Source: an uncultured Bdellovibrionales bacterium (lineage in GTDB: Bacteria; Patescibacteriota; Minisyncoccia; Moranbacterales; UBA1568). Taken from it: a stretch of 37,037 nucleotides of DNA. The DNA is taken from positions 3,521 to 40,557 of the forward strand of contig CAYLMF010000003.1 of the NCBI GenBank assembly GCA_964385005.1, in the 5' to 3' direction. Numbering within the stretch: the stretch's first letter is position 1; every line of letters starts with the position of its first letter. Made by a program: the position numbers and the translations under genes. Positions 1 to 37,037 of the stretch are shown in pieces. The notes under the pieces are model-generated. The model had not been told where the DNA came from. It did no database searches and worked only from the letters and a program-made list of their open reading frames with translations.

Positions 1-207
1 AAAATCGTTAAGGGAGCTGTCAAAAGCGTTATCAAAAAAACCCGTGAAGCAGCTAAAGCTGGCGATGCTAAAATGAGCAAAGAGCTTATGCAAAAGGCTC
101 AAAAGGCTCTCGACAAAGCCGTTCAGAAGAATATCATCAAGAAAAATACCGCTGCTCGTAAGAAGTCTCGTCTCAATGCCCTTATCAAAAAGGCAGCAAG
201 CAAATAA
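1..207 (+). CDS. rpsT: 30S ribosomal protein S20, C-terminal part (5' end lies outside the window)
   Basis: Frame 1 is open from base 1 to the TAA at 205-207. The translation KIVKGAVKSVIKKTREAAKAGD...NIIKKNTAARKKSRLNALIKKAASK is the Lys/Ala-rich helical S20 C-terminus. It is absent from the ORF track because no start codon lies in the window. A hairpin plus T-run follows it. Confidence 0.8.
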   Translation, partial: KIVKGAVKSVIKKTREAAKAGDAKMSKELMQKAQKALDKAVQKNIIKKNTAARKKSRLNALIKKAASK

Positions 208-218
208 GACTCTTTTCT

Positions 219-253
219 AAAAAATCCTCCGCTAGACTGCTGGAGGATTTTTT
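219..253. terminator. Bidirectional intrinsic terminator between convergent rpsT and holA
   Basis: An A-run (219-224) is followed by TCCTCC (225-230), an 11-nt loop and GGAGGA (242-247), then TTTTTT (248-253). The hairpin is flanked by A-run and T-run, so it can work in both directions. Confidence 0.7.
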
Positions 254-261
254 GTTTGTCT

Positions 262-1218
262 CTAAATTTTCCAAGCAAGCAGATCAATAGCCGTACCCTG
301 ATCTATGAGGCCTCTTTTGATATCACTATCAAATCCTCGAATAGTTGCATGAGCCCTTCTCAGTCGCTCCAAAGGAAACTCTCCCAAAACTCGTGCGAGC
401 TTACTTGCCACAAAGGGTGAGACGCCGCTGGCCTCTGCCAACATCCTATCCTGACGAATACCCTGATCATAGGCTTCTCGTAGCATAATCAATTGACGGA
501 TTTGCCAAACGCAAAGTCCGAGAATAGGTAGGGCATCTTTTTTCCAAAGAAGGGCGTTTCGAAAAAGAAGGGCGGCTTGTTTTTGGTCACCTCGTGCAAG
601 AACATCGAGCGCCAAAAAGGCAGTGTCTTCGAGCGCTGGCTCCAGAAGCATTTCTACCTCCGAAATACTCACCTGCCCAGTCTCTTTGTATACAAGTACT
701 TTCTCAAGTTCGCTATACAGCTTGGCAGTATCTTTGCCAACACGTTCCATAAAAACTCTCTCCGCCTCTCTCTCAAAAGATACCCTGTTGCCGTTCTCTC
801 CTAAAACACTCTGCACAATTTTTCTTCTTGCGTCATCACTCGGTATATCACACTGATAGAGCAGCACCTCCGGCAGAGCAAGCAGGGCCTTGGTGTACAG
901 TTCTGTTTTTTTGAGGTTACCCTCTTCTATGATAATCCAATCAAGGGTATTTTTTTTATCAGCTATTTCTTTGAGTAGTTCCGTCCGAGCCGCCTCAATA
1001 AGCAAAGACGGCTGATTCAAAACTATACATTTTGCCTGAGAAAAAAGATCTACTTCACTGGCTTCAAAAACAGACTTTAGACGCCTCGCACTAGCATCAT
1101 CTGAAAAATCAAACTCCGTAGTCTGTCCGGTGCTATTTTTACTCAAAAAAGCGCTTTTTAAAGCGCGTTTTTGTTTCAAGAGAAGGTATAAATCTGGACC
1201 AGTAACAAGAGCTATCAT
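262..1218 (-). CDS. holA: DNA polymerase III delta subunit (clamp-loader delta)
   Basis: The length (about 318 aa), the N-terminus MIALVTGPDLYLL and the helical C-terminal domain (SPFVASKLARVLGEFPLERLRRAHATIRGFDSDIKRG) are typical of HolA, and holA classically neighbours rpsT. The track ORF begins at a GTG at 1242. I prefer the ATG at 1218 because a TATAAT lies 6 nt upstream of it. The start remains uncertain. Confidence 0.7.
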   Translation of the reverse strand: MIALVTGPDLYLLLKQKRALKSAFLSKNSTGQTTEFDFSDDASARRLKSVFEASEVDLFSQAKCIVLNQPSLLIEAARTELLKEIADKKNTLDWIIIEEGNLKKTELYTKALLALPEVLLYQCDIPSDDARRKIVQSVLGENGNRVSFEREAERVFMERVGKDTAKLYSELEKVLVYKETGQVSISEVEMLLEPALEDTAFLALDVLARGDQKQAALLFRNALLWKKDALPILGLCVWQIRQLIMLREAYDQGIRQDRMLAEASGVSPFVASKLARVLGEFPLERLRRAHATIRGFDSDIKRGLIDQGTAIDLLAWKI

Positions 1219-1278
1219 ATATCTATTATAGCAAAAACCCACCGCTCTAGCGATGGGCTTGTGTATATACTTTTATGT

Positions 1279-2400
1279 CTACATGACAGGCTCCCACTTG
1301 AGGGTTTGACCTGGCTCGAGTACTTCTACCCAGATTTGACCAGGAACAAAGAGAATCTCTTCACCGTTGGCATCGTAGAACATAAGCTTACTATTGATAC
1401 TACTCTTATCTTTCTTCCACTTACCCTTTACTTCCTGCCCGTTCATATAATAGTACGCGTCTCCGCTGTCCGTGCGGTCATACCATGGATCACCGAGCTG
1501 CATATTGTTGTACTGCCCTTCAATCTGCTCTGATTCAGCAATAAGCACTACTACGTTCTTTGGAGCAACACGCTGATTGGTATTGCGATCAATATCGTCT
1601 ACATTACCCCAGATACGCTTGTAGACATTGGTAGCTTGATCATAGTCATACTCAGCTGCAAATGGTCCCGCAAAAGCCACGCGCAGATGACCTCCCTTAG
1701 CACGGTTTTCGAGAGGAGCCTCTGCCTGATGCTTATAGCCTACAAACTTATTTTCCATACTATAACCAAATTCTTTGGCGCAAGTGACAAACTTAGCCGG
1801 ATCACCATAACCACTGTCTACACCACGGTCCATACCTTCCTTACGGAAACACGGATTATCAGTACAGGCATTGGCTGATTTACCAGCATCACCATTACAG
1901 TTGATATTTTCGATTTCACCACGATCCATGATGCCCTTAGCCAAACCAACTGGATCTGATTCTGAATGTGATTCTGAGCGGCCCCATGATACAAAGACGG
2001 CATCAAGACCCTTTGCGAGACTGATAAAGTCATGACGGGCACTCCGCATAGAACCAACTTCTTTTGGAGTATTACAGATATAGACTCCCATCAAACGAGT
2101 GATAGAGGCGGTGATCACTGGCATTTCGATAACCATATCTGCTTCACTAAATCCAGCAGCTGGACGGGCAGTCACATCTCCTGGCTGCATGACCGCAATA
2201 GCACGACGATTCCAGTTCTCACAAGGAAGACCTGAGATAGGACTGACATTACCATCGTTTAGGGGTACTGGCTTGGTATCAGATTGATTTTTATTATTGA
2301 GAGTGAGTGGGGTATTGCTACTCTTTTTGAAAAGAAAAAATCCTCCCAGGGCAACCACCACCACCGCTACTGCGATAATAATTTTTTGTTTATTTGTCAT
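1279..2400 (-). CDS. DUF3048-family (YerB-like) membrane-anchored / secreted protein
   Basis: It has an N-terminal TM anchor (KIIIAVAVVVVALGGFFLF). The segment PISGLP...RRAIAVMQPGDVTARPAAGFSEADMVIEMPV..ITRLMGVY...VGSMRSARHDF matches my memory of the DUF3048 core (P-TGL, R-P-AVM, ARPQSGL, ADiVYE, ITRf-aiF, GPVRSAR). Confidence 0.7.
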   Translation of the reverse strand: MTNKQKIIIAVAVVVVALGGFFLFKKSSNTPLTLNNKNQSDTKPVPLNDGNVSPISGLPCENWNRRAIAVMQPGDVTARPAAGFSEADMVIEMPVITASITRLMGVYICNTPKEVGSMRSARHDFISLAKGLDAVFVSWGRSESHSESDPVGLAKGIMDRGEIENINCNGDAGKSANACTDNPCFRKEGMDRGVDSGYGDPAKFVTCAKEFGYSMENKFVGYKHQAEAPLENRAKGGHLRVAFAGPFAAEYDYDQATNVYKRIWGNVDDIDRNTNQRVAPKNVVVLIAESEQIEGQYNNMQLGDPWYDRTDSGDAYYYMNGQEVKGKWKKDKSSINSKLMFYDANGEEILFVPGQIWVEVLEPGQTLKWEPVM

Positions 2401-2423
2401 AGACGCTATACCTCAAATATGAA

Positions 2424-3275
2424 TTAGTGTTGGCAGGTAGTGCAGAAAAAAACACTGCGCTGTGCCATTTTGGCTCTTTTGATAATTGTACCACATTTCT
2501 TGCAGGGCTCATCTGTCCTTCTATAGACAAACAAAGCCTTCTTGAACTTGCCAGGCTGCCCATCAAGATCACGAAAGTCTCCGTCTGTAGTACCGTGCAG
2601 TCGCACTGCTTCACGGAGTACTTTTTTGACAGCCTGGAGCAATTCTTTAGATTCTGCTTTAGTAATTTTGGTAATTTTTCGTGTCGGCAAAATACCCGCC
2701 AAGAAGAGCGCTTCACTTCGATAGATATTGCCTATCCCTGCGATCAGATTTTGCTCAAGGAGCACCGGCCCTATGGCTTTGGTTTTCCGAGTACCGAGAA
2801 TAGTACGAAAAGTCTCTTCTGTAAGACGCGAAGAAAGTGCGTCTATTCCAAGAGCCTGAATAGCTGGCAGTTCCTCTACTCGAGTCTTCTCGATCAAAGC
2901 CAGCCAGCCAAACTTCCGCATATCAGAAAACTCCAGCGTGGTCTTATCCGAAAAAGTGAAAATATGATGGATATATCCGTTGACTCTGTCTTCCGTAAAT
3001 ATAGGGTCATCTTTGGTCTTAGGTGTTTTGTAGAGAAAGTGTCCCGTCATCTTGAGATGCACTACTATAGCGTATTCATTATCAAGCTCTATCACAATAT
3101 GCTTACCGTAACGCTTCGTACTCACAATAGATGCGCCATGGACACCTTGCTGAAATTCCCTGACTCCAGGCATAACCTTTTTTGGCCAACCACTCCAAAA
3201 GTCAGTAATTGTTTTGCCTACAACCTTTTGGCCTAATTGGGTGACAACCGTCTGCACTTCTGGTAATTCTGGCAT
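2424..3275 (-). CDS. mutM: Formamidopyrimidine-DNA glycosylase
   Basis: The protein starts with the canonical MPELPEV (catalytic Pro2/Glu3). It has an H2TH region (IAGIGNIYRSEALF) and a C-terminal zinc finger (CKKCG...FFCTTCQ). Confidence 0.92.
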   Translation of the reverse strand: MPELPEVQTVVTQLGQKVVGKTITDFWSGWPKKVMPGVREFQQGVHGASIVSTKRYGKHIVIELDNEYAIVVHLKMTGHFLYKTPKTKDDPIFTEDRVNGYIHHIFTFSDKTTLEFSDMRKFGWLALIEKTRVEELPAIQALGIDALSSRLTEETFRTILGTRKTKAIGPVLLEQNLIAGIGNIYRSEALFLAGILPTRKITKITKAESKELLQAVKKVLREAVRLHGTTDGDFRDLDGQPGKFKKALFVYRRTDEPCKKCGTIIKRAKMAQRSVFFCTTCQH

Positions 3276-3295
3276 AGTACTGGCTCTTATTATCT

Positions 3296-3324
3296 ATTGA
3301 CAAAATATAATATTTATGCTATAC
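3296..3324 (+). promoter_or_regulatory. Near-consensus sigma70-type promoter facing the plus strand
   Basis: TTGACA (3296-3301), a 17-nt spacer, then TATACT (3319-3324). The spacer contains the palindrome AAATAT-A-ATATTT. The promoter sits about 35 nt upstream of the ATG at 3359. Confidence 0.6.
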
Positions 3325-3358
3325 TCGACATTACGACTCAAAACAGGGAACCTTAACA

Positions 3359-3754
3359 ATGATCGTGCGCTTTATCACCGTCAGCCAAGGGAGTGTTCGT
3401 CAGACCTTCCGTATGGACACCGACGATCTTTCTGAGGTCTTTCGACTGTATCAGGAAGGTCATCACTGGAATCGTATTGCTTTTGGCGGAATGACCTCCC
3501 TTGGTCGTTCTGGCATAGCCATTGATTTCCGGGACCGTATCGTGGTCAGTGGCCACAAAATCGACCCCATCCCCTCGGAACTGCTCAATCTCGTTGAGCA
3601 CTTTGATGACTTCTCCGAAGCCATCAAGAAACTCTCCGAGGGTGGCGACGTCTTGATCCGGGGTGATGATAACAATCTCATCCTTTTCAAGTGGAACGGC
3701 CATCAGTCCGCACTTGAAGTCTTTGGACTTGGCGACGACAATGAACCCGCATAA
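3359..3754 (+). CDS. Hypothetical 131-aa protein (strand call is ambiguous; see findings)
   Basis: The ORF lies between a consensus promoter and a strong intrinsic terminator, with AGGGA 9 nt upstream of the ATG. Its codon choice (cgt, ctc/ctt, ggt/ggc, atc) matches the clear housekeeping genes here. The codon-complementary minus-strand ORF instead uses aga, acg, ccg, gga and ggg. I recognise no family. Confidence 0.5.
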   Translation: MIVRFITVSQGSVRQTFRMDTDDLSEVFRLYQEGHHWNRIAFGGMTSLGRSGIAIDFRDRIVVSGHKIDPIPSELLNLVEHFDDFSEAIKKLSEGGDVLIRGDDNNLILFKWNGHQSALEVFGLGDDNEPA

Positions 3755-3791
3755 AGTCCTCGACCTCGCTCGAGGCGCAAACCGCCCTCCG

Positions 3792-3833
3792 GGACCCTCT
3801 CTAGCAAAACTGCTAGTTGAGGGTCCTTTTTTT
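3792..3833 (+). terminator. Intrinsic terminator, plus-strand orientation
   Basis: GGACCCTC (3792-3799) pairs with GAGGGTCC (3819-3826). An inner CTAGCA/TGCTAG extension closes an AAAC loop, and TTTTTTT follows (3827-3833). No T-run follows the hairpin on the minus strand, so it should act only on plus-strand transcripts. Confidence 0.75.
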
Positions 3834-4313
3834 ATACTCTTCCCAATCTTTTTGCGAGAACTTTCCAAGCGGTTTAAACGACTCTGCGGCAACACCTCCA
3901 ACAAAACCAACTACTCCATAAAATCGTTTTTGCTTTCCTGTAATTCTCGGCTCTATCTGTACATTTTTTGGATCAATTTCCATAACGTACCGTGACTGAC
4001 CTTCTGGTAGGTAAGGGCCAATTCCAATAGTCCCCGCTATAAAAGAAAATCTTCTTCCTGTTTTTACATCCTGCTTAGGCACAAAATGAATCCCATATTT
4101 CATCACTTCCTCTGCAAACTCTTCTGGTATGGTGATGATTGGATTGATATTATTTTTAAGACATTCTGCTATAAATTCTCTGGCTTCATCGGCATCTTCT
4201 AGCCCCTCTTTGTGAACAAGGTCTATCTCAGAGTATATATCTGAAGAATTTTCTAGGCTTTCTTTTTTAGGTGTTGGCACATTCAAAAAATCAAATCTTT
4301 CCATAAAATACAC
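3813..4313 (-). CDS. Hypothetical protein (166 aa)
   Basis: This long ORF lies downstream of polA on the same strand. It starts at a GTG at 4313 with AAGG 5 nt upstream; an alternative ATG is at 4304. Its last codons run through the hairpin and T-run of the plus-strand terminator. I recognise no motif. Confidence 0.55.
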   Translation of the reverse strand: MYFMERFDFLNVPTPKKESLENSSDIYSEIDLVHKEGLEDADEAREFIAECLKNNINPIITIPEEFAEEVMKYGIHFVPKQDVKTGRRFSFIAGTIGIGPYLPEGQSRYVMEIDPKNVQIEPRITGKQKRFYGVVGFVGGVAAESFKPLGKFSQKDWEEYKKRTLN

Positions 4314-4324
4314 TACTACCTTTA

Positions 4325-6934
4325 TTAAATTTCACCCCAATTTTTACCCACACTTACCTCAACAGTAAGTGGCACACTGATAGTATACACACTCTCCAAC
4401 ACTTCCTTCAGTCGAGAGGCAAACGCATCTGCCTTTTCTTCTTTGACTTCAAAGATGAGTTCATCATGCACCTGGAGCACTGGGTAAACCTCACCTTCTC
4501 CAAACTCTTTCACGAGGTCCATAGTCTTCAGCATCGCAAGTTTCACGATATCCGCTTCCAATCCCTGGATAGGCATGTTGACAGCCATGCGCTCACCCGC
4601 TTTCATCACCTGGTTATTGGTGCTTTGAATTTCTGGCACATGGCGGCGGCGACCGAGTTCTGTTTCTACATAGCCAGTTTCTTTGGCGGCCTTGAGTGCC
4701 TGATCAATATACGTGCGTACACCAGAAAAGGTCTTGAAGTAGGTGTTGATAAATTCCTTGGCTTCCGCCTGAGTGATAGAGGCAGCAGCGGCTAAACCAA
4801 AGGCACCCATGCCATACATAATACCGAAGTTAAAGACCTTGGCCTGACGACGCATATCATAGGTCACTTCTTCTGGCTGGACTTTGTAGACAGTGGCAGC
4901 CGTAATAGTATGTACATCTTCATTTTTTCTGTATGACTCCAAAAGGGCTTTATCCTGACTCAAGTGTGCCATGATACGAAGTTCTATCTGAGAGTAATCT
5001 GCCCCTACTAGGAGGTAGCCTGGGGTGGCCTCGAAAGCCTGGCGGATCTCCTCGCTCCATTCGCTCCTGGCAGGGATGTTTTGGAGATTAGGGTTAATAG
5101 AAGAAAGTCTCCCTGTAGCTGCGATGGTTTGCTGATAGGTGGTATGGAGACGTGATTCACTGTCTGTCAGCGTCGGTAAAGCGTCGAGATACGTAGACTT
5201 CAGTTTAAAAATCTCTCGATACGATTCTATCTTGGCGGCGATTGGATACTCTCCGAGTTTCTGAAGTTCACTTGAGGCAGTCGAGATGCCCGTCTTGTTT
5301 TTCTTGATAAAGTCAGTTGGAATTTTGAGATCCACAAAAAGTACTTCTGCCAACTGCTTTGGTGAATTGATATTAAACTCTCTGCCAGCCAGCAGGTAGA
5401 TTTGCTTAGCCAATTCCTCGATAGCCGTACTCAGACGATTCGCCATATCGGCAAAACTACTCAGGTTGAGGATAATGCCCCGCTTTTCCATAACGTAGAG
5501 CACAGGAATAAGCGGCATTTCTATTTCATCAAAAACAGTTCGGATGCTTTTGGTTTTATCTTGATTACTACTTACTTCATCGAGTTTGGCATCGAGATTT
5601 TTCCAAAGCTCAAAGACGAGTTCTGCTTTGTTTTCTTTACTTTCATGAAGGACTGCCTCGCCAGCACCTGCAAGCGTACCGTCTGTAGAAACCTCTACCA
5701 TATAGAGGGCGAGGGTGATATCAAATACTCCGTTGGTAATTTCTATCCCCTCTTTGCCAAGAGCATGCATGGCGCGCTTGAGATCATACCAGCCTGTCTT
5801 GATACTCTTGTCTCCGAGAAGCTTCACAAGAGTCGCTTTGGTATCTTCGTTTATTTCTACTCGATAGCTTTCGCCCTTCTCGGTGCAAAGCTCAAGAGCT
5901 ACTAGATGAGCTCCAAACAAAGAGTCTTCACTTATTTCAATTTCACACGCAAGCTTCGTATTAGAAAAGTTCTCAAGCAACGGTATCTCTTCACTTATCT
6001 TGATATTCTTAATCTTTGTTTTTTTGGTTGACTTCTTCTGCTCCGCTTCATGATTGATAACAATTTCTCCAGGAAGACGCTTAAGTAAGCTGTAGAATTC
6101 ATACTCCCGAAGAAAGGCTTCCGCTCGCGGGCGATCATAGTCATTGATCTTCATCGCTTCTTCATCGATAGCAATATCCACGTCTACTTTGATAGTTCCA
6201 AGAATGCGTGAGAGAAAAGCCTGATCTTTATCTCGCTCGAGATTTTCGAGAAGCTTACCTTTGAAATCCTCAAGATGGGCATAGATTCCCTCGATGTTAC
6301 CGTACTTCTGAATCATGGTGGTAGCGGTCTTCTGGCCTACACCTTTCACGCCAGGAATATTGTCTGAGCTGTCTCCAGCCAGACCCTTGTACTCAATCAA
6401 TTGTGAAGGGAGAAATCCATACTTAGCCGCTACTTCAGCTGGACCATAGAGCACGGTATCCTTGATGCTTTTACGCATCGTGAATACTTTTACCTGTTCA
6501 TCCACAAGCTGCAGCGTATCTGTATCTCCAGTCACAATAATCACATCATAACCCTTGTTCTTGGCTTGGACTGAGAGTGTACCTACAAGGTCATCTGCTT
6601 CAAAGCCTTCCTTCTCATAAATAGGGATTCCAAAAGCCTCTACCATTTCCTTGATAATTGGTATCTGACTATAGAGGTCATCTGGAGCAGCTTCACGATG
6701 AGACTTGTACTCCTCATAAAGGTCATCACGGAAGGTTCCGCCCGGAAGATCAAAGGTGGCAATGATGTTTTCTGGATTGAACTTCTCAATGACCGAGAAA
6801 AGAGTCAGAGCAAAACCGTAGACCGCGTGCACTGTCTCTCCGGTCTTAGTAGTTAGCGGTGGGAGACCATGATAGGCACGATGAAGAATAGCGTTTCCAT
6901 CGAGCAATATGACTGTTTTTGGCTTGTTTTTCAT
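4325..6934 (-). CDS. polA: DNA polymerase I
   Basis: The 869-aa protein has an N-terminal 5'-3' exonuclease/FEN domain (ILLDGNAILHRAYH, GDSSDNIPGVKGVG). Family A polymerase motifs are present: motif A (VGADYSQIELR), motif B (RRQAKVFNFGIMYG) and motif C (QVHDEL). Confidence 0.95.
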   Translation of the reverse strand: MKNKPKTVILLDGNAILHRAYHGLPPLTTKTGETVHAVYGFALTLFSVIEKFNPENIIATFDLPGGTFRDDLYEEYKSHREAAPDDLYSQIPIIKEMVEAFGIPIYEKEGFEADDLVGTLSVQAKNKGYDVIIVTGDTDTLQLVDEQVKVFTMRKSIKDTVLYGPAEVAAKYGFLPSQLIEYKGLAGDSSDNIPGVKGVGQKTATTMIQKYGNIEGIYAHLEDFKGKLLENLERDKDQAFLSRILGTIKVDVDIAIDEEAMKINDYDRPRAEAFLREYEFYSLLKRLPGEIVINHEAEQKKSTKKTKIKNIKISEEIPLLENFSNTKLACEIEISEDSLFGAHLVALELCTEKGESYRVEINEDTKATLVKLLGDKSIKTGWYDLKRAMHALGKEGIEITNGVFDITLALYMVEVSTDGTLAGAGEAVLHESKENKAELVFELWKNLDAKLDEVSSNQDKTKSIRTVFDEIEMPLIPVLYVMEKRGIILNLSSFADMANRLSTAIEELAKQIYLLAGREFNINSPKQLAEVLFVDLKIPTDFIKKNKTGISTASSELQKLGEYPIAAKIESYREIFKLKSTYLDALPTLTDSESRLHTTYQQTIAATGRLSSINPNLQNIPARSEWSEEIRQAFEATPGYLLVGADYSQIELRIMAHLSQDKALLESYRKNEDVHTITAATVYKVQPEEVTYDMRRQAKVFNFGIMYGMGAFGLAAAASITQAEAKEFINTYFKTFSGVRTYIDQALKAAKETGYVETELGRRRHVPEIQSTNNQVMKAGERMAVNMPIQGLEADIVKLAMLKTMDLVKEFGEGEVYPVLQVHDELIFEVKEEKADAFASRLKEVLESVYTISVPLTVEVSVGKNWGEI

Positions 6935-6970
6935 ATTTCAATTATACTCTCTGGCTCTATAAAGGGGAAA

Positions 6971-7714
6971 TTAGTACTTCTTCCACACCATTTCAAATAT
7001 TTGCCTCAAAGCCTTAGCTACATCTTCATTCTCTATAGCCATGCCCTGCAGGTTCTTGTAATCCTCTATCCGCACTAAATCACCTGTTACGGTAATAGCT
7101 ACTTCTGAGGAATAGTCTTTGGTAGAAATTTGCTTAATGTTTCGCCCGTACGCTTGGTCGGTCTGACGATAGCCCTCGAGCTGCTCATCTGCTGGCGCCA
7201 AGCCTCGCATCCGAATACTGTGCCGCTGCATTTTCTTGGGGTACTCTTCCTTGAAGTATTCTGTCAGTTCTGGTGAAGCATTCTTATCCGTAGCCCAAAA
7301 ACCAAGCATTTCCTCTCCCGCATGCTCCTTAAATCTATACTCAAGCATTTGCTTCATACCTTCTGTACCTTCAAAGTAGAGAGCGCTCACCTTATTCTTC
7401 TTACCTTTGGCCATGGCCAAAATCTCAGGCAAAAAAGCTCTTGCTTGAGAGAGCTCGTGTGAAGCTCGGGCAAAGGCCTCCTCAGGAGTACGAGCTACAT
7501 AGTGCTGGGTCTTCATCTGAGAAACCTTGAGCACCAGGCCTTTTTCAATCAGCTCATCCAATATGACATAGGTAGTAGGCTTTTTGAGACCACTCTTCAC
7601 CGCCACCCTATATGCAGTAGACTGGCCCAACTGCAAAAGAGCCGCGTAGACCGCTACTTGCTTATCGTTGAGACCAAGTGTTTTGAGCGCTTCTTCTATG
7701 TTCATAGACTTCAT
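6971..7714 (-). CDS. TrmB-family (winged-helix) transcriptional regulator
   Basis: The N-terminus LKTLGLNDKQVAVYAALLQLGQSTAYRVAVKSGLKKPTTYVILDELIEKGLV is the typical TrmB-type HTH. The track ORF starts at a TTG at 7741. In-frame ATGs at 7714 (preceded by GAGAG) and 7705 are more likely starts. Confidence 0.7.
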   Translation of the reverse strand: MKSMNIEEALKTLGLNDKQVAVYAALLQLGQSTAYRVAVKSGLKKPTTYVILDELIEKGLVLKVSQMKTQHYVARTPEEAFARASHELSQARAFLPEILAMAKGKKNKVSALYFEGTEGMKQMLEYRFKEHAGEEMLGFWATDKNASPELTEYFKEEYPKKMQRHSIRMRGLAPADEQLEGYRQTDQAYGRNIKQISTKDYSSEVAITVTGDLVRIEDYKNLQGMAIENEDVAKALRQIFEMVWKKY

Positions 7715-7830
7715 GGTACTCTCTTTTTCATATTTAGTCAATATTTTTGATGAATATTTTGTATTATATTATTTATGCTTTATATAAAGTATATTATACG
7801 AATATATGAGATAAATACTAGACATTATTA

Positions 7831-7859
7831 TTGACTCTTTGTCACAAAAAGGGTATACT
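7831..7859 (+). promoter_or_regulatory. Near-consensus sigma70-type promoter (P1 of the small-gene island)
   Basis: TTGACT (7831-7836), a 17-nt spacer, then TATACT (7854-7859). The spacer contains CACAAAAAGGG. The inverted repeat TCACA-N12-TGTGA (7842-7863) overlaps the -10 element. Confidence 0.65.
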
Positions 7860-7916
7860 GTGATGTTGAGTTGAGCAATCACTCACAAACGTTCTTTTCA
7901 CAAACAGGGGGTCACC

Positions 7917-8174
7917 ATGTATCTAGTTATTTCAAAAAAGGCAGATGTATTCTTCGGTGGATTTGAGTACGGACTCTTCGACAAGGAGTTCCCTTCCACC
8001 GAAGAAGCTCTCGTCTGGGTCAGAGAACGTATGAGCCGAGAAGCTCAGGCAAGGCTCACGAGTGACTACCCAGTGTTCCAGTCATTCACCACCTACAAAA
8101 TATTTTCGGAGGTCCAAATCGAAAGTATCGAAAAGGATCCCGAGGATATCTGGGACCAGGGCATAGAGCCCTAG
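7917..8174 (+). CDS. Hypothetical small acidic protein (85 aa)
   Basis: The ATG is preceded by AGGGGG (7906-7911) at 5-nt spacing and lies downstream of P1. The stop is followed 11 nt later by the repeated hairpin. I recognise no family. Confidence 0.6.
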   Translation: MYLVISKKADVFFGGFEYGLFDKEFPSTEEALVWVRERMSREAQARLTSDYPVFQSFTTYKIFSEVQIESIEKDPEDIWDQGIEP

Positions 8175-8183
8175 TTCCTAAAC

Positions 8184-8224
8184 TTGGCAGAAGTGTCTCA
8201 TCGTATTCACTTCTGCCCTCCATT
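8184..8224 (+). repeat. Copy 1 of a 41-nt perfect direct repeat containing a 10-bp hairpin
   Basis: TTGGCAGAAGTGTCTCATCGTATTCACTTCTGCCCTCCATT. GGCAGAAGTG (8186-8195) pairs with CACTTCTGCC (8208-8217) around a 12-nt loop. It is identical to 8709-8749. No T-run follows it. Confidence 0.9.
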
Positions 8225-8615
8225 AAGTCTTGAAAAATATTCAAGACTTATAGAGAAACCGTTCTTTCAAAAAGGAGTTGATTAATCGTAAAAAATGTAT
8301 ATATCCAATGATAAATTATTCATTTATCACATGGATAAACTCACATGATGCGCCTTCGTCGTATCTGTCGTCATTTGGGACGCGTACATCGTGGTCTTGA
8401 AATGGCATCCACGGTCCTCGGACTGTGGATCATACTACGAGATCTTCTCTAGTATGGGCGGGGTGTTTGAGTTTCAACCTGGCAACAGAATGGAAGCTCC
8501 AGGGAACGTGACAACCTGAACCAATAGTCACTCTGGGAAAGTATGTAAACACATACTTCTCCCCTCAACTGAATGCATTACATGGTGTAGTGCATTCTGA
8601 GAGGGAGTAACAAAA

Positions 8616-8705
8616 ATGGCAGCAGCAAACAGTGGTTCAGTTGGTCGCGGCAAACCATTCAGGGTGACCGAGGAGGAAAAACCTCCTGAGACCAAACCTC
8701 TATAA
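8616..8705 (+). CDS. Candidate micro-ORF (29 aa: MAAANSGSVGRGKPFRVTEEEKPPETKPL)
   Basis: The ATG is preceded by GGGAG (8603-8607) at 8-nt spacing. The TAA stop lies 5 nt before copy 2 of the repeated hairpin, the same geometry as the 85-aa gene and copy 1. It is too short for the ORF track and is unverified. Confidence 0.35.
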   Translation: MAAANSGSVGRGKPFRVTEEEKPPETKPL

Positions 8706-8708
8706 TCT

Positions 8709-8749
8709 TTGGCAGAAGTGTCTCATCGTATTCACTTCTGCCCTCCATT
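8709..8749 (+). repeat. Copy 2 of the 41-nt perfect direct repeat / hairpin
   Basis: It is identical to 8184-8224, with stem arms at 8711-8720 and 8733-8742. The downstream sequence ATAGAGA..CGTTCTT..AAAC..AGGGGG is also partly shared with copy 1 and with the 5' UTR of the gene starting at 7917. Confidence 0.9.
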
Positions 8750-8812
8750 GAGACTATGACTTCTGTCAGAGTTTCATAGAGATCTCGTTCTTAAACAAAC
8801 CAGGGGGATATC

Positions 8813-8995
8813 ATGCTGAAACAGCTATTTCTTTTCTCGACAGCACAAGCTGTTTTCGTTTTCCTTGTCATGTATTACATGATGGAGAAAATCGTTCCCA
8901 TTCTCACCGCTACCGGAGGATTAGCGTTCGTATCCTCCACTTCATTGAGATTGCAAGCTTCTTGTTATTTCATAGAGTATAGAAGGTTTTTCTAA
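8813..8995 (+). CDS. Hypothetical small membrane protein (60 aa, two hydrophobic segments)
   Basis: AGGGGG (8802-8807) lies 5 nt before the ATG. The sequence LFLFSTAQAVFVFLVMYYMM ... ILTATGGLAFVSS suggests two TM helices. Confidence 0.55.
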   Translation: MLKQLFLFSTAQAVFVFLVMYYMMEKIVPILTATGGLAFVSSTSLRLQASCYFIEYRRFF

Positions 8996-9039
8996 GGCGT
9001 TTATTTGCATGTGGACGCTTTAGATAAGCCTTTCTACTA

Positions 9040-9068
9040 TTGACTTATACACAAAAAGGGTGTATAAT
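9040..9068 (+). promoter_or_regulatory. Near-consensus sigma70-type promoter (P2 of the small-gene island)
   Basis: TTGACT (9040-9045), a 17-nt spacer, then TATAAT (9063-9068). The perfect inverted repeat TATACAC-N7-GTGTATA (9046-9066) overlaps the -10 element. The spacer shares CACAAAAAGGG with P1. Confidence 0.65.
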
Positions 9069-9122
9069 ATAAAGTCACAGTAGTAATTTCACTCCTGTCA
9101 CAAAATTCCAAGGGGAATATGA

Positions 9123-9326
9123 ATGCAGCGCGTTAAAAAGTTTTTTACCTGGCTTTGGAAGACCTTTTGGGGTTTTCCTGTTTGGGTCAAGATTGCCCTC
9201 ACTTTCTTCATCGCCATGAAGATCAATCCTTCGGCGGCTGTTAGCCTCCTTATGATCGGGGTTTGCCTCTGGGCCATCCGGCACATGTGCCGGAGCCTCA
9301 TCCCAAAGAAAGGCAAGAAGAAATAA
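9123..9326 (+). CDS. Hypothetical small membrane protein (67 aa, Trp-rich, two TM segments, Lys-rich tail)
   Basis: AGGGGA (9111-9116) lies 6 nt before the ATG, and the gene is downstream of P2. The sequence reads FFTWLWKTFWGFPVWVKIALTFFIAM ... VSLLMIGVCLWAI ... KKGKKK. A hairpin terminator follows it. Confidence 0.6.
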   Translation: MQRVKKFFTWLWKTFWGFPVWVKIALTFFIAMKINPSAAVSLLMIGVCLWAIRHMCRSLIPKKGKKK

Positions 9327-9351
9327 CTTGAGCCAACGTGCTCACAAAAAG

Positions 9352-9385
9352 GCCGCCCATCGCAACTGCGATTCGGGCGGCTTTT
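9352..9385. terminator. Bidirectional intrinsic terminator shared by the 67-aa gene (+) and the metalloprotease-like gene (-)
   Basis: GCCGCCC (9352-9358) pairs with GGGCGGC (9375-9381), with an inner ATCGC/GCGAT stem. AAAAA lies 5' of the hairpin and TTTT lies 3' of it. Confidence 0.7.
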
Positions 9386-10309
9386 CTATTGTGCGAGTTT
9401 TTTAATTTTAGAAGCGATTTCCAGAAAGACTTTTTTAGCACTGGCTGTATCAAGAATTTCATGAAATGCCATCACAATCGGTCCAAGCTCCAAAAATTTG
9501 GTATCTGCTCTCGCCAATCTCGCAACAAACTTATCCGAAAAAACCTCATTCAAAAGATCAGCCACTTCTCCATTGAGTAAGTCAGTGCCACTTAAGTACT
9601 CTCGTACTACTGATTGCCACACCACTTCTTTTGGTATGCCGCACTCTTCTCCAAGTCGTTCACAAAAGGTCCTGACAAAAATCCTTGCCAATGGATATTT
9701 AGAATCATATTTTTTCTCTTCGCCCGAACCTGAGCGACGCACGTATTCTTGATAGACTACGGAAGCAAGCTCATCTGTCACCCCCTCGTTGAACCAGCGT
9801 AACTTTGTATCTGACTTCATTATAAGCGAACCCTTCGTTTCGATATTTTGTTGATCAAAACCAATTTGCACTTTGATACTGCCTTTTTTCATAAGAGAAA
9901 GTAGGGCGTCGTCTTGCTCTTCTTCATAATGACTGTACGAAACAGCATGTGCTTCCTCGTGACATATCATTTCAAGTACCAAATCTTTAGCGTCTTTTTT
10001 ATCCCGTGTCGCCAGCACTTCTGCCATGAGTGTGTGTATGGTAATTTTTTTGTCTTTCGCCGAATACCAACCACCTGCAAGTGGACTCTTGAACGCTGGA
10101 GGATCCTTTATGATATCTTTTTCCTCTACGAAATTCATTTGTTCAGAATCAAGTCCGCTGCGACGAACGTGTTCTGCAAAAATTTCACGAAGCTCATGAA
10201 AATCTATCCACTCAAATGATTCCCTATTTTCCAATCTGTCAGGTCTTTTTTGATTTTTTTCACCAGCTGACGGCGGCATTTCAAACATCTTATTCATACG
10301 CTGGTACAT
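9386..10309 (-). CDS. Putative zinc metallopeptidase (HExxH, gluzincin-like), otherwise uncharacterised
   Basis: It has an HEEAH motif (EMICHEEAHAV) and a downstream FNEGVTDE that resembles the thermolysin-type NExxSD third zinc ligand. There is no signal peptide. Its start overlaps the end of tsaE by 20 nt. Confidence 0.5.
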   Translation of the reverse strand: MYQRMNKMFEMPPSAGEKNQKRPDRLENRESFEWIDFHELREIFAEHVRRSGLDSEQMNFVEEKDIIKDPPAFKSPLAGGWYSAKDKKITIHTLMAEVLATRDKKDAKDLVLEMICHEEAHAVSYSHYEEEQDDALLSLMKKGSIKVQIGFDQQNIETKGSLIMKSDTKLRWFNEGVTDELASVVYQEYVRRSGSGEEKKYDSKYPLARIFVRTFCERLGEECGIPKEVVWQSVVREYLSGTDLLNGEVADLLNEVFSDKFVARLARADTKFLELGPIVMAFHEILDTASAKKVFLEIASKIKKLAQ

Positions 10310-10739
10310 TGCAGGTAATTTTTCGTTCGTCTTCTCCTTCTTGCTCGAGATTGATATCTATTCTTTTCTCTGGCAATACCTCTGGTACGCGCTCTGGCCA
10401 CTCAAGAATCACAAGTCCTTTCGGATCACTACACCACTCCTCAAATCCTAAGTGTTCGATATCTTTTGTTTCTATTCGATACGCATCTATATGGTATACC
10501 CGACTAATACCTGATTCAGTCGGTACTGGAAGAGTATACTCTTTCATAATGACAAATGTGGGGCTCGTATAAGGTCCTTCGGCACCAAGGCCTTCGAGAA
10601 TACCCTGAGTGAGCGTCGTCTTGCCTGCCCCAAGATCCCCAGAAAGACAAAGGCTCACGCCAGGAAGAAGATCTTTGGCTAACTCTTGCCCAAAATCCTT
10701 TGTTTCCTGATTATTATGCGTAATCTGTATATTTTTCAT
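10290..10739 (-). CDS. tsaE: tRNA t6A37 threonylcarbamoyl-transfer ATPase TsaE (YjeE)
   Basis: The Walker A context LSGDLGAGKTTLTQGILEGLG, then SPTF and HIDAYR, together with the 149-aa size, are characteristic of TsaE. Confidence 0.85.
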   Translation of the reverse strand: MKNIQITHNNQETKDFGQELAKDLLPGVSLCLSGDLGAGKTTLTQGILEGLGAEGPYTSPTFVIMKEYTLPVPTESGISRVYHIDAYRIETKDIEHLGFEEWCSDPKGLVILEWPERVPEVLPEKRIDINLEQEGEDERKITCNVPAYE

Positions 10740-10852
10740 ATTTTCATCCTAGCCTGGACAAGCATATTTGGCGAGAGCCTGGTTCTTTTTCCTTGACGTA
10801 AGGCTTTTTCCTTGCTATTTTTGATTATTCATCTAAACCCATTATCTCTGCC

Positions 10853-11992
10853 ATGTCCCTCAATCTTGCTCAACAATTCGAAGAACTTCTCCAAAAAGCT
10901 ACTCATCCGCTTATTATTGTCACTCCCCACGCTTCCCTCGATGCTGTCTCAACTGCTGTAGCATTGGCTCTTTTCTTTGAAAAAATTGGCAAGAAGGCTA
11001 CCCTCGCTGGTGACACTCTCACAAAAGACCTTGAAAGCCTCGCTATTCTTGATAAACCAGAGAATATCCGCGAATCTATCACAGCTTCTCGTGACTTCGT
11101 GTTGGCATTCAATACAGAATACAACAACATTGTCAGTATCAAATCAGAGCGACTACCCAAAGAGTTTCGTATCTACCTCACGCCAGAGAAGGGTACGATT
11201 GATCCCCGTGATTTTTCTTTTATCCCCGCTCAATTTATTTTTGACTTAGCTATTGTTCTTGGCGCTCATGACAAAGAACACTGCGGCAAAATCTACGAAA
11301 GTGATCCTGACATTTTCTTTGAAATGCCTGTCGTCAATATTGACAATCAGCCCGCCAACGAAAATTTTGGTCAATTTAATGCTATCGATCTCAAGGCCTC
11401 TTCTTTGGCTGAGATAGTCGCTGATCTCTTTCTTGCATCTAAGGCAGGCGCCCTACCAGACGTTATGGCGCTTCCGCTCCTTACTGGTATTATCGCTGCT
11501 ACTGATAGCTTTCAGAAAAAAAACACGACTCCAAAATCTCTCCAGCTCGCTTCTGTCCTCATGCAGATGGGTGCTGACCAACAACGTATCATTCGCTCAC
11601 TCTACAAGACTCAACCCCTTCACCTCATTAAGCTCTGGGGTAAAGCTATGGCGCAGATCAAATCAGCCCCTAAACTCGACCTCGTCTGGTCACTTGTCAC
11701 CACCGAAGATATCGTCCATGCTCGCGCTGAAGCAGATGATCTCCCTCTTATCCTTGAAAAAATTAAGGCCAACTCTTCTCAGGCGAAATTTTTTGCCCTT
11801 CTTTCTCCAGAAAATTCTACTACCGTACGGGTTCTCATCAAAAGCGTATCCAAAGAGGCACTTGATGTACTGGTTCAGCACATTCCCGAGAGCACACTCC
11901 TCGGTGATACGCTCATGTTCCTTCTTCTTGCAGGTAGCCTCGAAGAAGCTGAGCAAATCCTTTTTGAAAAACTCGAGGTGGCTCTTTTGTAA
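10853..11992 (+). CDS. DHH-family phosphoesterase-like protein (NrnA/RecJ-like fold), catalytic motifs apparently degenerate
   Basis: The overall layout resembles NrnA: IIVTPHASLDAVSTAVALALFF at the motif I position, GIIAATDSFQ at the GIxTDTGxF position, and a C-terminal DHHA1-like part. Several conserved Asp/His residues appear to be replaced. Confidence 0.5.
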   Translation: MSLNLAQQFEELLQKATHPLIIVTPHASLDAVSTAVALALFFEKIGKKATLAGDTLTKDLESLAILDKPENIRESITASRDFVLAFNTEYNNIVSIKSERLPKEFRIYLTPEKGTIDPRDFSFIPAQFIFDLAIVLGAHDKEHCGKIYESDPDIFFEMPVVNIDNQPANENFGQFNAIDLKASSLAEIVADLFLASKAGALPDVMALPLLTGIIAATDSFQKKNTTPKSLQLASVLMQMGADQQRIIRSLYKTQPLHLIKLWGKAMAQIKSAPKLDLVWSLVTTEDIVHARAEADDLPLILEKIKANSSQAKFFALLSPENSTTVRVLIKSVSKEALDVLVQHIPESTLLGDTLMFLLLAGSLEEAEQILFEKLEVALL

Positions 11993-12031
11993 AGACTTCC
12001 CAGTTTGTCCTCAGAGTAGTCACGCGCTACA

Positions 12032-13804
12032 ATGAAGGAAAACAAACCTATGGTTAAAGTAGTCAAACAATCTCCTTCTGACGAAGGCTCAAAAGAAAGT
12101 GTCGGCGATTTCTTGCAAAAAATTGATTCCTCCTCTCGAGAAAGTGAGGTGGAACGCCTCGCTCATTCAGTAGGGCTTCCCTACATTGACCTTTCTCTTT
12201 TTCCTGTTGATGGTGACCATATTCGCTCTTTTCCTGAAGATTTAGCAAAAGATACTTCTTCTGTACTTTTTCAAAAAGAACGTGGTATCTACCGTATAGG
12301 ACTGACACAAAACGATGACTCTCTCAAAGAAAAAATTCTCACCTATACCAAAGAACGCGAACAAGAAGTAAAATTCTATCTCATTTCCAATGCCTCTCTC
12401 GAGCGTGGCTGGGAAGAATACAGCAAAAAGCCCTTTATAGAACACCTCGATCAAATGAAAGTCAGTCTTTCCAAAGAAGACTTAGCTACCTTTGGTAAGG
12501 AGTTTGATGACCTCCTTTCACTCAAAAATAGCCTCTCGGACCTTCCTACTACCAAGGTGCTTGAAATTATTTTAGCGGGAGCCAATCGTCTACGTACCAG
12601 TGATATCCATATTGAACCAGAGGCAGGCGACGTAAGACTACGCTATCGTATTGACGGACTCCTTGAGGATATCGCTCATATCCCATCTGATGTCTATCAC
12701 CTGACACTTTCTCGAGTAAAAATGCTCGCCAAGATGAAGCTCAATGCCAGTACACGAGCTCAAGACGGTAGCTTTTTCATTATGAAAGATGGCGAACGCA
12801 TAGATATTCGTGTCAGCATTATCCCTACCAATCAAGGAGAGACTATCAACATGCGTCTCCTCAATAGCGCCGAGGCTGATGTGCCGCTTGAAACCCTGGG
12901 TCTTCGCGGCGAAGCCCTCCTTGAAATCAAGCGTCAAATCAAAAAGCCCCACGGCATGATAGTCAATACAGGACCGACTGGTTCTGGTAAAACAACTACC
13001 CTCTATAGCTTGATTCGGGAAATAAACGAGTCTTCTGTCAAAATTATCACTGTGGAAGATCCTATTGAATACATCCTTCCTGGGGTAGTGCAAACCGCTG
13101 TCAATAATGATGACTCCTACACCTTTGGCCAGGCTCTCCGCGCTATAGTACGTCAGGATCCAGACGTTATCCTCGTTGGAGAAATTCGTGACGAAGAAAC
13201 AGCAGAGGTAGCAGTCAATGCTGCCCTTACTGGCCACCTTGTGTTTACTACCCTTCATACCAACGATGCTCCTGCCTCTATAGTCCGCCTCGGTGAACTT
13301 GGTATCAAGGGCTCTCTTATAGGTAGTGCGGTTAATATCTTTATTGGTCAACGCCTCGTGCGCGTCCTCTGTAAAAAGTGTCGTGAAGCCTACGCGCCTG
13401 CTCCTAAGACCATAGCCGCTCTCCAAAAAATTCTTGCTACCATTCCTTCTAGTACAGGCATTCATGTACCTGAAACCATCACTACTCTCTACAAGCCAGT
13501 TGGTTGTGCTGAATGTCATTTTTCTGGCTATCGTGGTCGCCAAGGAATCTTTGAGGTCTTTCCGGTAACTGATGCTATTGCCGCAATTATTGATAATTTT
13601 GCTACCGAAAACGAAATTCGTCAGGCCGCTATCAAAGAAGGCATGCTCACTATGAATCAAGATGGTTTACTCAAAGTTGTTGAGGGTATCACCACCTTCC
13701 AAGAAGTCTGGCGTACTACCGGTAGAGATGAAGCGCTCGAAAGTCTCTACGAAGATATCTTAAGCGATCCATCCCTCAAAGAAACTCCTCCTACAAAAGA
13801 ATAA
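12032..13804 (+). CDS. pilB: Type II secretion / type IV pilus assembly ATPase (GspE/PilB family)
   Basis: It has an N-terminal T2SSE_N-like region, a Walker A motif (GPTGSGKTTT), Asp/His boxes (DPDVILVGEIRD, TGHLVFTTLHTN) and a tetracysteine motif (CKKC...CAEC). An alternative start is Met7 at 12050. Confidence 0.9.
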   Translation: MKENKPMVKVVKQSPSDEGSKESVGDFLQKIDSSSRESEVERLAHSVGLPYIDLSLFPVDGDHIRSFPEDLAKDTSSVLFQKERGIYRIGLTQNDDSLKEKILTYTKEREQEVKFYLISNASLERGWEEYSKKPFIEHLDQMKVSLSKEDLATFGKEFDDLLSLKNSLSDLPTTKVLEIILAGANRLRTSDIHIEPEAGDVRLRYRIDGLLEDIAHIPSDVYHLTLSRVKMLAKMKLNASTRAQDGSFFIMKDGERIDIRVSIIPTNQGETINMRLLNSAEADVPLETLGLRGEALLEIKRQIKKPHGMIVNTGPTGSGKTTTLYSLIREINESSVKIITVEDPIEYILPGVVQTAVNNDDSYTFGQALRAIVRQDPDVILVGEIRDEETAEVAVNAALTGHLVFTTLHTNDAPASIVRLGELGIKGSLIGSAVNIFIGQRLVRVLCKKCREAYAPAPKTIAALQKILATIPSSTGIHVPETITTLYKPVGCAECHFSGYRGRQGIFEVFPVTDAIAAIIDNFATENEIRQAAIKEGMLTMNQDGLLKVVEGITTFQEVWRTTGRDEALESLYEDILSDPSLKETPPTKE

Positions 13805-13810
13805 AACAAA

Positions 13811-13837
13811 AAACTCCTCTTAATAGAGGAGTTTTTG
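13811..13837 (+). terminator. Intrinsic terminator after pilB
   Basis: ACTCCTCT (13813-13820), a TAAT loop and AGAGGAGT (13825-13832), followed by TTTTT. Confidence 0.75.
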
Positions 13838-14069
13838 TTAACGTTCATTTTAAACCGCAGACAAATCCTTAAGCATAGGAGCCCAAGGAAAGGACAAGTG
13901 TCGAGGAATAGCAGAGCCGAAACCCCCCTACCCAGATCTTGGCAACAAGCCCCGATTTTGAGAACAAAAGATAGAAGTTCCCAAATTGTCTACAGTTTAA
14001 AACGAGCGTTTTTGAAATGTCTTCAACCTTTTTCAAGTTGAAGGAGTATATTAGCAGGATTTGGAAAAC

Positions 14070-14098
14070 TTGTCAAGTCCTGATATACTATCTATACT
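14070..14098 (+). promoter_or_regulatory. Candidate sigma70-type promoter for ruvB
   Basis: TTGTCA (14070-14075), a 17-nt spacer, then TATACT (14093-14098). It lies 43 nt upstream of the ruvB ATG. Confidence 0.5.
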
Positions 14099-14141
14099 GA
14101 TTTATCTATTTTTTCTTTTATCTAGGCCATAAACCATCTCT

Positions 14142-15155
14142 ATGCTCACTACTGCCCCCCAAGAATTTGAAGAGCAAAATCTCGATAATACCCTCCGTCC
14201 TCAGAGCTTTTCTGAATATATTGGCCAGGATAAGATCAAGAAAAACCTGGGTATTTTTATCCAAGCAGCCAAGAAGCGTGGTGAAAATATTGACCATGTT
14301 CTTCTCTACGGTTCAGCTGGACTCGGCAAAACTACTCTGGCACATATCATCGCCAAGGAAATGGGGGTCAATATCAAAGTAACTTCTGGACCAGCTATTG
14401 AAAAAGTGGGTGATCTTGGCTCTATCCTGACCAATCTCGAAGATGGCGATGTCTTGTTTATCGATGAAATTCATCGCTTGAATAAACTTATTGAGGAGGT
14501 CCTCTACCCAGCCATGGAAGACTACAAGCTTGATATCATCATCGGGAAGGGACCAGCTGCTCGCACTATCCAGCTCGATCTTCCTCGCTTCACGCTTATT
14601 GGCGCCACTACTCGCCTTGGCTCGCTTTCCAATCCTCTTCGTAATCGCTTTGGTTCTACACATCGCCTCGAGTTTTATAATAGTCAGGATATTGAAAGGA
14701 TAGTTAGTCGCTCTGCGCGCATCCTTGGTATTGAGACTGATGAAGGCGGCGCACGAGTTATCGCTCTTTCTAGTAGACAAACTCCCCGCGTAGCCAACCG
14801 TATCCTAAAGCGTGTACGTGATTTTGCTCAGATTCATGACGACGAAATCATTACTACCGATCTTGCCAAAGAAGCCCTGGCTCTTTATGAAATCGATCAT
14901 CTTGGTCTTGAGCCTACCGATAGGCTCATGCTTGAAACTTTGATCAAAAAATTTAGAGGTGGCCCAGCTGGTATCCAATCTCTTGCAGCTGTTACCGGTG
15001 AGGAGCTTCAAACTATTGAGGATGTCTACGAGCCGTACCTTATTCAAATTGGATTCCTTGCGCGTACACCGCGTGGCCGCATTGTTACAAAGGAAGGTTA
15101 TGATCATCTTGGTATTCCTATGCCAGACGAACAAGCCGAAAAGCTTCTTGGCTAG
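14142..15155 (+). CDS. ruvB: Holliday junction branch migration ATPase RuvB
   Basis: It contains [12 protein letters not shown], a Walker A motif ([11 protein letters not shown]), a Walker B motif ([10 protein letters not shown]), sensor motifs, and a C-terminal winged-helix region (PRGRIVT). Confidence 0.95.
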
Positions 15156-15161
15156 ACAAAA

Positions 15162-15416
15162 ATGCGCTACACTATAGATGATATATTTTCATCTATGCAA
15201 TCACTTTTTGGACTTTTTTATACTCTTCTTTTTCTCTGCTATATTTTTGCAGCTATCTTTGTTGTTTTTCATATTCTTCGTTACTCACTTGATCGCAAAA
15301 AGGCCCTCCTTGGAGTTGCCCTCTTTCTTTCTGTAGCAGTCATTCTTCTTTTTGTGAACGCCATTCTTTTTTTTAGCCTTCCTTTTTCAGAACTTGGCAT
15401 ACCAACTTCTTTCTAA
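15162..15416 (+). CDS. Hypothetical small membrane protein (84 aa)
   Basis: It has two long hydrophobic segments (FGLFYTLLFLCYIFAAIFVVFHIL; ALLGVALFLSVAVILLFVNAILFF). It is tightly packed between ruvB and the next gene. Confidence 0.55.
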   Translation: MRYTIDDIFSSMQSLFGLFYTLLFLCYIFAAIFVVFHILRYSLDRKKALLGVALFLSVAVILLFVNAILFFSLPFSELGIPTSF

Positions 15417-15422
15417 AAAACT

Positions 15423-15944
15423 ATGCTTACTTTCCCTGGACAAAAAGATACCGAGCAAGTGCTCCATGTAGTGCATCGCCACTGGTTCAATCTGCTTTCT
15501 CACTTTTTTCTGCTCTTTGTTATCTTTATTGTTATCTTTGGGGGCATTTCTTTTTTTCTGATTCTTTTTCCAGAAGCCACTGATGCTGGCGGCAAAAAAG
15601 TTTTGGTCTTTGTACAAAACTCATTCTTTCTTTTTATGTGGCTCTATTGTTTCATGCTTTGGATCGATTACTACTTTGATGTCTGGATTATTACCGATGA
15701 AAGAATTCTCAATATAGAACAGAAGGGGTTGTTTATTCGTACTATTAGTGAAGTTCACTATTCGCGCATCCAAGATATCAGTACCAGTGTTAATGGTATT
15801 ATCCCGACCGTCCTCAACTTTGGAGATCTTTTATTACAAACAGCCTCAGAAAATGAACGTGTTAGCTTCCGCCAAGTGGGTGATCCCAATGGCCTCAAAG
15901 ATGAGATTATGCGTCTAGCCAAAAGAGATCGTCTTGGTTTGTAA
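15423..15944 (+). CDS. Membrane protein with a bacterial PH (bPH_2 / YdbS-YdbT-like) domain
   Basis: Two N-terminal TM helices are followed by ITDERILNIEQKGLFIRTISEVHYSRIQDIS...NFGDLLLQTA, which is typical of PF03703-type domains. Confidence 0.6.
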   Translation: MLTFPGQKDTEQVLHVVHRHWFNLLSHFFLLFVIFIVIFGGISFFLILFPEATDAGGKKVLVFVQNSFFLFMWLYCFMLWIDYYFDVWIITDERILNIEQKGLFIRTISEVHYSRIQDISTSVNGIIPTVLNFGDLLLQTASENERVSFRQVGDPNGLKDEIMRLAKRDRLGL

Positions 15945-15965
15945 TTTACTGGTTTTGTAAGCAAT

Positions 15966-16460
15966 ATGCGTATACTCGGCATAGATCCCGGCACCGCCAC
16001 GGTGGGCTGGGGAGTAATTGAGATAGGAACGGGCGCCCCTGCCGTAGTTGCATCTGGACACATCAGCACTCCCAAAGAAATGCCTCTCAGCCAGCGTCTT
16101 CTGGAAATCTCTCGCGATATTAAGGAGGTTCTAGCTTTATACAAGCCAAGCGAAGCAGGGGTAGAGGAACTTTTCTTTTTTAAAAACCAAAAAACAGTCA
16201 TTTCTGTCGCTCAAGCAAGGGGCGCGATACTCTTGACACTTGAGGAAAATAATGTTAGTATTTTCGGTTACACACCGCTTCAAGTGAAACAGGCCCTCAC
16301 AAATTATGGTCGCGCGGATAAGGCTCAAGTACAGCAAATGGTAAAAGCTCTTCTCAAACTCAAAGAGATTCCTAAGCCAGACGATACAGCAGATGCTCTT
16401 GCCATAGCTCTCTGTCATGCTCAAAGACGAAGACGAGAAATTATTGAAAAAAATCACTAA
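15966..16460 (+). CDS. ruvC: Holliday junction resolvase RuvC
   Basis: MRILGIDPGTATVGWGVIE supplies the catalytic Asp. The 164-aa size and the C-terminal DTADALAIALCHA are also typical of RuvC. Confidence 0.92.
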   Translation: MRILGIDPGTATVGWGVIEIGTGAPAVVASGHISTPKEMPLSQRLLEISRDIKEVLALYKPSEAGVEELFFFKNQKTVISVAQARGAILLTLEENNVSIFGYTPLQVKQALTNYGRADKAQVQQMVKALLKLKEIPKPDDTADALAIALCHAQRRRREIIEKNH

Positions 16461-16481
16461 ACTTTAAACACATTTTGACCT

Positions 16482-17138
16482 ATGAACTATCACCCTCTCG
16501 TCATGTACATAGTGGAGCAAGGTGTACCACTACAAACACTTGCGCTCCTCTTAATGATTCCTGTCGTCGCTACCCTTGTAGCTTTCTTTCGTCAGGTTGT
16601 CGGTATCAAGGCTTTTGGTATCTATACTCCATCAATTATTACTTTTGCCCTACTTGCTTTTGATCCCAATGGACTCAAGTACGGTATTGCTATTTTTATA
16701 AGTATTATCTTGGTTGGCATGGCTTCTCGCTATATGCTGCGTCGCTTCCGACTCCTCTATCTTCCTCGTGTAGCTATTACTATTTCTATTGTTGCCCTAG
16801 CTATTCTTCTTATCCTCGTTATTGGTGCTCACTTCAAGCGCACTGGCCTCGCTTCTGTTTCTATCTTTCCGCTTCTCATCATGATTACTCTAGCGGAAAA
16901 GTTTGTGGCTACGCAGATTGAAAAAGGAAGCCGCGCCGCTACCTTTCTTGCTGGTGAAACTCTTCTTATCTCACTCATTGGCTACGCTCTCATTCGTTGG
17001 GACGCCTTTATGATTTTGATTCTCAATCATCCTTGGCTTATCCTTTTGACCTTTATCGTCAACTTTACTCTTGGCAAATGGTCTGGTCTTCGTATCACAG
17101 AGTATATACGCTTCCGCAAGGTTATAGCTCATTTGTAG
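16482..17138 (+). CDS. 7TM membrane protein of the 7TM_transglut type (partner of RimK-related ATP-grasp ligases)
   Basis: The protein has about 7 hydrophobic helices. IPVVATLVAFFRQVVGIKAFGIYTPSII, LLYLPRVA, SIFPLLIMITLAEKF and GKWSGLRITEYIRF match my memory of the PF14402 core. Confidence 0.6.
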   Translation: MNYHPLVMYIVEQGVPLQTLALLLMIPVVATLVAFFRQVVGIKAFGIYTPSIITFALLAFDPNGLKYGIAIFISIILVGMASRYMLRRFRLLYLPRVAITISIVALAILLILVIGAHFKRTGLASVSIFPLLIMITLAEKFVATQIEKGSRAATFLAGETLLISLIGYALIRWDAFMILILNHPWLILLTFIVNFTLGKWSGLRITEYIRFRKVIAHL

Positions 17139-17150
17139 TTCTCCAAAAAT

Positions 17151-18545
17151 ATGTTTGAACTCTTTCTCAAAAGTCAAAAGCTTCTTGGTATGAACGCGCG
17201 TAATCTTGATTATGTGCGTCCACTGAATCGCAAAAAGGCTATGCGTATTGCGGATGACAAACTTCTCTGTAAGCGTATTCTGCGTAAACAAAATCTTTCT
17301 GTGCCACAGCTTCTCGGAAGAATTCGAAGCTATGAAGAATTAGAGACATTTGACTGGTCTACCCTCCCTGGAGGATTTGCTCTCAAACCTAATCGTGGTT
17401 TTGGTGGAGGTGGTATCTTGGTTGTCTATGCGCGTAAGCGTGGCCGTGATGACGCCTGGGTAAAGGCCGACGGTTCACTCATTACCATAGAAGATCTCAA
17501 AACGCACATCAAAAACATTCTCGATGGATCTTTTTCATTGAGTAACCTTCCCGATACTGCTTTTTTTGAGGAACGCCTCACTCTTCTGAAACTTTTCAAG
17601 CCTTATAGTTACAAGGGTATCCCTGATATTCGCGTTATCGTCTTTAATTCTGTCCCTGTTATGGCCATGCTTCGCCTGCCTACGCGTGCTTCAGACGGCA
17701 AGGCTAACCTCCAGCAAGGCGCTATCGGCGTTGGTATCGATCTTGCTACCGGCACTACCACAAGCGCTATTATGGGAAAGGGTAATATCATCGAACATGT
17801 CCCCGATACCAGTCTTGTACTTTCTGGTATCAAGCTTCCGTACTGGAAAGAGACCCTACGTATCGCTGTAGAAGCTCAAAAAATTTCTGGCCTTGGTTTT
17901 CTCGGAGCCGATATCGCTCTTGATCGTGAACGTGGACCTGTGATTATAGAACTCAATGCTCGTCCAGGACTTTCTATTCAGCTTGCCAATCTCTCAGGTC
18001 TTCGCGAACGCCTTGATCGCGTGAAGGGTATCAAAATCAAAACCACTGACCGAGGCATTCGCGTGGGCATGAATCTTTTTGGTGGAGAAATCGAAGATGA
18101 AATCGAAGAAATATCAGGTAAAAAAATGATCGGCGCTATTGAAAAAGTAACTTTCTACGGAAAAGACGACAAAGAGGTTACCCTCGAAGCAAAGATAGAT
18201 ACTGGGGCTGACTCATCCTCTATTGACTTTGAGGTAGCAGAAGCCCTTGGATTTGGAGAAACAGTACGTGCCTACAAGGCCCTTGAAGCTGATTGGGAAA
18301 AACTTAAAAACCTCAGCAAAGAAGAGCGTTGGGAACTTTTTGAAAATATTCCTGATGCTGTCAGTACCGTCCCAATTCACTCTTCACACGGTACCACTTA
18401 TCGAGTCAAAATTCAGCTTGAGATGCTTCTTGATGGTACTCGCACACCTATCCGACCAACCCTTATTGATCGCTCTCGTCTTGATTACAAATCAATTATC
18501 GGTAGAAAAAATCTTCTTAAATTCCTCGTAGACGTATCAAAATAA
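17151..18545 (+). CDS. Alpha-L-glutamate-ligase-related ATP-grasp enzyme fused to a C-terminal retropepsin-like (RimB / Zn_protease PF05618-type) domain
   Basis: The N-terminus LGMNARNLDYVRPLNRKKAMRIADDKLLCKRIL...FALKPNRGFGGGGILVV is typical of TIGR02291/ATPgrasp_ST. The C-terminal 130 aa contain LEAKIDTGADSSSID, a D-T-G aspartyl protease signature in the same context as RimK-associated proteases. Confidence 0.7.
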   Translation: MFELFLKSQKLLGMNARNLDYVRPLNRKKAMRIADDKLLCKRILRKQNLSVPQLLGRIRSYEELETFDWSTLPGGFALKPNRGFGGGGILVVYARKRGRDDAWVKADGSLITIEDLKTHIKNILDGSFSLSNLPDTAFFEERLTLLKLFKPYSYKGIPDIRVIVFNSVPVMAMLRLPTRASDGKANLQQGAIGVGIDLATGTTTSAIMGKGNIIEHVPDTSLVLSGIKLPYWKETLRIAVEAQKISGLGFLGADIALDRERGPVIIELNARPGLSIQLANLSGLRERLDRVKGIKIKTTDRGIRVGMNLFGGEIEDEIEEISGKKMIGAIEKVTFYGKDDKEVTLEAKIDTGADSSSIDFEVAEALGFGETVRAYKALEADWEKLKNLSKEERWELFENIPDAVSTVPIHSSHGTTYRVKIQLEMLLDGTRTPIRPTLIDRSRLDYKSIIGRKNLLKFLVDVSK

Positions 18546-19516
18546 TGACCCTTTCGAATAGCCACTACCAAAAAATTCTCAATACCTACACAAAAAATGC
18601 AACTCTTATTTCTCCGGAAAAAGAGTTTCATTTTTTTCTCAGAGCCTACAAGGCATCTGGCAATTCACGCTATCGAGAAGTGCTTTCTCGAGGTATCAAA
18701 GAAAATAAACTCCCGCGACTAAAGAAAGAAATTGTAGCTATCGCGAACTCTTCTTCTTTAAAAAAACCAGAGATTTCGCCCAAAAGGCCCGGCATCAATA
18801 ATGAAAGAAATCGTCGAAGGCAACTTCTTTATAGCAAACACCCTCTCTTACCTCTTTTTCATGACCTTACCAATAGCCTCTTCTTTTTTCAAAAACTCGG
18901 ACTAGATCAGGCTTTTCCAGAGCTATTTAATCAGGGCATCACTCACCTAAAAAATCACCTCTCAATAGCTCCTCTTCTTCTGACCGAAGAAACATTTCTT
19001 ATTGATAGTTCCTATGGAGCTAACACTCTTTTTCATCTACGTTTTCTTGGCGTTGTTGATGTCACCAAAGAGTATCTCGAACTCGCAAAAAAGACTTTTG
19101 TTGAGGGCTTTTATGCCACCCCTGAGATACTTAGTGACGAAGATCTCTACTCGGCCTTTTATACACTCACCCACATTGTTATTGCGGCTTCAGACTTTTA
19201 TCGCCAAACTCCCCATGAGAATTTTTCCTGGATTTTTGAATACCTTGAAAAACACCGTTCCCTCGCTCTAGAAAAGCTCTCACTTGATATACAGTTTGAA
19301 ATTGCCCTTTGCTTTAAAATTATGAATTTTCAAGATCGCTTCTCTATTGCATATCAGGAATATCTAACACACATACAAACAGTTTTTTTTCTAGATACTC
19401 AGGCTCCCCTGGAGTATCTCGAGAAAAAGGAGCATACTGCTAGTATCGCTCTTCTACTTTTTTCTCCATCTTCTACTTTTTTCCCTGACCCAGATCTCTC
19501 AAAAGAGATTTTATAG
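18545..19516 (+). CDS. Hypothetical helical protein (323 aa), translationally coupled to the ATP-grasp fusion
   Basis: The start overlaps the upstream stop (TAATG at 18543-18547). There is no TM segment and no motif I recognise. Confidence 0.6.
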   Translation: MTLSNSHYQKILNTYTKNATLISPEKEFHFFLRAYKASGNSRYREVLSRGIKENKLPRLKKEIVAIANSSSLKKPEISPKRPGINNERNRRRQLLYSKHPLLPLFHDLTNSLFFFQKLGLDQAFPELFNQGITHLKNHLSIAPLLLTEETFLIDSSYGANTLFHLRFLGVVDVTKEYLELAKKTFVEGFYATPEILSDEDLYSAFYTLTHIVIAASDFYRQTPHENFSWIFEYLEKHRSLALEKLSLDIQFEIALCFKIMNFQDRFSIAYQEYLTHIQTVFFLDTQAPLEYLEKKEHTASIALLLFSPSSTFFPDPDLSKEIL

Positions 19517-19554
19517 ATTTTATTTTTTCTTATTCAAGTTAACTCAAACCCGCT

Positions 19555-20538
19555 ATGGATTTTCAGCAGTATATCGAAAAGGTAAAACACGGCGCTTACA
19601 AATCTTTTCTCAAAAAAACTCTTGCCCTTGGACTTTCTGTGGAACTTATTTTGCATGAAAAAATTCCTGTTGTAAAAATAACTCATGGAGAGAAAACTCT
19701 TTTTTGCTATGGCAAGGTTCCGCTTTTTCGTAGCATGTGTAATCTCACAAAAAACAAATCTATCACTAAGTTTGTTCTAGAGTCGGTAGGTATTCGAACT
19801 CCAAAAGGTATTGTGACACATTCTTTTGAAGATGGTATTCGTGAGGTGCGTGAAAAAAATCTTACCTACCCTCTTATAAGCAAACCTGTTGATGGTTCAC
19901 TCGCCAAAGGCGTCACCTGGAATATCACTTCTGAAGCTGGCTTACAGGAGGCTATCGAGCATGCATTGGGCGCTTATGGCTATCGAGAAGATATCAAGAT
20001 TCTTGTTGAAGAAATGTTTGTTGGCAATGAATACCGTGTTCTTGTTTTTAATGGCAAGATCCTTTCTTGTGTAGAAAAAATACCAGCAGGTATTACGGGT
20101 GATGGTGAACAATCTATTCAAGATCTTATACATTCTTTTAACAAAACTCGTCGTCATGGCTTTGAGATTAAACTTGATACCGTTGCCAAGGAGACACTCT
20201 CTAAAGCTGGTTACACCCTAAAAACAATTCTCCCAAAAGATTCTTTCTTTAAATTGCGTAATAATCTCAATATGTCTGATGGTGGCCGCTGTATTGAACG
20301 AACAGCCACTATGGATAAAGAGCTTCAAAAAACCTGCGTAAAGGCCGTGGAATCTCTTGGCCTAACCTATGGCGGACTCGACCTTATCACAAACAACATC
20401 TCTCTCCCTGGAGCCCCATACGTTATTCTTGAGGTCAATCCAAACCCTTACTACAATATGCACGAAAAACCTCTTGTAGAGGGCGATGGTATTGATGTAT
20501 CTCTCATACTTCTAAAGTATCTTTTTCCCTCTTTGTAA
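19555..20538 (+). CDS. Stand-alone ATP-grasp ligase resembling the N-terminal ATP-grasp module of cyanophycin synthetase (CphA) / RimK
   Basis: YPLISKPVDGSLAKGV, EEMFVGNEYRVLVFNGKI, GDGEQSIQDLI, NLNMSDGG and VILEVNPNPYYNMH follow the CphA-N / ATP-grasp pattern. Confidence 0.65.
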   Translation: MDFQQYIEKVKHGAYKSFLKKTLALGLSVELILHEKIPVVKITHGEKTLFCYGKVPLFRSMCNLTKNKSITKFVLESVGIRTPKGIVTHSFEDGIREVREKNLTYPLISKPVDGSLAKGVTWNITSEAGLQEAIEHALGAYGYREDIKILVEEMFVGNEYRVLVFNGKILSCVEKIPAGITGDGEQSIQDLIHSFNKTRRHGFEIKLDTVAKETLSKAGYTLKTILPKDSFFKLRNNLNMSDGGRCIERTATMDKELQKTCVKAVESLGLTYGGLDLITNNISLPGAPYVILEVNPNPYYNMHEKPLVEGDGIDVSLILLKYLFPSL

Positions 20539-20572
20539 ACAATCTTTTACCAAGAGCTTTTTCTCATTTTTA

Positions 20573-20581
20573 TGCTATAAT
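20573..20581 (+). promoter_or_regulatory. Candidate extended -10 promoter element for the PBP gene
   Basis: TGCTATAAT (TGn-TATAAT) lies 22 nt upstream of the ATG at 20604. No good -35 element is present. Confidence 0.35.
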
Positions 20582-20603
20582 ACAGGGTATAAAATACCTT
20601 TTT

Positions 20604-23186
20604 ATGGCTTTATTTAAAAGAAAACGTCGAGTTCATTTCAGCGAAGAGTCTACCCCATCAAAGAACTCTTTCTCTTTCAAGCTTCCTTCTTGGGTTGAAA
20701 GACATCAGAAGCTTCTTTTCCGCATCTTTTTGGGTCTTGTTGGGACTTTTGTGCTTGTTTTAGTCGGGACTTTCCTCTATTTTGCTAAGGACCTTCCTGA
20801 GGCAGGCAATATCAATAAACGCTTTGTTGCTGAATCAACAAAAATCTATGACCGGACTGGACAGCACCTACTCTACGAACTTCATGGTGAAGAAAAGCGC
20901 ACCGTTATTCCTTTTGACCAAATTCCTGAGATTGTCCGTTTTGCCACTATTTCCCTTGAAGATCAGGACTTCTATCATCATTTTGGCCTAAAACCAAGCG
21001 CTATTCTTCGTGCGGCCCTCAAAGACATCATTACTCTTGATGCGGCTCAAGGAGGTTCTACTATCACCCAGCAGTTCGTCAAAAATTCTCTCCTTTCCAA
21101 TGAACGTACAGTTACTCGAAAAATAAAAGAGGCTATTCTTTCTATTGAAATAGAAACACTGTTTACCAAAGATGAGATTCTGGCCATGTACCTGAATGAA
21201 ATTCCTTATGGTCAAAATGCCTATGGCATCGAGGCTGCTGCTCGTACCTATTTCGGCAAATCTGCCAAGGAACTCACTCTCGATGAAGCGGCCCTTCTTG
21301 CCTCTTTGCCTCGTGGTACAGCCTACTATTCCCCTTATGGAAGCCGTCCTGAGCGCCTAACCGCCCGCAAAGAGTATGCTCTCAAACAAATGGCTAAGCT
21401 TGGCTATATCACCGATGAACAAGCAGGGCAAGCTATAGAAACTGATACTCTCAAGAAAATCCTTCCTCAGAAAGATATTATTGCCGCCCCTCACTTTGTC
21501 ATGTATATCAAGGACTATCTTCAGGAAAAATATGGCGATCAATCCATAGAGCAAGGTGGTTATAAGGTAATCACCACTCTTGATTGGGACAAGCAACAAG
21601 CAGCCGAGGAGGCCGTCAGAGAGGGTTCAAAAAACAATGGTACTTGGAGAGCTTCCAATGCTGCTCTTGTAGCTATGGACCCAAAGAATGGTCAGATTTT
21701 AGCTATGGTTGGCTCTAAGGATTATTTTGATGCTTCAATAGATGGTCAAGTCAACGTCGCTATCCGCAACAGACAGCCAGGTTCTTCTTTTAAGCCCTAT
21801 GTCTACCTTACAGCGTTTACCAAGGGCTATCTGCCAGAAACCATGCTCTATGACACAGAGACAGAGTTTGATACAAATGACGGAAAGGTTTATAAACCCC
21901 TCAACTACAACGGGGAGTTCAATGGTCCAATTAGCATGAAGAGGGCCCTCGGAGGATCTCTCAACGTTCCTGCGGTAAAAACCCTCTATCTAGTCGGTGT
22001 CAAAGATTCTATTAAACTTGCTAAAGACCTTGGTATCCAGGGACTCAATGACCCTGATCGTGTAGGACTCTCTCTCGTTTTGGGTGGCGGTGAAGTACAA
22101 CTCCTTGACCATGTAAATGCCTACAGCACACTAGCTACTGGTGGTGTACGTCACGAAAAAACCTCTATTCTAAAGATTGAGGATGCTAGTGGTAACATCC
22201 TTGAAGAGTACCAAGAAAAGCCTGGTGAGCGTGTTGTGGAGGAAAAGTATGTGGCTATGCTTGATTCTATTCTTTCAACTAATGAGAATCGTGCCTGGGT
22301 ATTTGGGGAAAATTCTCCTCTGGCATTCAATTCTCGACCAGTAGCTGCTAAGACTGGTACCACAAATGAATTTCGTGATGGCTGGACGATGGGCTACACT
22401 CCAAACCTTGCAGTAGGTGTTTGGGCTGGAAACAATGACAACAGTCCTATGAAAGAAGGGGCTGATGGTGTCAATGTGGCGGCTCCTATTTGGAGAAAGT
22501 TTATGGACAAAGCACTCTCTAATTACTCTATCGAAAAGTTTCCCGAGTACAAACCAGAAGATGAGATTGGTGATGGTGATAATAAAACCAACAAACCCAT
22601 GCTTTCTGGTGAGCTTGAAGAGGAAAAAGATCTTAAAGTTTGTGAAATTCCAGGTAAAGATACGTATTGTCTAGCCAATAAGTACTGCCCTGATGATAAA
22701 GCAAAGAAAAAAGATTTCGTGAGTGTGCATGACATCCTCCATTATGTTGACCGTCGTGATCCTCGTGGACCAATTCCAGATAAACCAGAGAATGATGGTC
22801 AATATAAAAACTGGGAAGAAAGTGTTAAAAAATGGTACGAGAAGTCTGATAATAAGGACAAGGGGTCATCTGGAAATGTACCGACAAAAGACTGTGAGAA
22901 GGATGATTTCGATAACTTTGAGCCAGATCTAGAGCTCGATGTTCCTTCATCTACAGATTCCTCTACCTTAAAGCTTAGTGTCAAAACAGATGCTCCGTAT
23001 GGGATAAAAAAGGTTACCTACTCAGTAGATGGAGATACAGTAAAGAGCGTGAGTAGCAAACCATATTCTACAGAATACGATATTCCTAACTCAAAAAATA
23101 ATCGCACTATTACTATCAAAGCTGAACTTGAAGATGATAATGGCAATACCACTACTGACAGTAAAGATGTCAGTGTTAGCTTCTAA
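20604..23186 (+). CDS. Class A penicillin-binding protein (glycosyltransferase GT51 + transpeptidase) with a long C-terminal extension
   Basis: It has an N-terminal TM anchor. GT51 motifs are present (SLEDQDFYHHFG, GGSTITQQ), as are transpeptidase motifs (GSSFKP = SxxK, SLN, KTGT). About 220 extra C-terminal residues include a charged linker and an Ig-like beta-rich end. Confidence 0.92.
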   Translation: MALFKRKRRVHFSEESTPSKNSFSFKLPSWVERHQKLLFRIFLGLVGTFVLVLVGTFLYFAKDLPEAGNINKRFVAESTKIYDRTGQHLLYELHGEEKRTVIPFDQIPEIVRFATISLEDQDFYHHFGLKPSAILRAALKDIITLDAAQGGSTITQQFVKNSLLSNERTVTRKIKEAILSIEIETLFTKDEILAMYLNEIPYGQNAYGIEAAARTYFGKSAKELTLDEAALLASLPRGTAYYSPYGSRPERLTARKEYALKQMAKLGYITDEQAGQAIETDTLKKILPQKDIIAAPHFVMYIKDYLQEKYGDQSIEQGGYKVITTLDWDKQQAAEEAVREGSKNNGTWRASNAALVAMDPKNGQILAMVGSKDYFDASIDGQVNVAIRNRQPGSSFKPYVYLTAFTKGYLPETMLYDTETEFDTNDGKVYKPLNYNGEFNGPISMKRALGGSLNVPAVKTLYLVGVKDSIKLAKDLGIQGLNDPDRVGLSLVLGGGEVQLLDHVNAYSTLATGGVRHEKTSILKIEDASGNILEEYQEKPGERVVEEKYVAMLDSILSTNENRAWVFGENSPLAFNSRPVAAKTGTTNEFRDGWTMGYTPNLAVGVWAGNNDNSPMKEGADGVNVAAPIWRKFMDKALSNYSIEKFPEYKPEDEIGDGDNKTNKPMLSGELEEEKDLKVCEIPGKDTYCLANKYCPDDKAKKKDFVSVHDILHYVDRRDPRGPIPDKPENDGQYKNWEESVKKWYEKSDNKDKGSSGNVPTKDCEKDDFDNFEPDLELDVPSSTDSSTLKLSVKTDAPYGIKKVTYSVDGDTVKSVSSKPYSTEYDIPNSKNNRTITIKAELEDDNGNTTTDSKDVSVSF

Positions 23187-23488
23187 GATTTTTCAAAGTC
23201 CCTCTGTGTTAGAATAATATCTTCAAGGTATTCTCCCTCTAAAAGAAGGTTTGTATTTTTTAAAAGCTTTTCTTTTTGAAGATAAATTTCATTGGCCCAT
23301 AGGGATGATTCTGGCCGTACATATATTTTCTTTTCATGTACTCGTAATGGCCGCAAGCTTTCTTCTCCACGCGTACCATATAATTCCTGAATAACCTTTA
23401 AAAAAACAAAGAAGATTGTTTTTTCATCAAGTTCCTTGTTTTTTTGAGGCTTTCTTTTTTGATTAAGAAGATCCTCTAGATTACGCAT
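23183..23488 (-). CDS. DUF721 / DciA-like protein
   Basis: The small size (101 aa), the position immediately after dnaN and the segment LRPLRVHEKKIYVRPESSLWANEIYLQKEKLL (the 'L-V-V-sS-Wa-eL' pattern) fit DUF721. Its start overlaps the end of dnaN by 8 nt. Confidence 0.55.
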   Translation of the reverse strand: MRNLEDLLNQKRKPQKNKELDEKTIFFVFLKVIQELYGTRGEESLRPLRVHEKKIYVRPESSLWANEIYLQKEKLLKNTNLLLEGEYLEDIILTQRDFEKS

Positions 23489-24635
23489 ACTCTTTACGAA
23501 TAGGCATCATAACGTAAACGTACTCTGCTCTATTTTCCTCATTTTCTTCCAATGCTTCAAAAGTCGCTGGACTTGAAGAGGTATTGGCTGAAAAAACAAT
23601 CTTTTTGGAAGAAAAAGCACCCAATCCCTCTAAAAGATACCTTGGATTAAAAATAAGTGTTAATGGACTCGTTCCTTTAAGGAAATCCCCTACCAAAACA
23701 CTGCTATTTTCTCCGATTTCTTGTGATTTAGAAATGACCGTACAGTTTTCTTCTTCTGGATTAAAAATAAGTGCAATTTCACCTGTATTATAAGCTGAGA
23801 GAGTACTTGCTATTTTCAATGACCGCACAAGAGCCTCTTTATCCAAGGCGGCTCTCAAAAGAAAGTCTTTTGGAATAATCTGTTTATAATCAGGAAAACG
23901 ACCATTAATAATACGTGAAACAATCTGTACATTATCAATCTCAAAGAAAAGCTGATGTTCCTCTATAGCAATTTTTAATTCTTCCACTTCTGGTGTTATT
24001 GATCTTGATATTTCTTGCAGTGTGTTAATTGGAATTATAAGACTTTTACTTTCTTCACCATTGAGGACAGTATTTTTTGACTGATTGTACTTCAAAACCT
24101 CTTCAGCGAGACGAAAACTGTCTGTTGCGGCTATAGATAGCTGTTTTTCCTCAAAAAGAAACTGTGCTCCGGTTAGCTCTATACGAGATTCATTGTTACT
24201 GGAACAAAAAAGTAATCTTGAAAGGGCTTGCTTTATCGGTTGAGCTAGTAAAATAACTGGATAATCCTTTTTATACGTAGGAATAATAGGGAAATCTTTA
24301 CCGTCTAAAACCTTAATTTTCATCTCAGAGCTCCCGCTTTTGAGTAAAAGCTGGCTTCCGGTCAACTCTAACTCCAAAACTTCGCCTTGGGGTAAATTTT
24401 GGACAAACTGAGAGAGTATGCGAGCTGGTACAGCAAACTTTCCCTCTTTTTCAATTTTCGCTCCTACAAAAACCATAATACCTATTTCTAGGTTTGTAGC
24501 AGATATTTTGAGACGACCGTTTTCTGACTCAAATAAGAAGTTACTCAAAATAGGCAGTGAGCTTTGCTTCCCTACTACACGATCTAGTGCACTTAGGGCT
24601 TGTGTCAGATTTTCTTGTGTACATATAAGTTTCAT
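23481..24635 (-). CDS. dnaN: DNA polymerase III beta sliding clamp
   Basis: It is 384 aa and lies immediately downstream of dnaA. The N-terminus MKLICTQENLTQALSALDRVV..SLPILSNFLFE and the three-domain length are typical of the clamp. Confidence 0.9.
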   Translation of the reverse strand: MKLICTQENLTQALSALDRVVGKQSSLPILSNFLFESENGRLKISATNLEIGIMVFVGAKIEKEGKFAVPARILSQFVQNLPQGEVLELELTGSQLLLKSGSSEMKIKVLDGKDFPIIPTYKKDYPVILLAQPIKQALSRLLFCSSNNESRIELTGAQFLFEEKQLSIAATDSFRLAEEVLKYNQSKNTVLNGEESKSLIIPINTLQEISRSITPEVEELKIAIEEHQLFFEIDNVQIVSRIINGRFPDYKQIIPKDFLLRAALDKEALVRSLKIASTLSAYNTGEIALIFNPEEENCTVISKSQEIGENSSVLVGDFLKGTSPLTLIFNPRYLLEGLGAFSSKKIVFSANTSSSPATFEALEENEENRAEYVYVMMPIRKEYA

Positions 24636-24876
24636 AGATATTTTTTTAAAAAGAATAGTTATTATATATTAGGGCTGTGGATAACTGGATAAGTCTCTTT
24701 TTTGTTTATACGTAAGCTTTTTTAAGTGAATAAGAACTTATTTTATAAAGTAGATAGTGAGGCAGAATGAGTTAAAAATATATTAGGCAACAAGAGAGAG
24801 TGTTTGTGTTTCTTTTTATCCGAGCGCTCTCCAGGGGTTATCCTCACTATTTCTGGCCTTATACAGAGTTATACAC
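24636..24876. other. Candidate oriC segment in the dnaA-dnaN spacer (DnaA boxes plus AT-rich stretch)
   Basis: A perfect DnaA box lies at 24676-24684 (TGTGGATAA = TTATCCACA on the minus strand). Degenerate boxes follow it: CTGGATAAG directly adjacent, then TTATCCGAG (about 24816) and TTATCCTCA (about 24838). A very AT-rich tract at 24636-24670 lies next to the perfect box. Confidence 0.6.
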
Positions 24877-26319
24877 CTAAGAAATGTAATAGAGACGTTC
24901 TTTTATCTGACTGAGCTCCTCTTTTATTTTAGGAGAAGTTTCTTTTTCTTTATTTATTTTTTCAAAAGCATGGAGAATAGTGGTGTGATCTCTTCCTCCA
25001 AGCATGTCACCAATAGTAGAAAATGGAGTAGAGAGTTCTTGTCTCAAGATGTACATAAGAACCTGTCGTGGATGAGAGATTTCTTTTTTGCGACCCTTTT
25101 TGATAAGATCCTCGTGTTCAACGGAATAGTATTCACAAATAGTACTAAAAACACTCTCAGTACTGATGTTTTTGCGATTTTTTTCTAAAAGTTCAATAAG
25201 AATCTTCTCTGTATTAGCAAGATTGGCTGGTATTTTACGAAAATCACAGTAGGCAATTACTCGATTAAGGGCTCCTTCAAGCTCGCGAACATTCTGGTTG
25301 ATATTTTGAGCGATAAAACGGAGAGCATCCTCATCAATAGAAAGACCCTTCTCTTGAACCTTTGAGCTAAGGATAGCAATACGGGTTTCAAGGCTCGGTT
25401 GGCTAATGTCCGTGATCATACCACCTTCAAAACGTGAACGAAGACGCTCTTCAAGAGTTCCGATAGCTTTTGGTGGACGATCGCTAGAGATAACAATCTG
25501 CTTATTTATCTGATACAAGGCGTTAAAAATATGAAAAAATTCATTCTGAGTCTTTTCTCGGCCGGAAAGGAACTGGACATCATCGATAATTAGGAGGTCC
25601 ATCTGTTGATAGTACTCTTTAAAGATATCAATCTTCTGGTTTTTAATTGAATCAACAAGTTCTGTGGTAAAGCGTTCAGAAGTAATGTATTTGATGCGTT
25701 TTTCTGGATGGTTACGCATAACCTCGTTGCCAATAGACTGGAGGAGGTGGGTTTTTCCGAGGCCGACACCACCATAGATAAACAGTGGATTATAAAGCAT
25801 ACCAAGATTCTGAGAGACAGCGTGACAGGCAGCATGAGCAAGCTCGTTGTTTTCTGCTACGATGTAGTTTTCAAATGTATAGCGAGAATTCAAGCTGCTT
25901 TCATGGAAAACTTCCTTTTGGAGGGAGACAGAAGTGGCCTCTGATGAGAAAGAGGGTTTTTCTATGAGCTTTTTACGTACAAAGCTATTGGTAGTATCGT
26001 GGCTTTCCCCGCGCGGAATAGCAGCATCTATAGAACGGCTAACCGGCTTTGGTTGCTGGCTGGTGTATGGATCAGATAGGGAGATAGTACAGCGAATACT
26101 TTGAATAGTGGGGTTAAGGGTCCGGAGGGCTTTCAGAATATGGGTGTTGTACTTGTTTTCTAGCCACTCCTTCGCAAAACCATTAGGAACACCTATAAGC
26201 GCTTGATTGCCGCTTATCTCTAAAAGATTCGTGTTTTTGAACCAGGTAATAAAGTTGGCTTTCGAAAGAGAAAGTTCAATTTGGCCAAGGACAGCCTTCC
26301 AGAGTTCATCGTTAGTCAT
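24877..26319 (-). CDS. dnaA: Chromosomal replication initiator DnaA
   Basis: It has an AAA+ Walker A motif (GGVGLGKTHLL), a Walker B motif (LLIIDDVQFL), sensor motifs, and a C-terminal DNA-binding domain (PRQVLMYILRQELSTPFSTIGDMLGGRDHTTILHA). Confidence 0.95.
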   Translation of the reverse strand: MTNDELWKAVLGQIELSLSKANFITWFKNTNLLEISGNQALIGVPNGFAKEWLENKYNTHILKALRTLNPTIQSIRCTISLSDPYTSQQPKPVSRSIDAAIPRGESHDTTNSFVRKKLIEKPSFSSEATSVSLQKEVFHESSLNSRYTFENYIVAENNELAHAACHAVSQNLGMLYNPLFIYGGVGLGKTHLLQSIGNEVMRNHPEKRIKYITSERFTTELVDSIKNQKIDIFKEYYQQMDLLIIDDVQFLSGREKTQNEFFHIFNALYQINKQIVISSDRPPKAIGTLEERLRSRFEGGMITDISQPSLETRIAILSSKVQEKGLSIDEDALRFIAQNINQNVRELEGALNRVIAYCDFRKIPANLANTEKILIELLEKNRKNISTESVFSTICEYYSVEHEDLIKKGRKKEISHPRQVLMYILRQELSTPFSTIGDMLGGRDHTTILHAFEKINKEKETSPKIKEELSQIKERLYYIS

Positions 26320-26354
26320 AGAGGATTTCGTATCAGGTGACTAAAATTATAGCA

Positions 26355-26414
26355 TGTGGATAACTGAAATACGAGCCTTTTTAAAGCAATAATTGGTGCA
26401 CAACCTGTGGATAA
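26355..26414. promoter_or_regulatory. Two perfect DnaA boxes upstream of dnaA (autoregulation and/or second oriC half)
   Basis: TGTGGATAA occurs at 26355-26363 and again at 26406-26414, in the same orientation, inside the divergent dnaA / rpmH spacer. Confidence 0.7.
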
Positions 26415-26435
26415 GTAAAATAAGACACAGGGTAG

Positions 26436-26463
26436 TTGACTTTTCTGGCTTTTCTGCTACAAT
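26436..26463 (+). promoter_or_regulatory. Candidate promoter of the rpmH-rnpA-yidC-jag operon
   Basis: TTGACT (26436-26441), a 16-nt spacer, then TACAAT (26458-26463). It lies 34 nt upstream of the rpmH ATG. Confidence 0.55.
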
Positions 26464-26497
26464 CTAGAGACATTTTGCACTAGCAACCATTTCATAT

Positions 26498-26635
26498 ATG
26501 AAAAGAACATATCAGCCAAAAACTCGCAAAAGAGCTCGCCGTCATGGCTTTCTTAAACGCGCCAGCACTCCAGGAGGACGCAATGTCTTGCTTTCACGTC
26601 GCCGCAAGGGACGCTCAAAGCTTACAGCTGTTTAG
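26498..26635 (+). CDS. rpmH: 50S ribosomal protein L34
   Basis: It is not in the ORF track because it is under 60 aa. Hand translation gives [45 protein letters not shown], the canonical L34 sequence. It occupies the canonical position between dnaA and rnpA. Confidence 0.93.
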
Positions 26636-26643
26636 GAGAATCT

Positions 26644-26973
26644 ATGCTCAAAAAATCCTTTAGATTAAGGAGAAAAGAAGATTTTACAAGGGTTTTTCGT
26701 TCCGGAAAGCCTCTTTTTTTTAAGCCTTTTGGCTGTAAAATCATTCAAAATGATGCCGGTAATGATCGTTTCGGTTTTTCATTTAGCAAAAAGCACCTAA
26801 AAAAAGCAGTTGGACGCAATCGTTTACGCCGCAGAATAAGTGCTCTTTATCTAAAAGAAGAGTATAATTTTAAAGGTAAGGATATTGTTTTTTTTACTAC
26901 TGAACCCATTCAGAAGATTGAAAAGACGAGTTTAGAAGCCTTTCTTAAAAAAATAAATGATCTTGTTAGCTAA
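26644..26973 (+). CDS. rnpA: Ribonuclease P protein component
   Basis: It is a small basic protein directly after rpmH. It has an RNR-like basic motif (NRLRRR), and AGGAG lies 6 nt before the ATG. Confidence 0.85.
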   Translation: MLKKSFRLRRKEDFTRVFRSGKPLFFKPFGCKIIQNDAGNDRFGFSFSKKHLKKAVGRNRLRRRISALYLKEEYNFKGKDIVFFTTEPIQKIEKTSLEAFLKKINDLVS

Positions 26974-26979
26974 AAACCT

Positions 26980-27720
26980 ATGTTAGAGCTCTTTCATGTA
27001 GCTATTTATCAGCCCATCTATAATTCCCTCATCTTTTTTTATAACGTCCTGCCAGGAGCTGATTTTGGTTTTGCCATTATAGTAACAACGCTTCTTTTGA
27101 AGTTTCTTATGATACCGCTTTCTCAGAAGCAAATAGAATCTCAGCGAAAAATGCAGTTGATACAGCCAAAAATTAAGGAGCTTCAAGCGAAGTATAAGGA
27201 TAGAAAAGAAGAGCAAACAAAGGCTCTTTTGGAACTCTATAAGACAGAAAAGGTCAATCCATTCGCTGGTTGTTTGCCGATGCTGTTACCGCTTATTTTT
27301 CTACTCGCTTTTTATCAGGTGATTATTAATATTTCTAAGTCTCATTTTACCCTTCATGGAGCGGATCTTTATACGTTTGTAGCTAATCCAGGTACGGTAA
27401 ATCATCTGTTTTTTTCAATCGTAGACCTTTCTCAACCAAGCTATGTGCTCGCTATTCTCTCAGCTGTGGTGCTGTATTTCCAAATGAAGGAAATGATGTC
27501 AAACCAAGGAACAGATAAAAAAATTGATTGGTCAGCCAAGGAACCGGATTTTACTGCTATAATGAGTAAGCAGATGCTCTATGTTGGACCGGGTATGACA
27601 CTTTTTATCGGCTTCACCTTTCCAGCTGCCCTATCGCTCTATTGGTTTGTTTCGACGGTATTTGCGTATATCCAACAGAAAATAGTTTTTCTTAAAGCTG
27701 AAAAAGTGAAAAGTGTATGA
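26980..27720 (+). CDS. yidC: Membrane protein insertase YidC (short form)
   Basis: The position after rnpA fits. GFAIIVTTLLLKFLMIPLSQKQ, QPKIKELQAKYKD and the conserved NPFAGCLPMLL are typical YidC/Oxa1 motifs. Confidence 0.9.
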   Translation: MLELFHVAIYQPIYNSLIFFYNVLPGADFGFAIIVTTLLLKFLMIPLSQKQIESQRKMQLIQPKIKELQAKYKDRKEEQTKALLELYKTEKVNPFAGCLPMLLPLIFLLAFYQVIINISKSHFTLHGADLYTFVANPGTVNHLFFSIVDLSQPSYVLAILSAVVLYFQMKEMMSNQGTDKKIDWSAKEPDFTAIMSKQMLYVGPGMTLFIGFTFPAALSLYWFVSTVFAYIQQKIVFLKAEKVKSV

Positions 27721-28163
27721 TAAACGAAGAATATATCCAACAACAAGTAAAAAACTTACTAGAGAAAGCTTCTTTTTCTGGAGAAGTAACCGTGGAAAAA
27801 GAGGATAATCGTTATCGTGTGGCTATCACTACTGAAGATGGGGGGCTACTTATTGGACAGGGAGGTACTCATATTTTGGCTTTACAGCATCTTATTCGTC
27901 TTTGTCTGAGAAAAGAAAGTAAAGATGAAGAGATGAGTGTTTATGTGGATATAAACGGTTACTGGAAGGAAAAAGAAAAGACACTTGAACAAGAGGCTTT
28001 GGACGCTGCTAAAAAGGTGCTCGATGAAGGTGCTGACATAACTCTGCGGGCCATGAATGCTCACGAGAGAAAGATCGTTCACGATGTTTTGGCCACAGAA
28101 GCGGTAACCACAGAGAGTACCGGGTTTGGTCTAGATAGAAGAATTGTGGTTAAGAAGGCGTAA
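27717..28163 (+). CDS. jag: Jag / SpoIIIJ-associated RNA-binding protein (KH + R3H)
   Basis: It overlaps the yidC stop by 4 nt. A KH-like GLLIGQGGTHILALQHL is followed by a C-terminal R3H motif (ERKIVHDVL....STG...RRIVV). Confidence 0.85.
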   Translation: MINEEYIQQQVKNLLEKASFSGEVTVEKEDNRYRVAITTEDGGLLIGQGGTHILALQHLIRLCLRKESKDEEMSVYVDINGYWKEKEKTLEQEALDAAKKVLDEGADITLRAMNAHERKIVHDVLATEAVTTESTGFGLDRRIVVKKA

Positions 28164-28195
28164 CGAGACGCTATTTTCAAGCTAAAGTAAAAGAT

Positions 28196-29650
28196 ATGCC
28201 AGTAGCACGTAAGATTGCTTACAATGTTGTTTTTAATTCCTTGTTTAAGGTTTTTTCAACAGTAGTCCTCTCCCTATACTCTATCCGCCTTATTACGGAG
28301 TATCTAGGCCCAGATGGTTTCGGGAAGTATGCTACTATTCTCGCCTTCTTTGCTTTTTTCTCAGCTTTGGTTGATTTAGGGCTTGCGCAAGTGACTGTGC
28401 GTGAGATTTCTCGTGAAGGAGCGGATGAAAAAAGTATTTTTGGTAAAATATTCACCCTTCGGCTTCTTTCTTCTTCGGCCATTATTATCGTAGCTCCGTT
28501 AGTGCTTTTCTTTTTTAATTATGAAAAAGACCTTAAGATAGGAATCCTTTTTGCTGCTGTGGCAGTATTTTTTTCTTCAGCCTCACTGCTTTTAAATGGA
28601 ATATTTCAAAAAAACCTTGCCATGGATAGAGTGGCCATGGTGGAGTTTTTTGGAAAATTTTTACAGGTAGTTTTGGTGACTCTTATTGTGAAGAATGATC
28701 TGGGCTTTTTGGCTATAGCGAGCACTCTTTTGGCCTCACTTTCTTTTAATGCCATTATTGTTTTCTTCTTAAGCCGCTCTTTTGTGCGCTTTGGACTTGA
28801 TTGGGATGTGACATATTGGAAGAACTTTCTCCGAGAGTCCTCCCCCTTGGCAGCGACGGCAATGATTACCTTTGCCTATTTTAAGCTCGATACTATTATA
28901 CTTTCTGTCTTAAAGACAAGCGCTGATGTGGGTATTTATAATGTGGCCTACAAGATTATGGAAAACCTTATATTTTTTCCAGCCATGTTGGCCGGACTGA
29001 TTCTCCCCCTTCTTTCACGTACCCTTTTTACCGATAGAGAACTTTTTGAAGATATTGTAGATAAAACATTTAAAGTCTTTCTTCTTATTGTGTTCCCTTT
29101 GGTAGTGGGTACATGGGTGTTGGCACCAGAAATTATTACCATTATAAGTGGCAGCGGTTTTGGAGAATCTGCCCGAGTACTGCGTATCCTGGCTTTTGCT
29201 TTGGGCTGTATCTTTTTTGGTCACTACTTCACGATGCTTCTCATAGTCAGTAATGCTCAGAAAAAACTGATGAAAGCCTTGATAATAGCGGCCATTTTTA
29301 ATATCGGTATCAATTTTATTTTCATCCCAAAGTACTCGTATATTGGAGCAGCCTTTGTTTCTTTGGCCACGGAGTTTCTAGTAGTAATCCTTTTGAGCGC
29401 ACTAGCTTTTCGAGAAATTCGCTTCCGCCCTTCATTTAAGCCGGTTTTCCCTATTTCGGTAGCAACGCTCTTGATGGGAGGGGCGATGTATATTTTCGAT
29501 CATTTTTCTTTTATCGTTGCTGGCGTTGCTGGCGTAGTGGCCTATATGGTGGGACTTTGGCTCACAAAGGTGGTGACCTATAGAGAGATTCGTATGATTT
29601 TTTCTAATAAGGACACAGAGCCCATCCTGACAGACGGACCAATATCATAG
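28196..29650 (+). CDS. Polysaccharide / oligosaccharide flippase (MOP superfamily, Wzx-like)
   Basis: The 484-aa protein has about 12-14 TM helices. Its N-terminus (KIAYNVVFNSLFKVFSTVVLSLYSIRLITEYLGPDGFGKY) is typical of the Polysacc_synt family. Confidence 0.8.
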   Translation: MPVARKIAYNVVFNSLFKVFSTVVLSLYSIRLITEYLGPDGFGKYATILAFFAFFSALVDLGLAQVTVREISREGADEKSIFGKIFTLRLLSSSAIIIVAPLVLFFFNYEKDLKIGILFAAVAVFFSSASLLLNGIFQKNLAMDRVAMVEFFGKFLQVVLVTLIVKNDLGFLAIASTLLASLSFNAIIVFFLSRSFVRFGLDWDVTYWKNFLRESSPLAATAMITFAYFKLDTIILSVLKTSADVGIYNVAYKIMENLIFFPAMLAGLILPLLSRTLFTDRELFEDIVDKTFKVFLLIVFPLVVGTWVLAPEIITIISGSGFGESARVLRILAFALGCIFFGHYFTMLLIVSNAQKKLMKALIIAAIFNIGINFIFIPKYSYIGAAFVSLATEFLVVILLSALAFREIRFRPSFKPVFPISVATLLMGGAMYIFDHFSFIVAGVAGVVAYMVGLWLTKVVTYREIRMIFSNKDTEPILTDGPIS

Positions 29651-29653
29651 AAT

Positions 29654-30538
29654 ATGAATACAGAACCAAAGGTGGTGATAGTGGTTTTGAACTATAATGG
29701 AGAAAAGTGCCTACTGCAAACTCTCGAGTCACTTGATGCCCTTCGGTATAGAGAAAAGGAGATTGTGGTTGTAGATAACGCTTCAGAAGATGCCTCTTTT
29801 GCTCTTGCAAAACAAACATTCCCCCACTTTCACTTTAAATCACTCCCAAAAAACGGAGGTTTTGCTTATGGGATGAACGCCGGTATGCGCTTTGCCCTTG
29901 AAAAAGGAGCAGAGTATATCTGGCTTTTTAATTATGATGCTTTAGCAGAAAAGAACAGTCTTACAAATTTGGTTGAAAGCGCGAAGCTACTCGAGGAGCG
30001 TTCTTTGTTGAGTCCAAGTATTTCACATAATACCTCAGTTTGGTTTGAGGGAGGAAGGATAAACTATTGGAGAATGCGTGTTGAACATGTAAGACCAAGG
30101 GCAGTTCAAAACAAGCCATTTAAAACGGGCTTTTTAACTGGTTGCGCTCTTTTCCTCCCCCGTCTAGCTGTAGAAGAGATTGGTTTTTTAGACGAAGCCT
30201 TCTTTTTGTATTATGAAGATGCTGATTATAGTGAGCGTGCCCGGGCCAAGGGGTTTAGCTTGTACGTTATCCCTAATGCAAAAGTTACACACAGTGAAGA
30301 AAGTATTCACAACCCAAAAAAAACATACCACTTGGTTTTTTCTGGACTTTTGTTCTTTTCTAAACATACAAAGGGCCTATTTTCTTTTTATCAAGCCATT
30401 TATGGTATACTACGAAGACAAAAGAACCGATGGGATCTATTTAGGGGTAAGCCTTTAGCCCGAGAAGTTTCTCGAGCATACAGTGAATTTTATGCAAAAA
30501 AACCTTCCTTTTTTTTCAATAATTTACGTAAATTATAA
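29654..30538 (+). CDS. Family 2 glycosyltransferase (rhamnosyltransferase-like)
   Basis: VVIVVLNYNG, VVVDNASEDAS, GFAYGMNAG and YYEDADYSERA together form the GT2 signature. Confidence 0.85.
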   Translation: MNTEPKVVIVVLNYNGEKCLLQTLESLDALRYREKEIVVVDNASEDASFALAKQTFPHFHFKSLPKNGGFAYGMNAGMRFALEKGAEYIWLFNYDALAEKNSLTNLVESAKLLEERSLLSPSISHNTSVWFEGGRINYWRMRVEHVRPRAVQNKPFKTGFLTGCALFLPRLAVEEIGFLDEAFFLYYEDADYSERARAKGFSLYVIPNAKVTHSEESIHNPKKTYHLVFSGLLFFSKHTKGLFSFYQAIYGILRRQKNRWDLFRGKPLAREVSRAYSEFYAKKPSFFFNNLRKL

Positions 30539-31253
30539 AAGTGCCGAGTATCTGGCCAATGCTTTGAGGAGCGTAGCAGATGAAGAAGATTATAGGGATC
30601 TTGAGATAGTCATAGTCAACAATGATAGTGAAGAGAGTGAGGCAATCACTCGTCTTGGACAGGAGTATGCTTGTCGTGTTATCCAAAATACAGACAATAA
30701 GGGTTTTGGTTCAGCAGTTAATCAGGGTGTTCGGGTAGCTTCTGGTCAATGGATAGGACTTATAAACCCAGATACTCTTTGGCCAAAAGCGCAGTTTTCG
30801 AGACTCTCAGAAAAAATAAGTGAAAAAAACGGAATTATTGGCCTCTGTCTTTTGAATGAAGAGGGTCAGGAGGAGCGTTTTGGGAGCGGTCGGAGAATTA
30901 CACTTTGGCAACTGTTATTGAATCATCTGCCCTTTTTTGCAAAGAAAGATCCATTAGGATGGCTAAGTGGAGGGGCGCTTTTTTTTCCAAGGGAGTTATG
31001 GGCAACGCTGAAGGGTTTTGATGAGCGCTACTTCCTTTACTATGAAGATGTTGATTTTTGCGAAAGGGCTCTTCAGATAGGCAGAAGTATAGAGCAAGAG
31101 GCAGATTTTTCTGTCATTCACTTTAGAGGCAAGAGTCATTCTTCTTCAAAAAAACAAAAAAAGTACTACCGAGAGTCCCAGGAATACTATTTTTTGAAAT
31201 TTCGTCCATGGTATGAACAGCAAATTTTGAAATTGTTCCATTTCTTTTTTTAG
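30492..31253 (+). CDS. Family 2 glycosyltransferase
   Basis: FFSIIYVNYKS, IVIVNNDSEES, GFGSAVNQG and YYEDVDFCERA fit GT2. The track ORF starts at a GTG at 30483. I prefer the ATG at 30492, which still overlaps the upstream gene by 47 nt. Confidence 0.8.
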   Translation: MQKNLPFFSIIYVNYKSAEYLANALRSVADEEDYRDLEIVIVNNDSEESEAITRLGQEYACRVIQNTDNKGFGSAVNQGVRVASGQWIGLINPDTLWPKAQFSRLSEKISEKNGIIGLCLLNEEGQEERFGSGRRITLWQLLLNHLPFFAKKDPLGWLSGGALFFPRELWATLKGFDERYFLYYEDVDFCERALQIGRSIEQEADFSVIHFRGKSHSSSKKQKKYYRESQEYYFLKFRPWYEQQILKLFHFFF

Positions 31254-31258
31254 CGCTT

Positions 31259-32521
31259 ATGATTTTGTTGCTGTGCTATTTTTATCTTCTTTTACCCTTT
31301 AATTTTGCTCTAAACCCGACGCCATCGATTGATTTGCCGGTAGTGCGGTTGCTGATTATAGGTTTGTTTTTCTTTTTTGTAGCAGGAAGTCTGCTGAGAA
31401 AAAGATTTTTTATGAATATCTCATTTCCAATTCTCGCCCTTTTGGCATGGTTTTTTTGGGGAGGGATTTCATACATGTGGTCTCTCGATCCAAGTTGGTC
31501 ATATAGAAAAATCTTTTTTTTGGCTAACTTCTTACTCTTCTTTTTTGTTCTACTGGGACAAAAAGCAGATTTTTTGAGAAAAATCTTAAAATGGTATGTA
31601 TTTGGGGCAGTAAGCATAGCGGTAATAGCTGTTTTTCAGAGTCTTTCTCAGATTTTTGTTGAGCCGGGGGTAGTGCTGCATTTTTGGACAGAAAAAATCC
31701 TTCCATTTTTTCTTGGAAGTAATTTTTCTTCTTCAGTGGCCACCTATCCGAGTCTATTGGCAAATGTAGGAGGAAAAACGTATCTACGAGCCACGGGTCT
31801 GTTTCCAGATCCACACATCTTTAGTTATTATGTGGCTATGGCTTTGCCATTTGGAGTACTTTATTGGAAAAAAAGAATTTTTTTGAGTTGGTCGCATATA
31901 GGGATACTTTTCTTATCTGTGGGTTTTCTCCTTTCTTTTTCTCGTGGAGGCTACGTGGCCATAACACTTTGTTTTTTTTGGTTTCTTGTACTTTCATTTT
32001 TTTCACACAAAAAACAAAAGATAGCTCTACTTACGGTCGTAACAGGGATCTTTTTTATGGCCATGCTTATTTCTCCTATAGGCACGCGCTTTGTCTCAAG
32101 CTTTATAGCGGGTGACGGTTCACGAAGCGAGCGCCTTGAGCTCGCCTATCAGGCGGTAGAGGCCATAAAAGAACGGCCGTTTTTGGGTGTAGGTATTGGC
32201 AATTATCCTCTTTGGGTAAAGCCCGAGGCAGAGGCAAGGGAGCCGATTTATGCGCACAATATGTATCTTGATATAGCTACAGAGCTTGGTCTTTTGGGAC
32301 TTATCCTTTTCTTGATTGCTCTTTTTGGGGCCCTTTGGGCAAGTTTTAGGAAATGGTACTCTACAGATGACGCTTCTTATCTTGCTGCCCATATGGCATT
32401 GGTTTATTTTTTTGGGCATGGCTTTTTCGAAGCTCCCATCTTCTCTATCCATGTTTTACCGGTTTTTCTTTTATTAGTAGCCTTTTGTTTTGCAAAAAAT
32501 GATGATCGAGAATACCTATGA
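31259..32521 (+). CDS. O-antigen ligase / polymerase-like membrane protein (Wzy_C family)
   Basis: It is polytopic (about 10-12 TM helices). The Wzy_C-type loop region includes SFSRGGYVAI and HNMYLDIATELGLLGL. Confidence 0.7.
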   Translation: MILLLCYFYLLLPFNFALNPTPSIDLPVVRLLIIGLFFFFVAGSLLRKRFFMNISFPILALLAWFFWGGISYMWSLDPSWSYRKIFFLANFLLFFFVLLGQKADFLRKILKWYVFGAVSIAVIAVFQSLSQIFVEPGVVLHFWTEKILPFFLGSNFSSSVATYPSLLANVGGKTYLRATGLFPDPHIFSYYVAMALPFGVLYWKKRIFLSWSHIGILFLSVGFLLSFSRGGYVAITLCFFWFLVLSFFSHKKQKIALLTVVTGIFFMAMLISPIGTRFVSSFIAGDGSRSERLELAYQAVEAIKERPFLGVGIGNYPLWVKPEAEAREPIYAHNMYLDIATELGLLGLILFLIALFGALWASFRKWYSTDDASYLAAHMALVYFFGHGFFEAPIFSIHVLPVFLLLVAFCFAKNDDREYL

Positions 32522-33723
32522 ATCTATTGATTAGCATTTTTTCATTAGCAGTCTTTTCCCACTTTTTGGCTTTGGAAAAACTTATGGTTGGGAGTATACC
32601 GTTCTATGCCCTAGAGATTGTTTTTCTTGGTTTAGGAGCTGTTCTTTTGAAGGAAAAACTCAGTCCAAACGAAAGAAGTATAGATAAAGGCGTACTTTTG
32701 GGGGTAGTATGTATACTACTTGGTGCTCTATTTTCTACACTGCTTCATCCCTGGGAAAGTACAGAGCTTGGTAGGTTGAAATCTTGGTTTCTTTTTCCGA
32801 CGGCGTATTTCCTAGTAGGAATATACTTTCTTTCGTATCAAAAAAGACTCTCTCTTTGGGTAAGTTGGTTTTTTGGGAGCTCGGTTATTGCCTGGGCAGC
32901 TCTCTACGGGTATTTTCGAGAGTATATCACGTATGATAACCGTCTTGCTTTCCCATACACATCGCCAAATTTTTTGGCTTACTTAGTAATTCCGAGTGTT
33001 CTTATTGGTTTTTTTCTTTTAAGGAGTGTATCTGGATGGATGCGAGGAGGAGTCTTATTTCTCATGGTGACGAGTTTTTTTGTTTTGTATCAAACTCATT
33101 CGTACAATAGCTGGCTAGCTCTTTTGGGTGCATTGGGGATAGTTTTTCTTGGTGGAGTATGTATAGAGAAAAAGAAACCGTCTGTTAAGGTTTTGTTGAC
33201 CGCTGGGTCTATTTTTATTATGCTCATGGGCTCGCTTGCAGTAATTGAGAGCAATAATGCCAAATGGACGAATATTTTTGAACAAAGCGGACGCTCCTCA
33301 CTTGATTCTCGAGTGATGATTTGGCAGTCCGCACTGGCTATAGGTAGGGATCATCCTCTAAATGGTATAGGCGTAGGAAATTTTCAAGAAGTATACCTTC
33401 TGTATCAAAATAAATTTCCACCCTATCTTGAGTGGGCAGTACCGCAGCCACATAATTTTATTTTAGCGGTTTGGCTGCAAACGGGACTCCTGGGACTTTT
33501 GGGGATAGGTATCCTTTTGGGTAGATTGGGAATGCTCTTTTTTTATAGGGTGAGAGAAAATAACTCTACACTAAAGACAGAATATCTCTTGATTATTGCT
33601 CTTTGGGTAAGTTTTTTCTTCTATGGAGCGTTTGATACGCCATACTTTAGAAATGATCTCGCATTTTTGTTTTGGATACAGGTGCTCTTGACCTATATGT
33701 ACAGTTTACGTAACGAACATTGA
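32518..33723 (+). CDS. Second O-antigen ligase / polymerase-like membrane protein (Wzy_C family)
   Basis: It is polytopic and overlaps the upstream stop by 4 nt. QTHSYNSWLALLGAL, RVMIWQSALAI..HPLNGIGVGNF and PHNFILAVWLQTGLLGL fit the family. Confidence 0.7.
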   Translation: MNLLISIFSLAVFSHFLALEKLMVGSIPFYALEIVFLGLGAVLLKEKLSPNERSIDKGVLLGVVCILLGALFSTLLHPWESTELGRLKSWFLFPTAYFLVGIYFLSYQKRLSLWVSWFFGSSVIAWAALYGYFREYITYDNRLAFPYTSPNFLAYLVIPSVLIGFFLLRSVSGWMRGGVLFLMVTSFFVLYQTHSYNSWLALLGALGIVFLGGVCIEKKKPSVKVLLTAGSIFIMLMGSLAVIESNNAKWTNIFEQSGRSSLDSRVMIWQSALAIGRDHPLNGIGVGNFQEVYLLYQNKFPPYLEWAVPQPHNFILAVWLQTGLLGLLGIGILLGRLGMLFFYRVRENNSTLKTEYLLIIALWVSFFFYGAFDTPYFRNDLAFLFWIQVLLTYMYSLRNEH

Positions 33724-33725
33724 GG

Positions 33726-34868
33726 CTAGAGATCTATTTTGTAGAGCCTACCGGTCTGTCTATCTGTAAAAAAGAGGGAATCTTCCTTGGGTGAAAGTTT
33801 GAGGTCGGTGCTATCAAAAGACTGGTTGATATCTGAAAGTTCAAGAATACGAGTGCTCTTGCCAGTAGACAGGTCAATTTGCCAAAAAGTATCTTGAGAG
33901 GCAAGATTTTTTCCGTAGTAATCATTTGGCAGGGTAGCGTTATCTAGTCCTCCTGGAAGTGCATAGAACAGTCTGTTGTTATCTTTAGACCATACGACTT
34001 TGGAGATAAAGGTCGGTATGGTCAGGGCTTGAAATTGGCCACCGGACTTATTGATAATGCCAAGAGTGAGGGGTGTACCTTTTTGAGCGCTTGAGCTGAC
34101 GAGTACCTTTTCGCCATTTGGAGACCACAAGTAGTCTCCACCAAAACGTCCCTTAAATATAGGGGCACCTTTTTTTGTCTCAGAGTCAAAAGTGGTAAAA
34201 ATAGATTCCTCTAGTGCATTCGGCTTATTCCAGAGAGAAACACTATTTGACTGCGGGACAGCCTCTAGAAAGTATTCTTTTTTATCAACACTGGCGATCT
34301 CTTTCCACTCATTGCCATCCGGATTGGCCTTGTTGAGTGAGGATTCCCCAGAAGCATTTTTGAAAAGATAGTAGATTTTATCACCGAGGTTATTCCAGGT
34401 TACACGAGTAATTTCTGGCTTGAGAGGCGTGAGTGTTTTTGTGGAAAAAACAACTAGGTGCCAGCGTGGATACGGAGAGTTTTCGAGAAGCACTAAGGCC
34501 GAATCATTTTTTGGTGACCAGACAACACGCAGTACTTTGGCAGGCAGGTTACTAAGAAGAGTGCTTTTGTCTTTTCCTTCAAGCGTAGCCTTTTTGAAAG
34601 CTTTGTCATCATGTGAGTAGTAGTAGATGCTGCCATCGCTTGCAACAGTAGCGGTGAGGATATTCTCGTTAATAGGGTTTTCTACAGAGCTTGCTGGATT
34701 GATAGGTGTAGCTTTGCCAAAGCCATCTGAGCTGGTATCGGAGTCTTCTTTTTTGGCTTCGGGCGAAGTAGCATCATTGATATTGGTTTTGAATGCAAAA
34801 TTATAGGCCAACAAAAAAATAATGACCAAAAGAAAAAGAGCAAGAGATGAGTAAAACAGTTTTTTCAT
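33726..34868 (-). CDS. Membrane-anchored TolB-like beta-propeller (PD40/WD40-like repeats) protein
   Basis: An N-terminal TM anchor (LFYSSLALFLLVIIFLLAY) is followed by repeated W-SP-g/D-k-i-Y units (VVWSPKNDSALVL, YLWSPNGEKVLV, VVWSKDNNRLFY). The track start is a TTG at 34889. The ATG at 34868 lies 10 nt after the upstream stop. Confidence 0.6.
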   Translation of the reverse strand: MKKLFYSSLALFLLVIIFLLAYNFAFKTNINDATSPEAKKEDSDTSSDGFGKATPINPASSVENPINENILTATVASDGSIYYYSHDDKAFKKATLEGKDKSTLLSNLPAKVLRVVWSPKNDSALVLLENSPYPRWHLVVFSTKTLTPLKPEITRVTWNNLGDKIYYLFKNASGESSLNKANPDGNEWKEIASVDKKEYFLEAVPQSNSVSLWNKPNALEESIFTTFDSETKKGAPIFKGRFGGDYLWSPNGEKVLVSSSAQKGTPLTLGIINKSGGQFQALTIPTFISKVVWSKDNNRLFYALPGGLDNATLPNDYYGKNLASQDTFWQIDLSTGKSTRILELSDINQSFDSTDLKLSPKEDSLFFTDRQTGRLYKIDL

Positions 34869-34878
34869 GAAGATTTTA

Positions 34879-36201
34879 CTACGGTCCAATGAATTTTACG
34901 TGAAAATGAGCGCCGCTACTGTAGGTATACTGTCTAAAAGGAGCTACCTGAGAACAAGCCGGTCGATTAGAGGCTTCATTGACAAGTTGAAGTCCTGGCG
35001 TGCTTCCAACTGCTGCACAAAGGGCATCCCAACGAGGATCGTGTAGAGGTAGAGAGGTGCTGAGTCCGATATCAGCACAGTTACCAGAATCAGCATTACC
35101 AGATTTGTGACAATTGCTTTGAGATCCTCCGGTACGTATAGAGGAAGTAACATATATATCAAGACCCGAACGCTGCTTGAGCTGTATGAGGCGATCAGCA
35201 ATATCTTTGCATATCTGGTTAGCTGAACTTCCGGTCAGTCTTTTACCGAGACCAGAAGGAATGCTTACTATACCTCCAGCACAGGGTCGAGTGCTTCCAG
35301 TAGCCCCAGCTCCCCCGGTTCCGCCACTACCTCCACTACCACTGCTGGCATCTGGCTGTAAGGCAAGTGGCTGAAAGCGTGTGATATTAAGCTTTACAAG
35401 ATCTGGATTGATGACGTAGAGGATAAGGTAGGCAACAAGGGCTAAAGCAAGGCCAAAAAGAGCCCCTTCGATAGTGTGCTTGGCTGCACTGAGAGCCGAA
35501 GTATTGCCGGCGCTTGTAAGATACTGGAAGCCTCCAATAACAAGCATAAAGACTGCTCCGATAACAACAAGAACCATACCGAGGATATAAATTCCCTCTA
35601 GGTAGGCTTGAAAACTACTGGCATCTTTTATAAAGGGTACGTTTTCAAGTGGTATATAATCGGTGCTTACATTGACATTACCTACACTGCTTAAAGAAGA
35701 GGTTGATAGAGAGCCCGTTTCAGCAGCTGTAGGTGTGTCATTAGATACACAGCATGGAGTATCTGCTTCAGCACAAACACCAGCATATTTTTCAGTAGCA
35801 CTATCACAACTTGATTTGCAAGTGCCTCCGTAGCTGCCGCCACTGGCCTTGGGGAGTGTGCACGTGCTATCACGATACATAGCCTCACCAACCAATGGCT
35901 GAGAAACTGTTGACCCAGCAGGTGTGCAACAAGAATAATCGAGATCACTCCAGTCCCCACCAGTCTCACCACAATAGCCTTTAAATACTTTTCCTCCAGT
36001 ACAACCATCACTCTCCCCAAGGCCTAGAGAGCTAAAATCAATAGCTATGTATTGGCAATCTCCACCAAATCCTCCTTCAGTGGCTGATTTTTCACAGATA
36101 CTTTCACTAATAATCGGATAGGTAGGGTCTGCAGCCAAAGCAACAGGAATGCTTATTTGAAAAAGAAGGGTAGCAAGAAAAAGAGATTTTTTTATAGACA
36201 T
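34879..36201 (-). CDS. Secreted multidomain protein: Cys-rich repeats + CPR-type T4SS pilin-like (TrbC/VirB2-like) two-TM module + Gly/Ser linker + M15/LAS-type peptidase-like domain
   Basis: It begins with a signal peptide (SLFLATLLFQISIPVALA). Two 6-Cys modules follow, each ending in CC. The pilin-like core is IYILGMVLVVIGAVFMLVIGGFQYLTSAGNTSALSAAKHTIEGALFGLALALVAYLILYVINP. After the linker SGSGGSGGTGGAGATGS, the C-terminal YVTSSIRTGG...CHKSGNADSGNCADI...GAHFHV resembles the Peptidase_M15 pattern (SxHxxGxAxD ... HxH). Confidence 0.65.
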   Translation of the reverse strand: MSIKKSLFLATLLFQISIPVALAADPTYPIISESICEKSATEGGFGGDCQYIAIDFSSLGLGESDGCTGGKVFKGYCGETGGDWSDLDYSCCTPAGSTVSQPLVGEAMYRDSTCTLPKASGGSYGGTCKSSCDSATEKYAGVCAEADTPCCVSNDTPTAAETGSLSTSSLSSVGNVNVSTDYIPLENVPFIKDASSFQAYLEGIYILGMVLVVIGAVFMLVIGGFQYLTSAGNTSALSAAKHTIEGALFGLALALVAYLILYVINPDLVKLNITRFQPLALQPDASSGSGGSGGTGGAGATGSTRPCAGGIVSIPSGLGKRLTGSSANQICKDIADRLIQLKQRSGLDIYVTSSIRTGGSQSNCHKSGNADSGNCADIGLSTSLPLHDPRWDALCAAVGSTPGLQLVNEASNRPACSQVAPFRQYTYSSGAHFHVKFIGP

Positions 36202-36231
36202 ATTTTTGTATCAGTATTTGTAGTATATCAT

Positions 36232-36268
36232 AAAAAGCCTCTTGCTTTGAAAAAAGTAGAGGCTTTTT
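36232..36268 (-). terminator. Intrinsic terminator downstream of the RNR beta gene
   Basis: AAAAAGCCTCT (36232-36242) pairs with AGAGGCTTTTT (36258-36268). On the minus strand the hairpin is followed by a T-run, and it lies 26 nt after the stop at 36294. Confidence 0.7.
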
Positions 36269-36293
36269 AGAGAGATAATTTTTAGGGGTTTCG

Positions 36294-37037
36294 TTAGAAT
36301 TCCCAGCTGCCATTGAGACTGGTTGACTGGGTGTAGTTTACCACCGTAGTCTCAAAGAAGTTTCCTTTGTCGCTGTTGACATCTTGGAGTCTATCGAGAT
36401 GTTTGTAGGGATTTTCGATAGCTTCTGGAAAGAGTGGATCAAGACCAAGCATCGCTAGGCGTTTATTGGCGAGCCACTTCGTGTAGCCTTCGGTGGTCTC
36501 ACCATTGATACCAGGAATGCGGTTACCGAGGATATGGGTACTCCACTCAATTTCTTGGCGCACGGCCTCAGTAGTCATTTCACGGATCAAGGCTTCGTCA
36601 AAAATCTCAGGGAATTCATTTTTGATTTCTCGGATGATATTGGCAAAGATAGTGATGTGCGTGACTTCGTCACGGCGAATATAGGCAATCATACGTCCAG
36701 TCGCAAGCATCTTCATACGGTCCACCAAGGTGTCAAAGAAAGCAAAGCCATTGTAGAAGTAGATTGATTCAAGAAGGAAGTTGGCAACAATACCGCGAAA
36801 AAAGGTCTTGTCGTTGGGATCGTCGATAAAATCTTGGTAGATTTGTCCGATATACTTATTTCTTTCAAGGAGTGTTTTGTCATTTTGCCAGAAATAGTAG
36901 ATTTCTTCACGTTCTTTGCTCTCGACTACAGATTCAAGGATAGTAGCATAGGACTGAGAGTGTATAGCTTCTTGGTAGGCCTGGATAGAGAGGATGAGGT
37001 TTACTTCTGGTGAAGTGATGTAATCCGCAAAGTGAGG
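36294..37037 (-). CDS. Class I ribonucleotide reductase beta (R2) subunit, C-terminal part (nrdB/nrdF type; 5' end outside the window)
   Basis: The track ORF begins at an internal TTG at 36728. The same frame stays open to the window edge, and my hand translation reads ...FRGIVANFLLESIYFYNGFAFFDTLVDRMKMLATGRMIAYIRRDEVTHITIF..., containing the diiron ExxH motif (RDEVTH). Confidence 0.85.
   Translation of the reverse strand, partial: PHFADYITSPEVNLILSIQAYQEAIHSQSYATILESVVESKEREEIYYFWQNDKTLLERNKYIGQIYQDFIDDPNDKTFFRGIVANFLLESIYFYNGFAFFDTLVDRMKMLATGRMIAYIRRDEVTHITIFANIIREIKNEFPEIFDEALIREMTTEAVRQEIEWSTHILGNRIPGINGETTEGYTKWLANKRLAMLGLDPLFPEAIENPYKHLDRLQDVNSDKGNFFETTVVNYTQSTSLNGSWEF

Follow-up and report, generated by a model that had tools for sequence, protein, structure and literature searches.

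A conserved operon of Patescibacteria built from short genes and repeated RNA modules, with a 29-residue peptide of near-invariant head as its candidate payload

What does a bacterium maintain in a region that holds only very short reading frames? The question is raised by positions 7742-9385 of the window, the whole stretch of 37,037 nucleotides analysed here, in which no ORF exceeds 85 codons. A sequence-only reading had pointed out this scarcity, which was confirmed, and had described the region as a probably horizontally acquired island of toxin-like, immunity-like or secreted peptides, repressed by a divergent TrmB-like protein through repeats at the -10 boxes. Its neighbours are polA, the TrmB-like gene, tsaE and an NrnA-like gene. 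The earlier reading had also proposed a comparison with related CPR genomes, to see whether the island is present or absent between its flanks. The comparison found the island conserved in all relatives. Each of the recovered relatives retains the gene order from TrmB to TsaE, and synteny of the island was seen in L002, L003, L006, L008 and L009. Its GC content (0.38-0.44) resembles that of the flanks (0.43-0.46). Because the island is syntenic in every recovered relative and flank-like in composition, (recent) horizontal transfer is not supported. The closest genome is a Candidatus Moraniibacteriota MAG. The linkage of TrmB to this type of operon is also kept in L010-L013, of which L010 and L013 have it without the 29-aa peptide gene described below. 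Cargo varies by lineage, and L009 carries a 174-aa gene in place of the 85-aa gene. The island is a conserved operon in one group of CPR (Patescibacteria) lineages. Its features are collected in Table 1.

Table 1. Features of the operon and its regulator gene (positions counted from the first letter of the window; R1, covariance model of the two-hairpin module).
Feature	Position	Strand	Description
TrmB-like regulator gene	6971-7714	-	Winged HTH in the N-terminal domain; C-terminal domain of no known family
Candidate operator O1	7735-7753		TAGTCAATATTTTTGATGA; imperfect palindrome over the TrmB promoter -35 (7741-7736, minus strand)
Candidate operator O2	7817-7836		TAGACATTATTATTGACT; 3' arm is the P1 -35
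Promoter P1	7831-7859	+	TTGACT-N17-TATACT
5' UTR of 85-aa gene	7866-7916	+	Two conserved TCACAAA copies; motif GTTCTTT...CA.AACAGGGGG common to other cassettes
85-aa protein gene	7917-8174	+	Clade-restricted; no known family or fold
Module M1	8186-8255	+	Intercistronic; Ha, CUC-CAUU, Hb, AUA-GAG; R1 72.1 bits; first copy of 47-nt repeat; covariation in alignment A7
Structured non-coding RNA	8256-8534	+	Includes a dubious 35-codon ORF and hairpin 8469-8499
Long-range helix (predicted)	8507-8649	+	8507-8523 with 8633-8649 (peptide codons 6-12); encloses Shine-Dalgarno site and start
Module M0 (diverged)	8535-8610	+	Directly upstream of peptide gene; R1 match 8536-8603, 23.6 bits, E 0.007
29-aa peptide gene	8616-8705	+	MAAANSGSVGRGKPFRVTEEEKPPETKPL; widespread MxxxNSGSVGRGK.F family
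Module M2	8711-8781	+	Intercistronic; R1 71.0 bits; second copy of 47-nt repeat
60-codon ORF	8813-8995	+	Doubtful gene; part of 196-nt cassette, whose 3' half is module M3
Module M3	8917-8977	+	Inside 60-codon ORF; R1 47.7 bits, E 1.9e-8
Hairpin	8992-9023	+	CUAAGGCGU...ACGCUUUAG; conserved, upstream of P2
Promoter P2	9040-9068	+	TTGACT-N17-TATAAT
67-aa protein gene	9123-9326	+	Two transmembrane segments, polybasic C-terminus; clade-restricted
Bidirectional intrinsic terminator	9349-9385	both	GC-rich hairpin, T-runs either side; ctRNA-like hairpin and U-tail

The two near-perfect promoters reported earlier lie where they had been placed and are the top two sigma-70 matches in 6500-11000. Promoter-like matches of at least 10 of 12 positions are not enriched in the window (16, against 15 ± 3.8 in shuffles), and it is not match frequency that leads us to take P1 and P2 as real but the conservation of their hexamers while the spacers vary. 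This was seen for P1 in L002, L003, L006 and L009-L013, and for P2 in L003, L006 and L009. The spacer motif CACAAAAAGGG is indeed common to both promoters, and inverted repeats are indeed present at the two -10 boxes (7842-7863 and 9046-9066). The motif, however, is not conserved in relatives and neither are the 5' arms of the repeats, which leaves their proposed role as operators unsupported. Likewise, all five copies of the heptamer TCACAAA are present, but three of them are not conserved in relatives. The whole window holds 16 copies, with 8.1 expected by shuffling, and by our own Poisson estimate five or more in the island has a probability of about 2e-4 given the density outside. The 5' UTR of the 85-aa gene is almost invariant (alignment A1, columns 210-252), and the motif AGAG-N-GTTCTT occurs six times in the window against 1.0 expected. 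The Shine-Dalgarno sites AGGGGG and AGGGGA are readable as described. At the other end of the operon, the terminator is invariant in L003, L006, L008 and L009.

The TrmB-like protein matches the Pfam family TrmB (PF01978) over residues 18-85 with 50.3 bits against a cut-off of 25.6 (E 2.2e-13), and the TrmB structure 3qph is matched in its N-terminal domain only (3qph residues 7-95, E 7e-4). Past about residue 108 of the 247-residue protein no Pfam or NCBIfam match was found, nor was the sugar-binding C-terminal domain of TrmB, and all NCBIfam TrmB equivalogs remain far below cut-off. The mRNA is probably leaderless and starts at the ATG at 7705 (MNIEE...). The -10 box lies 6-7 nt before this ATG in the window and in L006, and homologues align from residue 4. 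Where identity of the protein is as low as 45%, CPR lineages still have the gene divergently linked to this type of operon. The core GTCAA...TTGA.G of O1 is invariant in the seven CPR lineages of alignment A6, and TAG(A/T)CA-N6-TTGAC of O2 is found in all seven, with a perfect GTCAA-N5-TTGAC in L010. Since these conserved palindromic sites overlap both -35 boxes, the TrmB-like protein is a plausible regulator, as had been suggested. We propose that a dimer would bind O1 and O2, over the -35 of its own leaderless promoter and that of the divergent P1.

Three small coding sequences had been called in the island. Those of 85 and 67 aa evolve like clade-restricted coding genes, but the one of 60 aa has a non-coding pattern. 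The 85-aa protein has five homologues with 72-98% identity, and third-codon-position substitutions dominate in its gene. Its AF2 model (pLDDT 82) has no fold match in the PDB, and no significant Pfam, PADLOC or PHROGs family was found. Third-position substitutions also dominate in the gene of the 67-aa protein, which has two hydrophobic segments and only 2 representatives among 1.84 billion. The earlier assignment of the last two products as two-transmembrane peptides is convincing for this protein, but the 60-aa one is doubtful as a gene. The 60-codon ORF shows 1-2 synonymous against 6-10 non-synonymous codon changes. It belongs to a 196-nt cassette (8782-8977) delimited by copies of TTTCATAGAG at 8772-8781 and 8968-8977, and L003, L008 and L009 lack precisely this cassette. 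Both the 85-aa protein and the 67-aa protein, the latter driven by P2, are accessory cargo specific to the clade; the 67-aa protein may be a membrane partner or exporter. That the small proteins belong to no known family was borne out. The model of an acquired, TrmB-repressed peptide island can draw on these family-less ORFs, on the existing consensus promoters and inverted repeats, on the variable cargo and on the conserved TrmB linkage. It is contradicted by the flank-like composition and the synteny in all relatives, by the lack of conservation of the -10 repeats and the spacer motif, by the 60-aa ORF, which is not coding-like, and by the lack of a PADLOC or PHROGs match, and it takes no account of the best-conserved elements. 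The comparative data largely refute it, and we regard it as decidedly unlikely.

One such element is a gene for a peptide of 29 aa that the sequence-only reading had missed. The peptide begins MAAANSGSVGRGKPF and continues in a variable tail. The gene is preceded by a Shine-Dalgarno site, third-position substitutions dominate, and one serine switches between the AGT and TCT codon families. At L020 the first 15 residues are identical to those of the window peptide with seven synonymous differences. The third-position bias, the serine switch and these synonymous differences argue that the ORF is coding. It is kept beside TrmB in L002, L003, L006, L008, L009 and L012, and twice in L011. In public data, where at least 107 small ORFs start with the motif, it was found in 122 proteins. 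The Asn is at residue 5 in 107 of these, and N5, S6, G7, S8, G10 and G12 are present in 107 of 107. Identity among members is 0.85 in the head and about 0.10 in the tail; the tails diverge completely and the position of the stop codon varies. Among very distant bacteria and in some large phages the first 15 residues hardly vary, and the peptide also occurs on phage-like contigs without a nearby radical-SAM gene. Two or three tandem copies of the motif are found in some cases, some of them inside one ORF (P0008-P0010, P0013; L011, L021). The family is absent from Pfam, NCBIfam and PHROGs, and the peptide string appears in no paper of the searchable literature. Because the ORF starts AAAN... and ATA replaces ATG in two lineages, a tmRNA was considered and rejected: ARAGORN found none, the only alpha_tmRNA matches were of 14-18 bits and were not reproduced, and a tag is at odds with the unconserved C-terminus and with normal ATG starts coupled to the enzyme gene elsewhere. 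Within the island, the most conserved parts are the 29-codon gene and non-coding RNA, not the longest ORFs.

What, then, is the partner of this peptide? In five non-CPR loci (L020, L026, L027, L030 and L033) a radical-SAM gene of an uncurated family lies immediately upstream, and at L020 and L033 the peptide start overlaps the stop codon of the enzyme. In these non-CPR operons the peptide gene sits between the radical-SAM gene and genes of an Opp/Dpp-type ABC transporter. At the distant CPR locus L011 the peptide is encoded just upstream of a homologous radical-SAM gene (E 1e-9 to 1e-14), whose product shares 25-31% identity with the other enzymes across some 165-230 residues; one alignment, of about 330 residues, is weaker. 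A further 34 contigs are inferred to hold both genes from the identical longest-contig size of their radical-SAM and peptide matches. In the 37-kb window, tblastn with five enzyme queries found no radical-SAM homologue at E <1e-3; the enzyme may be encoded elsewhere in the genome, or it may be absent and the peptide act unmodified. Only the Radical_SAM core (PF04055) was detected in the enzymes, which have few cysteines outside CX3CX2C and, by eye, show no cysteine-rich SPASM region of the sort usual in peptide maturases. No RRE/PqqD partner was found among the called neighbours. No curated maturase family is matched: the best NCBIfam matches reach 35-49 bits against cut-offs of 300-725, and the weak best matches are to NirJ, SkfB, nif11-class and PqqE-type maturases. 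The overlap with the enzyme stop codon and the radical-SAM neighbour in CPR lead us to read the peptide as a ribosomally made substrate or partner of the enzyme, either RiPP-like or cofactor-like, whose functional part would be the invariant N-terminal 13-15 residues.

An alternative is that the ORF is a cis-acting leader, that is, a ribosome-arrest or attenuation peptide whose first 15 or so codons act in the exit tunnel. Stalling would then remodel the RNA and control the downstream genes, the ABC transporter genes elsewhere and the small membrane protein genes here. Such a role suits an invariant head with an apparently unconstrained tail and a variable stop position, and a target as universal as the ribosome would agree with invariance across phyla. 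Structured RNA also surrounds the ORF, with the leader pairing to codons 6-12, and in non-CPR operons the ORF stands between the radical-SAM and transporter genes. It is, however, tightly linked to one enzyme family, with the start/stop overlaps already described. A motif in two to three tandem copies is unusual in an arrest peptide but typical of a precursor, and the downstream genes are wholly different between contexts. We consider a leader peptide unlikely.

About half of the island consists of structured RNA, which had been missed; it includes the roughly 450 nt upstream of the peptide gene (8186-8610). A 47-nt repeat (8184-8230 and 8709-8755) had been missed as well. A two-hairpin module of the form Ha, CUC[YAUU], Hb, [AYA]GAG is present four times in the window (M1, M0, M2 and M3). 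The repeat is not an intrinsic terminator, as CUCCAUU and another hairpin, rather than a T-run, come after Ha. In the module, 41 compensatory cells were counted against 14.4 ± 3.1 (0 of 500), and Hb conserves structure over sequence. Model R1 matches only inside these operons in the 274 kb searched; L010 and L011 have 6-7 matches each, some weak or overlapping, among unrelated cargo. Rfam 15 gave no match at the gathering score, and only chance-level ones at E up to 10. The RNA elements are previously undescribed and the module is a new RNA motif. Upstream of P2, the hairpin at 8992-9023 shows a compensatory change, AA/UU having become GG/CC in both L003 and L004 (A1).

The best-conserved stretch of the island is about 8425-8610, and 8425-8534 is near-invariant while the flanking genes diverge by 12-27%. 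The leader RNA has 21 compensatory pairs, against 8.1 ± 2.1 in shuffles (0 of 500) and 1-6 in slid controls, in five sequences and with a structure derived from the same alignment. Helices 5-16 of alignment A2 show compensatory changes in the RNA at 8256-8534. The 35-codon ORF inside it (8345-8452) has 2-5 synonymous against 2-11 non-synonymous codon changes. The hairpin at 8469-8499 contains the conserved UGGCAACAGAA (8480-8490), and further copies of YGGYAACAGAA lie on the strand of the operon in L009, L010, L011 (four times) and L013. In M0 the closing helix CCCUC (8562-8566) / GAGGG (8601-8605) is predicted to sequester the Shine-Dalgarno site of the peptide, and the hairpin at 8571-8597 has a pair that is G-C, C-G or U-A (A2 helices 17-19). 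Sequestration was seen only in the window clade, and L009 is without it. The long-range helix, also seen only in this clade, corresponds to inverted repeat I4 (17 nt, 82% complementary) and is weakly supported by one compensatory pair, twice U-A and twice C-G (A2 helices 15-16).

These observations could mean that 8186-8610 has a function of its own as a structured non-coding RNA or as a riboswitch, the small ORFs being secondary or incidental. The strongest nucleotide conservation of the island is non-coding, covariation is extensive, UGGCAACAGAA is conserved across lineages, and with no Rfam match this would be a new RNA class. Yet protein-level selection is clear on the 29-, 85- and 67-aa ORFs, the peptide is conserved in contexts without these RNAs, L009 keeps it without most of 8256-8534, and the modules are placed between cistrons, like cis elements. 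An RNA locus in its own right is therefore quite unlikely. The modules could also be recombination sites of a cassette system, loosely like integron attC sites, that shuffles promoterless small-gene cassettes behind P1. The limits between which the 196-nt cassette is kept or lost coincide exactly with module repeats, the first position is swapped between 85 aa and 174 aa, the R1 matches of L010 and L011 accompany unrelated cargo, and structure outlasts sequence in Hb. But no integrase or recombinase is adjacent among the neighbouring genes, the module consensus lacks attC-like R/L boxes (GTTRRRY/RYYYAAC), and homologous recombination between the 10-nt repeats accounts for the indel. The modules moreover have the orientation and placement of RNA elements, and the closing helix touches the Shine-Dalgarno site. 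We regard such a system as very improbable.

Taken together, the best explanation, to which we assign a probability of about 0.5, is that the island is a modular operon under TrmB control and that its payload is a RiPP-like peptide partnered with a radical-SAM enzyme. The P1 transcript would carry short cistrons set apart by two-hairpin modules, at whose repeats whole cassettes come and go. A structured leader of about 360 nt would gate translation of the peptide in the window clade, its last module pairing with the Shine-Dalgarno site. More tentatively, MAAANSGSVGRGK(P)F might be the core of a metabolite or cofactor that derives from a peptide and has so far gone unrecognised. Small SPASM-less radical-SAM enzymes of a new family would make it, Opp-type ABC transporters would handle it, and it would be conserved residue for residue from Proteobacteria-like to genome-reduced CPR bacteria. 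It would have been captured by jumbo phages; in CPR, a TrmB-family regulator and structured RNA would control it, within an operon assembled from a new class of intercistronic RNA module.

For 15 residues to stay effectively invariant across phyla, the sequence must either touch something universal or end up as a defined chemical product. Identification of that product would add new peptide/radical-SAM chemistry and give a function to hundreds of unannotated ORFs, most of which gene callers miss or mis-extend. For CPR, the operon belongs to a small number of candidate regulons in which regulator, operators, promoters and RNA elements can all be defined, and its RNA module is a new motif that organises variable small-gene cassettes.

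The regulator shares its N-terminal winged-HTH domain with TrmB proper of Pyrococcus and Thermococcus (PDB 3qph), and has a palindromic candidate operator over promoter elements. It differs in length (247 aa, not about 340), in having no detected sugar-binding C-terminal domain and in its target genes, which are unrelated to sugar metabolism. Integron cassettes are comparable as a promoter-proximal array of short, variable, promoterless ORFs with structured repeats between them and whole units present or absent, but here there are no integrase and no attC boxes, and the repeats behave as RNA elements. Leaders that sequester the Shine-Dalgarno site (riboswitches, RNA thermometers, ribosomal-protein leaders) are alike in their conserved 5' region and in a last helix, here CCCUC/GAGGG, on that site, and the almost invariant upstream domain is aptamer-like. 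In contrast to them, the final hairpins here are a copy of a repeated intercistronic module rather than a unique expression platform, and no Rfam family is matched. As in PqqA/PqqE, MftA/MftC, sactipeptides, ranthipeptides and streptide, a very short ORF is linked to a dedicated radical-SAM gene; multiple precursor copies in some genomes and a transporter in the same operon are also alike, and one extremely conserved peptide part is shared with cofactor precursors. Unlike those systems, this one has no SPASM cysteine clusters visible by eye, no RRE/PqqD partner among the called neighbours and no enzyme in the window, and the arrangement of PqqA, MftA and leader-core precursors is reversed, with the N-terminal 15 residues conserved and the C-terminal tail unconstrained. 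RiPP precursors do not typically show such an arrangement. Bottromycin-type precursors have an N-terminal core directly after the Met and a conserved C-terminal follower needed for recognition, and are processed by YcaO and B12-dependent radical-SAM methyltransferases. The tails of the present family, about 10% identical between members, and its single small radical-SAM enzyme set it apart from bottromycin, but the conserved segment stands in both at the extreme N-terminus after the Met.

Is the island between the TrmB-like gene and the terminator a recent arrival? The 85-aa protein encoded there has five homologues, with 72-98% identity, and the contigs that carry them, together with those from a genome scan with the TrmB-like protein, have the order polA, TrmB-like gene, island and tsaE in common. 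The nearest genome is a Candidatus Moraniibacteriota MAG (locus L008), whose TrmB-like protein is 94% identical to that of the window; for L009 the identity is 76%. The same operon type adjoins TrmB homologues of 59-45% identity in farther CPR lineages (L010-L013). The sequence-only reading had taken the island to be probably horizontally acquired and had proposed a check against related genomes. This check found the island kept between its polA/TrmB-like and tsaE flanks, and horizontal acquisition was not borne out, since the arrangement is syntenic across relatives and the GC content (0.38-0.44) is near the flank values. The shared gene order indicates vertical conservation in this CPR group with no recent insertion. 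It is the 307-aa gene between terminator and tsaE, rather than the island, that looks like a lineage-specific insertion, because this ORF is in the window only and tsaE directly follows the terminator in L003, L006, L008 and L009, all of which lack it. The 307-aa product carries an HExxH motif (CHEEAHAV) and has no match in Pfam, NCBIfam, PADLOC or PHROGs. Downstream of tsaE, a 379-aa gene, 79-92% identical in L008 and L009, encodes a distant relative of NrnA-like (DHH/DHHA1) oligoribonuclease/pAp phosphatases (NCBIfam, 34 bits, below the cut-off).

The two near-consensus promoters proposed earlier, P1 and P2, are the top two sigma-70 matches within 6500-11000. Consensus quality alone is not evidence for them, as matches of at least 10/12 number 16 in the window and 15 ± 3.8 in shuffled sequence, but their hexamers are conserved. 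The -35 and -10 hexamers are invariant in alignment A1 whereas the spacers vary, and L009 has TTGACT-N17-TATACT and TTGACT-N17-TATAAT at the corresponding places. The inverted repeats reported over the -10 elements do exist, but relatives do not maintain them: TCACA becomes CCATA, TCGCA or TGTCA, and TATACAC becomes CATTTGC or TTTTTAT, without compensation. Conservation of the 3' arm of the P2 repeat is due solely to its overlap with the -10 box. The shared spacer string, the Shine-Dalgarno sites and the recurrence of TCACAAA (five copies in the island against 16 in the 37-kb window, where 8.1 are expected) were all found as described, and two conserved TCACAAA copies are part of a cassette 5' UTR motif, GTTCTTT...CA.AAC-SD.

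Two other sites, the candidate operators O1 and O2, are conserved across seven lineages (alignment A6). Repression by the TrmB-like protein, as suggested before, is therefore plausible with different sites: a dimer would bind O1 and O2 and repress both divergent promoters. In the TrmB promoter, 6-7 nt separate the end of the -10 box (TAGAAT in L006) from the ATG at 7705 that opens MNIEE, so that the TrmB-like mRNA is probably leaderless; in the longer ORF, the alignment with homologues begins at residue 4.

Features of the window, in window coordinates
Feature	Position	Strand	Description
TrmB-like gene	6971-7714	-	
TrmB promoter	within 7700-7745	-	TTGACT-N17-TACCAT
O1	7735-7753		TAGTCAAT-N4-TTGATGA; covers -35 of TrmB promoter
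O2	7817-7836		TAG(A/T)CA-N6-TTGAC; 3' arm is -35 of P1
P1	7831-7859		promoter
85-aa ORF			third-position substitutions 32 / 41 vs 7-15 at first and second; coding
47-nt direct repeat	8184-8230 and 8709-8755		
35-codon ORF	8345-8452		2-5 synonymous vs 2-11 non-synonymous; not coding-like
M0	8535-8610		weak R1 copy of RNA module
Peptide gene	8616-8705		ATG to TAA
Cassette unit	8782-8977		flanked by TTTCATAGAG at 8772-8781 and 8968-8977
60-codon ORF	8813-8995		1-2 synonymous vs 6-10 non-synonymous; 3' half is RNA module; not coding-like
P2	9040-9068		promoter
67-aa ORF			third-position substitutions 19 / 21 vs 4-9; two hydrophobic segments; coding
Terminator	9349-9385		
307-aa ORF	9386-10309	-	
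379-aa gene	10853-11992	+	

As noted before, no ORF exceeds 85 codons in the 1.6 kb between the TrmB-like gene and the terminator. Three small genes had been called (85, 60 and 67 aa); substitution patterns uphold the 85- and 67-aa genes but not the 60-codon ORF. None of the three products has a significant match in Pfam, NCBIfam, PADLOC or PHROGs, in line with the earlier statement that they belong to no recognised family. The 67-aa protein has only two representatives among 1.84 billion proteins; the AF2 model of the 85-aa protein is confident (pLDDT 82) and gave no significant fold match in the PDB. A 21-codon ORF at 8455 was rejected as a gene, its stop being lost in L002, L003 and L008.

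A gene missing from the earlier list encodes a 29-aa peptide, MAAANSGSVGRGKPFRVTEEEKPPETKPL, and has GAGGGAG 8 nt upstream of its ATG. Third-position changes dominate in it (8 vs 2-3, and 11 vs 2-5), and the serine-6 codon alternates between the AGT and TCT families, which we count as protein-level selection on the peptide. The ORF is divergent from the TrmB gene in L002, L003, L006, L008 and L009, and is also found in L011 (two copies) and L012. ATA replaces the ATG start at L003 6868, L004 764 and L011 5748 (one of the copies), in two separate lineages, with the downstream frame and Shine-Dalgarno site retained; this suggests a start at AUA or, in L003, at codon 9, where an ATG has newly arisen. 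At L012 5084-5671 (-), a CheY-like receiver-domain ORF ends in the in-frame peptide sequence MGVANSGSMGHGKPFGKPEPKKQ, which has an SD and ATG of its own inside the ORF; the product could be either a fusion or a peptide with separate initiation.

The 47-nt direct repeat, also new relative to the earlier list, is a 10-bp hairpin followed by CTCCATT. The stretch 8425-8610 is almost invariant although neighbouring genes differ by 12-27%. Based on five sequences, RNAalifold predicts 176 pairs for 8172-8815, 21 of them with compensatory changes, compared with 8.1 ± 2.1 in shuffles (0/500) and 1-6 in slid controls. The repeat covers the first half of a module composed of hairpin Ha, CUC[YAUU], hairpin Hb and [AYA]GAG, which is closed by a helix of CUC with GAG. 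Thirteen module copies from five lineages have 41 compensatory cells vs 14.4 ± 3.1 (0/500). In 274 kb (the window and 23 loci), matches of the covariance model R1 are confined to TrmB-adjacent operons: in the window at 8186, 8711 and 8917, with a weak one at 8536-8603, and in L002, L003, L006, L008, L009, L010 (seven matches) and L011 (six), some of those in L010 and L011 being weak or overlapping. R1 had no match elsewhere in the window, in L012-L019, or in the non-CPR and phage loci; a module-like match at window 24831 was not confirmed by it.

The weak copy M0 lies directly upstream of the peptide gene, and its closing helix, extended to CCCUC/GAGGG, is predicted to pair with the Shine-Dalgarno site. 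In addition, 8507-8523 may pair with peptide codons 6-12 (8633-8649); this helix holds one compensatory pair. Inside the hairpin 8469-8499 lies the string UGGCAACAGAA (8480-8490), which L009, L010, L013 and L011 also have on the operon strand, L011 in four copies. Rfam gave no family at gathering score in the window, nor any family for the island RNAs in the window, island, L010/L011 and L036; the leader pattern had no matches in viral contigs, and the Ha hairpin pattern none in JGI metagenome contigs. Weak Rfam alpha_tmRNA matches on homologous leader regions, at window 8393-8500 (+) and L011 5628-5782 (-) (14.1 and 18.4 bits, E about 0.1 and 0.06), had raised, together with the ATA starts, the idea of a tmRNA. 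This idea was rejected, as ARAGORN finds none; a narrower search did not recover the matches, which are probably due to common GGCAACAGAA/GCAGCAGC strings. The window has no tRNA or tmRNA gene anywhere. The locus holds three genes under protein-level selection along with extensive structured RNA, and a pure RNA locus is a minor possibility.

The cargo of the operon is variable. An unrelated 174-aa gene replaces the 85-aa gene in L009, and the cassette unit is precisely missing from L003, L008 and L009, an indel that falls exactly at module repeats. An integron-like cassette system is a minor possibility; the comparisons show the locus to be a conserved TrmB-linked operon built from modules. 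In L010 (2480-4600, -) and L011 (3200-5800, -) the operon type carries wholly different, family-less cargo, among it an 89-aa protein rich in Cys and several small proteins with two transmembrane segments, and ends beside nusA where the window operon ends beside tsaE. The cargo genes of relatives gave no significant match in Pfam, NCBIfam, PADLOC or PHROGs.

The peptide belongs to a family that crosses phyla. A search with an alignment of doubled peptides (the tool minimum is 40 aa), combined with earlier matches, gave 122 motif-bearing proteins, 107 of them with Asn as residue 5. N5, S6, G7, S8, G10 and G12 are each found in 107/107, V9 in 104/107, R11 in 106/107, K13 in 98/107 and F15 in 91/107; identity between members is 10% over residues 16-30. 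Two motif copies occur in five proteins. No support was found for the idea that tail length tracks amino-acid composition, as for a random stop set by GC content (Spearman about -0.1, P 0.27). The sole member with a UniRef entry is an uncharacterised Candidatus Kentron protein. The peptide has no match in Pfam, NCBIfam, PHROGs or the PDB, a literature string search found its motif in no paper, and among papers matched by keyword on radical SAM, precursor peptide and Patescibacteria, none appeared relevant by title or abstract. A degenerate pattern found four loci in JGI metagenome contigs, one of them false (L025).

The family is tightly linked to one radical-SAM family. In five non-CPR loci (L020, L026, L027, L030 and L033) a radical-SAM gene of 387-398 aa lies immediately before the peptide gene, and in L020 and L033 the enzyme stop codon overlaps the peptide start codon (TGATG). 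Where the flanks were long enough to read (L020, L027, L030 and L033; about 3000-12000 in each), the order is YejF-like double ATPase, radical-SAM gene, peptide gene, SBP_bac_5, two permeases and a protein of 1250-1315 aa in which neither Pfam nor NCBIfam recognises a domain. This operon is conserved among unrelated bacteria, GC-rich in L020 and L033 and AT-rich in L030. A second, 389-aa radical-SAM gene of L030 is weakly similar to glycyl-radical activases, and L030 has a cREC_REC gene upstream. L011, a CPR locus, has two peptide genes upstream of a 389-aa radical-SAM protein homologous to the non-CPR enzymes (E 1e-9 to 1e-14). A search with the L020 enzyme returned 114 clusters with generic names only, 34 of which share exactly the same longest-contig size with a peptide match, which places these enzymes and peptides on the same contigs.

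The motif also occurs in two phage-like contigs (L021 and L036) that encode RNA ligase and have no radical-SAM gene nearby. There, two or three tandem NSGSVGRGK copies with very short Lys-rich tails are encoded (L021 6016-6215; L036 3282-3398), and the L036 gene is bordered on either side by about 320 nt of non-coding sequence that carries no annotation. Thymidylate synthase and an RNA ligase of T4 type are encoded on one contig, of 336 kb; genes on the other include TROVE/Ro, a YrlA-like RNA, tRNAs and RNA ligase.

We infer that the TrmB-like protein represses at O1 and O2, that the leader gates translation of the peptide, and that the peptide would be a substrate or partner of the radical-SAM enzyme, its functional unit being the N-terminal 13-15 residues. 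A cis-acting arrest peptide is the less preferred reading, because linkage to the enzyme and tandem motif copies both argue against it. The substrate or partner reading has its own weaknesses, as the phage contexts and the window, in which no radical-SAM homologue was found, are without the enzyme gene, the conserved part is N-terminal, and there is no maturase-type domain. Against curated maturase models the enzymes score weakly (35-49 bits vs cut-offs of 300-725), and they have few cysteines beyond CX3CX2C. Should the peptide prove to be the precursor of a universal metabolite, the upside would be substantial. The peptide family, its enzyme family and the RNA module are in none of the libraries searched. 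Individually, the components are all of familiar types, namely a wHTH repressor, a radical-SAM/peptide pair, and RNA of the SD-sequestering and intercistronic sorts.

What the first reader, a model, noticed from the sequence alone, without database searches (positions are those of the whole stretch)
8183..8812. Duplicated intercistronic module: a 41-nt perfect repeat with a 10-bp hairpin placed right after two stop codons
Positions 8184-8224 and 8709-8749 are identical (TTGGCAGAAGTGTCTCATCGTATTCACTTCTGCCCTCCATT). Each copy forms GGCAGAAGTG / CACTTCTGCC around a 12-nt loop. One begins 11 nt after the stop of the 85-aa gene and the other 5 nt after the stop of the 29-codon micro-ORF.

Neither copy is followed by a T-run. 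The five clear intrinsic terminators elsewhere in this window all have one.

Downstream of each copy there is a second, non-identical hairpin (AAGTCTTGA-N7-TCAAGACTT at 8225-8249; CTATGA..TCATAG at about 8754-8779). A shared ATAGAGA..CGTTCTT..AAA..purine-rich SD stretch then follows, which also resembles the 5' UTR of the gene starting at 7917 (7887-7916).

The whole unit of stop codon, hairpin and next ribosome-binding site therefore looks duplicated. It could be an RNA processing or stabilising site, a protein- or RNA-binding element, or the footprint of a small mobile or recombining cassette.
Basis: seen in the sequence. Interest (0 to 1): 0.65.

Follow-up and report, generated by a model that had tools for sequence, protein, structure and literature searches.

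The report
Two-hairpin RNA spacer between small genes
The duplicated 41-base hairpin is the first half of a conserved two-hairpin RNA element that separates the small, fast-changing genes of one operon in many ultra-small (CPR, Moranbacteria-type) bacteria. It is missing from RNA catalogues, and it most likely marks where the long messenger is cut and protected and where transcription is kept going into the next gene.

Summary
In detail: 8184-8224 and 8709-8749 are identical and form a 10-bp hairpin.

The repeat is only the first hairpin (hp1) of a roughly 75-nt module. In this module hp1 abuts a CUC..GAG-closed second hairpin (hp2). When another gene follows, a GUUCUUU tail that resembles the boxA consensus comes next.

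- **Copies in the window:** there are four, all on the + strand: M1 8182-8255, M2 8531-8603, M3 8707-8781 and M4 8910-8977. The own genome has no others.
- **Wider family:** a covariance model built from these copies finds the same architecture in 94 of 319 genomes of the order. The copies usually form same-strand arrays between unrelated small ORFs beside a TrmB-type regulator gene.
- **Structure support:** 22 of 24 pairs covary, and G.U outnumbers A.C by 100 to 9, so the fold belongs to the sense-strand RNA.
- **What it is not:** Rfam 15 has no match, and it is not a tRNA, attC site, REP element or U-tract terminator.
- **Hammerhead clue:** one array carries a hammerhead-like ribozyme hit (below Rfam's threshold, catalytic core intact) where hp1 would sit.

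The best reading is an intercistronic mRNA "punctuation" element. The hairpins would serve processing and stabilisation, and the tail would serve Nus-type read-through. Recombination between copies explains both the perfect identity and the gain or loss of cassettes. No transcript-end data could be obtained, so the function is inferred.

The parts
6971..7741 (-). TrmB-family wHTH regulator gene, divergent from the small-gene operon
   Evidence: Pfam PF01978, E = 2e-13. TrmB-family genes lie beside module arrays in five other genomes as well.
7831..7859 (+). Promoter P1 (TTGACT-N17-TATACT) of the array
   Evidence: Consensus scan gives 10 of 12 matches. The site is conserved in G015 and G230.
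7889..7895 (+). boxA-like GTTCTTT in the primary 5' leader, after a small hairpin (7860-7882)
   Evidence: Sequence read. The same hairpin-plus-G(U/A)(U/A)CUUU leader follows similar promoters in other genomes of the genus.
7917..8174 (+). 85-aa orphan ORF (cassette 1)
   Evidence: ORF listing. It is 89% identical in G015 and is replaced by an unrelated 174-aa ORF in G230. No Pfam family matches.
8182..8255 (+). Module M1. hp1 stem is 8186-8195 with 8208-8217, and the outer helix is CUC 8218-8220 with GAG 8253-8255. hp2 is 8224-8250. M1 contains repeat copy 1 (8184-8224).
   Evidence: The minimum-energy fold shows the two-hairpin architecture. Covariance-model scores are 76.4 bits and 85.3 bits.
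8261..8271 (+). M1 tail GTTCTTTCAAA, boxA-like (1 mismatch to GYTCTTTAANA)
   Evidence: The consensus comes from PMC5725501.
8272..8530 (+). Long structured leader between M1 and M2. It has no convincing gene, and a 35-codon frame (8345-8452) lacks a ribosome-binding site. The stretch from about 8405 to 8530 is almost invariant between G000 and G015.
   Evidence: Alignment with compensatory and G.U changes. The upstream GGCAACAGAA and CCUG-AAC motifs are shared with long modules of other genera. An RNA-seq contig covers 8246-8396.
8531..8603 (+). Module M2, a degenerate copy. The 3' strand of its outer helix overlaps the ribosome-binding site of the micro-ORF.
   Evidence: Covariance-model scores are 30.2 bits, E = 1e-6, and 61.7 bits with R2. 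It aligns with the clear copy in G230. Stem changes relative to G015 are compensatory.
8616..8705 (+). 29-codon micro-ORF (MAAANSGSVGRGKPF...), a real conserved gene flanked by M2 and M3
   Evidence: Changes relative to G015 are synonymous. Relatives occur in six genomes of two families, and each is directly followed by a module.
8707..8781 (+). Module M3. hp1 stem is 8711-8720 with 8733-8742, and hp2 is 8749-8776. The outer helix is CUC 8743-8745 with GAG 8779-8781. M3 contains repeat copy 2 (8709-8749).
   Evidence: Fold. Covariance-model scores are 101.6 bits and 93.8 bits. Orthologues in G015 and G230 carry compensatory changes.
8787..8797 (+). M3 tail GTTCTTAAACA, boxA-like (1 mismatch)
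8813..8995 (+). 60-aa hydrophobic ORF (a cassette present in G000 and absent from G015 and G230)
   Evidence: ORF listing. The indel is bounded by the TTTCATAGAG 3' ends of M3 (8772-8781) and M4 (8968-8977).
8910..8977 (+). Module M4, a degenerate terminal copy without a tail. It lies inside the 3' end of the 60-aa ORF.
   Evidence: Covariance-model scores are 28.5 bits, E = 3e-6, and 47.2 bits with R2.
9040..9068 (+). Promoter P2 (TTGACT-N17-TATAAT) for the 67-aa membrane ORF (9123-9326). The operon ends at the terminator at 9350-9378.
   Evidence: Consensus scan gives 11 of 12 matches. The ORF and terminator were read in the sequence. The 67-aa ORF is conserved in G015 and G230.

Best explanation
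**What it is.** The 41-nt repeat is hairpin 1 of a transcribed, sense-strand RNA junction module. The module layout is hp1, a zero- or one-base joint, CUC, NAU, hp2, UA, GAG. Where another gene follows, 4-5 bases and then a GUUCUUU(A)AA tail come next. The module punctuates a TrmB-linked operon of unrelated small genes.

**How it works (inferred).**
- The long P1 transcript is cut at or next to each module, by RNase Y or RNase III, or in rare variants by a resident hammerhead.
- The two stable hairpins then cap the new ends. hp1 and hp2 block 3' exonucleases on the upstream cistron, so each cassette's mRNA has its own stability.
- The boxA-like tail belongs to the leader of the next cistron. 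It re-loads NusB/S10-type elongation factors so that RNA polymerase continues through the untranslated, hairpin-rich joint.

**What is shown directly.**
- The structure is conserved and specific to the sense strand.
- The position between cistrons is constant.
- The element belongs to a family spread across the order.
- The required enzymes are present in the genome.

**What is inferred.**
- Cleavage, protection of ends and Nus factor loading have not been observed.
- A second-order effect is supported by comparison. The repeated modules recombine with each other. Gene conversion made M1 and M3 identical in this lineage, and unequal exchange between M3 and M4 adds or removes the 60-aa cassette.
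For: **Architecture.** All eight clear copies in three species fold on their own into the same two-hairpin shape.

**Covariation.**
- On 9 local copies, 93% of cells pair against 45-49% for slid controls, and 11 of 24 pairs change on both sides.
- On 47 distinct copies from 12 other genomes, 94.2% pair against 40-59% for slid controls, and 22 of 24 pairs are compensatory.

**Strand.**
- G.U plus U.G pairs number 100, against 9 A.C plus C.A.
- The sense strand is the more stable in 58 of 68 copies, p = 2e-10.
- This points to RNA rather than duplex DNA or the bottom strand.

**Position.** Of 68 modules, 56 have a ribosome-binding-site-led ORF ending a median of 8.5 nt upstream. Likewise 56 have one starting a median of 53 nt downstream.

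**Hairpins and tail are separable.**
- Terminal modules with no following gene (G000 M4, G015 M3, G230 M3) keep the hairpins but lose the tail.
- The tail alone sits in primary leaders.
- So the hairpins act as a 3' element and the tail acts as a leader element.

**Tail and boxA.**
- The tail is within 1 mismatch of GYTCTTTAANA in 16 of 68 copies against 0.4% of background windows.
- It is within 2 mismatches in 39 of 68 against 2.3% (consensus from PMC5725501).
- The rrn leaders of this order carry a related GA(A/C)CUUUAACAA after hairpins.

**Hammerhead.** A type III hammerhead-like hit with an intact catalytic core takes the place of hp1 in one array. It scores 37.4 bits, below Rfam's gathering score of 48.5. 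It is followed by a short hairpin, CAUCGAG and the tail.

**Enzymes.** RNase Y (634 bits), RNase III (231 bits) and NusB (117 bits) are encoded in the genome.

**Terminators.** No U-tract follows the module, while the genome uses canonical terminators elsewhere.

**Recombination.**
- M1 equals M3 in G000, but the two copies differ at 7 of 41 positions in G015.
- The cassette indel is bounded by module 3' ends.
- Near-identical pairs are common within other arrays.
Against: - **No transcript ends:** none could be mapped.
- **Weak RNA hint:** the 151-nt RNA-seq contig starting at 8246 could be PCR duplicates.
- **Unexplained conservation:** plain exonuclease blocks need no conserved sequence. 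Yet GG..AA/UU..CC in hp1, UCUC, the AAU/UA internal loop and the closing GAG are conserved. This suggests a specific partner that I cannot name.
- **Hammerhead seen only once:** it appeared in one of about 35 loci examined.
- **rrn boxA differs:** the organism's own rrn boxA differs from the tail at two positions (GAAC against GUUC).
- **No Rho:** tblastn did not detect Rho, which removes the usual reason for Nus-type antitermination.
- **Variable spacing:** the distance from stop codon to module ranges from 1 to 140 nt.
Confidence: 0.45

Rival explanations
1. The whole module is a nut-like processive antitermination site. In this reading hp1 and hp2 play the boxB role and the tail is boxA. 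RNA polymerase is modified at the leader and again at every joint, as in rrn leader and spacer regions. No RNA cleavage is involved.
For: - The tail matches the boxA consensus far above background.
- The order hairpin(s) then boxA is the same as in the rrn leader of this genome.
- The same motif sits in the primary 5' leader and in other promoter-proximal leaders of the genus.
- NusB is present.
Against: - The hairpins persist without any tail at array ends and at M2, so they have a role of their own.
- The rrn boxA of these organisms is GA(A/C)CUUUAACAA, not GUUCUUU.
- Rho was not detected, and no intrinsic terminators lie inside the array that would need to be overridden.
- The strongly covarying hp2 and the conserved internal loop are not features of known boxB elements. 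This last point rests on my own knowledge.
Confidence: 0.2
2. The module is the operator of an unidentified RNA-binding protein, or a structure that sequesters the ribosome-binding site. It would set the translation of the next cistron, by translational coupling or repression.
For: - Conserved nucleotides inside helices and in the internal loop suggest sequence-specific recognition.
- The 3' arm of hp1 plus the linker is pyrimidine-rich and resembles the anti-Shine-Dalgarno sequence (CUUCUCCUCUC).
- In M2 the outer helix pairs CCCCUCA with the micro-ORF's ribosome-binding site, UGAGAGGG.
- The fold of the M1 unit pairs CCUCC with the downstream GGAG.
Against: - The distance to the next start codon varies from 2 to 173 nt.
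- Terminal modules have no downstream gene.
- The GGAG-like 5' arm of hp1 is not kept in this genome (GGCAGAAG).
- The tail does not covary with hp1.
- No candidate protein is linked to the arrays apart from the DNA-binding TrmB regulator.
Confidence: 0.1
3. The module is a DNA-level recombination site of an integron-like gene-cassette platform that has no integron integrase. Cassettes would be captured, excised and shuffled at the joints.
For: - Copies form same-strand arrays of short, mostly orphan, promoterless ORFs behind one promoter, each ORF followed by a structured repeat. The arrays lie beside a divergent conserved gene.
- Gene content differs between sister species exactly at module joints.
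- The micro-ORF cassette is shared by two families, with host-specific module sequences.
- Near-identical module pairs occur within arrays.
Against: - No integron integrase reaches the cut-off in 8 array-bearing genomes, and no recombinase lies next to the arrays.
- No RYYYAAC / GTTRRRY core sites were found by inspection.
- The fold is selected on the coding strand with many G.U pairs. Integron attC sites, by contrast, recombine as folded bottom strands (my own knowledge).
- All observed rearrangements are explained by ordinary homologous recombination between 70-nt repeats.
Confidence: 0.07
4. The module is a leaky terminator or attenuator without a U-tract, or one that depends on a factor. 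It would step transcription down along the array.
For: - Stable hairpins (-25 to -37 kcal/mol per module) lie right after stop codons.
- A U-rich GUUCUUU sits 4-5 nt further on.
- Terminal modules lie just before the next promoter (P2 in G000; L105).
Against: - The bases directly after the helix are A-rich (GAG-AAA) rather than U-rich.
- The genome uses canonical GC-hairpin plus U-tract terminators.
- Downstream cassettes have no promoters of their own, so efficient termination would silence them.
- The tail is also found in primary leaders where nothing needs terminating.
Confidence: 0.08

Closest known systems
Intercistronic stem-loops that give segmental mRNA stability (REP-type stabilisers, selective RNA processing and stabilisation operons, phage T7 RNase III sites). 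Named from my own knowledge.
   Same: Hairpins without a U-tract lie just after stop codons inside a polycistronic mRNA. They are expected to end up at the 3' end of the upstream cistron after endonuclease cleavage and exonuclease trimming.
   Different: Here the element is a fixed two-hairpin architecture with conserved nucleotides. It forms a family conserved across an order of bacteria, is tied to one kind of locus (TrmB-linked variable arrays), and is coupled to a boxA-like tail. It is not dispersed in the genome as REP elements are.
rrn and lambda nut antitermination sites (boxB hairpin plus boxA, bound by NusB-S10). The boxA consensus GYTCTTTAANA is from Baniulyte et al. 2017, PMC5725501.
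   Same: Hairpin(s) are followed within a few bases by GUUCUUUAA. The arrangement recurs in the leader and at internal spacers of a long operon. NusB is present.
   Different: The two hairpins are conserved and persist without the tail. The operon encodes small proteins rather than rRNA. The organisms' own rrn boxA reads GA(A/C)CUUUAACAA. Rho was not detected.
PeSL (promoter-early stem-loop) regulatory cassettes of T4-type phages (Arbiol et al. 2010, PMC2839356)
   Same: Short repeated stem-loop cassettes flank small orphan genes in hyperplastic regions. Recombination between the cassettes causes insertion, deletion and replacement of genes between close relatives (compared).
   Different: PeSLs carry a sigma-70 promoter and act as effective terminators at the DNA and transcription level. 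The module here has neither promoter nor U-tract and shows RNA-type covariation. The common variant was not found in viral contigs.
Integron attC arrays and CALIN clusters
   Same: Both are co-oriented arrays of short promoterless cassettes, each with a structured repeat, expressed from one promoter next to a divergently transcribed conserved gene. In both, the repeats are homogenised within a host.
   Different: No integron integrase was found. There are no R and L boxes. The fold is on the sense strand. The neighbouring gene is a TrmB-type regulator rather than a recombinase.
Bacterial intergenic hammerhead (type III) ribozymes, Rfam RF00008
   Same: In one array (G164) a hammerhead-like hit (37.4 bits, below Rfam's gathering score of 48.5, catalytic core intact) occupies the hp1 position. 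It lies upstream of the same hp2-end and tail motifs, which suggests an equivalent RNA-cutting role.
   Different: The module has no hammerhead core and matches no Rfam ribozyme model. Self-cleavage of the module is untested.

Membership tests
Integron attC site / cassette array | Integron integrase (IntI) in the genome or next to the array | tested here: not met
   TIGR02249 scores at most 131 bits against a cut-off of 265 in 8 array-bearing genomes. The hits are Xer-like genes on other contigs, and G015 has none.
Integron attC site / cassette array | R''/R' core sites (RYYYAAC ... GTTRRRY) at the base of one long imperfect hairpin | tested here: not met
   By inspection the module is two separate hairpins. 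Its ends read YGG... and ...UAGAG, and GTTCTTT has pyrimidines where purines are required.
Integron attC site / cassette array | Structure selected on the bottom (non-coding) strand | tested here: not met
   On the coding strand G.U plus U.G pairs number 100 against 9 A.C plus C.A. The sense strand is the more stable in 58 of 68 copies.
Integron attC site / cassette array | Co-oriented array of short promoterless ORFs, each followed by the repeat | tested here: met
   Twelve arrays with 2-6 same-strand copies spaced 240-970 nt apart. The window holds 4 copies.
REP / BIME / MITE-type dispersed repeat | Many copies dispersed at unrelated intergenic sites of one genome | tested here: not met
   The exact pattern gives 2 copies. 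The covariance model gives 4 copies in the own genome, all in this locus.
Intrinsic (Rho-independent) terminator | G+C-rich hairpin immediately followed by a U-tract | tested here: not met
   The module is followed by GAG-AAA, and the scan does not call either copy as a terminator.
nut-like antitermination site (boxA + hairpin) | boxA sequence matching GYUCUUUAANA a few bases from a hairpin | tested here: met
   The tails of M1 and M3 each have 1 mismatch. Across the family, 16 of 68 copies are within 1 mismatch against 0.4% of background windows.
nut-like antitermination site (boxA + hairpin) | Same boxA as the organism's rrn leader or spacer | tested here: inconclusive
   The rrn leaders of G000 and five relatives carry a related boxA-like motif ending in CUUUAA; four of the six (G000, G015, G091, G088) read GAACUUUAA. 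It shares G..CUUUAA with the tail but differs at positions 2-3.
nut-like antitermination site (boxA + hairpin) | NusB/NusE binding and terminator read-through | not testable with these tools
   NusB is encoded (PF01029, 117 bits). Binding and function need experiments.
Known Rfam families, including self-cleaving ribozymes | Match to a curated covariance model | tested here: not met
   No module matched at gathering score or at relaxed E-values, in the window or in about 35 loci.
tRNA / tRNA-like element | Cloverleaf recognised by ARAGORN | tested here: not met
   ARAGORN found no tRNA in 17 loci carrying modules.
PeSL regulatory cassette | Strong sigma-70 promoter joined to a terminator stem-loop | tested here: not met
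   No promoter-like hexamer pair lies in or beside M1-M4, and there is no U-tract.
PeSL regulatory cassette | Repeats flank orphan genes and mediate modular shuffling between close relatives | tested here: met
   The cassette indel is bounded by the 3' ends of M3 and M4. The first cassette is replaced in G230.
Intercistronic processing / stabiliser hairpin (SRPS type) | Stable hairpin at the 3' end of a cistron inside a polycistronic transcript | tested here: met
   The hairpins are retained at array ends.
Intercistronic processing / stabiliser hairpin (SRPS type) | Mapped processing sites and differential stability of segments | not testable with these tools

The most novel reading that the evidence does not exclude
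The hp1-hp2 unit, with its conserved internal loop and tail, may be a previously unrecognised RNA-cleavage element. It could be a new class of self-cleaving ribozyme, or the recognition site of a dedicated CPR endoribonuclease. In either case it would be functionally interchangeable with a hammerhead ribozyme. The TrmB-linked arrays it punctuates would then be an integrase-free platform in which exchangeable small genes each bring or acquire a standard RNA joint.
Probability: 0.1. Interest if true: 0.9.

Novelty: new variant of a known kind. Interest (0 to 1): 0.66.

Why it matters
CPR (Patescibacteria) bacteria have tiny genomes, yet about 30% of the genomes in this order keep a fast-changing array of orphan small genes beside a conserved TrmB-type regulator. 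Every joint of that array carries the same covarying RNA module.

- **An uncatalogued RNA motif:** it is abundant in the lineage, its structure is well supported, and it has clear sequence hallmarks. That makes it directly testable by in vitro cleavage, RNase Y/III digestion, NusB-S10 binding and reporter assays.
- **How foreign cassettes are expressed:** if the module processes or insulates cistrons, it explains how unrelated cassettes can be expressed from one promoter in organisms with minimal regulatory machinery.
- **A practical marker:** the module can be used to find these variable arrays, whose products may mediate symbiont-host interactions.
- **A possible new RNA-cutting element:** if the hammerhead equivalence holds, the module could reveal a new one.

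Tried and rejected
**Searches that came back negative**
- **Dispersed REP/MITE element:** rejected. The genome has 2 exact copies and 4 model copies, all in one locus.
- **Exact-pattern searches elsewhere:** the search of 185,579 species genomes found only the two sister species, and the other matches look like chance. The JGI metagenome search found only chance-like single matches.
- **tRNA-like element:** rejected.
- **Rfam families, including hammerhead, twister, pistol and hatchet:** no match to the module.
- **attC / integron:** rejected. There is no IntI, there are no core sites, and the fold is on the wrong strand.
- **Phage origin:** the common variant is absent from IMG/VR viral contigs.
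- **Literature:** searches on Moranbacteria or Patescibacteria with RNA motif, ribozyme or attC found nothing relevant.

**Ideas dropped on inspection**
- **Sigma-54 promoter inside hp1 (TGGCAG...):** the GG-N10-GC spacing is not met.
- **CRISPR-like or ToxI-like array:** the spacing of 200-970 nt, with genes in between, does not fit.
- **Tandem duplication of whole genes:** the ORFs upstream of M1 and M3 are unrelated.
- **Pairing of the GUUCUUU tail with the 5' arm of hp1 (a riboswitch-like alternative fold):** the tail stays constant when hp1 changes, so there is no covariation.
- **hp1-specific homogenisation within arrays:** not supported. hp1 and hp2 are similarly a little more alike within arrays than between them.
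- **Extra hammerheads in other arrays:** none in about 32 further loci.

**Data that could not be obtained**
- **Transcript evidence:** the RNA-labelled runs gave only assembled contigs. These were a 646-nt contig of a 91% variant spanning 8188-8833, and a 151-nt contig at 8246-8396.
Full report
**1. Observation**

- Window 8184-8224 and 8709-8749 are identical over exactly 41 nt.
- Each copy forms a 10-bp stem with a 12-nt loop. The energy is -16.3 kcal/mol, z = -5.6, and none of 200 shuffles folds as well.
- The stems begin 11 nt and 5 nt after the stop codons of the 85-aa ORF and the 29-codon ORF.
- No T-run follows either copy, and the terminator scan ignores both.
- The own genome (G000: 833 kb, 71 contigs, 91% complete) has only these two copies, even allowing 3 mismatches.
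- A degenerate hp1 pattern searched over 185,579 species genomes found true copies only in two sister species. These are JAHBAT020000003.1 (Candidatus Moraniibacteriota, here G015) and CAZQLN010000007.1 (here G230). The 32 matching stretches in the JGI metagenome collection are single, unrelated-looking matches.

**2. Anatomy: the 41-mer is half of a larger unit**

- Folding each copy with its downstream flank gives the same shape in all eight clear copies of the three species.
- In that shape hp1 directly abuts a short outer helix (CUC...GAG). The outer helix encloses a 3x2-nt internal loop (NAU / UA) and a second hairpin, hp2.
- hp2 differs in sequence between copies.
- A covariance model built from the three M3 orthologues recovers all of these copies.
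- The operon therefore reads as follows:
  - P1 (7831-7859), then the leader, then ORF85
  - M1, then a structured leader
  - M2, then the micro-ORF
  - M3, then ORF60, whose 3' end contains M4
  - P2, then ORF67, then the terminator
- When a gene follows, a GTTCTT(T) motif lies 4-5 nt after GAG: 8261-8271 after M1 and 8787-8797 after M3.

**3. Sister species**

- G015 holds the orthologous locus at 82-83% identity. G230 holds a rearranged version.
- The stems change in a compensatory way:
  - In hp1, U-A becomes C-G and A-U becomes G-C.
  - In hp1 of M2, AAGUAUGU/ACAUACUU becomes AAGCAU/AUGCUU.
  - In hp2 of M1, G-C becomes C-G, and two changes give U.G pairs.
- On the nine copies, 93% of cells pair against 45-49% when partners are slid. 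Eleven of 24 pairs change on both sides. That alignment was fitted to the model, which favours the structure somewhat.
- Gene content differs at the joints:
  - G015 and G230 lack ORF60. The indel is bounded by the TTTCATAGAG 3' ends of M3 and M4, as expected from unequal exchange between modules.
  - In G230 an unrelated 174-aa ORF replaces ORF85, M1 and most of the leader.
- The 41-nt identity is specific to this lineage:
  - In G015 the two copies differ at 7 of 41 positions.
  - G000 differs from its G015 orthologues at 3 and 7 positions.
  - In assembled contigs of other strains, both copies stay identical for at least 33 nt.
  - In a 91% variant they differ by 3.
  - I read this as recent gene conversion, which is an inference.

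**4. A family across the lineage**

- A second model, built from the nine copies, hits 94 of 319 genomes of the order at E <= 0.01, with scores up to 60 bits.
- The hits have the same architecture and conserved letters. The consensus is: nGGngAAg-loop-cUUcuCC-UCUC-aAU-hp2-UA-GAG.
- The hits are not tRNAs.
- They are usually clustered on one strand. Twelve fetched loci hold 48 copies, 2-6 per array, spaced 240-970 nt apart.
- On 47 distinct copies, 94.2% of cells pair against 40-59% when slid. Twenty-two of 24 pairs are compensatory.
- G.U plus U.G pairs number 100, against 9 A.C plus C.A.
- The sense strand folds better in 58 of 68 copies: -28.8 against -23.6 kcal/mol, p = 2e-10. The structure therefore belongs to the sense-strand transcript.
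- Outside the order the motif is rare. It occurs in 12 other genomes of an evenly drawn class sample of 401, and in 3 genomes outside the class in a phylum sample of 401.
- It matches nothing in Rfam 15 at any threshold tried.
- My literature searches found no description of it.
- The common variant is absent from IMG/VR viral contigs.
- Notes from earlier agents of this scan describe the same kind of element in other CPR genomes. I treated those notes as leads only.

**5. Context**

- Of 68 modules, 56 have a ribosome-binding-site-led ORF ending a median of 8.5 nt upstream. Likewise 56 have one starting a median of 53 nt downstream.
- The ORFs are mostly orphans. A few have receiver domains, and one array has two radical SAM genes.
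- Arrays lie beside a TrmB-family regulator gene in the window and in five other genomes checked. In G164 the array also lies beside tsaE, as in the window.
- The micro-ORF is a real gene, since its changes are synonymous. It occurs in six genomes of two families, each time directly followed by a module whose sequence resembles the host's other modules.

**6. The tail**

- GTTCTT lies within 18 nt downstream of 30 of 68 modules, against 0.9% of background windows. It mostly sits at offset 4-5.
- It fits the published boxA consensus GYTCTTTAANA (PMC5725501):
  - Within 1 mismatch in 16 of 68 copies, against 0.4% of background windows.
  - Within 2 mismatches in 39 of 68, against 2.3%.
- M1 and M3 of the window each have one mismatch.
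- Terminal modules (G000 M4, G015 M3, G230 M3) and M2 lack the tail.
- Conversely, the tail alone follows a small hairpin in the primary P1 leader and in leaders behind similar promoters elsewhere in the genus.
- So the hairpins behave as a 3' element of the upstream cistron, and the tail behaves as a leader element of the next one.
- The rrn leaders of G000 and five relatives carry a related motif ending in CUUUAA after hairpins. Four of the six read GAACUUUAA.
- NusB is encoded next to rnc.

**7. A hammerhead in the hp1 position**

- In G164's array, Rfam's type III hammerhead model gives a 37.4-bit hit, below the gathering score of 48.5.
- The catalytic core is intact: GUC, CUGAUGAG and CGAAAC.
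- The hit is on the array strand.
- It is followed by a short hairpin, the array's own CAUCGAG module ending and a CGUUUUUUC tail. It therefore sits where hp1 would sit.
- No further hammerheads were found in about 32 other loci.

**8. Enzymes and exclusions**

- RNase Y (634 bits) and RNase III (231 bits) are present.
- No integron integrase reaches its cut-off in eight array-bearing genomes, and no recombinase neighbours the arrays.

**9. RNA data**

- Many DNA metagenomes (wastewater, bioreactor, activated sludge) hold the locus. Their assembled contigs break at the repeat.
- One RNA-seq run has, in the first 20 kb of the window, only a 151-nt contig at 8246-8396. It starts inside the 3' arm of hp2 of M1. 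This is suggestive of a discrete abundant RNA but could equally be duplicates of one fragment.

**10. Mechanism**

- **Shown:** a conserved, sense-strand, two-hairpin RNA sits at cistron joints, and the hairpins and the tail are separable.
- **Inferred, and my preferred reading (about 0.45):** the module is an operon punctuation element.
  - Endonucleolytic cleavage occurs at or beside it, by RNase Y or RNase III, or by a hammerhead where one is present.
  - The hairpins then protect the resulting ends and give each cassette its own mRNA stability.
  - The boxA-like tail re-loads Nus factors so that transcription continues.
- **Rivals:** a purely nut-like antitermination site (0.2), a protein or translation operator (0.1), a leaky terminator (0.08) and a DNA recombination site (0.07).
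- **Under any reading:** recombination between modules is the best explanation for both the perfect 41-nt identity and the cassette differences.

**11. Verdict**

- The element is a member of an uncatalogued RNA motif family spread across the lineage.
- Its kind (an intercistronic cis-acting RNA, a regulatory cassette) is known. Its architecture, distribution and link to variable TrmB-side arrays are new.
- The function still needs experiments.

Noticed in passing
L095:6919-6983 (- strand; G164:C3, same strand as its module array): A type III hammerhead-like hit scores 37.4 bits, below Rfam's gathering score of 48.5, but has a complete catalytic core. It sits at the first junction of a module array, in the place of hp1. 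It is followed by a short hairpin, CAUCGAG and a CGUUUUUUC tail.
   Followed up: partly
window 8616-8705; L104:1707-1766; L105 (oriented) about 3577-3681; G295:C5:619-696: The micro-ORF family MA(A/G)AN(S/T)GSxG(K/R)GK... occurs in six genomes of two families and is always directly followed by a module. In G003 (L104) it is followed by two radical SAM genes (1964-3376 and 4653-5615), which hints at a peptide-modification cassette.
   Followed up: partly
window 8405-8530: This leader stretch is almost invariant between G000 and G015, with only about 4 changes. It contains the hairpin 8408-8431 with a G.U / A-U change. It also has GGCAACAGAA and CCUG-AAC motifs that recur upstream of 'long' modules in other genera, so it may be a 5' extension of the module (hp0).
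   Followed up: partly
window 8583-8585: The loop of hp2 in M2 reads TGG in G000 and CCA in G015, on an otherwise conserved 12-bp stem. This is a small hairpin-loop inversion between sister species.
   Followed up: no
window 8246-8396: A public RNA-seq run (X25) holds, within window 1-20000, only a 151-nt contig here. The contig is 100% identical at depth 5.5. It may be a discrete abundant RNA beginning in the 3' arm of hp2 of M1, or a duplicated single fragment.
   Followed up: partly
window 8992-9023: A 9-bp inverted repeat, CTAAGGCGT-N14-ACGCTTTAG, lies about 15 nt upstream of the -35 element of P2. It is perfect in G015 and its right half is conserved in G230. It may be an operator, perhaps for the TrmB-type regulator.
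   Followed up: no
window 7826-7859 and 9035-9068; L006, L009, L010, L005, L008: P1 and P2 share an extended promoter motif (ATTGACT..N..AAAAAGGGTrTAyAMT). Near-identical promoters occur in many genomes of the genus. In some (L005, L009, L010) a small hairpin and G(U/A)(U/A)C(U/C)UU then follow in the leader.
   Followed up: partly
G000 contig C47:3992-4137 (outside the window): This is the rrn leader. The promoter is TTGACA-N17-TATATT. Two TTACTC-type hairpins follow, and then a boxA-like ACGAACTTTAACAATATG. The contig ends about 130 nt into the 16S gene.
   Followed up: yes
G000 contig C11:12806-14118 (outside the window): nusB lies directly upstream of rnc (RNase III), and part of the interval is masked (N). 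tblastn found no Rho homologue in the 91%-complete genome.
   Followed up: partly
L097 (oriented) about 4810-4880; L098, L099, L100, L087: A stretch encoding ...GKVNADNDYH... shows synonymous changes and is conserved across families f9 and f6. It lies just upstream of some modules, and its frame runs into hp1. It may be a conserved short cassette ORF.
   Followed up: no
L095 (oriented) 1430-3020: About 1.6 kb between the TrmB gene and the hammerhead in G164 has no convincing ORF and no Rfam match. Its nature is unexplained.
   Followed up: no

What the first reader, a model, noticed from the sequence alone, without database searches (positions are those of the whole stretch)
8278..8615. ORF-poor, hairpin-dense and GC-richer 340-nt stretch: candidate structured RNA(s) or a nest of micro-ORFs
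No frame has an ORF of 60 codons or more across 8175-8812. Within 8278-8615 I can fold a chain of independent hairpins:
- GATAAAT-N5-ATTTATC (8310-8328)
- ATCCACGGTCC..GGACTGTGGAT (8406-8430)
- CATACTA-N12-TAGTATG (8431-8456)
- GGGAAAGTATGT-AAAC-ACATACTT(C)TCCC (8535-8563)
- GAATGCA-N13-TGCATTC (about 8570-8598)

None is followed by a T-run. The central part is visibly more GC-rich than the surrounding AT-rich spacers. Only tiny ORFs exist here and they lack SD sites, for example a 35-codon ORF at 8345-8452 (MMRLRRICRHLGRVHRGLEMASTVLGLWIILRDLL) and a 30-codon ORF at 8308-8400.

This could be a novel ncRNA, a long structured leader, or the antisense/structured-UTR arrangement typical of type I toxin-antitoxin loci.
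Basis: seen in the sequence. Interest (0 to 1): 0.6.

Follow-up and report, generated by a model that had tools for sequence, protein, structure and literature searches.

The report
Structured micro-ORF cassette with intercistronic hairpins
The hairpin-dense stretch is not one RNA gene but one "cassette" of a small-gene operon in a tiny-genome (Moranbacteria-like) bacterium: a probably real 35-codon gene folded into a conserved four-way RNA junction, followed by a copy of an uncatalogued double-hairpin spacer that recurs between genes across the whole order.

Summary
The hairpins are at the stated places, and the + strand folds far better than shuffles (z -5.7 here, -7.8 in the one full orthologue).

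The stretch is composite:
- 8278-8344 is a fast-evolving AT-rich linker.
- 8345-8532 is a constrained RNA domain, about 95% identical where neutral sites are about 60%. It has a four-way junction (closing stem plus three hairpins, compensatory changes in one) and a GNRA-capped hairpin.
It keeps frame and length in four variants, and its replacements are conservative (p about 0.005), so it is probably translated. It has no SD.
A model built without this copy finds it. The motif occurs in 18 of 50 genus genomes and 27 of 151 order genomes with strong covariation, is absent from Rfam, and here buries the SD of the next 29-codon gene.

Function is inferred: cis-acting mRNA structures for silencing, processing and stability.

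No antisense promoter, homologue or pseudogene signal was found. Expression could not be tested. This scan has noted similar motifs in other Moranbacteria genomes.

The parts
8184..8255 (+). Intercistronic double-hairpin motif, copy M1. It lies after the 85-aa ORF 7917-8174. This is context, outside the finding.
   Evidence: Repeat D2. The fold is two abutting hairpins with a CUC...GAG clamp, z -7.6. Model R2 scores it 85.5 bits.
8256..8344 (+). Linker. It holds the GTTCTTT box (8261-8267), a relic SD AAGGAG (8272-8277) with no usable start codon, and an AT-rich spacer.
   Evidence: 8278-8344 is 46% identical to G015, with a 10-nt indel that removes the hairpin. G015 has TGgTATACT at the aligned place. 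The promoter is an inference only; the consensus scan found none.
8345..8452 (+). 35-codon ORF (orf35). It starts ATGATG, has no SD and stops at TAG 8450-8452. It lies entirely inside the four-way junction.
   Evidence: Frame and length are kept in G015 and in two metagenome variants, P0006 and P0009. The 9 replacements have a mean BLOSUM62 of +0.33, against -1.5 and -1.3 when the same substitutions are read in the other two frames. With a matched mutation spectrum p = 0.005.
8346..8466 (+). Four-way junction. Closing stem P1 is 8350-8360 with 8457-8466 (plus a tentative P0, 8346-8349 with 8527-8530). The hairpins are H1 8370-8406, H2 8407-8430 and H3 8431-8456, abutting without linkers.
   Evidence: This is the RNAalifold consensus of G000 and G015. 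The isolated stretch 8345-8470 folds to exactly this structure, -52.8 kcal/mol, z -5.1. H1 has 3 compensatory pairs in a segment that is only 51% identical. H2 shows G-U to A-U, and to G-U in P0009. P1, H3 and P0 are invariant, so they are untested by covariation.
8457..8532 (+). Conserved 3' element. It comprises the G-rich 3' strand of P1, H4 8469-8499 (inner CUG-GCAA-CAG GNRA hairpin) and H5 8500-8518. The 11-mer at 8480-8490 is invariant.
   Evidence: It is 95% identical to G015, against 60% at third codon positions of the neighbouring regulator gene. H5 has one compensatory pair. The 11-mer and G-rich box recur in G064 and G062, each time 6-10 nt after the stop of a different ORF. In G064 the surrounding fold is not kept, z -1.1.
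8533..8603 (+). Its basal helix 8560-8567 with 8598-8606 extends into the SD of the next gene.
   Evidence: Model R2, built from six copies without M2, finds it full-length at 20.6 bits, E 0.002-0.003. It also finds the G015 copy at 17.3 bits. There are compensatory changes between G000 and G015 in both hairpins.
8603..8705 (+). SD GGGAG (8603-8607) and the 29-codon ORF 8616-8705 (orf29).
   Evidence: Changes against G015 are synonymous-type, with third-position identity 0.62 against 0.91-0.96 at positions 1 and 2. It is conserved in G064. The three G of the SD are paired with probability at least 0.96 in both species.
8709..8781 (+). Motif copy M3. This is context.
   Evidence: R2 scores it 92.7 bits.
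8912..8977 (+). Fourth, weak motif copy (M4) inside the 3' end of the 60-aa ORF 8813-8995. G015 lacks exactly 8782-8977.
   Evidence: R2 scores it 19.8 bits, E 0.003-0.005. The deletion is bounded by the two CATAGAG motif ends.

Best explanation
The stretch is the second cassette of a + strand operon of small orphan genes in a reduced-genome Moranbacteria-like bacterium. That identity comes from another agent's note; I did not check it.

Its payload is a real but SD-less 35-codon gene. The gene's mRNA is selected to fold into a four-way junction that pairs the start-codon region with a G-rich box just after the stop codon. This would keep translation low unless the fold is opened.

The payload is followed by a conserved 3' element. 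After that comes a diverged copy of an order-wide double-hairpin motif that sits right after stop codons between cistrons. Here the motif's basal helix swallows the SD of the next gene, the 29-codon ORF.

The motif most likely acts in cis on the polycistronic RNA as a processing or 3'-end-protection site. RNase III is encoded in the genome. Cutting or melting the helix would also be what frees the next gene's SD.

Shown: the anatomy, conservation and covariation; the coding-type substitution pattern; and the motif membership.

Inferred: transcription as one RNA, translation of orf35, silencing by the fold, and processing.
For: Operon and cassette logic:
- There is a consensus promoter at 7831-7859 and a canonical terminator only at 9329-9380.
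- The motif occurs four times in the island.
- G015 lacks exactly one motif-bounded unit, and G064 and G062 carry other genes in the first slot.

RNA structure:
- The strand-specific stability is high.
- The isolated junction folds as predicted.
- All 61 consensus pairs hold in both species, with 4 compensatory and 3 half-compensatory pairs.
- At least nine G-U pairs exclude the - strand.
- 8404-8532 is 95-96% identical, against a 60% neutral background.

Coding:
- Frame and length are kept in four variants.
- Replacements are conservative, p 0.005, and the other frames score -15 and -16.
- In three species an ORF stop lies 6-10 nt before the same 3' element.

Motif:
- The M2-free model detects M2.
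- Across 28 copies, 91.5% of cells are paired, 19 of 23 pairs change on both sides, and 0 of 500 shuffles reach the observed values.
- 14 of 19 foreign copies start 0-22 nt after a stop on the same strand. They are usually followed by GTTCTTT and an SD plus start codon, and three times by a canonical terminator, so the motif is not itself the terminator.
- The motif is present in 18 of 50 genus genomes and 27 of 151 order genomes.

SD and enzymes:
- The orf29 SD is paired with probability at least 0.96.
- RNase III is present and Rho was not found.
Against:
- Only two full nucleotide sequences of the junction exist. P1, H3 and P0 never vary, and the shuffle control for the two-sequence alignment is weak (28 of 500).
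- orf35 has no SD, while its neighbours have strong ones.
- Its changes fall 8:2:8 over codon positions, with only 3 synonymous codons. The coding test rests on 9 replacements and was chosen after seeing the data.
- Start-codon occlusion is only partial: pairing probability is 0.4-0.9 in G000, and the first AUG is largely open in G015.
- No peptide homologue was found in 107 family genomes or in 1.8 billion representatives, apart from its own orthologues.
- The patchy near-identity could partly reflect recombination, because the 3' half of the 85-aa gene is also almost identical.
Confidence: 0.5

Rival explanations
1. The ~190-nt domain 8345-8532 is a purely non-coding cis-acting RNA. It would be a structured leader or sensor, or a stability domain, for the downstream 29-codon gene or the operon. 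The 35-codon frame would be open by accident.
For: - There is no SD, and the start codons sit in predicted helices.
- Nucleotide-level conservation runs unbroken across the stop codon into the 3' element.
- The only diverged part of the ORF is a hairpin kept by compensatory changes.
- The chance of no new stop arising is 0.64-0.72, so an open frame in G015 is not surprising.
- The SD of orf29 is sequestered just downstream, as in translational riboswitch platforms.
- Other Moranbacterales arrays hold short motif-bounded payloads without SD-led ORFs.
Against: - The substitutions are conservative specifically in the ORF frame, p 0.005.
- In G064 the same 29-codon gene and motif occur without the junction, so the gene does not need it.
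- Blocking the orf35 region in silico does not change SD pairing, so no structural link from the domain to the platform is predicted.
- The domain is confined to 2 of 50 genus genomes, unlike metabolite sensors.
Confidence: 0.27
2. A type I toxin-antitoxin-like module. orf35 would be a small toxic peptide. Its mRNA would be kept inert by long-range pairing, and an antisense RNA from the - strand would act as antitoxin.
For: - The ORF is small, with a basic amphipathic N-terminus and a hydrophobic C-terminal half.
- The start region is paired with sequence 3' of the stop. This resembles the 5'-3' long-distance interactions used to describe type I toxin mRNAs (PMC8594479; PMC5416894, PMC6733600).
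- It lies in an accessory, lineage-restricted island.
- There are weak language-model leads to TisB and DinQ clusters, at scores of 0.75-0.76, well below the tool's 0.9 mark.
- G015 has a 9-of-12 antisense promoter-like site at the equivalent of about 8514-8487.
Against: - No antisense promoter passes the scan in this genome. The G015 site is within chance expectation (3.0 +/- 1.9 per region), and its -10 hexamer falls to 3 of 6 matches in G000.
- The conserved G-U pairs make the - strand fold poorly.
- There is no SD, so there is no SD/anti-SD device.
- The best 19-residue hydropathy is 1.3-1.6, with only about 12 contiguous apolar residues, so no clear membrane helix.
- There are no tandem copies.
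- There is no match to Pfam or PADLOC models.
Confidence: 0.12
3. An independent trans-acting small RNA. It would be transcribed from its own extended -10 promoter at 8309-8317 and end at the double hairpin.
For: - A TG-n-TAnAnT element is kept at aligned positions in an otherwise 46%-identical linker.
- The domain is compact and stable.
- It contains an 11-nt invariant single-strand or GNRA element.
Against: - No -35 element is present, and the promoter scan found nothing.
- There is no terminator after the domain.
- The motif that follows is elsewhere an operon-internal element.
- Distribution is too narrow to test targets.
Confidence: 0.08
4. A decayed pseudogene, or chance hairpins in a spacer.
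For: - M1 ends with a relic SD that has no start codon.
- The orf35 frame read on to the TAG at 8525-8527 (7 nt before the motif hairpin) would give about 60 codons with two internal stops.
- The linker 8278-8344 evolves neutrally.
Against: - 95% identity against a 60% neutral background, with both internal stops conserved.
- Compensatory changes.
- z-scores of -5 to -8.
- No tblastx or tblastn similarity to anything in the genome or to the G064 gene in the same slot.
- Nothing found in phages, plasmids or viral contigs.
Confidence: 0.03

Closest known systems
Intercistronic mRNA hairpins that protect or process polycistronic RNA. Examples are REP hairpins between malE and malF in E. coli, the puf operon stem-loops, and RNase III sites of phage T7 mRNAs (own knowledge).
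   Same: - Stable stem-loops placed just after stop codons inside operons.
- No U-tract.
- Same strand as the genes.
- Repeated within a locus.
- RNase III is encoded in the genome.
   Different: - The two-hairpin architecture is fixed, with a conserved CUC...GAG clamp, a pyrimidine tail and a downstream GTTCTTT box.
- It is kept by covariation across an order of CPR bacteria.
- It is not a genome-wide repeat in this genome; it is local to one island.
- Processing or stabilisation is untested.
Double-hairpin and structured-spacer elements noted earlier by this scan in other Moranbacteria and Uhrbacteria genomes (e1-1015314, e1-823200, e1-2752179).
   Same: - Two adjacent hairpins between small cassette genes.
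- Compensatory changes.
- The motif marks where genes differ between relatives.
   Different: I could not compare sequences with those notes, so identity of the motif family is not established. Here one motif-bounded slot carries a structured micro-ORF rather than an ordinary SD-led gene.
Type I toxin mRNAs (hok/Sok; aapA1/IsoA1 of Helicobacter pylori; T1TAdb descriptors, PMC8594479, PMC5416894, PMC6733600).
   Same: A small ORF inside a highly folded mRNA. The translation start is paired with a distant 3' segment.
   Different: There is no SD/anti-SD pair, no supported antisense RNA, no clear transmembrane helix and no homology. Toxicity is unknown.
Translational riboswitch and RNA-thermometer expression platforms that sequester the SD (own knowledge).
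   Same: The SD of the 29-codon gene is buried in a long helix. A competing upstream pairing exists: GGGA at 8535-8538 with UCCC at 8560-8563.
   Different: No conserved aptamer is shared beyond two species. In-silico unfolding of the upstream domain does not release the SD. There is no Rfam match.
Integron cassette arrays with attC sites (own knowledge).
   Same: Short promoterless units, each ending in a structured repeat, are gained or lost exactly at the repeats between close relatives.
   Different: No integrase is seen among the neighbouring genes I scanned. The repeat is conserved as RNA on the coding strand and carries RBS-proximal boxes. attC core sites were not looked for.

Membership tests
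   8533-8603 is matched over the full model at 20.6 bits, E 0.002-0.003. The G015 orthologue scores 17.3 bits. The MFE fold has the same architecture as the other 7 local copies.
   14 of 19 foreign copies meet this. M2 lies 80 nt after the orf35 stop. A TAG in the same frame sits 5-7 nt before it. G064 and G062 show the same 85-96 nt gap, filled by the 3' element.
   The SD GGGAG at 8603-8607 overlaps the clamp, and the ATG is at 8616.
Type I toxin-antitoxin system | A cis- or trans-encoded antisense RNA antitoxin with its own promoter. | tested here: not met
   There is no - strand promoter-like site in 8278-8800. G015 has one chance-level site. This was a consensus scan only, so the result is weak.
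Type I toxin-antitoxin system | A small hydrophobic, usually membrane-helix, toxin peptide. | tested here: inconclusive
   The peptide is 35 aa. The Kyte-Doolittle 19-residue maximum is 1.3 (G000) and 1.6 (G015), with about 12 contiguous apolar residues. Atlas leads to TisB and DinQ reach only 0.75-0.76.
Type I toxin-antitoxin system | The SD is sequestered by an anti-SD, and/or there is a 5'-3' long-distance interaction in the toxin mRNA (PMC8594479). | tested here: inconclusive
   orf35 has no SD. Pairing of the start region with 8457-8466 is predicted in both species but never varies, so it has no covariation support.
Type I toxin-antitoxin system | Toxicity on expression, neutralised by the RNA. 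| not testable with these tools
   This needs an experiment.
Any Rfam 15 family (riboswitches, ribozymes, tmRNA, 6S, leaders) | A covariance-model score at or above the gathering threshold. | tested here: not met
   There are 0 hits at gathering in the window. The best hit at E up to 10 is alpha_tmRNA at 14 bits against a threshold of 50. Nothing was found in the G015 orthologue or at 12 foreign motif loci. The genome's real tmRNA is on contig C37, and ARAGORN finds none here.
Riboswitch (generic) | An aptamer conserved across many lineages upstream of functionally related genes. | tested here: not met
   Model R1 finds the domain only in G000 and G015, among 50 genus genomes and 151 order genomes.
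Pseudogene of a known protein | Translated similarity to an intact gene. | tested here: not met
   tblastx against the own genome, and tblastn of the G064 slot gene, find nothing. Pfam and PADLOC find nothing.

The most novel reading that the evidence does not exclude
Motif-bounded cassette arrays of Moranbacterales can carry RNA payloads. Under this reading the 190-nt four-way-junction domain is a new sensor or effector RNA: riboswitch-like or protein-binding, with an invariant GNRA-hairpin box. Together with the SD-burying motif copy it would gate the 29-codon gene. The arrays themselves would exchange units at the double-hairpin motif like an integron without a known integrase.
Probability: 0.12. 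Interest if true: 0.75.

Novelty: new variant of a known kind. Interest (0 to 1): 0.5.

Why it matters
CPR bacteria have tiny genomes, and almost nothing is known about their RNA-level gene control.

This stretch ties together two things. The first is an uncatalogued, covariation-supported intercistronic RNA motif found across an order of CPR bacteria. It marks the borders of exchangeable small-gene units, and it can hide the next gene's ribosome-binding site. The second is a case of a micro-protein gene under double constraint, from both peptide and RNA fold.

If the motif is a processing or stability signal, it gives a handle on how these organisms set expression within operons of orphan small genes. 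If orf35 proves toxic or the junction proves to be a sensor, it would be the first such element I know of in this group. I did not search the literature on that point.

It is still a local, lineage-restricted element of an ordinary functional kind, and nothing about its function has been shown.

Tried and rejected
- Housekeeping RNA (tmRNA, RNase P, 6S, SRP). Rejected because of the weak 14-bit alpha_tmRNA hit, no ARAGORN hit, the real tmRNA on another contig, and presence in only 2 of 50 genus genomes.
- Pseudogene of the 174-aa gene that fills the slot in G064, or of any paralogue. No similarity was found.
- Phage, plasmid or viral origin. No match.
- Translational coupling at a distance. 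The idea was that a ribosome on orf35 frees the G-rich strand, which then releases the orf29 SD. Constrained folding leaves SD pairing unchanged in both species.
- A genome-wide REP-like repeat. In this genome the motif occurs only in this island.
- The motif as an intrinsic terminator. It has no U-tract, three foreign copies are followed by a canonical terminator, and the island has its own canonical terminator.
- Rho-dependent termination at the pyrimidine tail. No Rho was found, in a genome that is 91% complete.
The genome contigs pattern scan returned only the G064 record.
- G064 keeps only the 11-mer and G-box of the 3' element, not its fold.

Full report
**Setting.** The window is contig C3 of an 833-kb, 71-contig genome that is 91% complete. 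An earlier agent of this scan filed it under Moranbacteria (CPR); I did not test that. Around the finding, polA and a TrmB-type regulator lie on the - strand, and tsaE and a pilB-type ATPase lie further on.

Between 7750 and 9380 sits a + strand island of small orphan genes:
- a consensus promoter at 7831-7859
- an 85-aa ORF at 7917-8174
- the stretch in question
- a 29-codon ORF at 8616-8705 with a strong SD
- a 60-aa ORF at 8813-8995
- a second promoter at 9040-9068
- a 67-aa ORF, and a canonical bidirectional terminator.

None of these proteins matches Pfam or PADLOC.

**Observation.** No ORF of 60 codons crosses 8175-8812. No T-runs follow the hairpins. The centre is GC-richer than the flanking spacers.

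The + strand of 8340-8620 folds at -107.4 kcal/mol, z -5.7, with no shuffle as good. The - strand reaches only z -3.6. Rfam finds nothing at gathering scores and only chance-level hits otherwise. ARAGORN finds nothing, and the genome's tmRNA is elsewhere.

**Relatives.** By BLAST and by a covariance model (R1), the core 8343-8534 exists only in one other species of the genus, G015. It was not found in the other 48 genus genomes or in 150 sampled genomes of the order. G015 is 82% identical over the island.

Third codon positions of the neighbouring regulator gene are 60% identical, which I take as the near-neutral level. Against that, the stretch is a mosaic:
- 8278-8344: 46%, with a 10-nt indel
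- 8345-8370: 100%
- 8371-8403: 51%
- 8404-8452: 96%
- 8453-8532: 95%
- 8533-8616: 71%.

**Part 1, the linker (8256-8344).** After motif copy M1 come a GTTCTTT box and an AAGGAG, as before real genes of the island. No usable start codon follows, and the sequence evolves at the neutral rate.

A TG-n-TAnAnT element is kept at aligned positions and could be an extended -10 promoter. This is inference only; the promoter scan did not flag it.

**Part 2, the structured core (8345-8532).** RNAalifold on the two species gives the following:
- a closing stem, 8350-8360 with 8457-8466
- three abutting hairpins: H1 8370-8406, H2 8407-8430, H3 8431-8456
- H4 8469-8499, with an inner CUG-GCAA-CAG hairpin
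- H5 8500-8518.

The junction folds to the same structure when 8345-8470 is taken alone (z -5.1). The G015 sequence folds even better (z -7.8).

All 61 pairs hold in both species. H1 has three compensatory pairs, and it is exactly the 51%-identity segment. H5 has one compensatory pair, and H2 has one G-U to A-U change. A metagenome variant, P0009, has a Thr-to-Ala change whose first-position A-to-G would turn an H2 A-U pair into G-U. At least nine G-U pairs mean the fold exists only on the + strand.

Caveat: with two sequences the shuffle control is weak (28 of 500), and the closing stem and H3 never vary.

**The 35-codon ORF.** The ORF 8345-8452 lies inside this fold. It has no SD. Its AUGAUG is partly paired, with probability 0.4-0.97 in G000; in G015 the first AUG is mostly open behind an unpaired A-run.

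It keeps frame and length in G015 and in two further 35-aa variants from JGI metagenomes. An open frame alone is not informative, because the chance of no new stop is 0.64-0.72. The nine replacements, however, are conservative: mean BLOSUM62 is +0.33. The same substitutions read in the other two frames give sums of -15 and -16. Redistributing the observed substitution types over the variable window gives p = 0.005.

In G064 and G062 a different, ordinary ORF stops 6-10 nt before the same G-rich box and invariant 11-mer (8480-8490 here). So orf35 occupies the position of a gene relative to this 3' element.

I therefore think orf35 is translated (about 60%) and that peptide and RNA fold are both under selection. 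The peptide has a basic amphipathic N-terminal half and about 12 apolar residues. Its best 19-residue hydropathy is 1.3-1.6, which is no clear membrane helix. It has no relatives beyond its orthologues. The language-model search gives only weak leads of 0.81 or below, with TisB and DinQ clusters at 0.75-0.76.

**Part 3, the last two hairpins (8533-8603).** The 47-nt repeat at 8184 and 8709 is the first half of a 72-nt module. The module is a 10-bp hairpin, a C/U-rich tail, and a second hairpin whose base is clamped by CUC...GAG.

All eight copies in G000, G015 and G064 fold this way although the second hairpin differs in sequence. A covariance model built from the six obvious copies, leaving out the candidate, finds three more sites:
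- 8533-8603 at full length: 20.6 bits, E about 0.002
- its G015 orthologue: 17.3 bits
- a fourth copy at 8912-8977.

G015 lacks exactly 8782-8977, the unit between two motif ends.

The model finds the motif in 18 of 50 genomes of the genus. It finds it in 27 of 151 sampled genomes of the order, covering 16 of 76 genera, often in arrays spaced 250-450 nt. On 28 copies, 91.5% of cells pair, 19 of 23 pairs change on both sides, and no shuffle or slid register comes close. That alignment was fitted to the model, which favours the structure.

In 14 of 19 foreign copies the motif starts 0-22 nt after a stop codon on the same strand. It is usually followed by GTTCTTT and the next RBS, and three times by a canonical terminator, so it is not itself the terminator. 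It is not in Rfam. In this genome it is confined to this island.

In copy M2 the clamp is extended: 8560-8567 pairs with 8598-8606. The three G of the orf29 SD are therefore paired with probability at least 0.96 in both species.

**Mechanism.** Shown:
- a composite of constrained + strand RNA structures
- a coding-type substitution pattern in orf35
- membership of hairpins 4 and 5 in an order-wide intercistronic motif
- unit gain and loss at motif borders.

Inferred: the island is transcribed from 7831. The motif acts on the polycistronic RNA as a processing or 3'-protection site. The genome encodes RNase III and no Rho was found. In M2, cutting or melting of the helix is what exposes the orf29 SD. 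The four-way junction keeps the SD-less orf35 poorly translated.

I tested one specific coupling idea: that ribosomes on orf35 free the G-rich strand, which then opens the orf29 SD. Constrained folding rejects it.

**Rivals.**
- A purely non-coding leader or stability domain remains serious (0.27). It would be favoured if new orthologues break the frame.
- A type I toxin-antitoxin reading (0.12) has only the predicted mRNA-fold resemblance to published descriptors (PMC8594479). There is no antisense promoter here, only a chance-level one in G015. There is no SD/anti-SD pair and no clear membrane helix.
- An independent sRNA (0.08) rests on the unverified extended -10.
- A pseudogene or chance explains only the linker.

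**What could not be done.** So there is no expression evidence, and the known further relatives could not be aligned.

**Comparison and verdict.** The closest known things are three:
- intercistronic stabiliser or processing hairpins
- the double-hairpin spacers this scan noted earlier in other Moranbacteria and Uhrbacteria genomes
- for the core, folded type I toxin mRNAs.

The stretch is a new variant of known kinds. It is real, conserved and uncatalogued, but local in its core part and of unproven function.

Noticed in passing
window 8782-8977 (and 8912-8977): G015 lacks exactly this unit, which holds most of the 60-aa ORF plus a weak fourth motif copy. The gap is bounded by two CATAGAG motif ends, so whole cassettes appear to be gained or lost at the motif.
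   Followed up: partly
window 7891-7897, 8261-8267, 8789-8794; many foreign loci: A GTTCTT(T) box recurs about 5 nt after the motif and also in the 5' UTR behind the island's first promoter. It lies 10-30 nt upstream of the SD. Its function is unknown.
   Followed up: partly
window 8040-8230: The 3' half of the 85-aa gene and motif copy M1 are almost 100% identical to G015. Third-position identity over the whole 85-aa gene is 0.84, against 0.60 in the neighbouring regulator. This points to nucleotide-level constraint or recent recombination.
   Followed up: no
L135 / L015 (G064 contig): The public record of this close relative (about 1-Mb genome, same genus by the tool's grouping) is titled 'uncultured Bdellovibrionales bacterium'. 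That sits oddly with the CPR/Moranbacteria placement noted elsewhere and may be a mislabel.
   Followed up: no
L173:650-811 (G067); L177:2738-2931 (G121): Other Moranbacterales motif arrays hold short payloads of 160-195 nt with long hairpins and no SD-led ORF (z about -2). One contains GTGGAACAGAAAT, which resembles the invariant 11-mer at 8480-8490.
   Followed up: partly
window 7831-7866 and 9040-9075: Both island promoters carry an inverted repeat across the spacer and -10 region (for example TATACAC...GTGTATA). These look like operator sites, and a TrmB-type regulator is encoded divergently at 6971-7741.
   Followed up: no
L147 (G062), L015 (G064): The island next to the TrmB-type regulator is syntenic in at least four species but holds different first-slot genes: 85 aa here, 174 aa in G064, and an ORF listed as 160 aa in G062. 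It behaves as a variable slot.
   Followed up: partly

What the first reader, a model, noticed from the sequence alone, without database searches (positions are those of the whole stretch)
16482..20538. Four-gene peptide-ligase cassette: 7TM protein, ATP-grasp-retropepsin fusion, unknown protein and a CphA-like ATP-grasp
Four tightly spaced co-oriented genes make up the cassette:
1. A 7TM protein of the type that accompanies RimK-related ligases.
2. A TIGR02291-like 'alpha-L-glutamate ligase-related' ATP-grasp fused to a D-T-G retropepsin-like domain.
3. A translationally coupled 323-aa helical orphan.
4. A second ATP-grasp resembling the N-terminal module of cyanophycin synthetase.

The trio of ATP-grasp, RimB-like protease and 7TM protein was predicted by comparative genomics to form a peptide-synthesis or protein-tagging system. 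That prediction comes from the Iyer/Aravind-style amidoligase analyses. As far as I know it has no defined substrate or product.

Here it occurs in a minimal CPR-like genome, with an extra ligase, directly upstream of the only class A PBP in the window. Possible roles include membrane-associated synthesis and trimming of a poly-amino-acid or peptide tag, or amino-acid addition to envelope or peptidoglycan precursors. ATP-grasp D-Asp ligases that modify peptidoglycan offer a precedent for the second idea. All of this is inference.
Basis: partly seen in the sequence, partly recalled or inferred. Interest (0 to 1): 0.75.

Follow-up and report, generated by a model that had tools for sequence, protein, structure and literature searches.

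The report
Membrane-linked peptide ligase–protease cassette in Moranbacteria
A tiny-genome (CPR, Moranbacteria) bacterium carries a stripped-down, extremely conserved version of the recently named Rlo/Rim system, in which a glutamate-type peptide ligase is fused to its trimming protease and paired with a 7-helix membrane protein; next to it lies a variable slot of extra ligases, always just upstream of the cell-wall synthase PBP1A.

Summary
The four genes are real, sit at the stated coordinates and are under purifying selection. Three of the four family assignments hold:
- g1 is a PF14402 7TM protein.
- g2 is a PF14397/TIGR02291 ATP-grasp fused to a PF05618 D-T-G retropepsin.
- g4 is an ATP-grasp like the G domain of cyanophycin synthetase.

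The "orphan" g3 is not an orphan. It belongs to DUF3541 (PF12060).

The cassette is a new variant of a system that now has a name. The P. aeruginosa rloABC operon (mBio 2025) and RimK/RimB (JBC 2025) make and cleave poly-α-glutamate. Here the RloC-type ligase and the RloA/RimB-type protease are one cytoplasmic polypeptide. The RloB-type membrane protein has lost its outer domain.

Comparison of about 30 related loci shows that the four genes are not a fixed unit. The invariant core is g1+g2, which show 0 and 2 amino-acid changes against a strain with dS about 0.85. PBP1A always follows the core. Between them is a plastic slot holding 0–4 accessory genes: at least three kinds of ATP-grasp, with or without DUF3541.

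DUF3541 is fused to a g4-like ligase in other organisms, so g3 and g4 probably work together. The substrate and product remain unknown. Verdict: a new variant of a known kind, of moderate interest.

The parts
16482..17138 (+). g1: stand-alone 7TM membrane protein. It is the RloB-type 7TM module without the extracytoplasmic transglutaminase-like domain.
   Evidence: PF14402 scores 100 bits and NF052267 RloB positions 307-506/508 are matched. There are seven hydrophobic segments. It shows 0/218 amino-acid changes against L005 at dS 0.87. E139 and several Gly/Pro residues are invariant from Moranbacteria to Saprospiraceae.
17070..17135 (+). Conserved cytoplasmic C-terminal tail of g1: LGKWSGLRITEYIRFRKVIAHL, with the motif G-K-W-x-G-x-R-x-x-E-x-x-R-F. 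It is a candidate docking site for the ligase.
   Evidence: G198, G202, R204, E207, R210 and F211 are invariant in 20 sequences from two phyla. The docking role is inference.
17151..18545 (+). g2: a single polypeptide made of an RloC/TIGR02291-type ATP-grasp ligase, an acidic linker and an RloA/RimB-type retropepsin.
   Evidence: Searches give the family matches. The 120 best-scoring listed 90%-identity clusters are 65-100% identical; almost all are ~464 aa (a few truncated) and 114 of them carry both domains in the precomputed Pfam column. It shows 2/464 amino-acid changes against L005. It has no signal peptide or TM segment.
17151..18035 (+). ATP-grasp ligase domain of g2 (residues 1-295).
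   Evidence: PF14397 scores 239 bits and TIGR02291 scores 298 bits. The top Foldseek hits are RimK, the poly-α-L-glutamate synthetase (5zct, E 9e-8), then ArgX/LysX. K79, the G83-G88 loop, E140, R161, K184, D254, E267, N269 and R271 are invariant.
18081..18122 (+). Conserved acidic linker GGEIEDEIEEISGK (residues 311-324) between the ligase and the protease.
   Evidence: It is conserved in all fused orthologues. A role as pseudo-substrate or autoprocessing site is inference only.
18129..18542 (+). Retropepsin-like aspartic protease domain of g2 (residues 327-464). The catalytic D350-T-G-A lies at 18198-18209.
   Evidence: PF05618 scores 29.3 bits. It aligns to PDB 9g59 with DTGA in register. 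K348, R418 and R441 match the poly-Glu-binding residues K46, R114 and R137 of RloA. AF2 pLDDT is 85-95 in this domain, and there is a Foldseek hit to Lpg0085/DUF785.
18545..19516 (+). g3: cytoplasmic DUF3541 protein. It is all-α, an optional accessory gene and the fastest-evolving gene of the locus.
   Evidence: PF12060 scores 63 bits. The AF2 model has pLDDT 88 and no significant PDB neighbour. H29, R33, Y206, T209, H210, D248, E252 and H297 are invariant in 45 family members. It shows 93/323 amino-acid changes against L005 and dN/dS 0.18. It is fused to a g4-like ligase in P0148 and P0231.
19555..20538 (+). g4: stand-alone ATP-grasp ligase of the CphA-G-domain / GshAB-C-terminal / Ngg clade. 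It is an optional accessory gene.
   Evidence: TIGR02068 positions 209-473 are matched at E 7e-52. The best PDB hit is CphA1 7lg5, E 2e-35. K68, K110, E152, R161, G182-D-G184, D276, E293 and N295 are invariant.
20604..23186 (+). Class A PBP (PBP1A). It is the conserved downstream neighbour of the cassette and is not shown to be part of it.
   Evidence: Transgly + Transpeptidase + Big_7. It directly follows the cassette in every Moranbacteria-type locus examined, down to 46% PBP identity.

Best explanation
This is a streamlined, cytoplasm-facing variant of the Rlo/Rim type of ATP-grasp and retropepsin system, carried in the core genome of a Moranbacteria (CPR) bacterium.

The ATP-grasp half of g2 most likely adds L-glutamate (or another acidic amino acid) stepwise to a C-terminal carboxylate. 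This would build an α-linked oligo- or poly-glutamate chain on a still unknown acceptor, as RimK does.

The retropepsin half of g2 is dimeric and has a basic substrate groove. It would trim that chain and probably stimulate the ligase, as RimB does for RimK.

g1 is the 7TM core of RloB. It would hold the enzyme at the membrane through its conserved cytoplasmic tail, and it either passes the product outward or couples synthesis to an envelope signal.

g4 works with g3 (DUF3541). It is one of several interchangeable tailoring ligases that occupy a variable slot. It would add a further residue to the acceptor or the chain, for priming, capping or branching.

The likely target process is cell-envelope or osmotic homeostasis.

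Shown: family membership, intact catalytic residues, the fusion architecture, cytoplasmic location of g2-g4, conservation and selection patterns, and the g3-g4 fusion in other organisms.

Inferred: glutamate as the substrate, the acceptor, the role of the 7TM protein, the order of action, and the link to PBP1A.
For: Family and catalytic evidence:
- The closest structural match of the g2 ligase is RimK, then ArgX/LysX. All of these ligate Glu-type residues to a C-terminal carboxylate.
- The ATP-grasp catalytic set is invariant from Moranbacteria to Saprospiraceae.
- The DTGA motif and the three basic residues that bind poly-Glu in RloA are conserved.

Published biochemistry and genetics:
- RloA and RimB cleave poly-Glu. 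Loss of RloB or RloC suppresses loss of the proteases. RimB stimulates RimK, and a natural RimB-RimK hybrid is active (PMC12239564; PMC11957791).

Comparative evidence:
- 7TM plus fusion is invariant in every Moranbacteria-type locus with enough flank. These are L001, L003, L005-L010, L022, L024-L026, L039 and L041.
- g1 and g2 are the most constrained genes of the locus. dN/dS is 0.005, and there are 0 and 2 amino-acid changes at dS about 0.85.
- The slot between the fusion and PBP1A holds 0-4 accessory genes drawn from at least three ATP-grasp families plus DUF3541.
- DUF3541 is fused N-terminally to a g4-like ligase in P0148 and P0231, the same order as g3 then g4.
- In 10 of 15 genome loci and most metagenome loci with enough flank, DUF3541 lies beside a 7TM + PF14397 pair. 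This includes Bacteroidota.
Against: - No product or acceptor is known for any RloC-type ligase, even in Pseudomonas. Glutamate specificity is extrapolated from RimK, which is a distant relative (TIGR00768 scores only 44 bits).
- In Pseudomonas the protease is periplasmic and RloB has an outer domain. Here both features are absent, so the topology of the pathway may differ fundamentally.
- The retropepsin match is weak by sequence (29 bits; 15-23 bits to the RloA/RimB equivalog models).
- The AF2 model of g2 is only moderate (pLDDT 70).
- PBP1A adjacency sits inside a generally syntenic RuvC…DnaA block. In L041 hairpins that look like terminators separate the core from PBP1A.
Confidence: 0.55

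Rival explanations
1. Peptidoglycan or lipid-II tailoring. The ATP-grasp ligases (g2, g4 and the other slot occupants) add amino acids to the stem peptide or build a cross-bridge on a cytoplasmic-face precursor. This would resemble D-Asp ligase or the pseudomurein peptide ligases. The protease edits the result, and PBP1A polymerises the modified precursor.
For: - PBP1A directly follows the cassette in every Moranbacteria-type locus. This holds even where the downstream DciA/DnaN/DnaA flank is not detected (L008, L010), and down to 46% PBP identity.
- The number and kind of ligases in the slot varies by lineage, as expected for variable peptide chemistry.
- Pseudomonas rlo mutants have cell-shape, hypo-osmotic and β-lactam phenotypes.
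- DUF3541 is fused to a PF00144 β-lactamase/DD-peptidase-family domain in P0190 and P0201.
Against: - RuvC is just as constantly adjacent on the other side, so the adjacency may be plain synteny.
- Hairpins that look like terminators separate the core from PBP1A in L041.
- None of the ligases matches Ddl or Mur-type models well. Ddl models score at most E 1e-11, against 7e-52 for CphA.
- The proteobacterial and Bacteroidota versions are not next to PBPs in the loci examined.
Confidence: 0.15
2. RimK/RimB-like tagging of a cytoplasmic protein, such as ribosomal protein S6, with a glutamate tail. The 7TM protein would be only a regulator.
For: RimK is the top structural hit. The protease is cytoplasmic, as RimB is, and it is fused to the ligase, as in RimBK.
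Against: - The ligase belongs to the TIGR02291/PF14397 clade (298 bits), not to RimK proper (TIGR00768 scores 44 bits against a cutoff of 143).
- The obligatory 7TM partner is the hallmark of Rlo, not Rim.
- The domain order is the reverse of RimBK.
- No S6 gene or Glu-tailed acceptor is present in the window.
Confidence: 0.1
3. Synthesis of a small osmolyte or storage peptide, such as an NAGGN-like dipeptide or a cyanophycin-like polymer. g4 would build the backbone and g2 would add side residues.
For: g4's best matches are CphA, GshAB and the NAGGN synthetase Ngg. The Rlo system is linked to osmotic stress.
Against: - g4 lacks the CphA N and M domains (it aligns only to positions 209-473 of 862) and the Ngg GNAT domain.
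- g4 is dispensable in L041, L039, L025 and L027, while the core persists.
- No cyanophycinase or AsnO-like partner was seen.
Confidence: 0.06
4. The genes are unrelated neighbours, or a mobile or defence island, and do not share a function.
For: The accessory slot is plastic and g3 evolves fast.
Against: - The cassette is core-genome, 4-6 kb from dnaA and oriC. Gene order is conserved over g2 identities of 52-100%.
- There are no PADLOC hits, and PHROGs gives only a generic ATP-grasp match.
- The same domains occur as fusions: ligase-protease here, and DUF3541-ligase elsewhere.
Confidence: 0.02

Closest known systems
RloABC operon of Pseudomonas aeruginosa (Lormand et al., mBio 2025, PMC12239564)
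   Same: It has the same three modules:
- a TIGR02291/PF14397 ATP-grasp (RloC);
- a PF14402 7TM protein (RloB);
- a PF05618 D-T-G retropepsin (RloA), with the same basic residues that bind poly-Glu.

The three are genetically one pathway, linked to the envelope and to osmotic tolerance.
   Different: - Here the protease is fused to the C-terminus of the ligase and has no signal peptide, so it is cytoplasmic. RloA is secreted.
- The 7TM protein lacks the periplasmic inactive-transglutaminase domain.
- The gene order is B-C~A instead of A-B-C.
- Extra ligases and DUF3541 are attached, and PBP1A is adjacent.
- The host is a CPR bacterium, whereas RloB was reported as 96% proteobacterial.
RimK/RimB and the natural RimBK hybrid (Little et al., JBC 2025, PMC11957791)
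   Same: A cytoplasmic ATP-grasp α-L-glutamate ligase is paired with, and in the hybrid fused to, a retropepsin. The retropepsin cleaves poly-Glu and stimulates the ligase.
   Different: - The ligase is not RimK proper (TIGR00768 scores 44 bits against a cutoff of 143).
- The domain order is ligase then protease, the reverse of RimBK, so this is an independent fusion.
- A 7TM partner is obligatory here and absent from Rim.
Cyanophycin synthetase CphA1 G domain, the GshAB C-terminal domain, and NAGGN synthetase Ngg
   Same: g4 shares the ATP-grasp core of this clade, including the G-D-G insertion region. Members ligate an amino acid to the α-carboxylate of a peptide.
   Different: g4 is the bare ATP-grasp domain. 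It has no CphA N or M domains, no GshA half and no GNAT domain. Its scores are far below the equivalog cutoffs (177 against 850).
DUF3541 (PF12060), uncharacterised
   Same: g3 is a clear member (63 bits) and keeps the invariant H, R, Y, T, H, D, E, H set.
   Different: g3 belongs to a small cytoplasmic subgroup, with only 5 clusters of close relatives among 5.8 billion proteins. Other members are secreted, or are fused to ATP-grasp or PF00144 domains.

Membership tests
Rlo system (rloABC) | RloC: cytoplasmic ATP-grasp of the TIGR02291 / PF14397 type. | tested here: met
   PF14397 scores 239 bits (cutoff 31). TIGR02291 scores 298 bits, just below the 314 cutoff. The catalytic residues are invariant.
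Rlo system (rloABC) | RloB: PF14402 7TM module. | tested here: met
   PF14402 scores 100 bits, and RloB model positions 307-506/508 are matched.
Rlo system (rloABC) | RloB: periplasmic inactive transglutaminase domain fused to the 7TM module. | tested here: not met
   g1 is 218 aa and starts at the first TM segment. RuvC ends 21 nt upstream. Relatives carry a PKD domain (L010) or a Transglut_core domain (L012) instead.
Rlo system (rloABC) | RloA: retropepsin-like D-T-G protease with basic poly-Glu-binding residues. | tested here: met
   PF05618 scores 29.3 bits (cutoff 27). DTGA aligns to 9g59. K348, R418 and R441 are conserved.
Rlo system (rloABC) | RloA is a separate, secreted protein with a signal peptide. 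| tested here: not met
   The protease is the C-terminal domain of the cytoplasmic ligase. No hydrophobic N-terminus was found.
Rlo system (rloABC) | Role in hypo-osmotic tolerance, β-lactam tolerance and cell shape. | not testable with these tools
   This needs genetics. Only the conserved PBP1A adjacency points the same way.
RimK / RimBK | Ligase reaches the RimK family model (TIGR00768 / PRK10446). | tested here: not met
   TIGR00768 scores 44.5 bits against a cutoff of 143. PRK10446 scores 21 against 331.
RimK / RimBK | Hybrid with RimB N-terminal to RimK. | tested here: not met
   The order here is ligase (residues 1-295) then protease (residues 327-464).
Cyanophycin synthetase (CphA1) | Three-domain enzyme: N domain, ATP-grasp G domain and Mur-ligase-like M domain. 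| tested here: not met
   g4 covers only model positions 209-473 of 862. It scores 177 bits against a cutoff of 850.
ATP-grasp superfamily (g4) | ATP-binding lysines and the Mg-binding D/E/N triad. | tested here: met
   K68, K110, E152, R161, D276, E293 and N295 are invariant in 17 sequences.
DUF3541 (PF12060) | Reaches the Pfam gathering score and keeps the family-invariant residues. | tested here: met
   It scores 63 bits against 28.2. H29, R33, Y206, T209, H210, D248, E252 and H297 are invariant.

The most novel reading that the evidence does not exclude
The invariant 7TM + ligase~protease core and its lineage-variable set of tailoring ligases (g4 with DUF3541, and others) build and edit a variable peptide on a membrane-proximal envelope precursor that PBP1A then uses. 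This would be a previously unknown, ATP-grasp-based cell-wall or envelope peptide modification pathway in CPR bacteria. DUF3541 would be a new enzyme family that partners CphA-like ligases. If true, it would also reveal the missing substrate class of the Rlo system in pathogens.
Probability: 0.18. Interest if true: 0.8.

Novelty: new variant of a known kind. Interest (0 to 1): 0.55.

Why it matters
The Rlo system was named only in 2025. It controls osmotic survival, β-lactam tolerance, biofilm and cell shape in P. aeruginosa, but its substrate is unknown. It was thought to be essentially proteobacterial.

This locus shows a minimal form of the same machinery in the core genome of ultra-reduced CPR bacteria:
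- The outer domain of the membrane protein is absent.
- The ligase and protease are one chain.
- The 7TM and fusion proteins are more constrained than DnaA or RuvB.
- PBP1A always follows.

Three consequences follow:
1. The cassette is a simpler system in which to find the product.
2. It is independent comparative support for an envelope link.
3. It gives the first functional context for DUF3541, as a partner of CphA-like ATP-grasp ligases.

Tried and rejected
- Searching again with an alignment of the five g3 relatives found nothing new. The close subgroup really is tiny. Only the all-against-all profile search reached the wider DUF3541 family.
- Foldseek of the good g3 model against the PDB gave no hit with E<1e-3. 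It returned only weak solenoid or (α/α)-toroid-like resemblances (A2ML1 TED, C3d, transcobalamin; TM ≤0.37). A profile search of the PDB gave only noise. No fold-based function is claimed.
The metagenome scan with the two DUF3541-ligase fusion proteins found nothing, so their genomic context is unknown.
- The Iyer/Aravind 2009 paper (PMC3268129) is not held. What I say about it rests on my own knowledge and on the Pfam family descriptions.
- No paper in the library mentions DUF3541, PF14402 or TIGR02291 by those names. None links this cassette to CPR bacteria.
- The defence-island and phage readings were rejected. PADLOC gave no hit and PHROGs gave only a generic ATP-grasp match.
- No riboswitch, other Rfam RNA or tRNA is present in the window. 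The consensus scan listed no convincing + strand terminator between the four genes.
- Model coordinates are not exposed, so I could not test whether the invariant DUF3541 residues cluster in space.
- Complexes (g1-g2, g3-g4) could not be predicted with the single-chain tool.

Full report
**1. Observation**

| Gene | Coordinates | Length |
|---|---|---|
| g1 | 16482-17138 | 218 aa |
| g2 | 17151-18545 | 464 aa |
| g3 | 18545-19516 | 323 aa |
| g4 | 19555-20538 | 327 aa |

The spacing is 12 nt, a 1-nt TAATG overlap between g2 and g3, and 38 nt. A class A PBP follows at 20604-23186. The consensus scan listed no convincing + strand terminator between the genes.

The surrounding genes are housekeeping. 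Upstream are PolA, Fpg, TsaE, a PilB-type ATPase, RuvB and RuvC. Downstream are PBP1A, DciA, DnaN, DnaA, YidC and a polysaccharide cluster. Perfect DnaA boxes lie at 24676, 26355 and 26406, and the cumulative GC-skew minimum lies nearby, at about 21-22 kb. The cassette therefore lies about 4-6 kb from the replication origin, in the core genome.

**2. Family assignments**

*g1.* It matches PF14402 (7TM_transglut) at 100 bits. It matches only the C-terminal 7TM part (307-506/508) of NCBI's RloB model. It has seven hydrophobic segments and no room for an N-terminal domain, because RuvC ends 21 nt upstream.

*g2, ligase half.* Residues 17-292 match PF14397 at 239 bits. TIGR02291 scores 298 bits, just under its 314 cutoff.

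*g2, protease half.* Residues 327-463 match PF05618 (29.3 bits against 27). They match the RloA1-3/RimB models only weakly. Against the PDB this half aligns to 9g59, a bacterial retropepsin-like PF05618 protein that I take (not verified) to be one of the RloA-type structures of that paper. K-x-D-T-G-A is in register, and the ligase half aligns to RimK.

*g3.* It is not an orphan. It matches PF12060 (DUF3541) at 63 bits.

*g4.* It aligns to positions 209-473 of the cyanophycin synthetase model (E 7e-52). It also aligns to the GshAB C-terminal half and to the NAGGN synthetase. Its best PDB relatives are CphA1 structures (E 2e-35). This is the ATP-grasp G domain only.

None of g2, g3 or g4 has a signal peptide or TM segment.

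**3. Catalytic competence**

*g2 ligase.* I aligned g2 with 13 orthologues, including stand-alone RloC-like proteins of Saprospiraceae. The ATP-grasp set is invariant: K79, the G83-G88 loop, E140, R161, K184, D254, E267, N269 and R271.

*g2 protease.* In 35 fused orthologues D350, G352 and A353 are invariant, as are R418 and R441. K348 and T351 are nearly invariant. By the alignment, K348, R418 and R441 correspond to RloA K46, R114 and R137. Those residues bind poly-glutamate, and mutating them abolishes RloA function.

*g4.* K68, K110, E152, R161, G182-D-G184, D276, E293 and N295 are invariant.

*g2 structure.* The AF2 model is moderate overall (pLDDT 70) but good for the protease domain (85-95). 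Foldseek ranks RimK, the poly-α-L-glutamate synthetase, first (E 9e-8). ArgX/LysX follow, and Lpg0085 (DUF785/PF05618) matches the C-terminal domain.

**4. What is already known**

Lormand et al. (mBio 2025, PMC12239564) named the P. aeruginosa operon rloABC. They showed the following:
- RloA is a secreted retropepsin that cleaves stretches of at least 8 glutamates in vitro.
- Loss of the three RloA paralogues causes hypo-osmotic lethality, β-lactam sensitivity, and biofilm and cell-shape defects.
- Deleting rloB (inactive transglutaminase + 7TM) or rloC (ATP-grasp) suppresses these defects.
- The in vivo substrate is unknown, and RloB was reported as 96% proteobacterial.

Little et al. (JBC 2025, PMC11957791) showed that RimB stimulates RimK's ATPase activity and its poly-α-L-glutamate synthesis. 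They also showed that natural RimBK hybrids, with the protease N-terminal to the ligase, are active.

**5. How the window differs**

- The ligase is of the RloC type, not RimK (TIGR00768 scores 44 bits against a cutoff of 143).
- The protease is fused to the ligase's C-terminus. This is the reverse of RimBK, so it is an independent fusion.
- The protease is therefore cytoplasmic, whereas RloA is periplasmic.
- The RloB-type protein is reduced to its 7TM core.

A conserved acidic linker, GGEIEDEIEEISGK, joins the two halves of g2. It might act as a pseudo-substrate or as an autoprocessing site. That is inference.

**6. Conservation**

The 120 best 90%-identity clusters of g2 homologues are 65-100% identical. 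Almost all are about 464 aa, and nearly all carry both domains. Where they carry names, these are Candidatus Moranbacteria or Patescibacteria.

I examined loci found through g2 homologues and through DUF3541. The block RuvC, 7TM, ligase~protease, [slot], PBP1A recurs in every Moranbacteria-type locus with enough flank. It holds down to 52% g2 and 46% PBP identity. It also holds where the DciA/DnaN/DnaA flank is not detected downstream (L008, L010).

The slot between the fusion and PBP1A varies by lineage.

| Slot content | Loci |
|---|---|
| Empty, with terminator-like hairpins | L041 |
| g4 only | L001, L003 |
| DUF3541 + g4 | window, L005, L006, L007, L009, L010, L024 |
| Third ATP-grasp + DUF3541 + g4 | L008, L026 |
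| DUF3541 + two g4-like + a third type | L022 |
| Two other ATP-grasps | L039 |
| DUF3541 only | L025, L027 |

So the four genes are not one fixed unit. There is an invariant two-gene core and a plastic accessory slot.

**7. Selection**

The JGI contig L005 is 85.6% identical in DNA over 17 kb, with dS of about 0.5-1.8 across the genes (0.81-0.87 for g1 and g2). The table compares the window with it.

| Gene | Amino-acid differences | dN/dS |
|---|---|---|
| g1 | 0/218 | 0.005 |
| g2 | 2/464 | 0.005 |
| RuvB | 3/337 | 0.008 |
| DnaA | 8/480 | 0.018 |
| PBP1A | 34/860 | 0.019 |
| g4 | 23/327 | 0.043 |
| g3 | 93/323 | 0.176 |

The core is as constrained as anything in the locus. g3 is the fastest-evolving gene but is still under purifying selection. 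dS near 1 is close to saturation, so the ratios are rough. The ranking is robust.

**8. DUF3541**

The family is small. It has 309 representatives at E<1e-3 among 1.84 billion proteins. It has no literature in the held library and no solved or structurally similar PDB entry. The AF2 model is confident (pLDDT 88) and all-α.

Eight polar residues are invariant across 45 members: H29, R33, Y206, T209, H210, D248, E252 and H297. This suggests an enzyme rather than a scaffold, but that is inference.

Two lines tie DUF3541 to this system:
1. In 10 of 15 genome loci, and in most metagenome loci with enough flank, it lies next to a PF14402 + PF14397 pair. This includes Saprospiraceae (Bacteroidota). 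There RloB is full length, with a transglutaminase core, and DUF3541 carries a signal peptide.
2. In P0148 (803 aa) and P0231 (970 aa), DUF3541 is fused N-terminally to a g4-like ligase. g4 against P0148 gives 30% identity over 271 aa, E 7e-31. This is the same order as g3 then g4.

Hence g3 most likely works with g4. Other members are fused to a PF00144 β-lactamase/DD-peptidase-family domain. About a quarter have signal peptides.

**9. The 7TM protein**

Across 20 sequences from two phyla, the invariant positions are several Gly and Pro residues, E139 at the end of the fifth hydrophobic segment, and the C-terminal cytoplasmic motif G-K-W-x-G-x-R-x-x-E-x-x-R-F.

The extracytoplasmic N-terminal domain is interchangeable. 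It is a transglutaminase core in L012, a PKD domain in L010, and absent here. This fits an N-out, C-in topology. The conserved tail would then face the ligase, and the docking role is inference.

**10. Mechanism, rivals and verdict**

Most likely (about 0.55), this is an Rlo/Rim-type machine:
- The g2 ligase builds an α-linked Glu-rich chain on an unknown acceptor at the membrane.
- The fused retropepsin trims the chain and stimulates the ligase.
- The 7TM protein anchors or couples the enzyme, and possibly exports the product.
- g4 with g3 is one of several interchangeable tailoring ligases.

Rivals:
- Direct peptidoglycan-precursor tailoring (0.15). Constant PBP1A adjacency, variable ligase content and the Pseudomonas phenotypes support it. 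Equally constant RuvC adjacency and poor Ddl/Mur similarity weaken it.
- S6-type protein tagging (0.1).
- Osmolyte or storage peptide synthesis (0.06).
- Unrelated neighbours or a mobile or defence island (0.02). PADLOC gave no hit and PHROGs only a generic ATP-grasp match.

This is a new variant of a known kind. Its interest lies in four things: the phyletic extension to CPR bacteria, the minimal fused architecture, the extreme constraint on the core, and the first context for DUF3541.

Caveats:
- ORFs in the related loci were called with simple rules.
- L010 is labelled "uncultured Gammaproteobacteria" but looks like the Moranbacteria-type loci, so the bin label may be wrong.

Noticed in passing
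window 24636-24876 and 26320-26650: Perfect DnaA boxes (TTATCCACA) lie at 24676, 26355 and 26406, flanking dnaA (24877-26319, minus strand). The cumulative GC-skew minimum lies nearby, at about 21-22 kb. The window therefore probably contains oriC, and the cassette lies about 4-6 kb from it.
   Followed up: partly
window 7750-9385: This 1.6-kb stretch has no ORF of 110 aa or more, only short ORFs (an 85-aa ORF at 7917-8174 is the longest). It has no Rfam or tRNA hit. It may hold small genes or non-coding sequence.
   Followed up: no
window 18081-18122 (g2 residues 311-324): An acidic linker, GGEIEDEIEEISGK, sits between the ligase and the poly-Glu-type protease. It is conserved in all fused orthologues. 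It could be a pseudo-substrate or a self-cleavage site, by analogy with retroviral protease autoprocessing.
   Followed up: partly
L012:6761-7885 and L017:9139-10257: In Saprospiraceae and Balneolaceae the secreted DUF3541 gene sits next to a secreted protein of about 373 aa with no Pfam match. The two copies align end to end (18% identity, pairwise E 2e-5) and look like outer-membrane β-barrels. This may be a second, periplasmic context for DUF3541.
   Followed up: partly
L010 (CAZMEQ010000009.1), also L022, L024, L025: These loci form a sister clade of the cassette in which the 7TM protein carries an N-terminal PKD domain of about 300 aa (shown by Pfam for L010; in the others only the ~900-nt gap before the 7TM hit suggests it). 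Of the four, L010 is the only one with a taxon label, 'uncultured Gammaproteobacteria'. Its RuvC, cassette and PBP1A resemble the Moranbacteria-type loci (45-54% identity), so the bin label may be wrong.
   Followed up: partly
window 15162-15944: Two small membrane proteins lie between RuvB and RuvC: an 84-aa protein with no family, and a 173-aa bacterial PH-domain protein (bPH_2). They are syntenic in all close relatives. Against L005 the two PH-domain proteins differ at only 3 of 173 residues.
   Followed up: no
window 28196-33723: On the far side of the origin lies a cell-surface polysaccharide cluster: a Wzx-type flippase, a GT2 glycosyltransferase and two Wzy_C/O-antigen-ligase-like proteins. 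It was not seen in the related loci examined, which mostly do not extend that far, so no link to the cassette is suggested.
   Followed up: no

What the first reader, a model, noticed from the sequence alone, without database searches (positions are those of the whole stretch)
34879..36201. Pilin-like protein carrying extracellular Cys-rich repeats and an M15/LAS peptidase-like domain
One polypeptide combines five parts, in this order:
1. A signal peptide.
2. Two 6-Cys modules, each ending in a CC doublet (..DCQ..GCT..YCG..SCC.. and ..TCT..TCK..SCD..VCA..PCC..).
3. A Ser/Thr-rich spacer.
4. The two-helix TrbC/VirB2-like 'T4SS pilin' module that is abundant in CPR genomes.
5. A Gly/Ser linker and a C-terminal domain with SxxR-x-GG, H-x5-D and HxH motifs, reminiscent of D-Ala-D-Ala carboxypeptidase / endolysin-type M15 peptidases.

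If the topology follows VirB2, with both termini outside, then both the Cys-rich and the peptidase domains face the exterior. A surface filament or anchor subunit that displays a cell-wall hydrolase would be an attractive tool for an episymbiont to breach or remodel a host's or its own wall. I do not know of a characterised example.
Basis: partly seen in the sequence, partly recalled or inferred. Interest (0 to 1): 0.7.

Follow-up and report, generated by a model that had tools for sequence, protein, structure and literature searches.

The report
Pilin-anchored cell-wall peptidase in CPR
This gene from an ultra-small (CPR/Patescibacteria) bacterium joins a conjugation-pilin-like membrane hairpin to an outward-facing zinc peptidase domain of the type that cuts bacterial cell walls. 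In relatives the same hairpin carries interchangeable wall-cutting domains beside a type IV secretion ATPase, an arrangement I could not find described.

Summary
ORF 34879-36201 (minus strand, 440 aa) has, in order: a signal peptide, two homologous 6-Cys modules, a Ser/Thr spacer, a two-helix pilin-like hairpin, a Gly/Ser linker and a C-terminal domain.

The C-terminal domain matches no Pfam M15 model. However, a high-confidence AlphaFold model (pLDDT 91.8) matches only LAS-fold zinc peptidases (MepA, VanXY, LdcB, Hedgehog-N, phage M15).

The real catalytic motif is C364-H365...C375-A-D377...E409...H432-x-H434, which is 94-100% conserved over 146 homologues (H432 75%).

The hairpin scores below the PF18895 cut-off (18.7 against 26.6 bits), but 16 of 17 homologues match that model.

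New context:
- 137 of 149 representatives of this LAS subfamily carry the hairpin.
- At the same locus near oriC, relatives carry other LAS types, lysozyme-like domains or NlpC/P60 domains.
- A 98%-identical genome has the C-terminal cassette cleanly replaced.
- 20 of 80 related loci have a VirB4-like ATPase just upstream. This window has none.

Best reading: a membrane-tethered, outward-facing peptidoglycan peptidase that does a VirB1-like job next to a VirB2-like anchor. Display on a pilus filament remains possible but untested.

The parts
34879..36201 (-). Whole gene, 440 aa: a pilin-hairpin protein with N-terminal Cys-rich modules and a C-terminal LAS peptidase domain
   Evidence: ORF list and translation. 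Homologues were found in CPR genomes; one is named 'pilin [Candidatus Moranbacteria]'.
36222..36251 (-). Promoter-like site (TTCAAA-18-TATACT with TG) about 20 nt upstream of the ATG
   Evidence: Consensus scan. This is weak evidence only.
36133..36201 (-). Signal peptide, residues 1-23 (MSIKKSLFLATLLFQISIPVALA|AD)
   Evidence: Read from the sequence. There is a hydrophobic peak at residues 14-16. The same layout is seen in all aligned homologues.
35914..36114 (-). Cys-rich module 1, residues 30-96 (C36, C49, C67, C77, C91, C92)
   Evidence: Cys positions. Repeat homology with module 2.
35737..35880 (-). Cys-rich module 2, residues 108-155 (C114, C128, C132, C143, C150, C151)
   Evidence: The Cys-rich N-terminal part (signal peptide plus both Cys modules) is the fastest-evolving part: 39% aa identity to the L089 lineage, where neighbouring genes are 91-95%.
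35659..35736 (-). Ser/Thr-rich spacer, residues 156-181
   Evidence: Composition: 43% S+T measured over residues 154-181. pLDDT is below 50 in the full-length model.
35392..35658 (-). Pilin-like module, residues 182-270. It comprises the Y-x-P-L-E motif, helix 1 (about 203-225), the loop TSAGNTS...AK(241) and helix 2 (about 244-264) ending in INPDL.
   Evidence: Pfam PF18895 at E 0.0018; 16 of 17 homologues match. Invariant residues are Y182, L185, E186, P189, M219, G223, Y227, K241, G250, A254 and I264-N265-P266. The AF2 model shows a helical hairpin.
35284..35391 (-). Flexible linker, residues 271-306, with a Gly/Ser-rich core
   Evidence: Composition. pLDDT is below 50 for residues 275-304.
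34882..35283 (-). LAS-fold zinc-peptidase-like domain, residues 307-440, with six Cys
   Evidence: AF2 model with pLDDT 91.8 and pTM 0.87. Foldseek PDB: MepA at E 1e-4 and probability 1.0, then VanXY, LdcB and Hedgehog-N. Foldseek viral: M15/M15A peptidases. The profile aligns with the Shh H141/D148/E177 motifs.
35107..35109 (-). Codon of H365, the predicted first zinc ligand. It is preceded by the invariant C364.
   Evidence: 146 of 146 conserved. Aligns with the Shh 'SLH' motif.
35071..35073 (-). Codon of D377, the predicted second zinc ligand, in the motif G-x-C375-A-D377-I
   Evidence: 146 of 146 conserved. Aligns with the Shh 'GRAVDI' motif.
34975..34977 (-). Codon of E409, the predicted general base, in the motif N-E-A-S
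   Evidence: 143 of 146 conserved. Aligns with Shh E177.
34900..34908 (-). Codons of H432-F-H434. H434 is the predicted third zinc ligand.
   Evidence: H434 is conserved in 137 of 146 and H432 in 109 of 146. The motif lies on the last beta-strand of the model.
34869..35364 (-). Exchangeable C-terminal cassette, running from about codon 280 to 10 nt past the stop codon
   Evidence: Against locus L003, DNA is 97.7% identical up to this block. There is no similarity within it. Identity is 98.7% again from the next gene's start codon. The two cassettes occur on two different N-terminal backbones.
33726..34868 (-). Conserved downstream partner, 380 aa: an N-terminal membrane anchor plus a beta-propeller-like domain. 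The true start is ATG 34868, 10 nt after the pilin gene's stop.
   Evidence: The start is fixed by alignment to gene calls in L003. Pfam hits are weak: DUF5050 and PD40. A homologue lies within 300 nt downstream of 64 of 108 pilin-module ORFs.

Best explanation
The gene encodes a Sec-exported surface protein held in the membrane by a VirB2/T4SS_pilin-type helical hairpin, with both ends outside.

The N-terminal end carries two fast-evolving, disulfide-rich modules, probably for binding or targeting. The C-terminal end hangs on a flexible linker of about 35 residues and carries a disulfide-stabilised LAS-fold zinc peptidase. Its predicted zinc ligands are H365, D377 and H434, with E409 and H432 as catalytic helpers. 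This domain most likely cuts peptide stems or cross-links of peptidoglycan close to where the hairpin sits.

In the wider clade the hairpin is a carrier for interchangeable wall-lytic cassettes and sits at the end of a VirB4 operon. The most likely job is therefore local opening of the cell wall for the CPR type IV secretion/pilin apparatus, that is, a VirB1-like function built onto a VirB2-like anchor.

Shown here: the architecture, the fold, conservation of the catalytic set, the cassette exchange, the synteny, and the VirB4 linkage in relatives.
Inferred: topology, zinc binding, catalytic activity, substrate, and the link to a T4SS in this particular genome.
For: - Architecture.
- LAS fold from a high-confidence model.
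- Conservation over 146 domains: C364, H365, C375 and D377 at 100%, E409 at 98%, H434 at 94%. This argues for selection on catalysis.
- Residue-level alignment to Hedgehog H141/D148/E177.
- 137 of 149 representatives of this domain family also carry the pilin module.
- Among 108 pilin-module ORFs in 88 related loci, 92 have C-terminal extensions of at least 130 aa. By clustering these are about 55 LAS-like (one 10-member cluster only tentatively so), 18 lysozyme/SLT-like and 2 NlpC/P60-like. The common denominator is peptidoglycan cleavage.
- A VirB4-like ATPase (P-loop_TraG 8e-27) lies 2-6 kb upstream on the same strand in 20 of 80 loci. In several of these the only pilin-module gene is a decorated one.
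- A published survey notes that most Patescibacteria with VirB2-like pilins lack VirB1 (PMC12102498).
- The organism makes its own peptidoglycan: a class A PBP is encoded at 20604-23186.
- All 18 Cys lie in the predicted outside segments.
Against: - No VirB4, VirB6 or coupling protein lies within this 37-kb window or within 10 kb in the closest relatives. There an RNR operon sits upstream instead.
- The query's own PF18895 score is below the curated cut-off.
- A profile of the hairpin finds no solved conjugative pilin by sequence.
- No enzymatic or localisation data exist.
- A clean cassette swap between 98%-identical genomes, together with a hypervariable N-terminal part, looks more like a host- or phage-facing molecule than a housekeeping assembly factor.
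Confidence: 0.5

Rival explanations
1. Enzyme-armed pilus. The hairpin polymerises as a major or minor subunit of a conjugative-type pilus. Both decorated termini lie on the filament surface, so the filament carries wall-lytic domains and binding modules to the host cell and helps the episymbiont breach the host wall.
For: - The hairpin family is the one taken as VirB2-like pilins of Patescibacteria, whose pilin arrays are essential in S. epibionticum (PMC12102498, PMC10633639, PMC12857230).
- K241 in the inter-helix loop is invariant, as expected for a lipid-binding lumen loop. This is inference.
- Bare pilins sit next to decorated ones in several related loci, for example L054, L056, L064, L067, L078 and L087. 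That fits a major-plus-minor pilin scheme.
- The cassette swap and the hypervariable N-terminal modules fit a host-facing molecule.
- There is a precedent for enzymatic filaments: flagellinolysin (PMC5595980).
Against: - The mature protein is about 417 aa, against roughly 70-120 aa for known conjugative pilins (own knowledge). About 295 extra residues per subunit would be hard to pack if it were the major subunit.
- There is no bare pilin and no T4SS gene in this window.
- No sequence match to solved conjugative pilins was found.
- No multimer modelling was possible.
Confidence: 0.2
2. Plain housekeeping autolysin. The hairpin is only a membrane anchor, and the protein remodels the cell's own wall during growth or division, independently of any secretion system.
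For: - The locus is vertically conserved next to envelope genes: Wzy x2, GT2 x2, a flippase and YidC, and in this window also a class A PBP, near oriC.
- In this lineage no T4SS gene is nearby.
- Membrane-anchored LAS peptidases such as VanY/LdcB-type enzymes are ordinary wall-maturation enzymes (own knowledge; structural hits).
Against: - Housekeeping enzymes rarely have their catalytic domain replaced by a different subfamily, or by a different enzyme class, at the same locus between close relatives.
- The anchor is specifically the pilin module in 137 of 149 family representatives rather than a generic helix.
- In relatives the gene is the distal part of a VirB4 operon.
Confidence: 0.2
3. 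Non-catalytic binder. The LAS domain has lost or never had peptidase activity, as argued for animal Hedgehog N-domains. It serves to bind a peptidoglycan peptide or another ligand, so the protein acts as an adhesin.
For: - The best sequence-profile matches are Hedgehog N-domains (E about 0.01).
- H432 is replaced in about 25% of family members and H434 in 6%.
Against: - The full ligand set and the Glu are retained in the query, and H365, D377 and E409 are retained almost universally.
- Sister cassettes at the same locus are lysozyme-like and NlpC/P60-like enzymes. This points to catalysis as the shared role.
Confidence: 0.1

Closest known systems
VirB2-like pilins of Patescibacteria (Pfam T4SS_pilin, PF18895), including the essential pilin array of Southlakia epibionticum (PMC10633639, PMC12102498)
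   Same: Both have a signal peptide, two hydrophobic helices joined by a short loop with a basic residue, and a restriction to CPR. In relatives the gene lies downstream of a VirB4-like ATPase near dnaA, as that survey reports for Paceibacteria.
   Different: This protein is 440 aa, with about 155 extra residues before the hairpin and about 170 after it, the latter including an enzyme domain. Its own HMM score is below the curated cut-off. No T4SS gene lies in this window. The papers I could read do not mention enzyme-bearing pilins.
VirB1-type wall hydrolases of monoderm T4SSs: PrgK of pCF10, TraG of pIP501, TcpG and CD419 (as cited in PMC12102498)
   Same: These are membrane-anchored, extracytoplasmic peptidoglycan hydrolases encoded in T4SS operons. 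Their catalytic classes vary between systems (SLT, CHAP/NlpC-P60, M23), which mirrors the cassette variety seen here.
   Different: The anchor here is a pilin-type hairpin rather than a single N-terminal helix. The catalytic domain is LAS-fold. There is no sequence homology to the VirB1/TrsG/CD419 families, which were not tested directly; Pfam shows no SLT or CHAP in the query.
LAS zinc peptidases: E. coli MepA (M74; PDB 1u10/1tzp), VanXY/VanY/LdcB (M15) and the Hedgehog N-terminal domain
   Same: The fold is shared (Foldseek E 1e-4 to 5e-2, probability 0.8-1.0). So is the H...D...H ligand pattern with a Glu, as in VanX and Hedgehog. Like MepA, it is an exported domain with several Cys.
   Different: No Pfam M15, M74 or HH_signal hit was found for the query. 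There are 11 residues between H and D instead of 6. About 22 residues, including a short helix, lie between the Glu and HxH instead of 3. An invariant Cys pair (C364, C375) brackets the H-D loop. The domain is almost always fused to the pilin hairpin.
Flagellinolysin, a proteolytic flagellin (PMC5595980)
   Same: It shows the concept of a filament subunit carrying a metallopeptidase domain on the outer surface of the polymer.
   Different: It belongs to a different filament system and a different peptidase clan, and its enzyme domain is inserted mid-chain. For the present protein, polymerisation is unproven.
Polymorphic toxin / C-terminal cassette-swap systems (CDI, Rhs)
   Same: A conserved N-terminal delivery or anchor part is joined to a sharply delimited, exchangeable C-terminal domain. 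The same cassette is found on diverged backbones.
   Different: No immunity gene travels with the cassette: the next gene is 98.7% identical from its start codon. The cassettes are wall hydrolases of related function rather than diverse toxins. No orphan cassettes are present in the window.

Membership tests
Pfam T4SS_pilin (PF18895) | Own HMM score at or above the gathering score of 26.6 bits | tested here: not met
   18.7 bits, E 0.0018, residues 201-264.
Pfam T4SS_pilin (PF18895) | Clear homology of the hairpin to proteins that do match the model | tested here: met
   Sixteen of 17 aligned homologues match at E<=0.01, the best at 8e-9. The hairpin is 31-86% identical to those of 16 sampled family members. 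A hairpin HMM built from these finds the query at 1e-44.
Conjugative VirB2/TrbC/TraA pilins | A signal peptide followed by two hydrophobic helices with a short loop containing a basic residue | tested here: met
   Hydropathy peaks, AF2 helices 197-229 and 234-264, and an invariant K241 in the loop.
Conjugative VirB2/TrbC/TraA pilins | A small mature subunit, roughly 70-120 aa | tested here: not met
   The mature protein is about 417 aa. The size range is from my own knowledge.
Conjugative VirB2/TrbC/TraA pilins | Encoded in a T4SS gene cluster with VirB4 | tested here: not met
   There is none in the 37-kb window. It is met in 20 of 80 related loci.
Conjugative VirB2/TrbC/TraA pilins | Sequence or structure similarity to solved pilins | tested here: inconclusive
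   The hairpin profile against PDB sequences gave no pilin hit. The full-length model is of low confidence and returned only MepA.
Conjugative VirB2/TrbC/TraA pilins | Polymerises into a pilus | not testable with these tools
   This needs multimer modelling or microscopy.
LAS-fold zinc peptidase superfamily | The LAS fold | tested here: met
   The model has pLDDT 91.8. The top 17 PDB hits and the top viral hits are LAS enzymes.
LAS-fold zinc peptidase superfamily | Conserved H-x(n)-D and C-terminal H zinc ligands plus a catalytic His/Glu | tested here: met
   H365 and D377 are conserved in 146 of 146, H434 in 137 of 146 and E409 in 143 of 146. They align with Shh H141, D148 and E177.
LAS-fold zinc peptidase superfamily | Ligand geometry around a zinc ion, and peptidase activity | not testable with these tools
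No experiment was possible.
Pfam Peptidase_M15 families (VanY, M15_3, M15_4 and others), Peptidase_M74 and HH_signal | An HMM match | tested here: not met
   The query domain has no hit at E<=10. Sister cassettes give only sub-threshold hits to HH_signal and Peptidase_M15_4.
Polymorphic toxin systems | An exchangeable C-terminal cassette on a conserved N-terminal part | tested here: met
Polymorphic toxin systems | A cognate immunity gene that is exchanged together with the cassette | tested here: not met
   The downstream gene is 98.7% identical from its start codon.

The most novel reading that the evidence does not exclude
In Moranbacteria/Paceibacteria, the 'pilins' of the essential but functionally unexplained CPR type IV secretion system are mostly carriers of exchangeable cell-wall-degrading enzymes. 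These proteins assemble into, or at the tip of, a conjugative-type filament. This creates an enzymatically armed pilus that drills through the host's wall, or the cell's own wall, to establish the epibiotic connection. The fast-evolving Cys-rich modules would set host specificity.
Probability: 0.17. Interest if true: 0.85.

Novelty: new variant of a known kind. Interest (0 to 1): 0.66.

Why it matters
Patescibacteria (CPR) keep a type IV secretion system with VirB2-like pilins. It is essential in the one species tested, yet its role is described as completely unknown (PMC11665869, PMC10633639). A survey also noted that most such genomes lack a VirB1 wall hydrolase (PMC12102498).

This finding gives a concrete, testable idea. 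In one large CPR clade the pilin hairpin itself carries the wall-cutting domain, and that domain is swapped like a cassette between close relatives.

It also defines a LAS peptidase subfamily that current Pfam models miss: about 250 clusters at 50% identity, almost all fused to the hairpin.

If the enzyme acts on the host wall, it would be a direct handle on how ultra-small episymbionts breach their hosts. If it acts on the cell's own wall, it explains the missing VirB1.

Tried and rejected
- Pfam and NCBIfam on the whole protein and on the isolated C-terminal domain gave no M15/LAS family hit.
- phmmer of the whole protein against PDB sequences matched only artificial Gly/Ser linkers.
- The word-indexed homologue search with the C-terminal domain alone returned a single protein. 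With the Cys-rich region it returned none. The exhaustive HMMER search was needed instead.
- Foldseek with the full-length, low-confidence model (pLDDT 61.8) gave only MepA and noise. It said nothing about the hairpin or the Cys modules.
- The hairpin profile against PDB sequences found no conjugative pilin.
- A search for silent or orphan cassettes in the window found none.
- A search for a second pilin-module gene in the window found none.
- The idea that the downstream gene is an immunity protein was rejected, because it is not exchanged with the cassette.
- The cassette's GC content (0.49 against 0.42 for the window) is only mildly different and is not used as evidence.
- The search for related loci with the C-terminal alignment failed for lack of a conserved stretch.
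- Several literature searches failed for technical reasons. The novelty claim therefore rests on five papers read in part and on my own knowledge.
Full report
**Observation**

Reading the translation confirms all five parts:
- a signal peptide, residues 1-23, with cleavage at A-L-A|AD
- two 6-Cys modules: C36/49/67/77/91/92 and C114/128/132/143/150/151
- a Ser/Thr-rich spacer, residues 154-181, 43% S+T
- two strongly hydrophobic helices at about 203-225 and 244-264
- a Gly/Ser-rich linker, residues 271-306
- a C-terminal domain of about 134 residues with six further Cys

The two Cys modules are true repeats. A profile of module 1 built from homologues finds module-2 sequences at E 6e-13 to 1e-5, and hhalign gives 93.8% probability.

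All 18 cysteines lie in the parts predicted to be outside the cell. None lies in the signal peptide, the hairpin or the linkers.

**The pilin-like part**

Pfam T4SS_pilin (PF18895) matches residues 201-264 at E 0.0018 with 18.7 bits. This is below the curated 26.6 bits.

Homologues settle the question. Thirty relatives were found, one of them named 'pilin [Candidatus Moranbacteria]' at 62% identity. Sixteen of 17 aligned relatives match PF18895, the best at E 8e-9.

The module is very conserved. The pattern is Y-x-P-L-E..P, FMLVIGG.xY.TSAGNTS...AK, then LYVINPDL, with an invariant K241 in the loop.

I could not link it to solved conjugative pilins. A profile of the hairpin finds none in the PDB by sequence. 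The full-length model is too poor to test the fold (pLDDT 61.8).

So it is a member of the CPR 'T4SS_pilin' family by transitive homology. Its likeness to VirB2 itself rests on the family's annotation, not on a test made here.

**The C-terminal domain**

No Pfam or NCBIfam model recognises it, even at E<=10.

An exhaustive profile search of 1.84 billion representatives found 252 relatives at E<=1e-3.

With 48 of these as the alignment, AlphaFold gave a confident model: pLDDT 91.8 and pTM 0.87.
- Foldseek against the PDB returned only LAS-fold zinc peptidases in the top 17. These were E. coli MepA (E 1e-4, probability 1.0, TM 0.5-0.64), VanXYc/g, LdcB, Sonic/Indian Hedgehog N-domains and VldE.
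- Against viral models it returned M15/M15A peptidases and tape-measure lysin domains.
- The family profile's best PDB sequence matches are Hedgehog N-domains (E about 0.01). The alignment puts sCH on SLH (Shh H141), GnCaDI on GRAVDI (D148) and nEAs on YES (E177).

Conservation over 146 domains:

| Residue | Conserved |
|---|---|
| C364 | 100% |
| H365 | 100% |
| C375 | 100% |
| D377 | 100% |
| G373 | 99% |
| E409 | 98% |
| H434 | 94% |
| H432 | 75% |

The real motif is H365-x11-D377 ... E409 ... H432-x-H434.

The fold and the ligand set therefore support a LAS-type peptidase. Membership of the Pfam M15 families was tested and is not met.

**Topology**

This is inference. A cleavable signal peptide puts the Cys-rich modules outside. 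Two membrane helices then return the chain to the outside, so the linker and the LAS domain are also outside. The invariant cysteines in the LAS domain fit an oxidising, extracytoplasmic location. Charge counts around the helices are not decisive.

**What the relatives show**

This is the main new result.

1. The LAS subfamily is almost always fused to the hairpin.
   - 137 of the 149 best representatives carry the hairpin.
   - Most of the rest are fragments.

2. The hairpin carries different C-terminal domains in different relatives.
   - I examined 88 related loci, mostly Moraniibacteriota, Paceibacteria, Sungiibacteriota and 'Patescibacteria group'. They hold 108 hairpin ORFs.
   - 92 ORFs have extensions of at least 130 aa.
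   - Clustering gives four LAS-like groups with 31, 12, 10 and 2 members (the 10-member group only tentatively LAS-like), two lysozyme/SLT-like groups with 10 and 8, NlpC/P60-like with 2, several unknown types and 14 bare pilins.
   - The query's LAS type and the largest LAS group are remote homologues: hhalign 93.9%, E 1.5e-7.

3. The locus is conserved. The order is pilin-X, then a membrane-anchored beta-propeller-like protein of about 380 aa, then Wzy x2, GT2 x2, a flippase, Jag, YidC, RnpA and dnaA.
   - The partner lies within 300 nt downstream of 64 of the 108 hairpin ORFs.
   - In the window the partner starts at ATG 34868, 10 nt after the stop codon. It does not start at the TTG given in the ORF list.

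4. The C-terminal part behaves as a cassette.
   - A genome whose flanks are 97.7-98.7% identical in DNA has a block of about 496 nt with no similarity at all. The block runs from codon ~280 to just before the next gene. It encodes a different LAS type.
   - Each of the two cassettes occurs at 96% identity on two N-terminal backbones that are only 53-57% identical to each other.
   - Against a lineage whose housekeeping genes are 91-95% identical, the LAS part is 96% identical, the hairpin 83% and the Cys-rich part only 39%. The neighbouring Wzy polymerases are 61-68%.
   - The Cys-rich modules are therefore the fast-evolving, presumably exposed part.

5. The family is linked to a T4SS.
   - In 20 of 80 loci a VirB4-like ATPase lies 2-6 kb upstream on the same strand. 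Its Pfam hits are P-loop_TraG 8e-27, AAA_10 and TraC_F_IV.
   - A secreted protein of about 940 aa with no Pfam match lies directly upstream of the pilin in 28 loci.
   - A coupling protein is present in 3 loci.
   - This matches the published report that Paceibacteria T4SS clusters lie near dnaA (PMC12102498).
   - In this window and its closest relatives these genes are absent, and an RNR operon sits upstream instead.

**Mechanism**

The simplest account of all this is a membrane-tethered, outward-facing peptidoglycan peptidase.

Three observations fit a 'make a hole in the wall here' function, as VirB1-type enzymes provide in other T4SSs:
- the catalytic class is interchangeable across relatives (peptidase, muramidase-like, NlpC/P60)
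- the tether is short, about 35 residues
- in relatives the gene sits at the end of a VirB4 operon

A recent survey found that most Patescibacteria with VirB2-like pilins lack VirB1. A hydrolase built onto the pilin would explain that.

I put about 0.5 on this reading. The peptidase claim is stronger than the T4SS link for this particular genome.

Rivals:
- An enzyme-armed pilus aimed at the host wall (0.2). It is attractive because of the cassette swapping, the hypervariable modules and the bare pilins next to decorated ones in some loci. It is unsupported by any evidence of polymerisation and is awkward sterically.
- A plain autolysin (0.2).
- A non-catalytic binder (0.1).

**Comparison with what is known, and novelty**

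The hairpin family and its abundance in CPR are known (PMC12102498; 10.1101/2025.04.23.650224). LAS peptidases and VirB1 hydrolases are known.

I did not find the following described in the papers I could read:
- the fusion of the two
- a LAS subfamily that is invisible to Pfam and nearly exclusive to the hairpin
- clean cassette exchange at a conserved locus

Several literature searches failed technically, so prior description cannot be excluded. Pfam's adjacent entries T4SS_pilin (PF18895) and SLT_3 (PF18896) suggest that curators had seen pilin-lysozyme proteins; this is my inference.

I rate it a new variant of a known kind, with interest 0.66.

Noticed in passing
window 33726-34889: The ORF list starts the downstream gene at TTG 34889, overlapping the pilin gene by 11 nt. 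Alignment to gene calls in relatives puts the real start at ATG 34868 (MKKLFYSS..., 380 aa), 10 nt after the pilin stop. The product is a membrane-anchored beta-propeller-like protein (weak DUF5050/PD40 hits). It accompanies pilin-X genes in 64 of 108 cases.
   Followed up: partly
window 31259-33723, compared with L089: The two Wzy_C (O-antigen-ligase-like) genes are only 61-68% identical between lineages whose flippase, YidC and partner genes are 91-95% identical. They are a second fast-evolving surface determinant next to the pilin gene.
   Followed up: no
window 22000-27000: GC skew changes sign near dnaN (23481-24635) and dnaA (24877-26319), with yidC and jag on the other side. The window therefore spans the replication origin.
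   Followed up: no
window 7750-9385: A stretch of about 1.6 kb has only small ORFs (85 aa or less). It has no Rfam family at gathering score, and there is no tRNA anywhere in the window.
   Followed up: partly
window 16482-20538: A cluster encodes a 7TM_transglut membrane protein, an ATPgrasp_ST protein with a Zn_protease domain, a DUF3541 protein and a RimK-like ATP-grasp protein. This looks like a peptide-ligase/modification system.
   Followed up: no
L033 64-2883; L007 6855-9965; 28 loci in all: A family of secreted proteins of about 940-1036 aa with no Pfam match lies directly upstream of the pilin genes and downstream of VirB4 in relatives. It is a candidate unrecognised T4SS component and is absent from the window.
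   Followed up: partly
L009-L088 record titles: Many MAGs with Moranbacteria-type synteny and proteins are titled 'uncultured Bdellovibrionales' or 'Gammaproteobacteria'. These are probably taxonomic mislabels in the TPA assemblies.
   Followed up: no
L081 9854-10249 and 9886-11187: Two overlapping pilin-module ORFs lie in different frames, a bare form and an SLT-carrying form. This may be a frameshift, either a sequencing error or a way to make both forms.
   Followed up: no
P0124 (1826 aa) and P0130 (1464 aa): Two giant proteins match the LAS-A profile but lack the pilin module. P0124 has 13 matched stretches, which may be a Cys-rich repeat artefact.
   Followed up: no
window 12032-13804: A PilB/GspE-type ATPase (T2SSE, E 3e-111) is present. 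The genome therefore also encodes type IV pilus or type II secretion machinery, which is distinct from the T4SS-type pilin discussed here.
   Followed up: no
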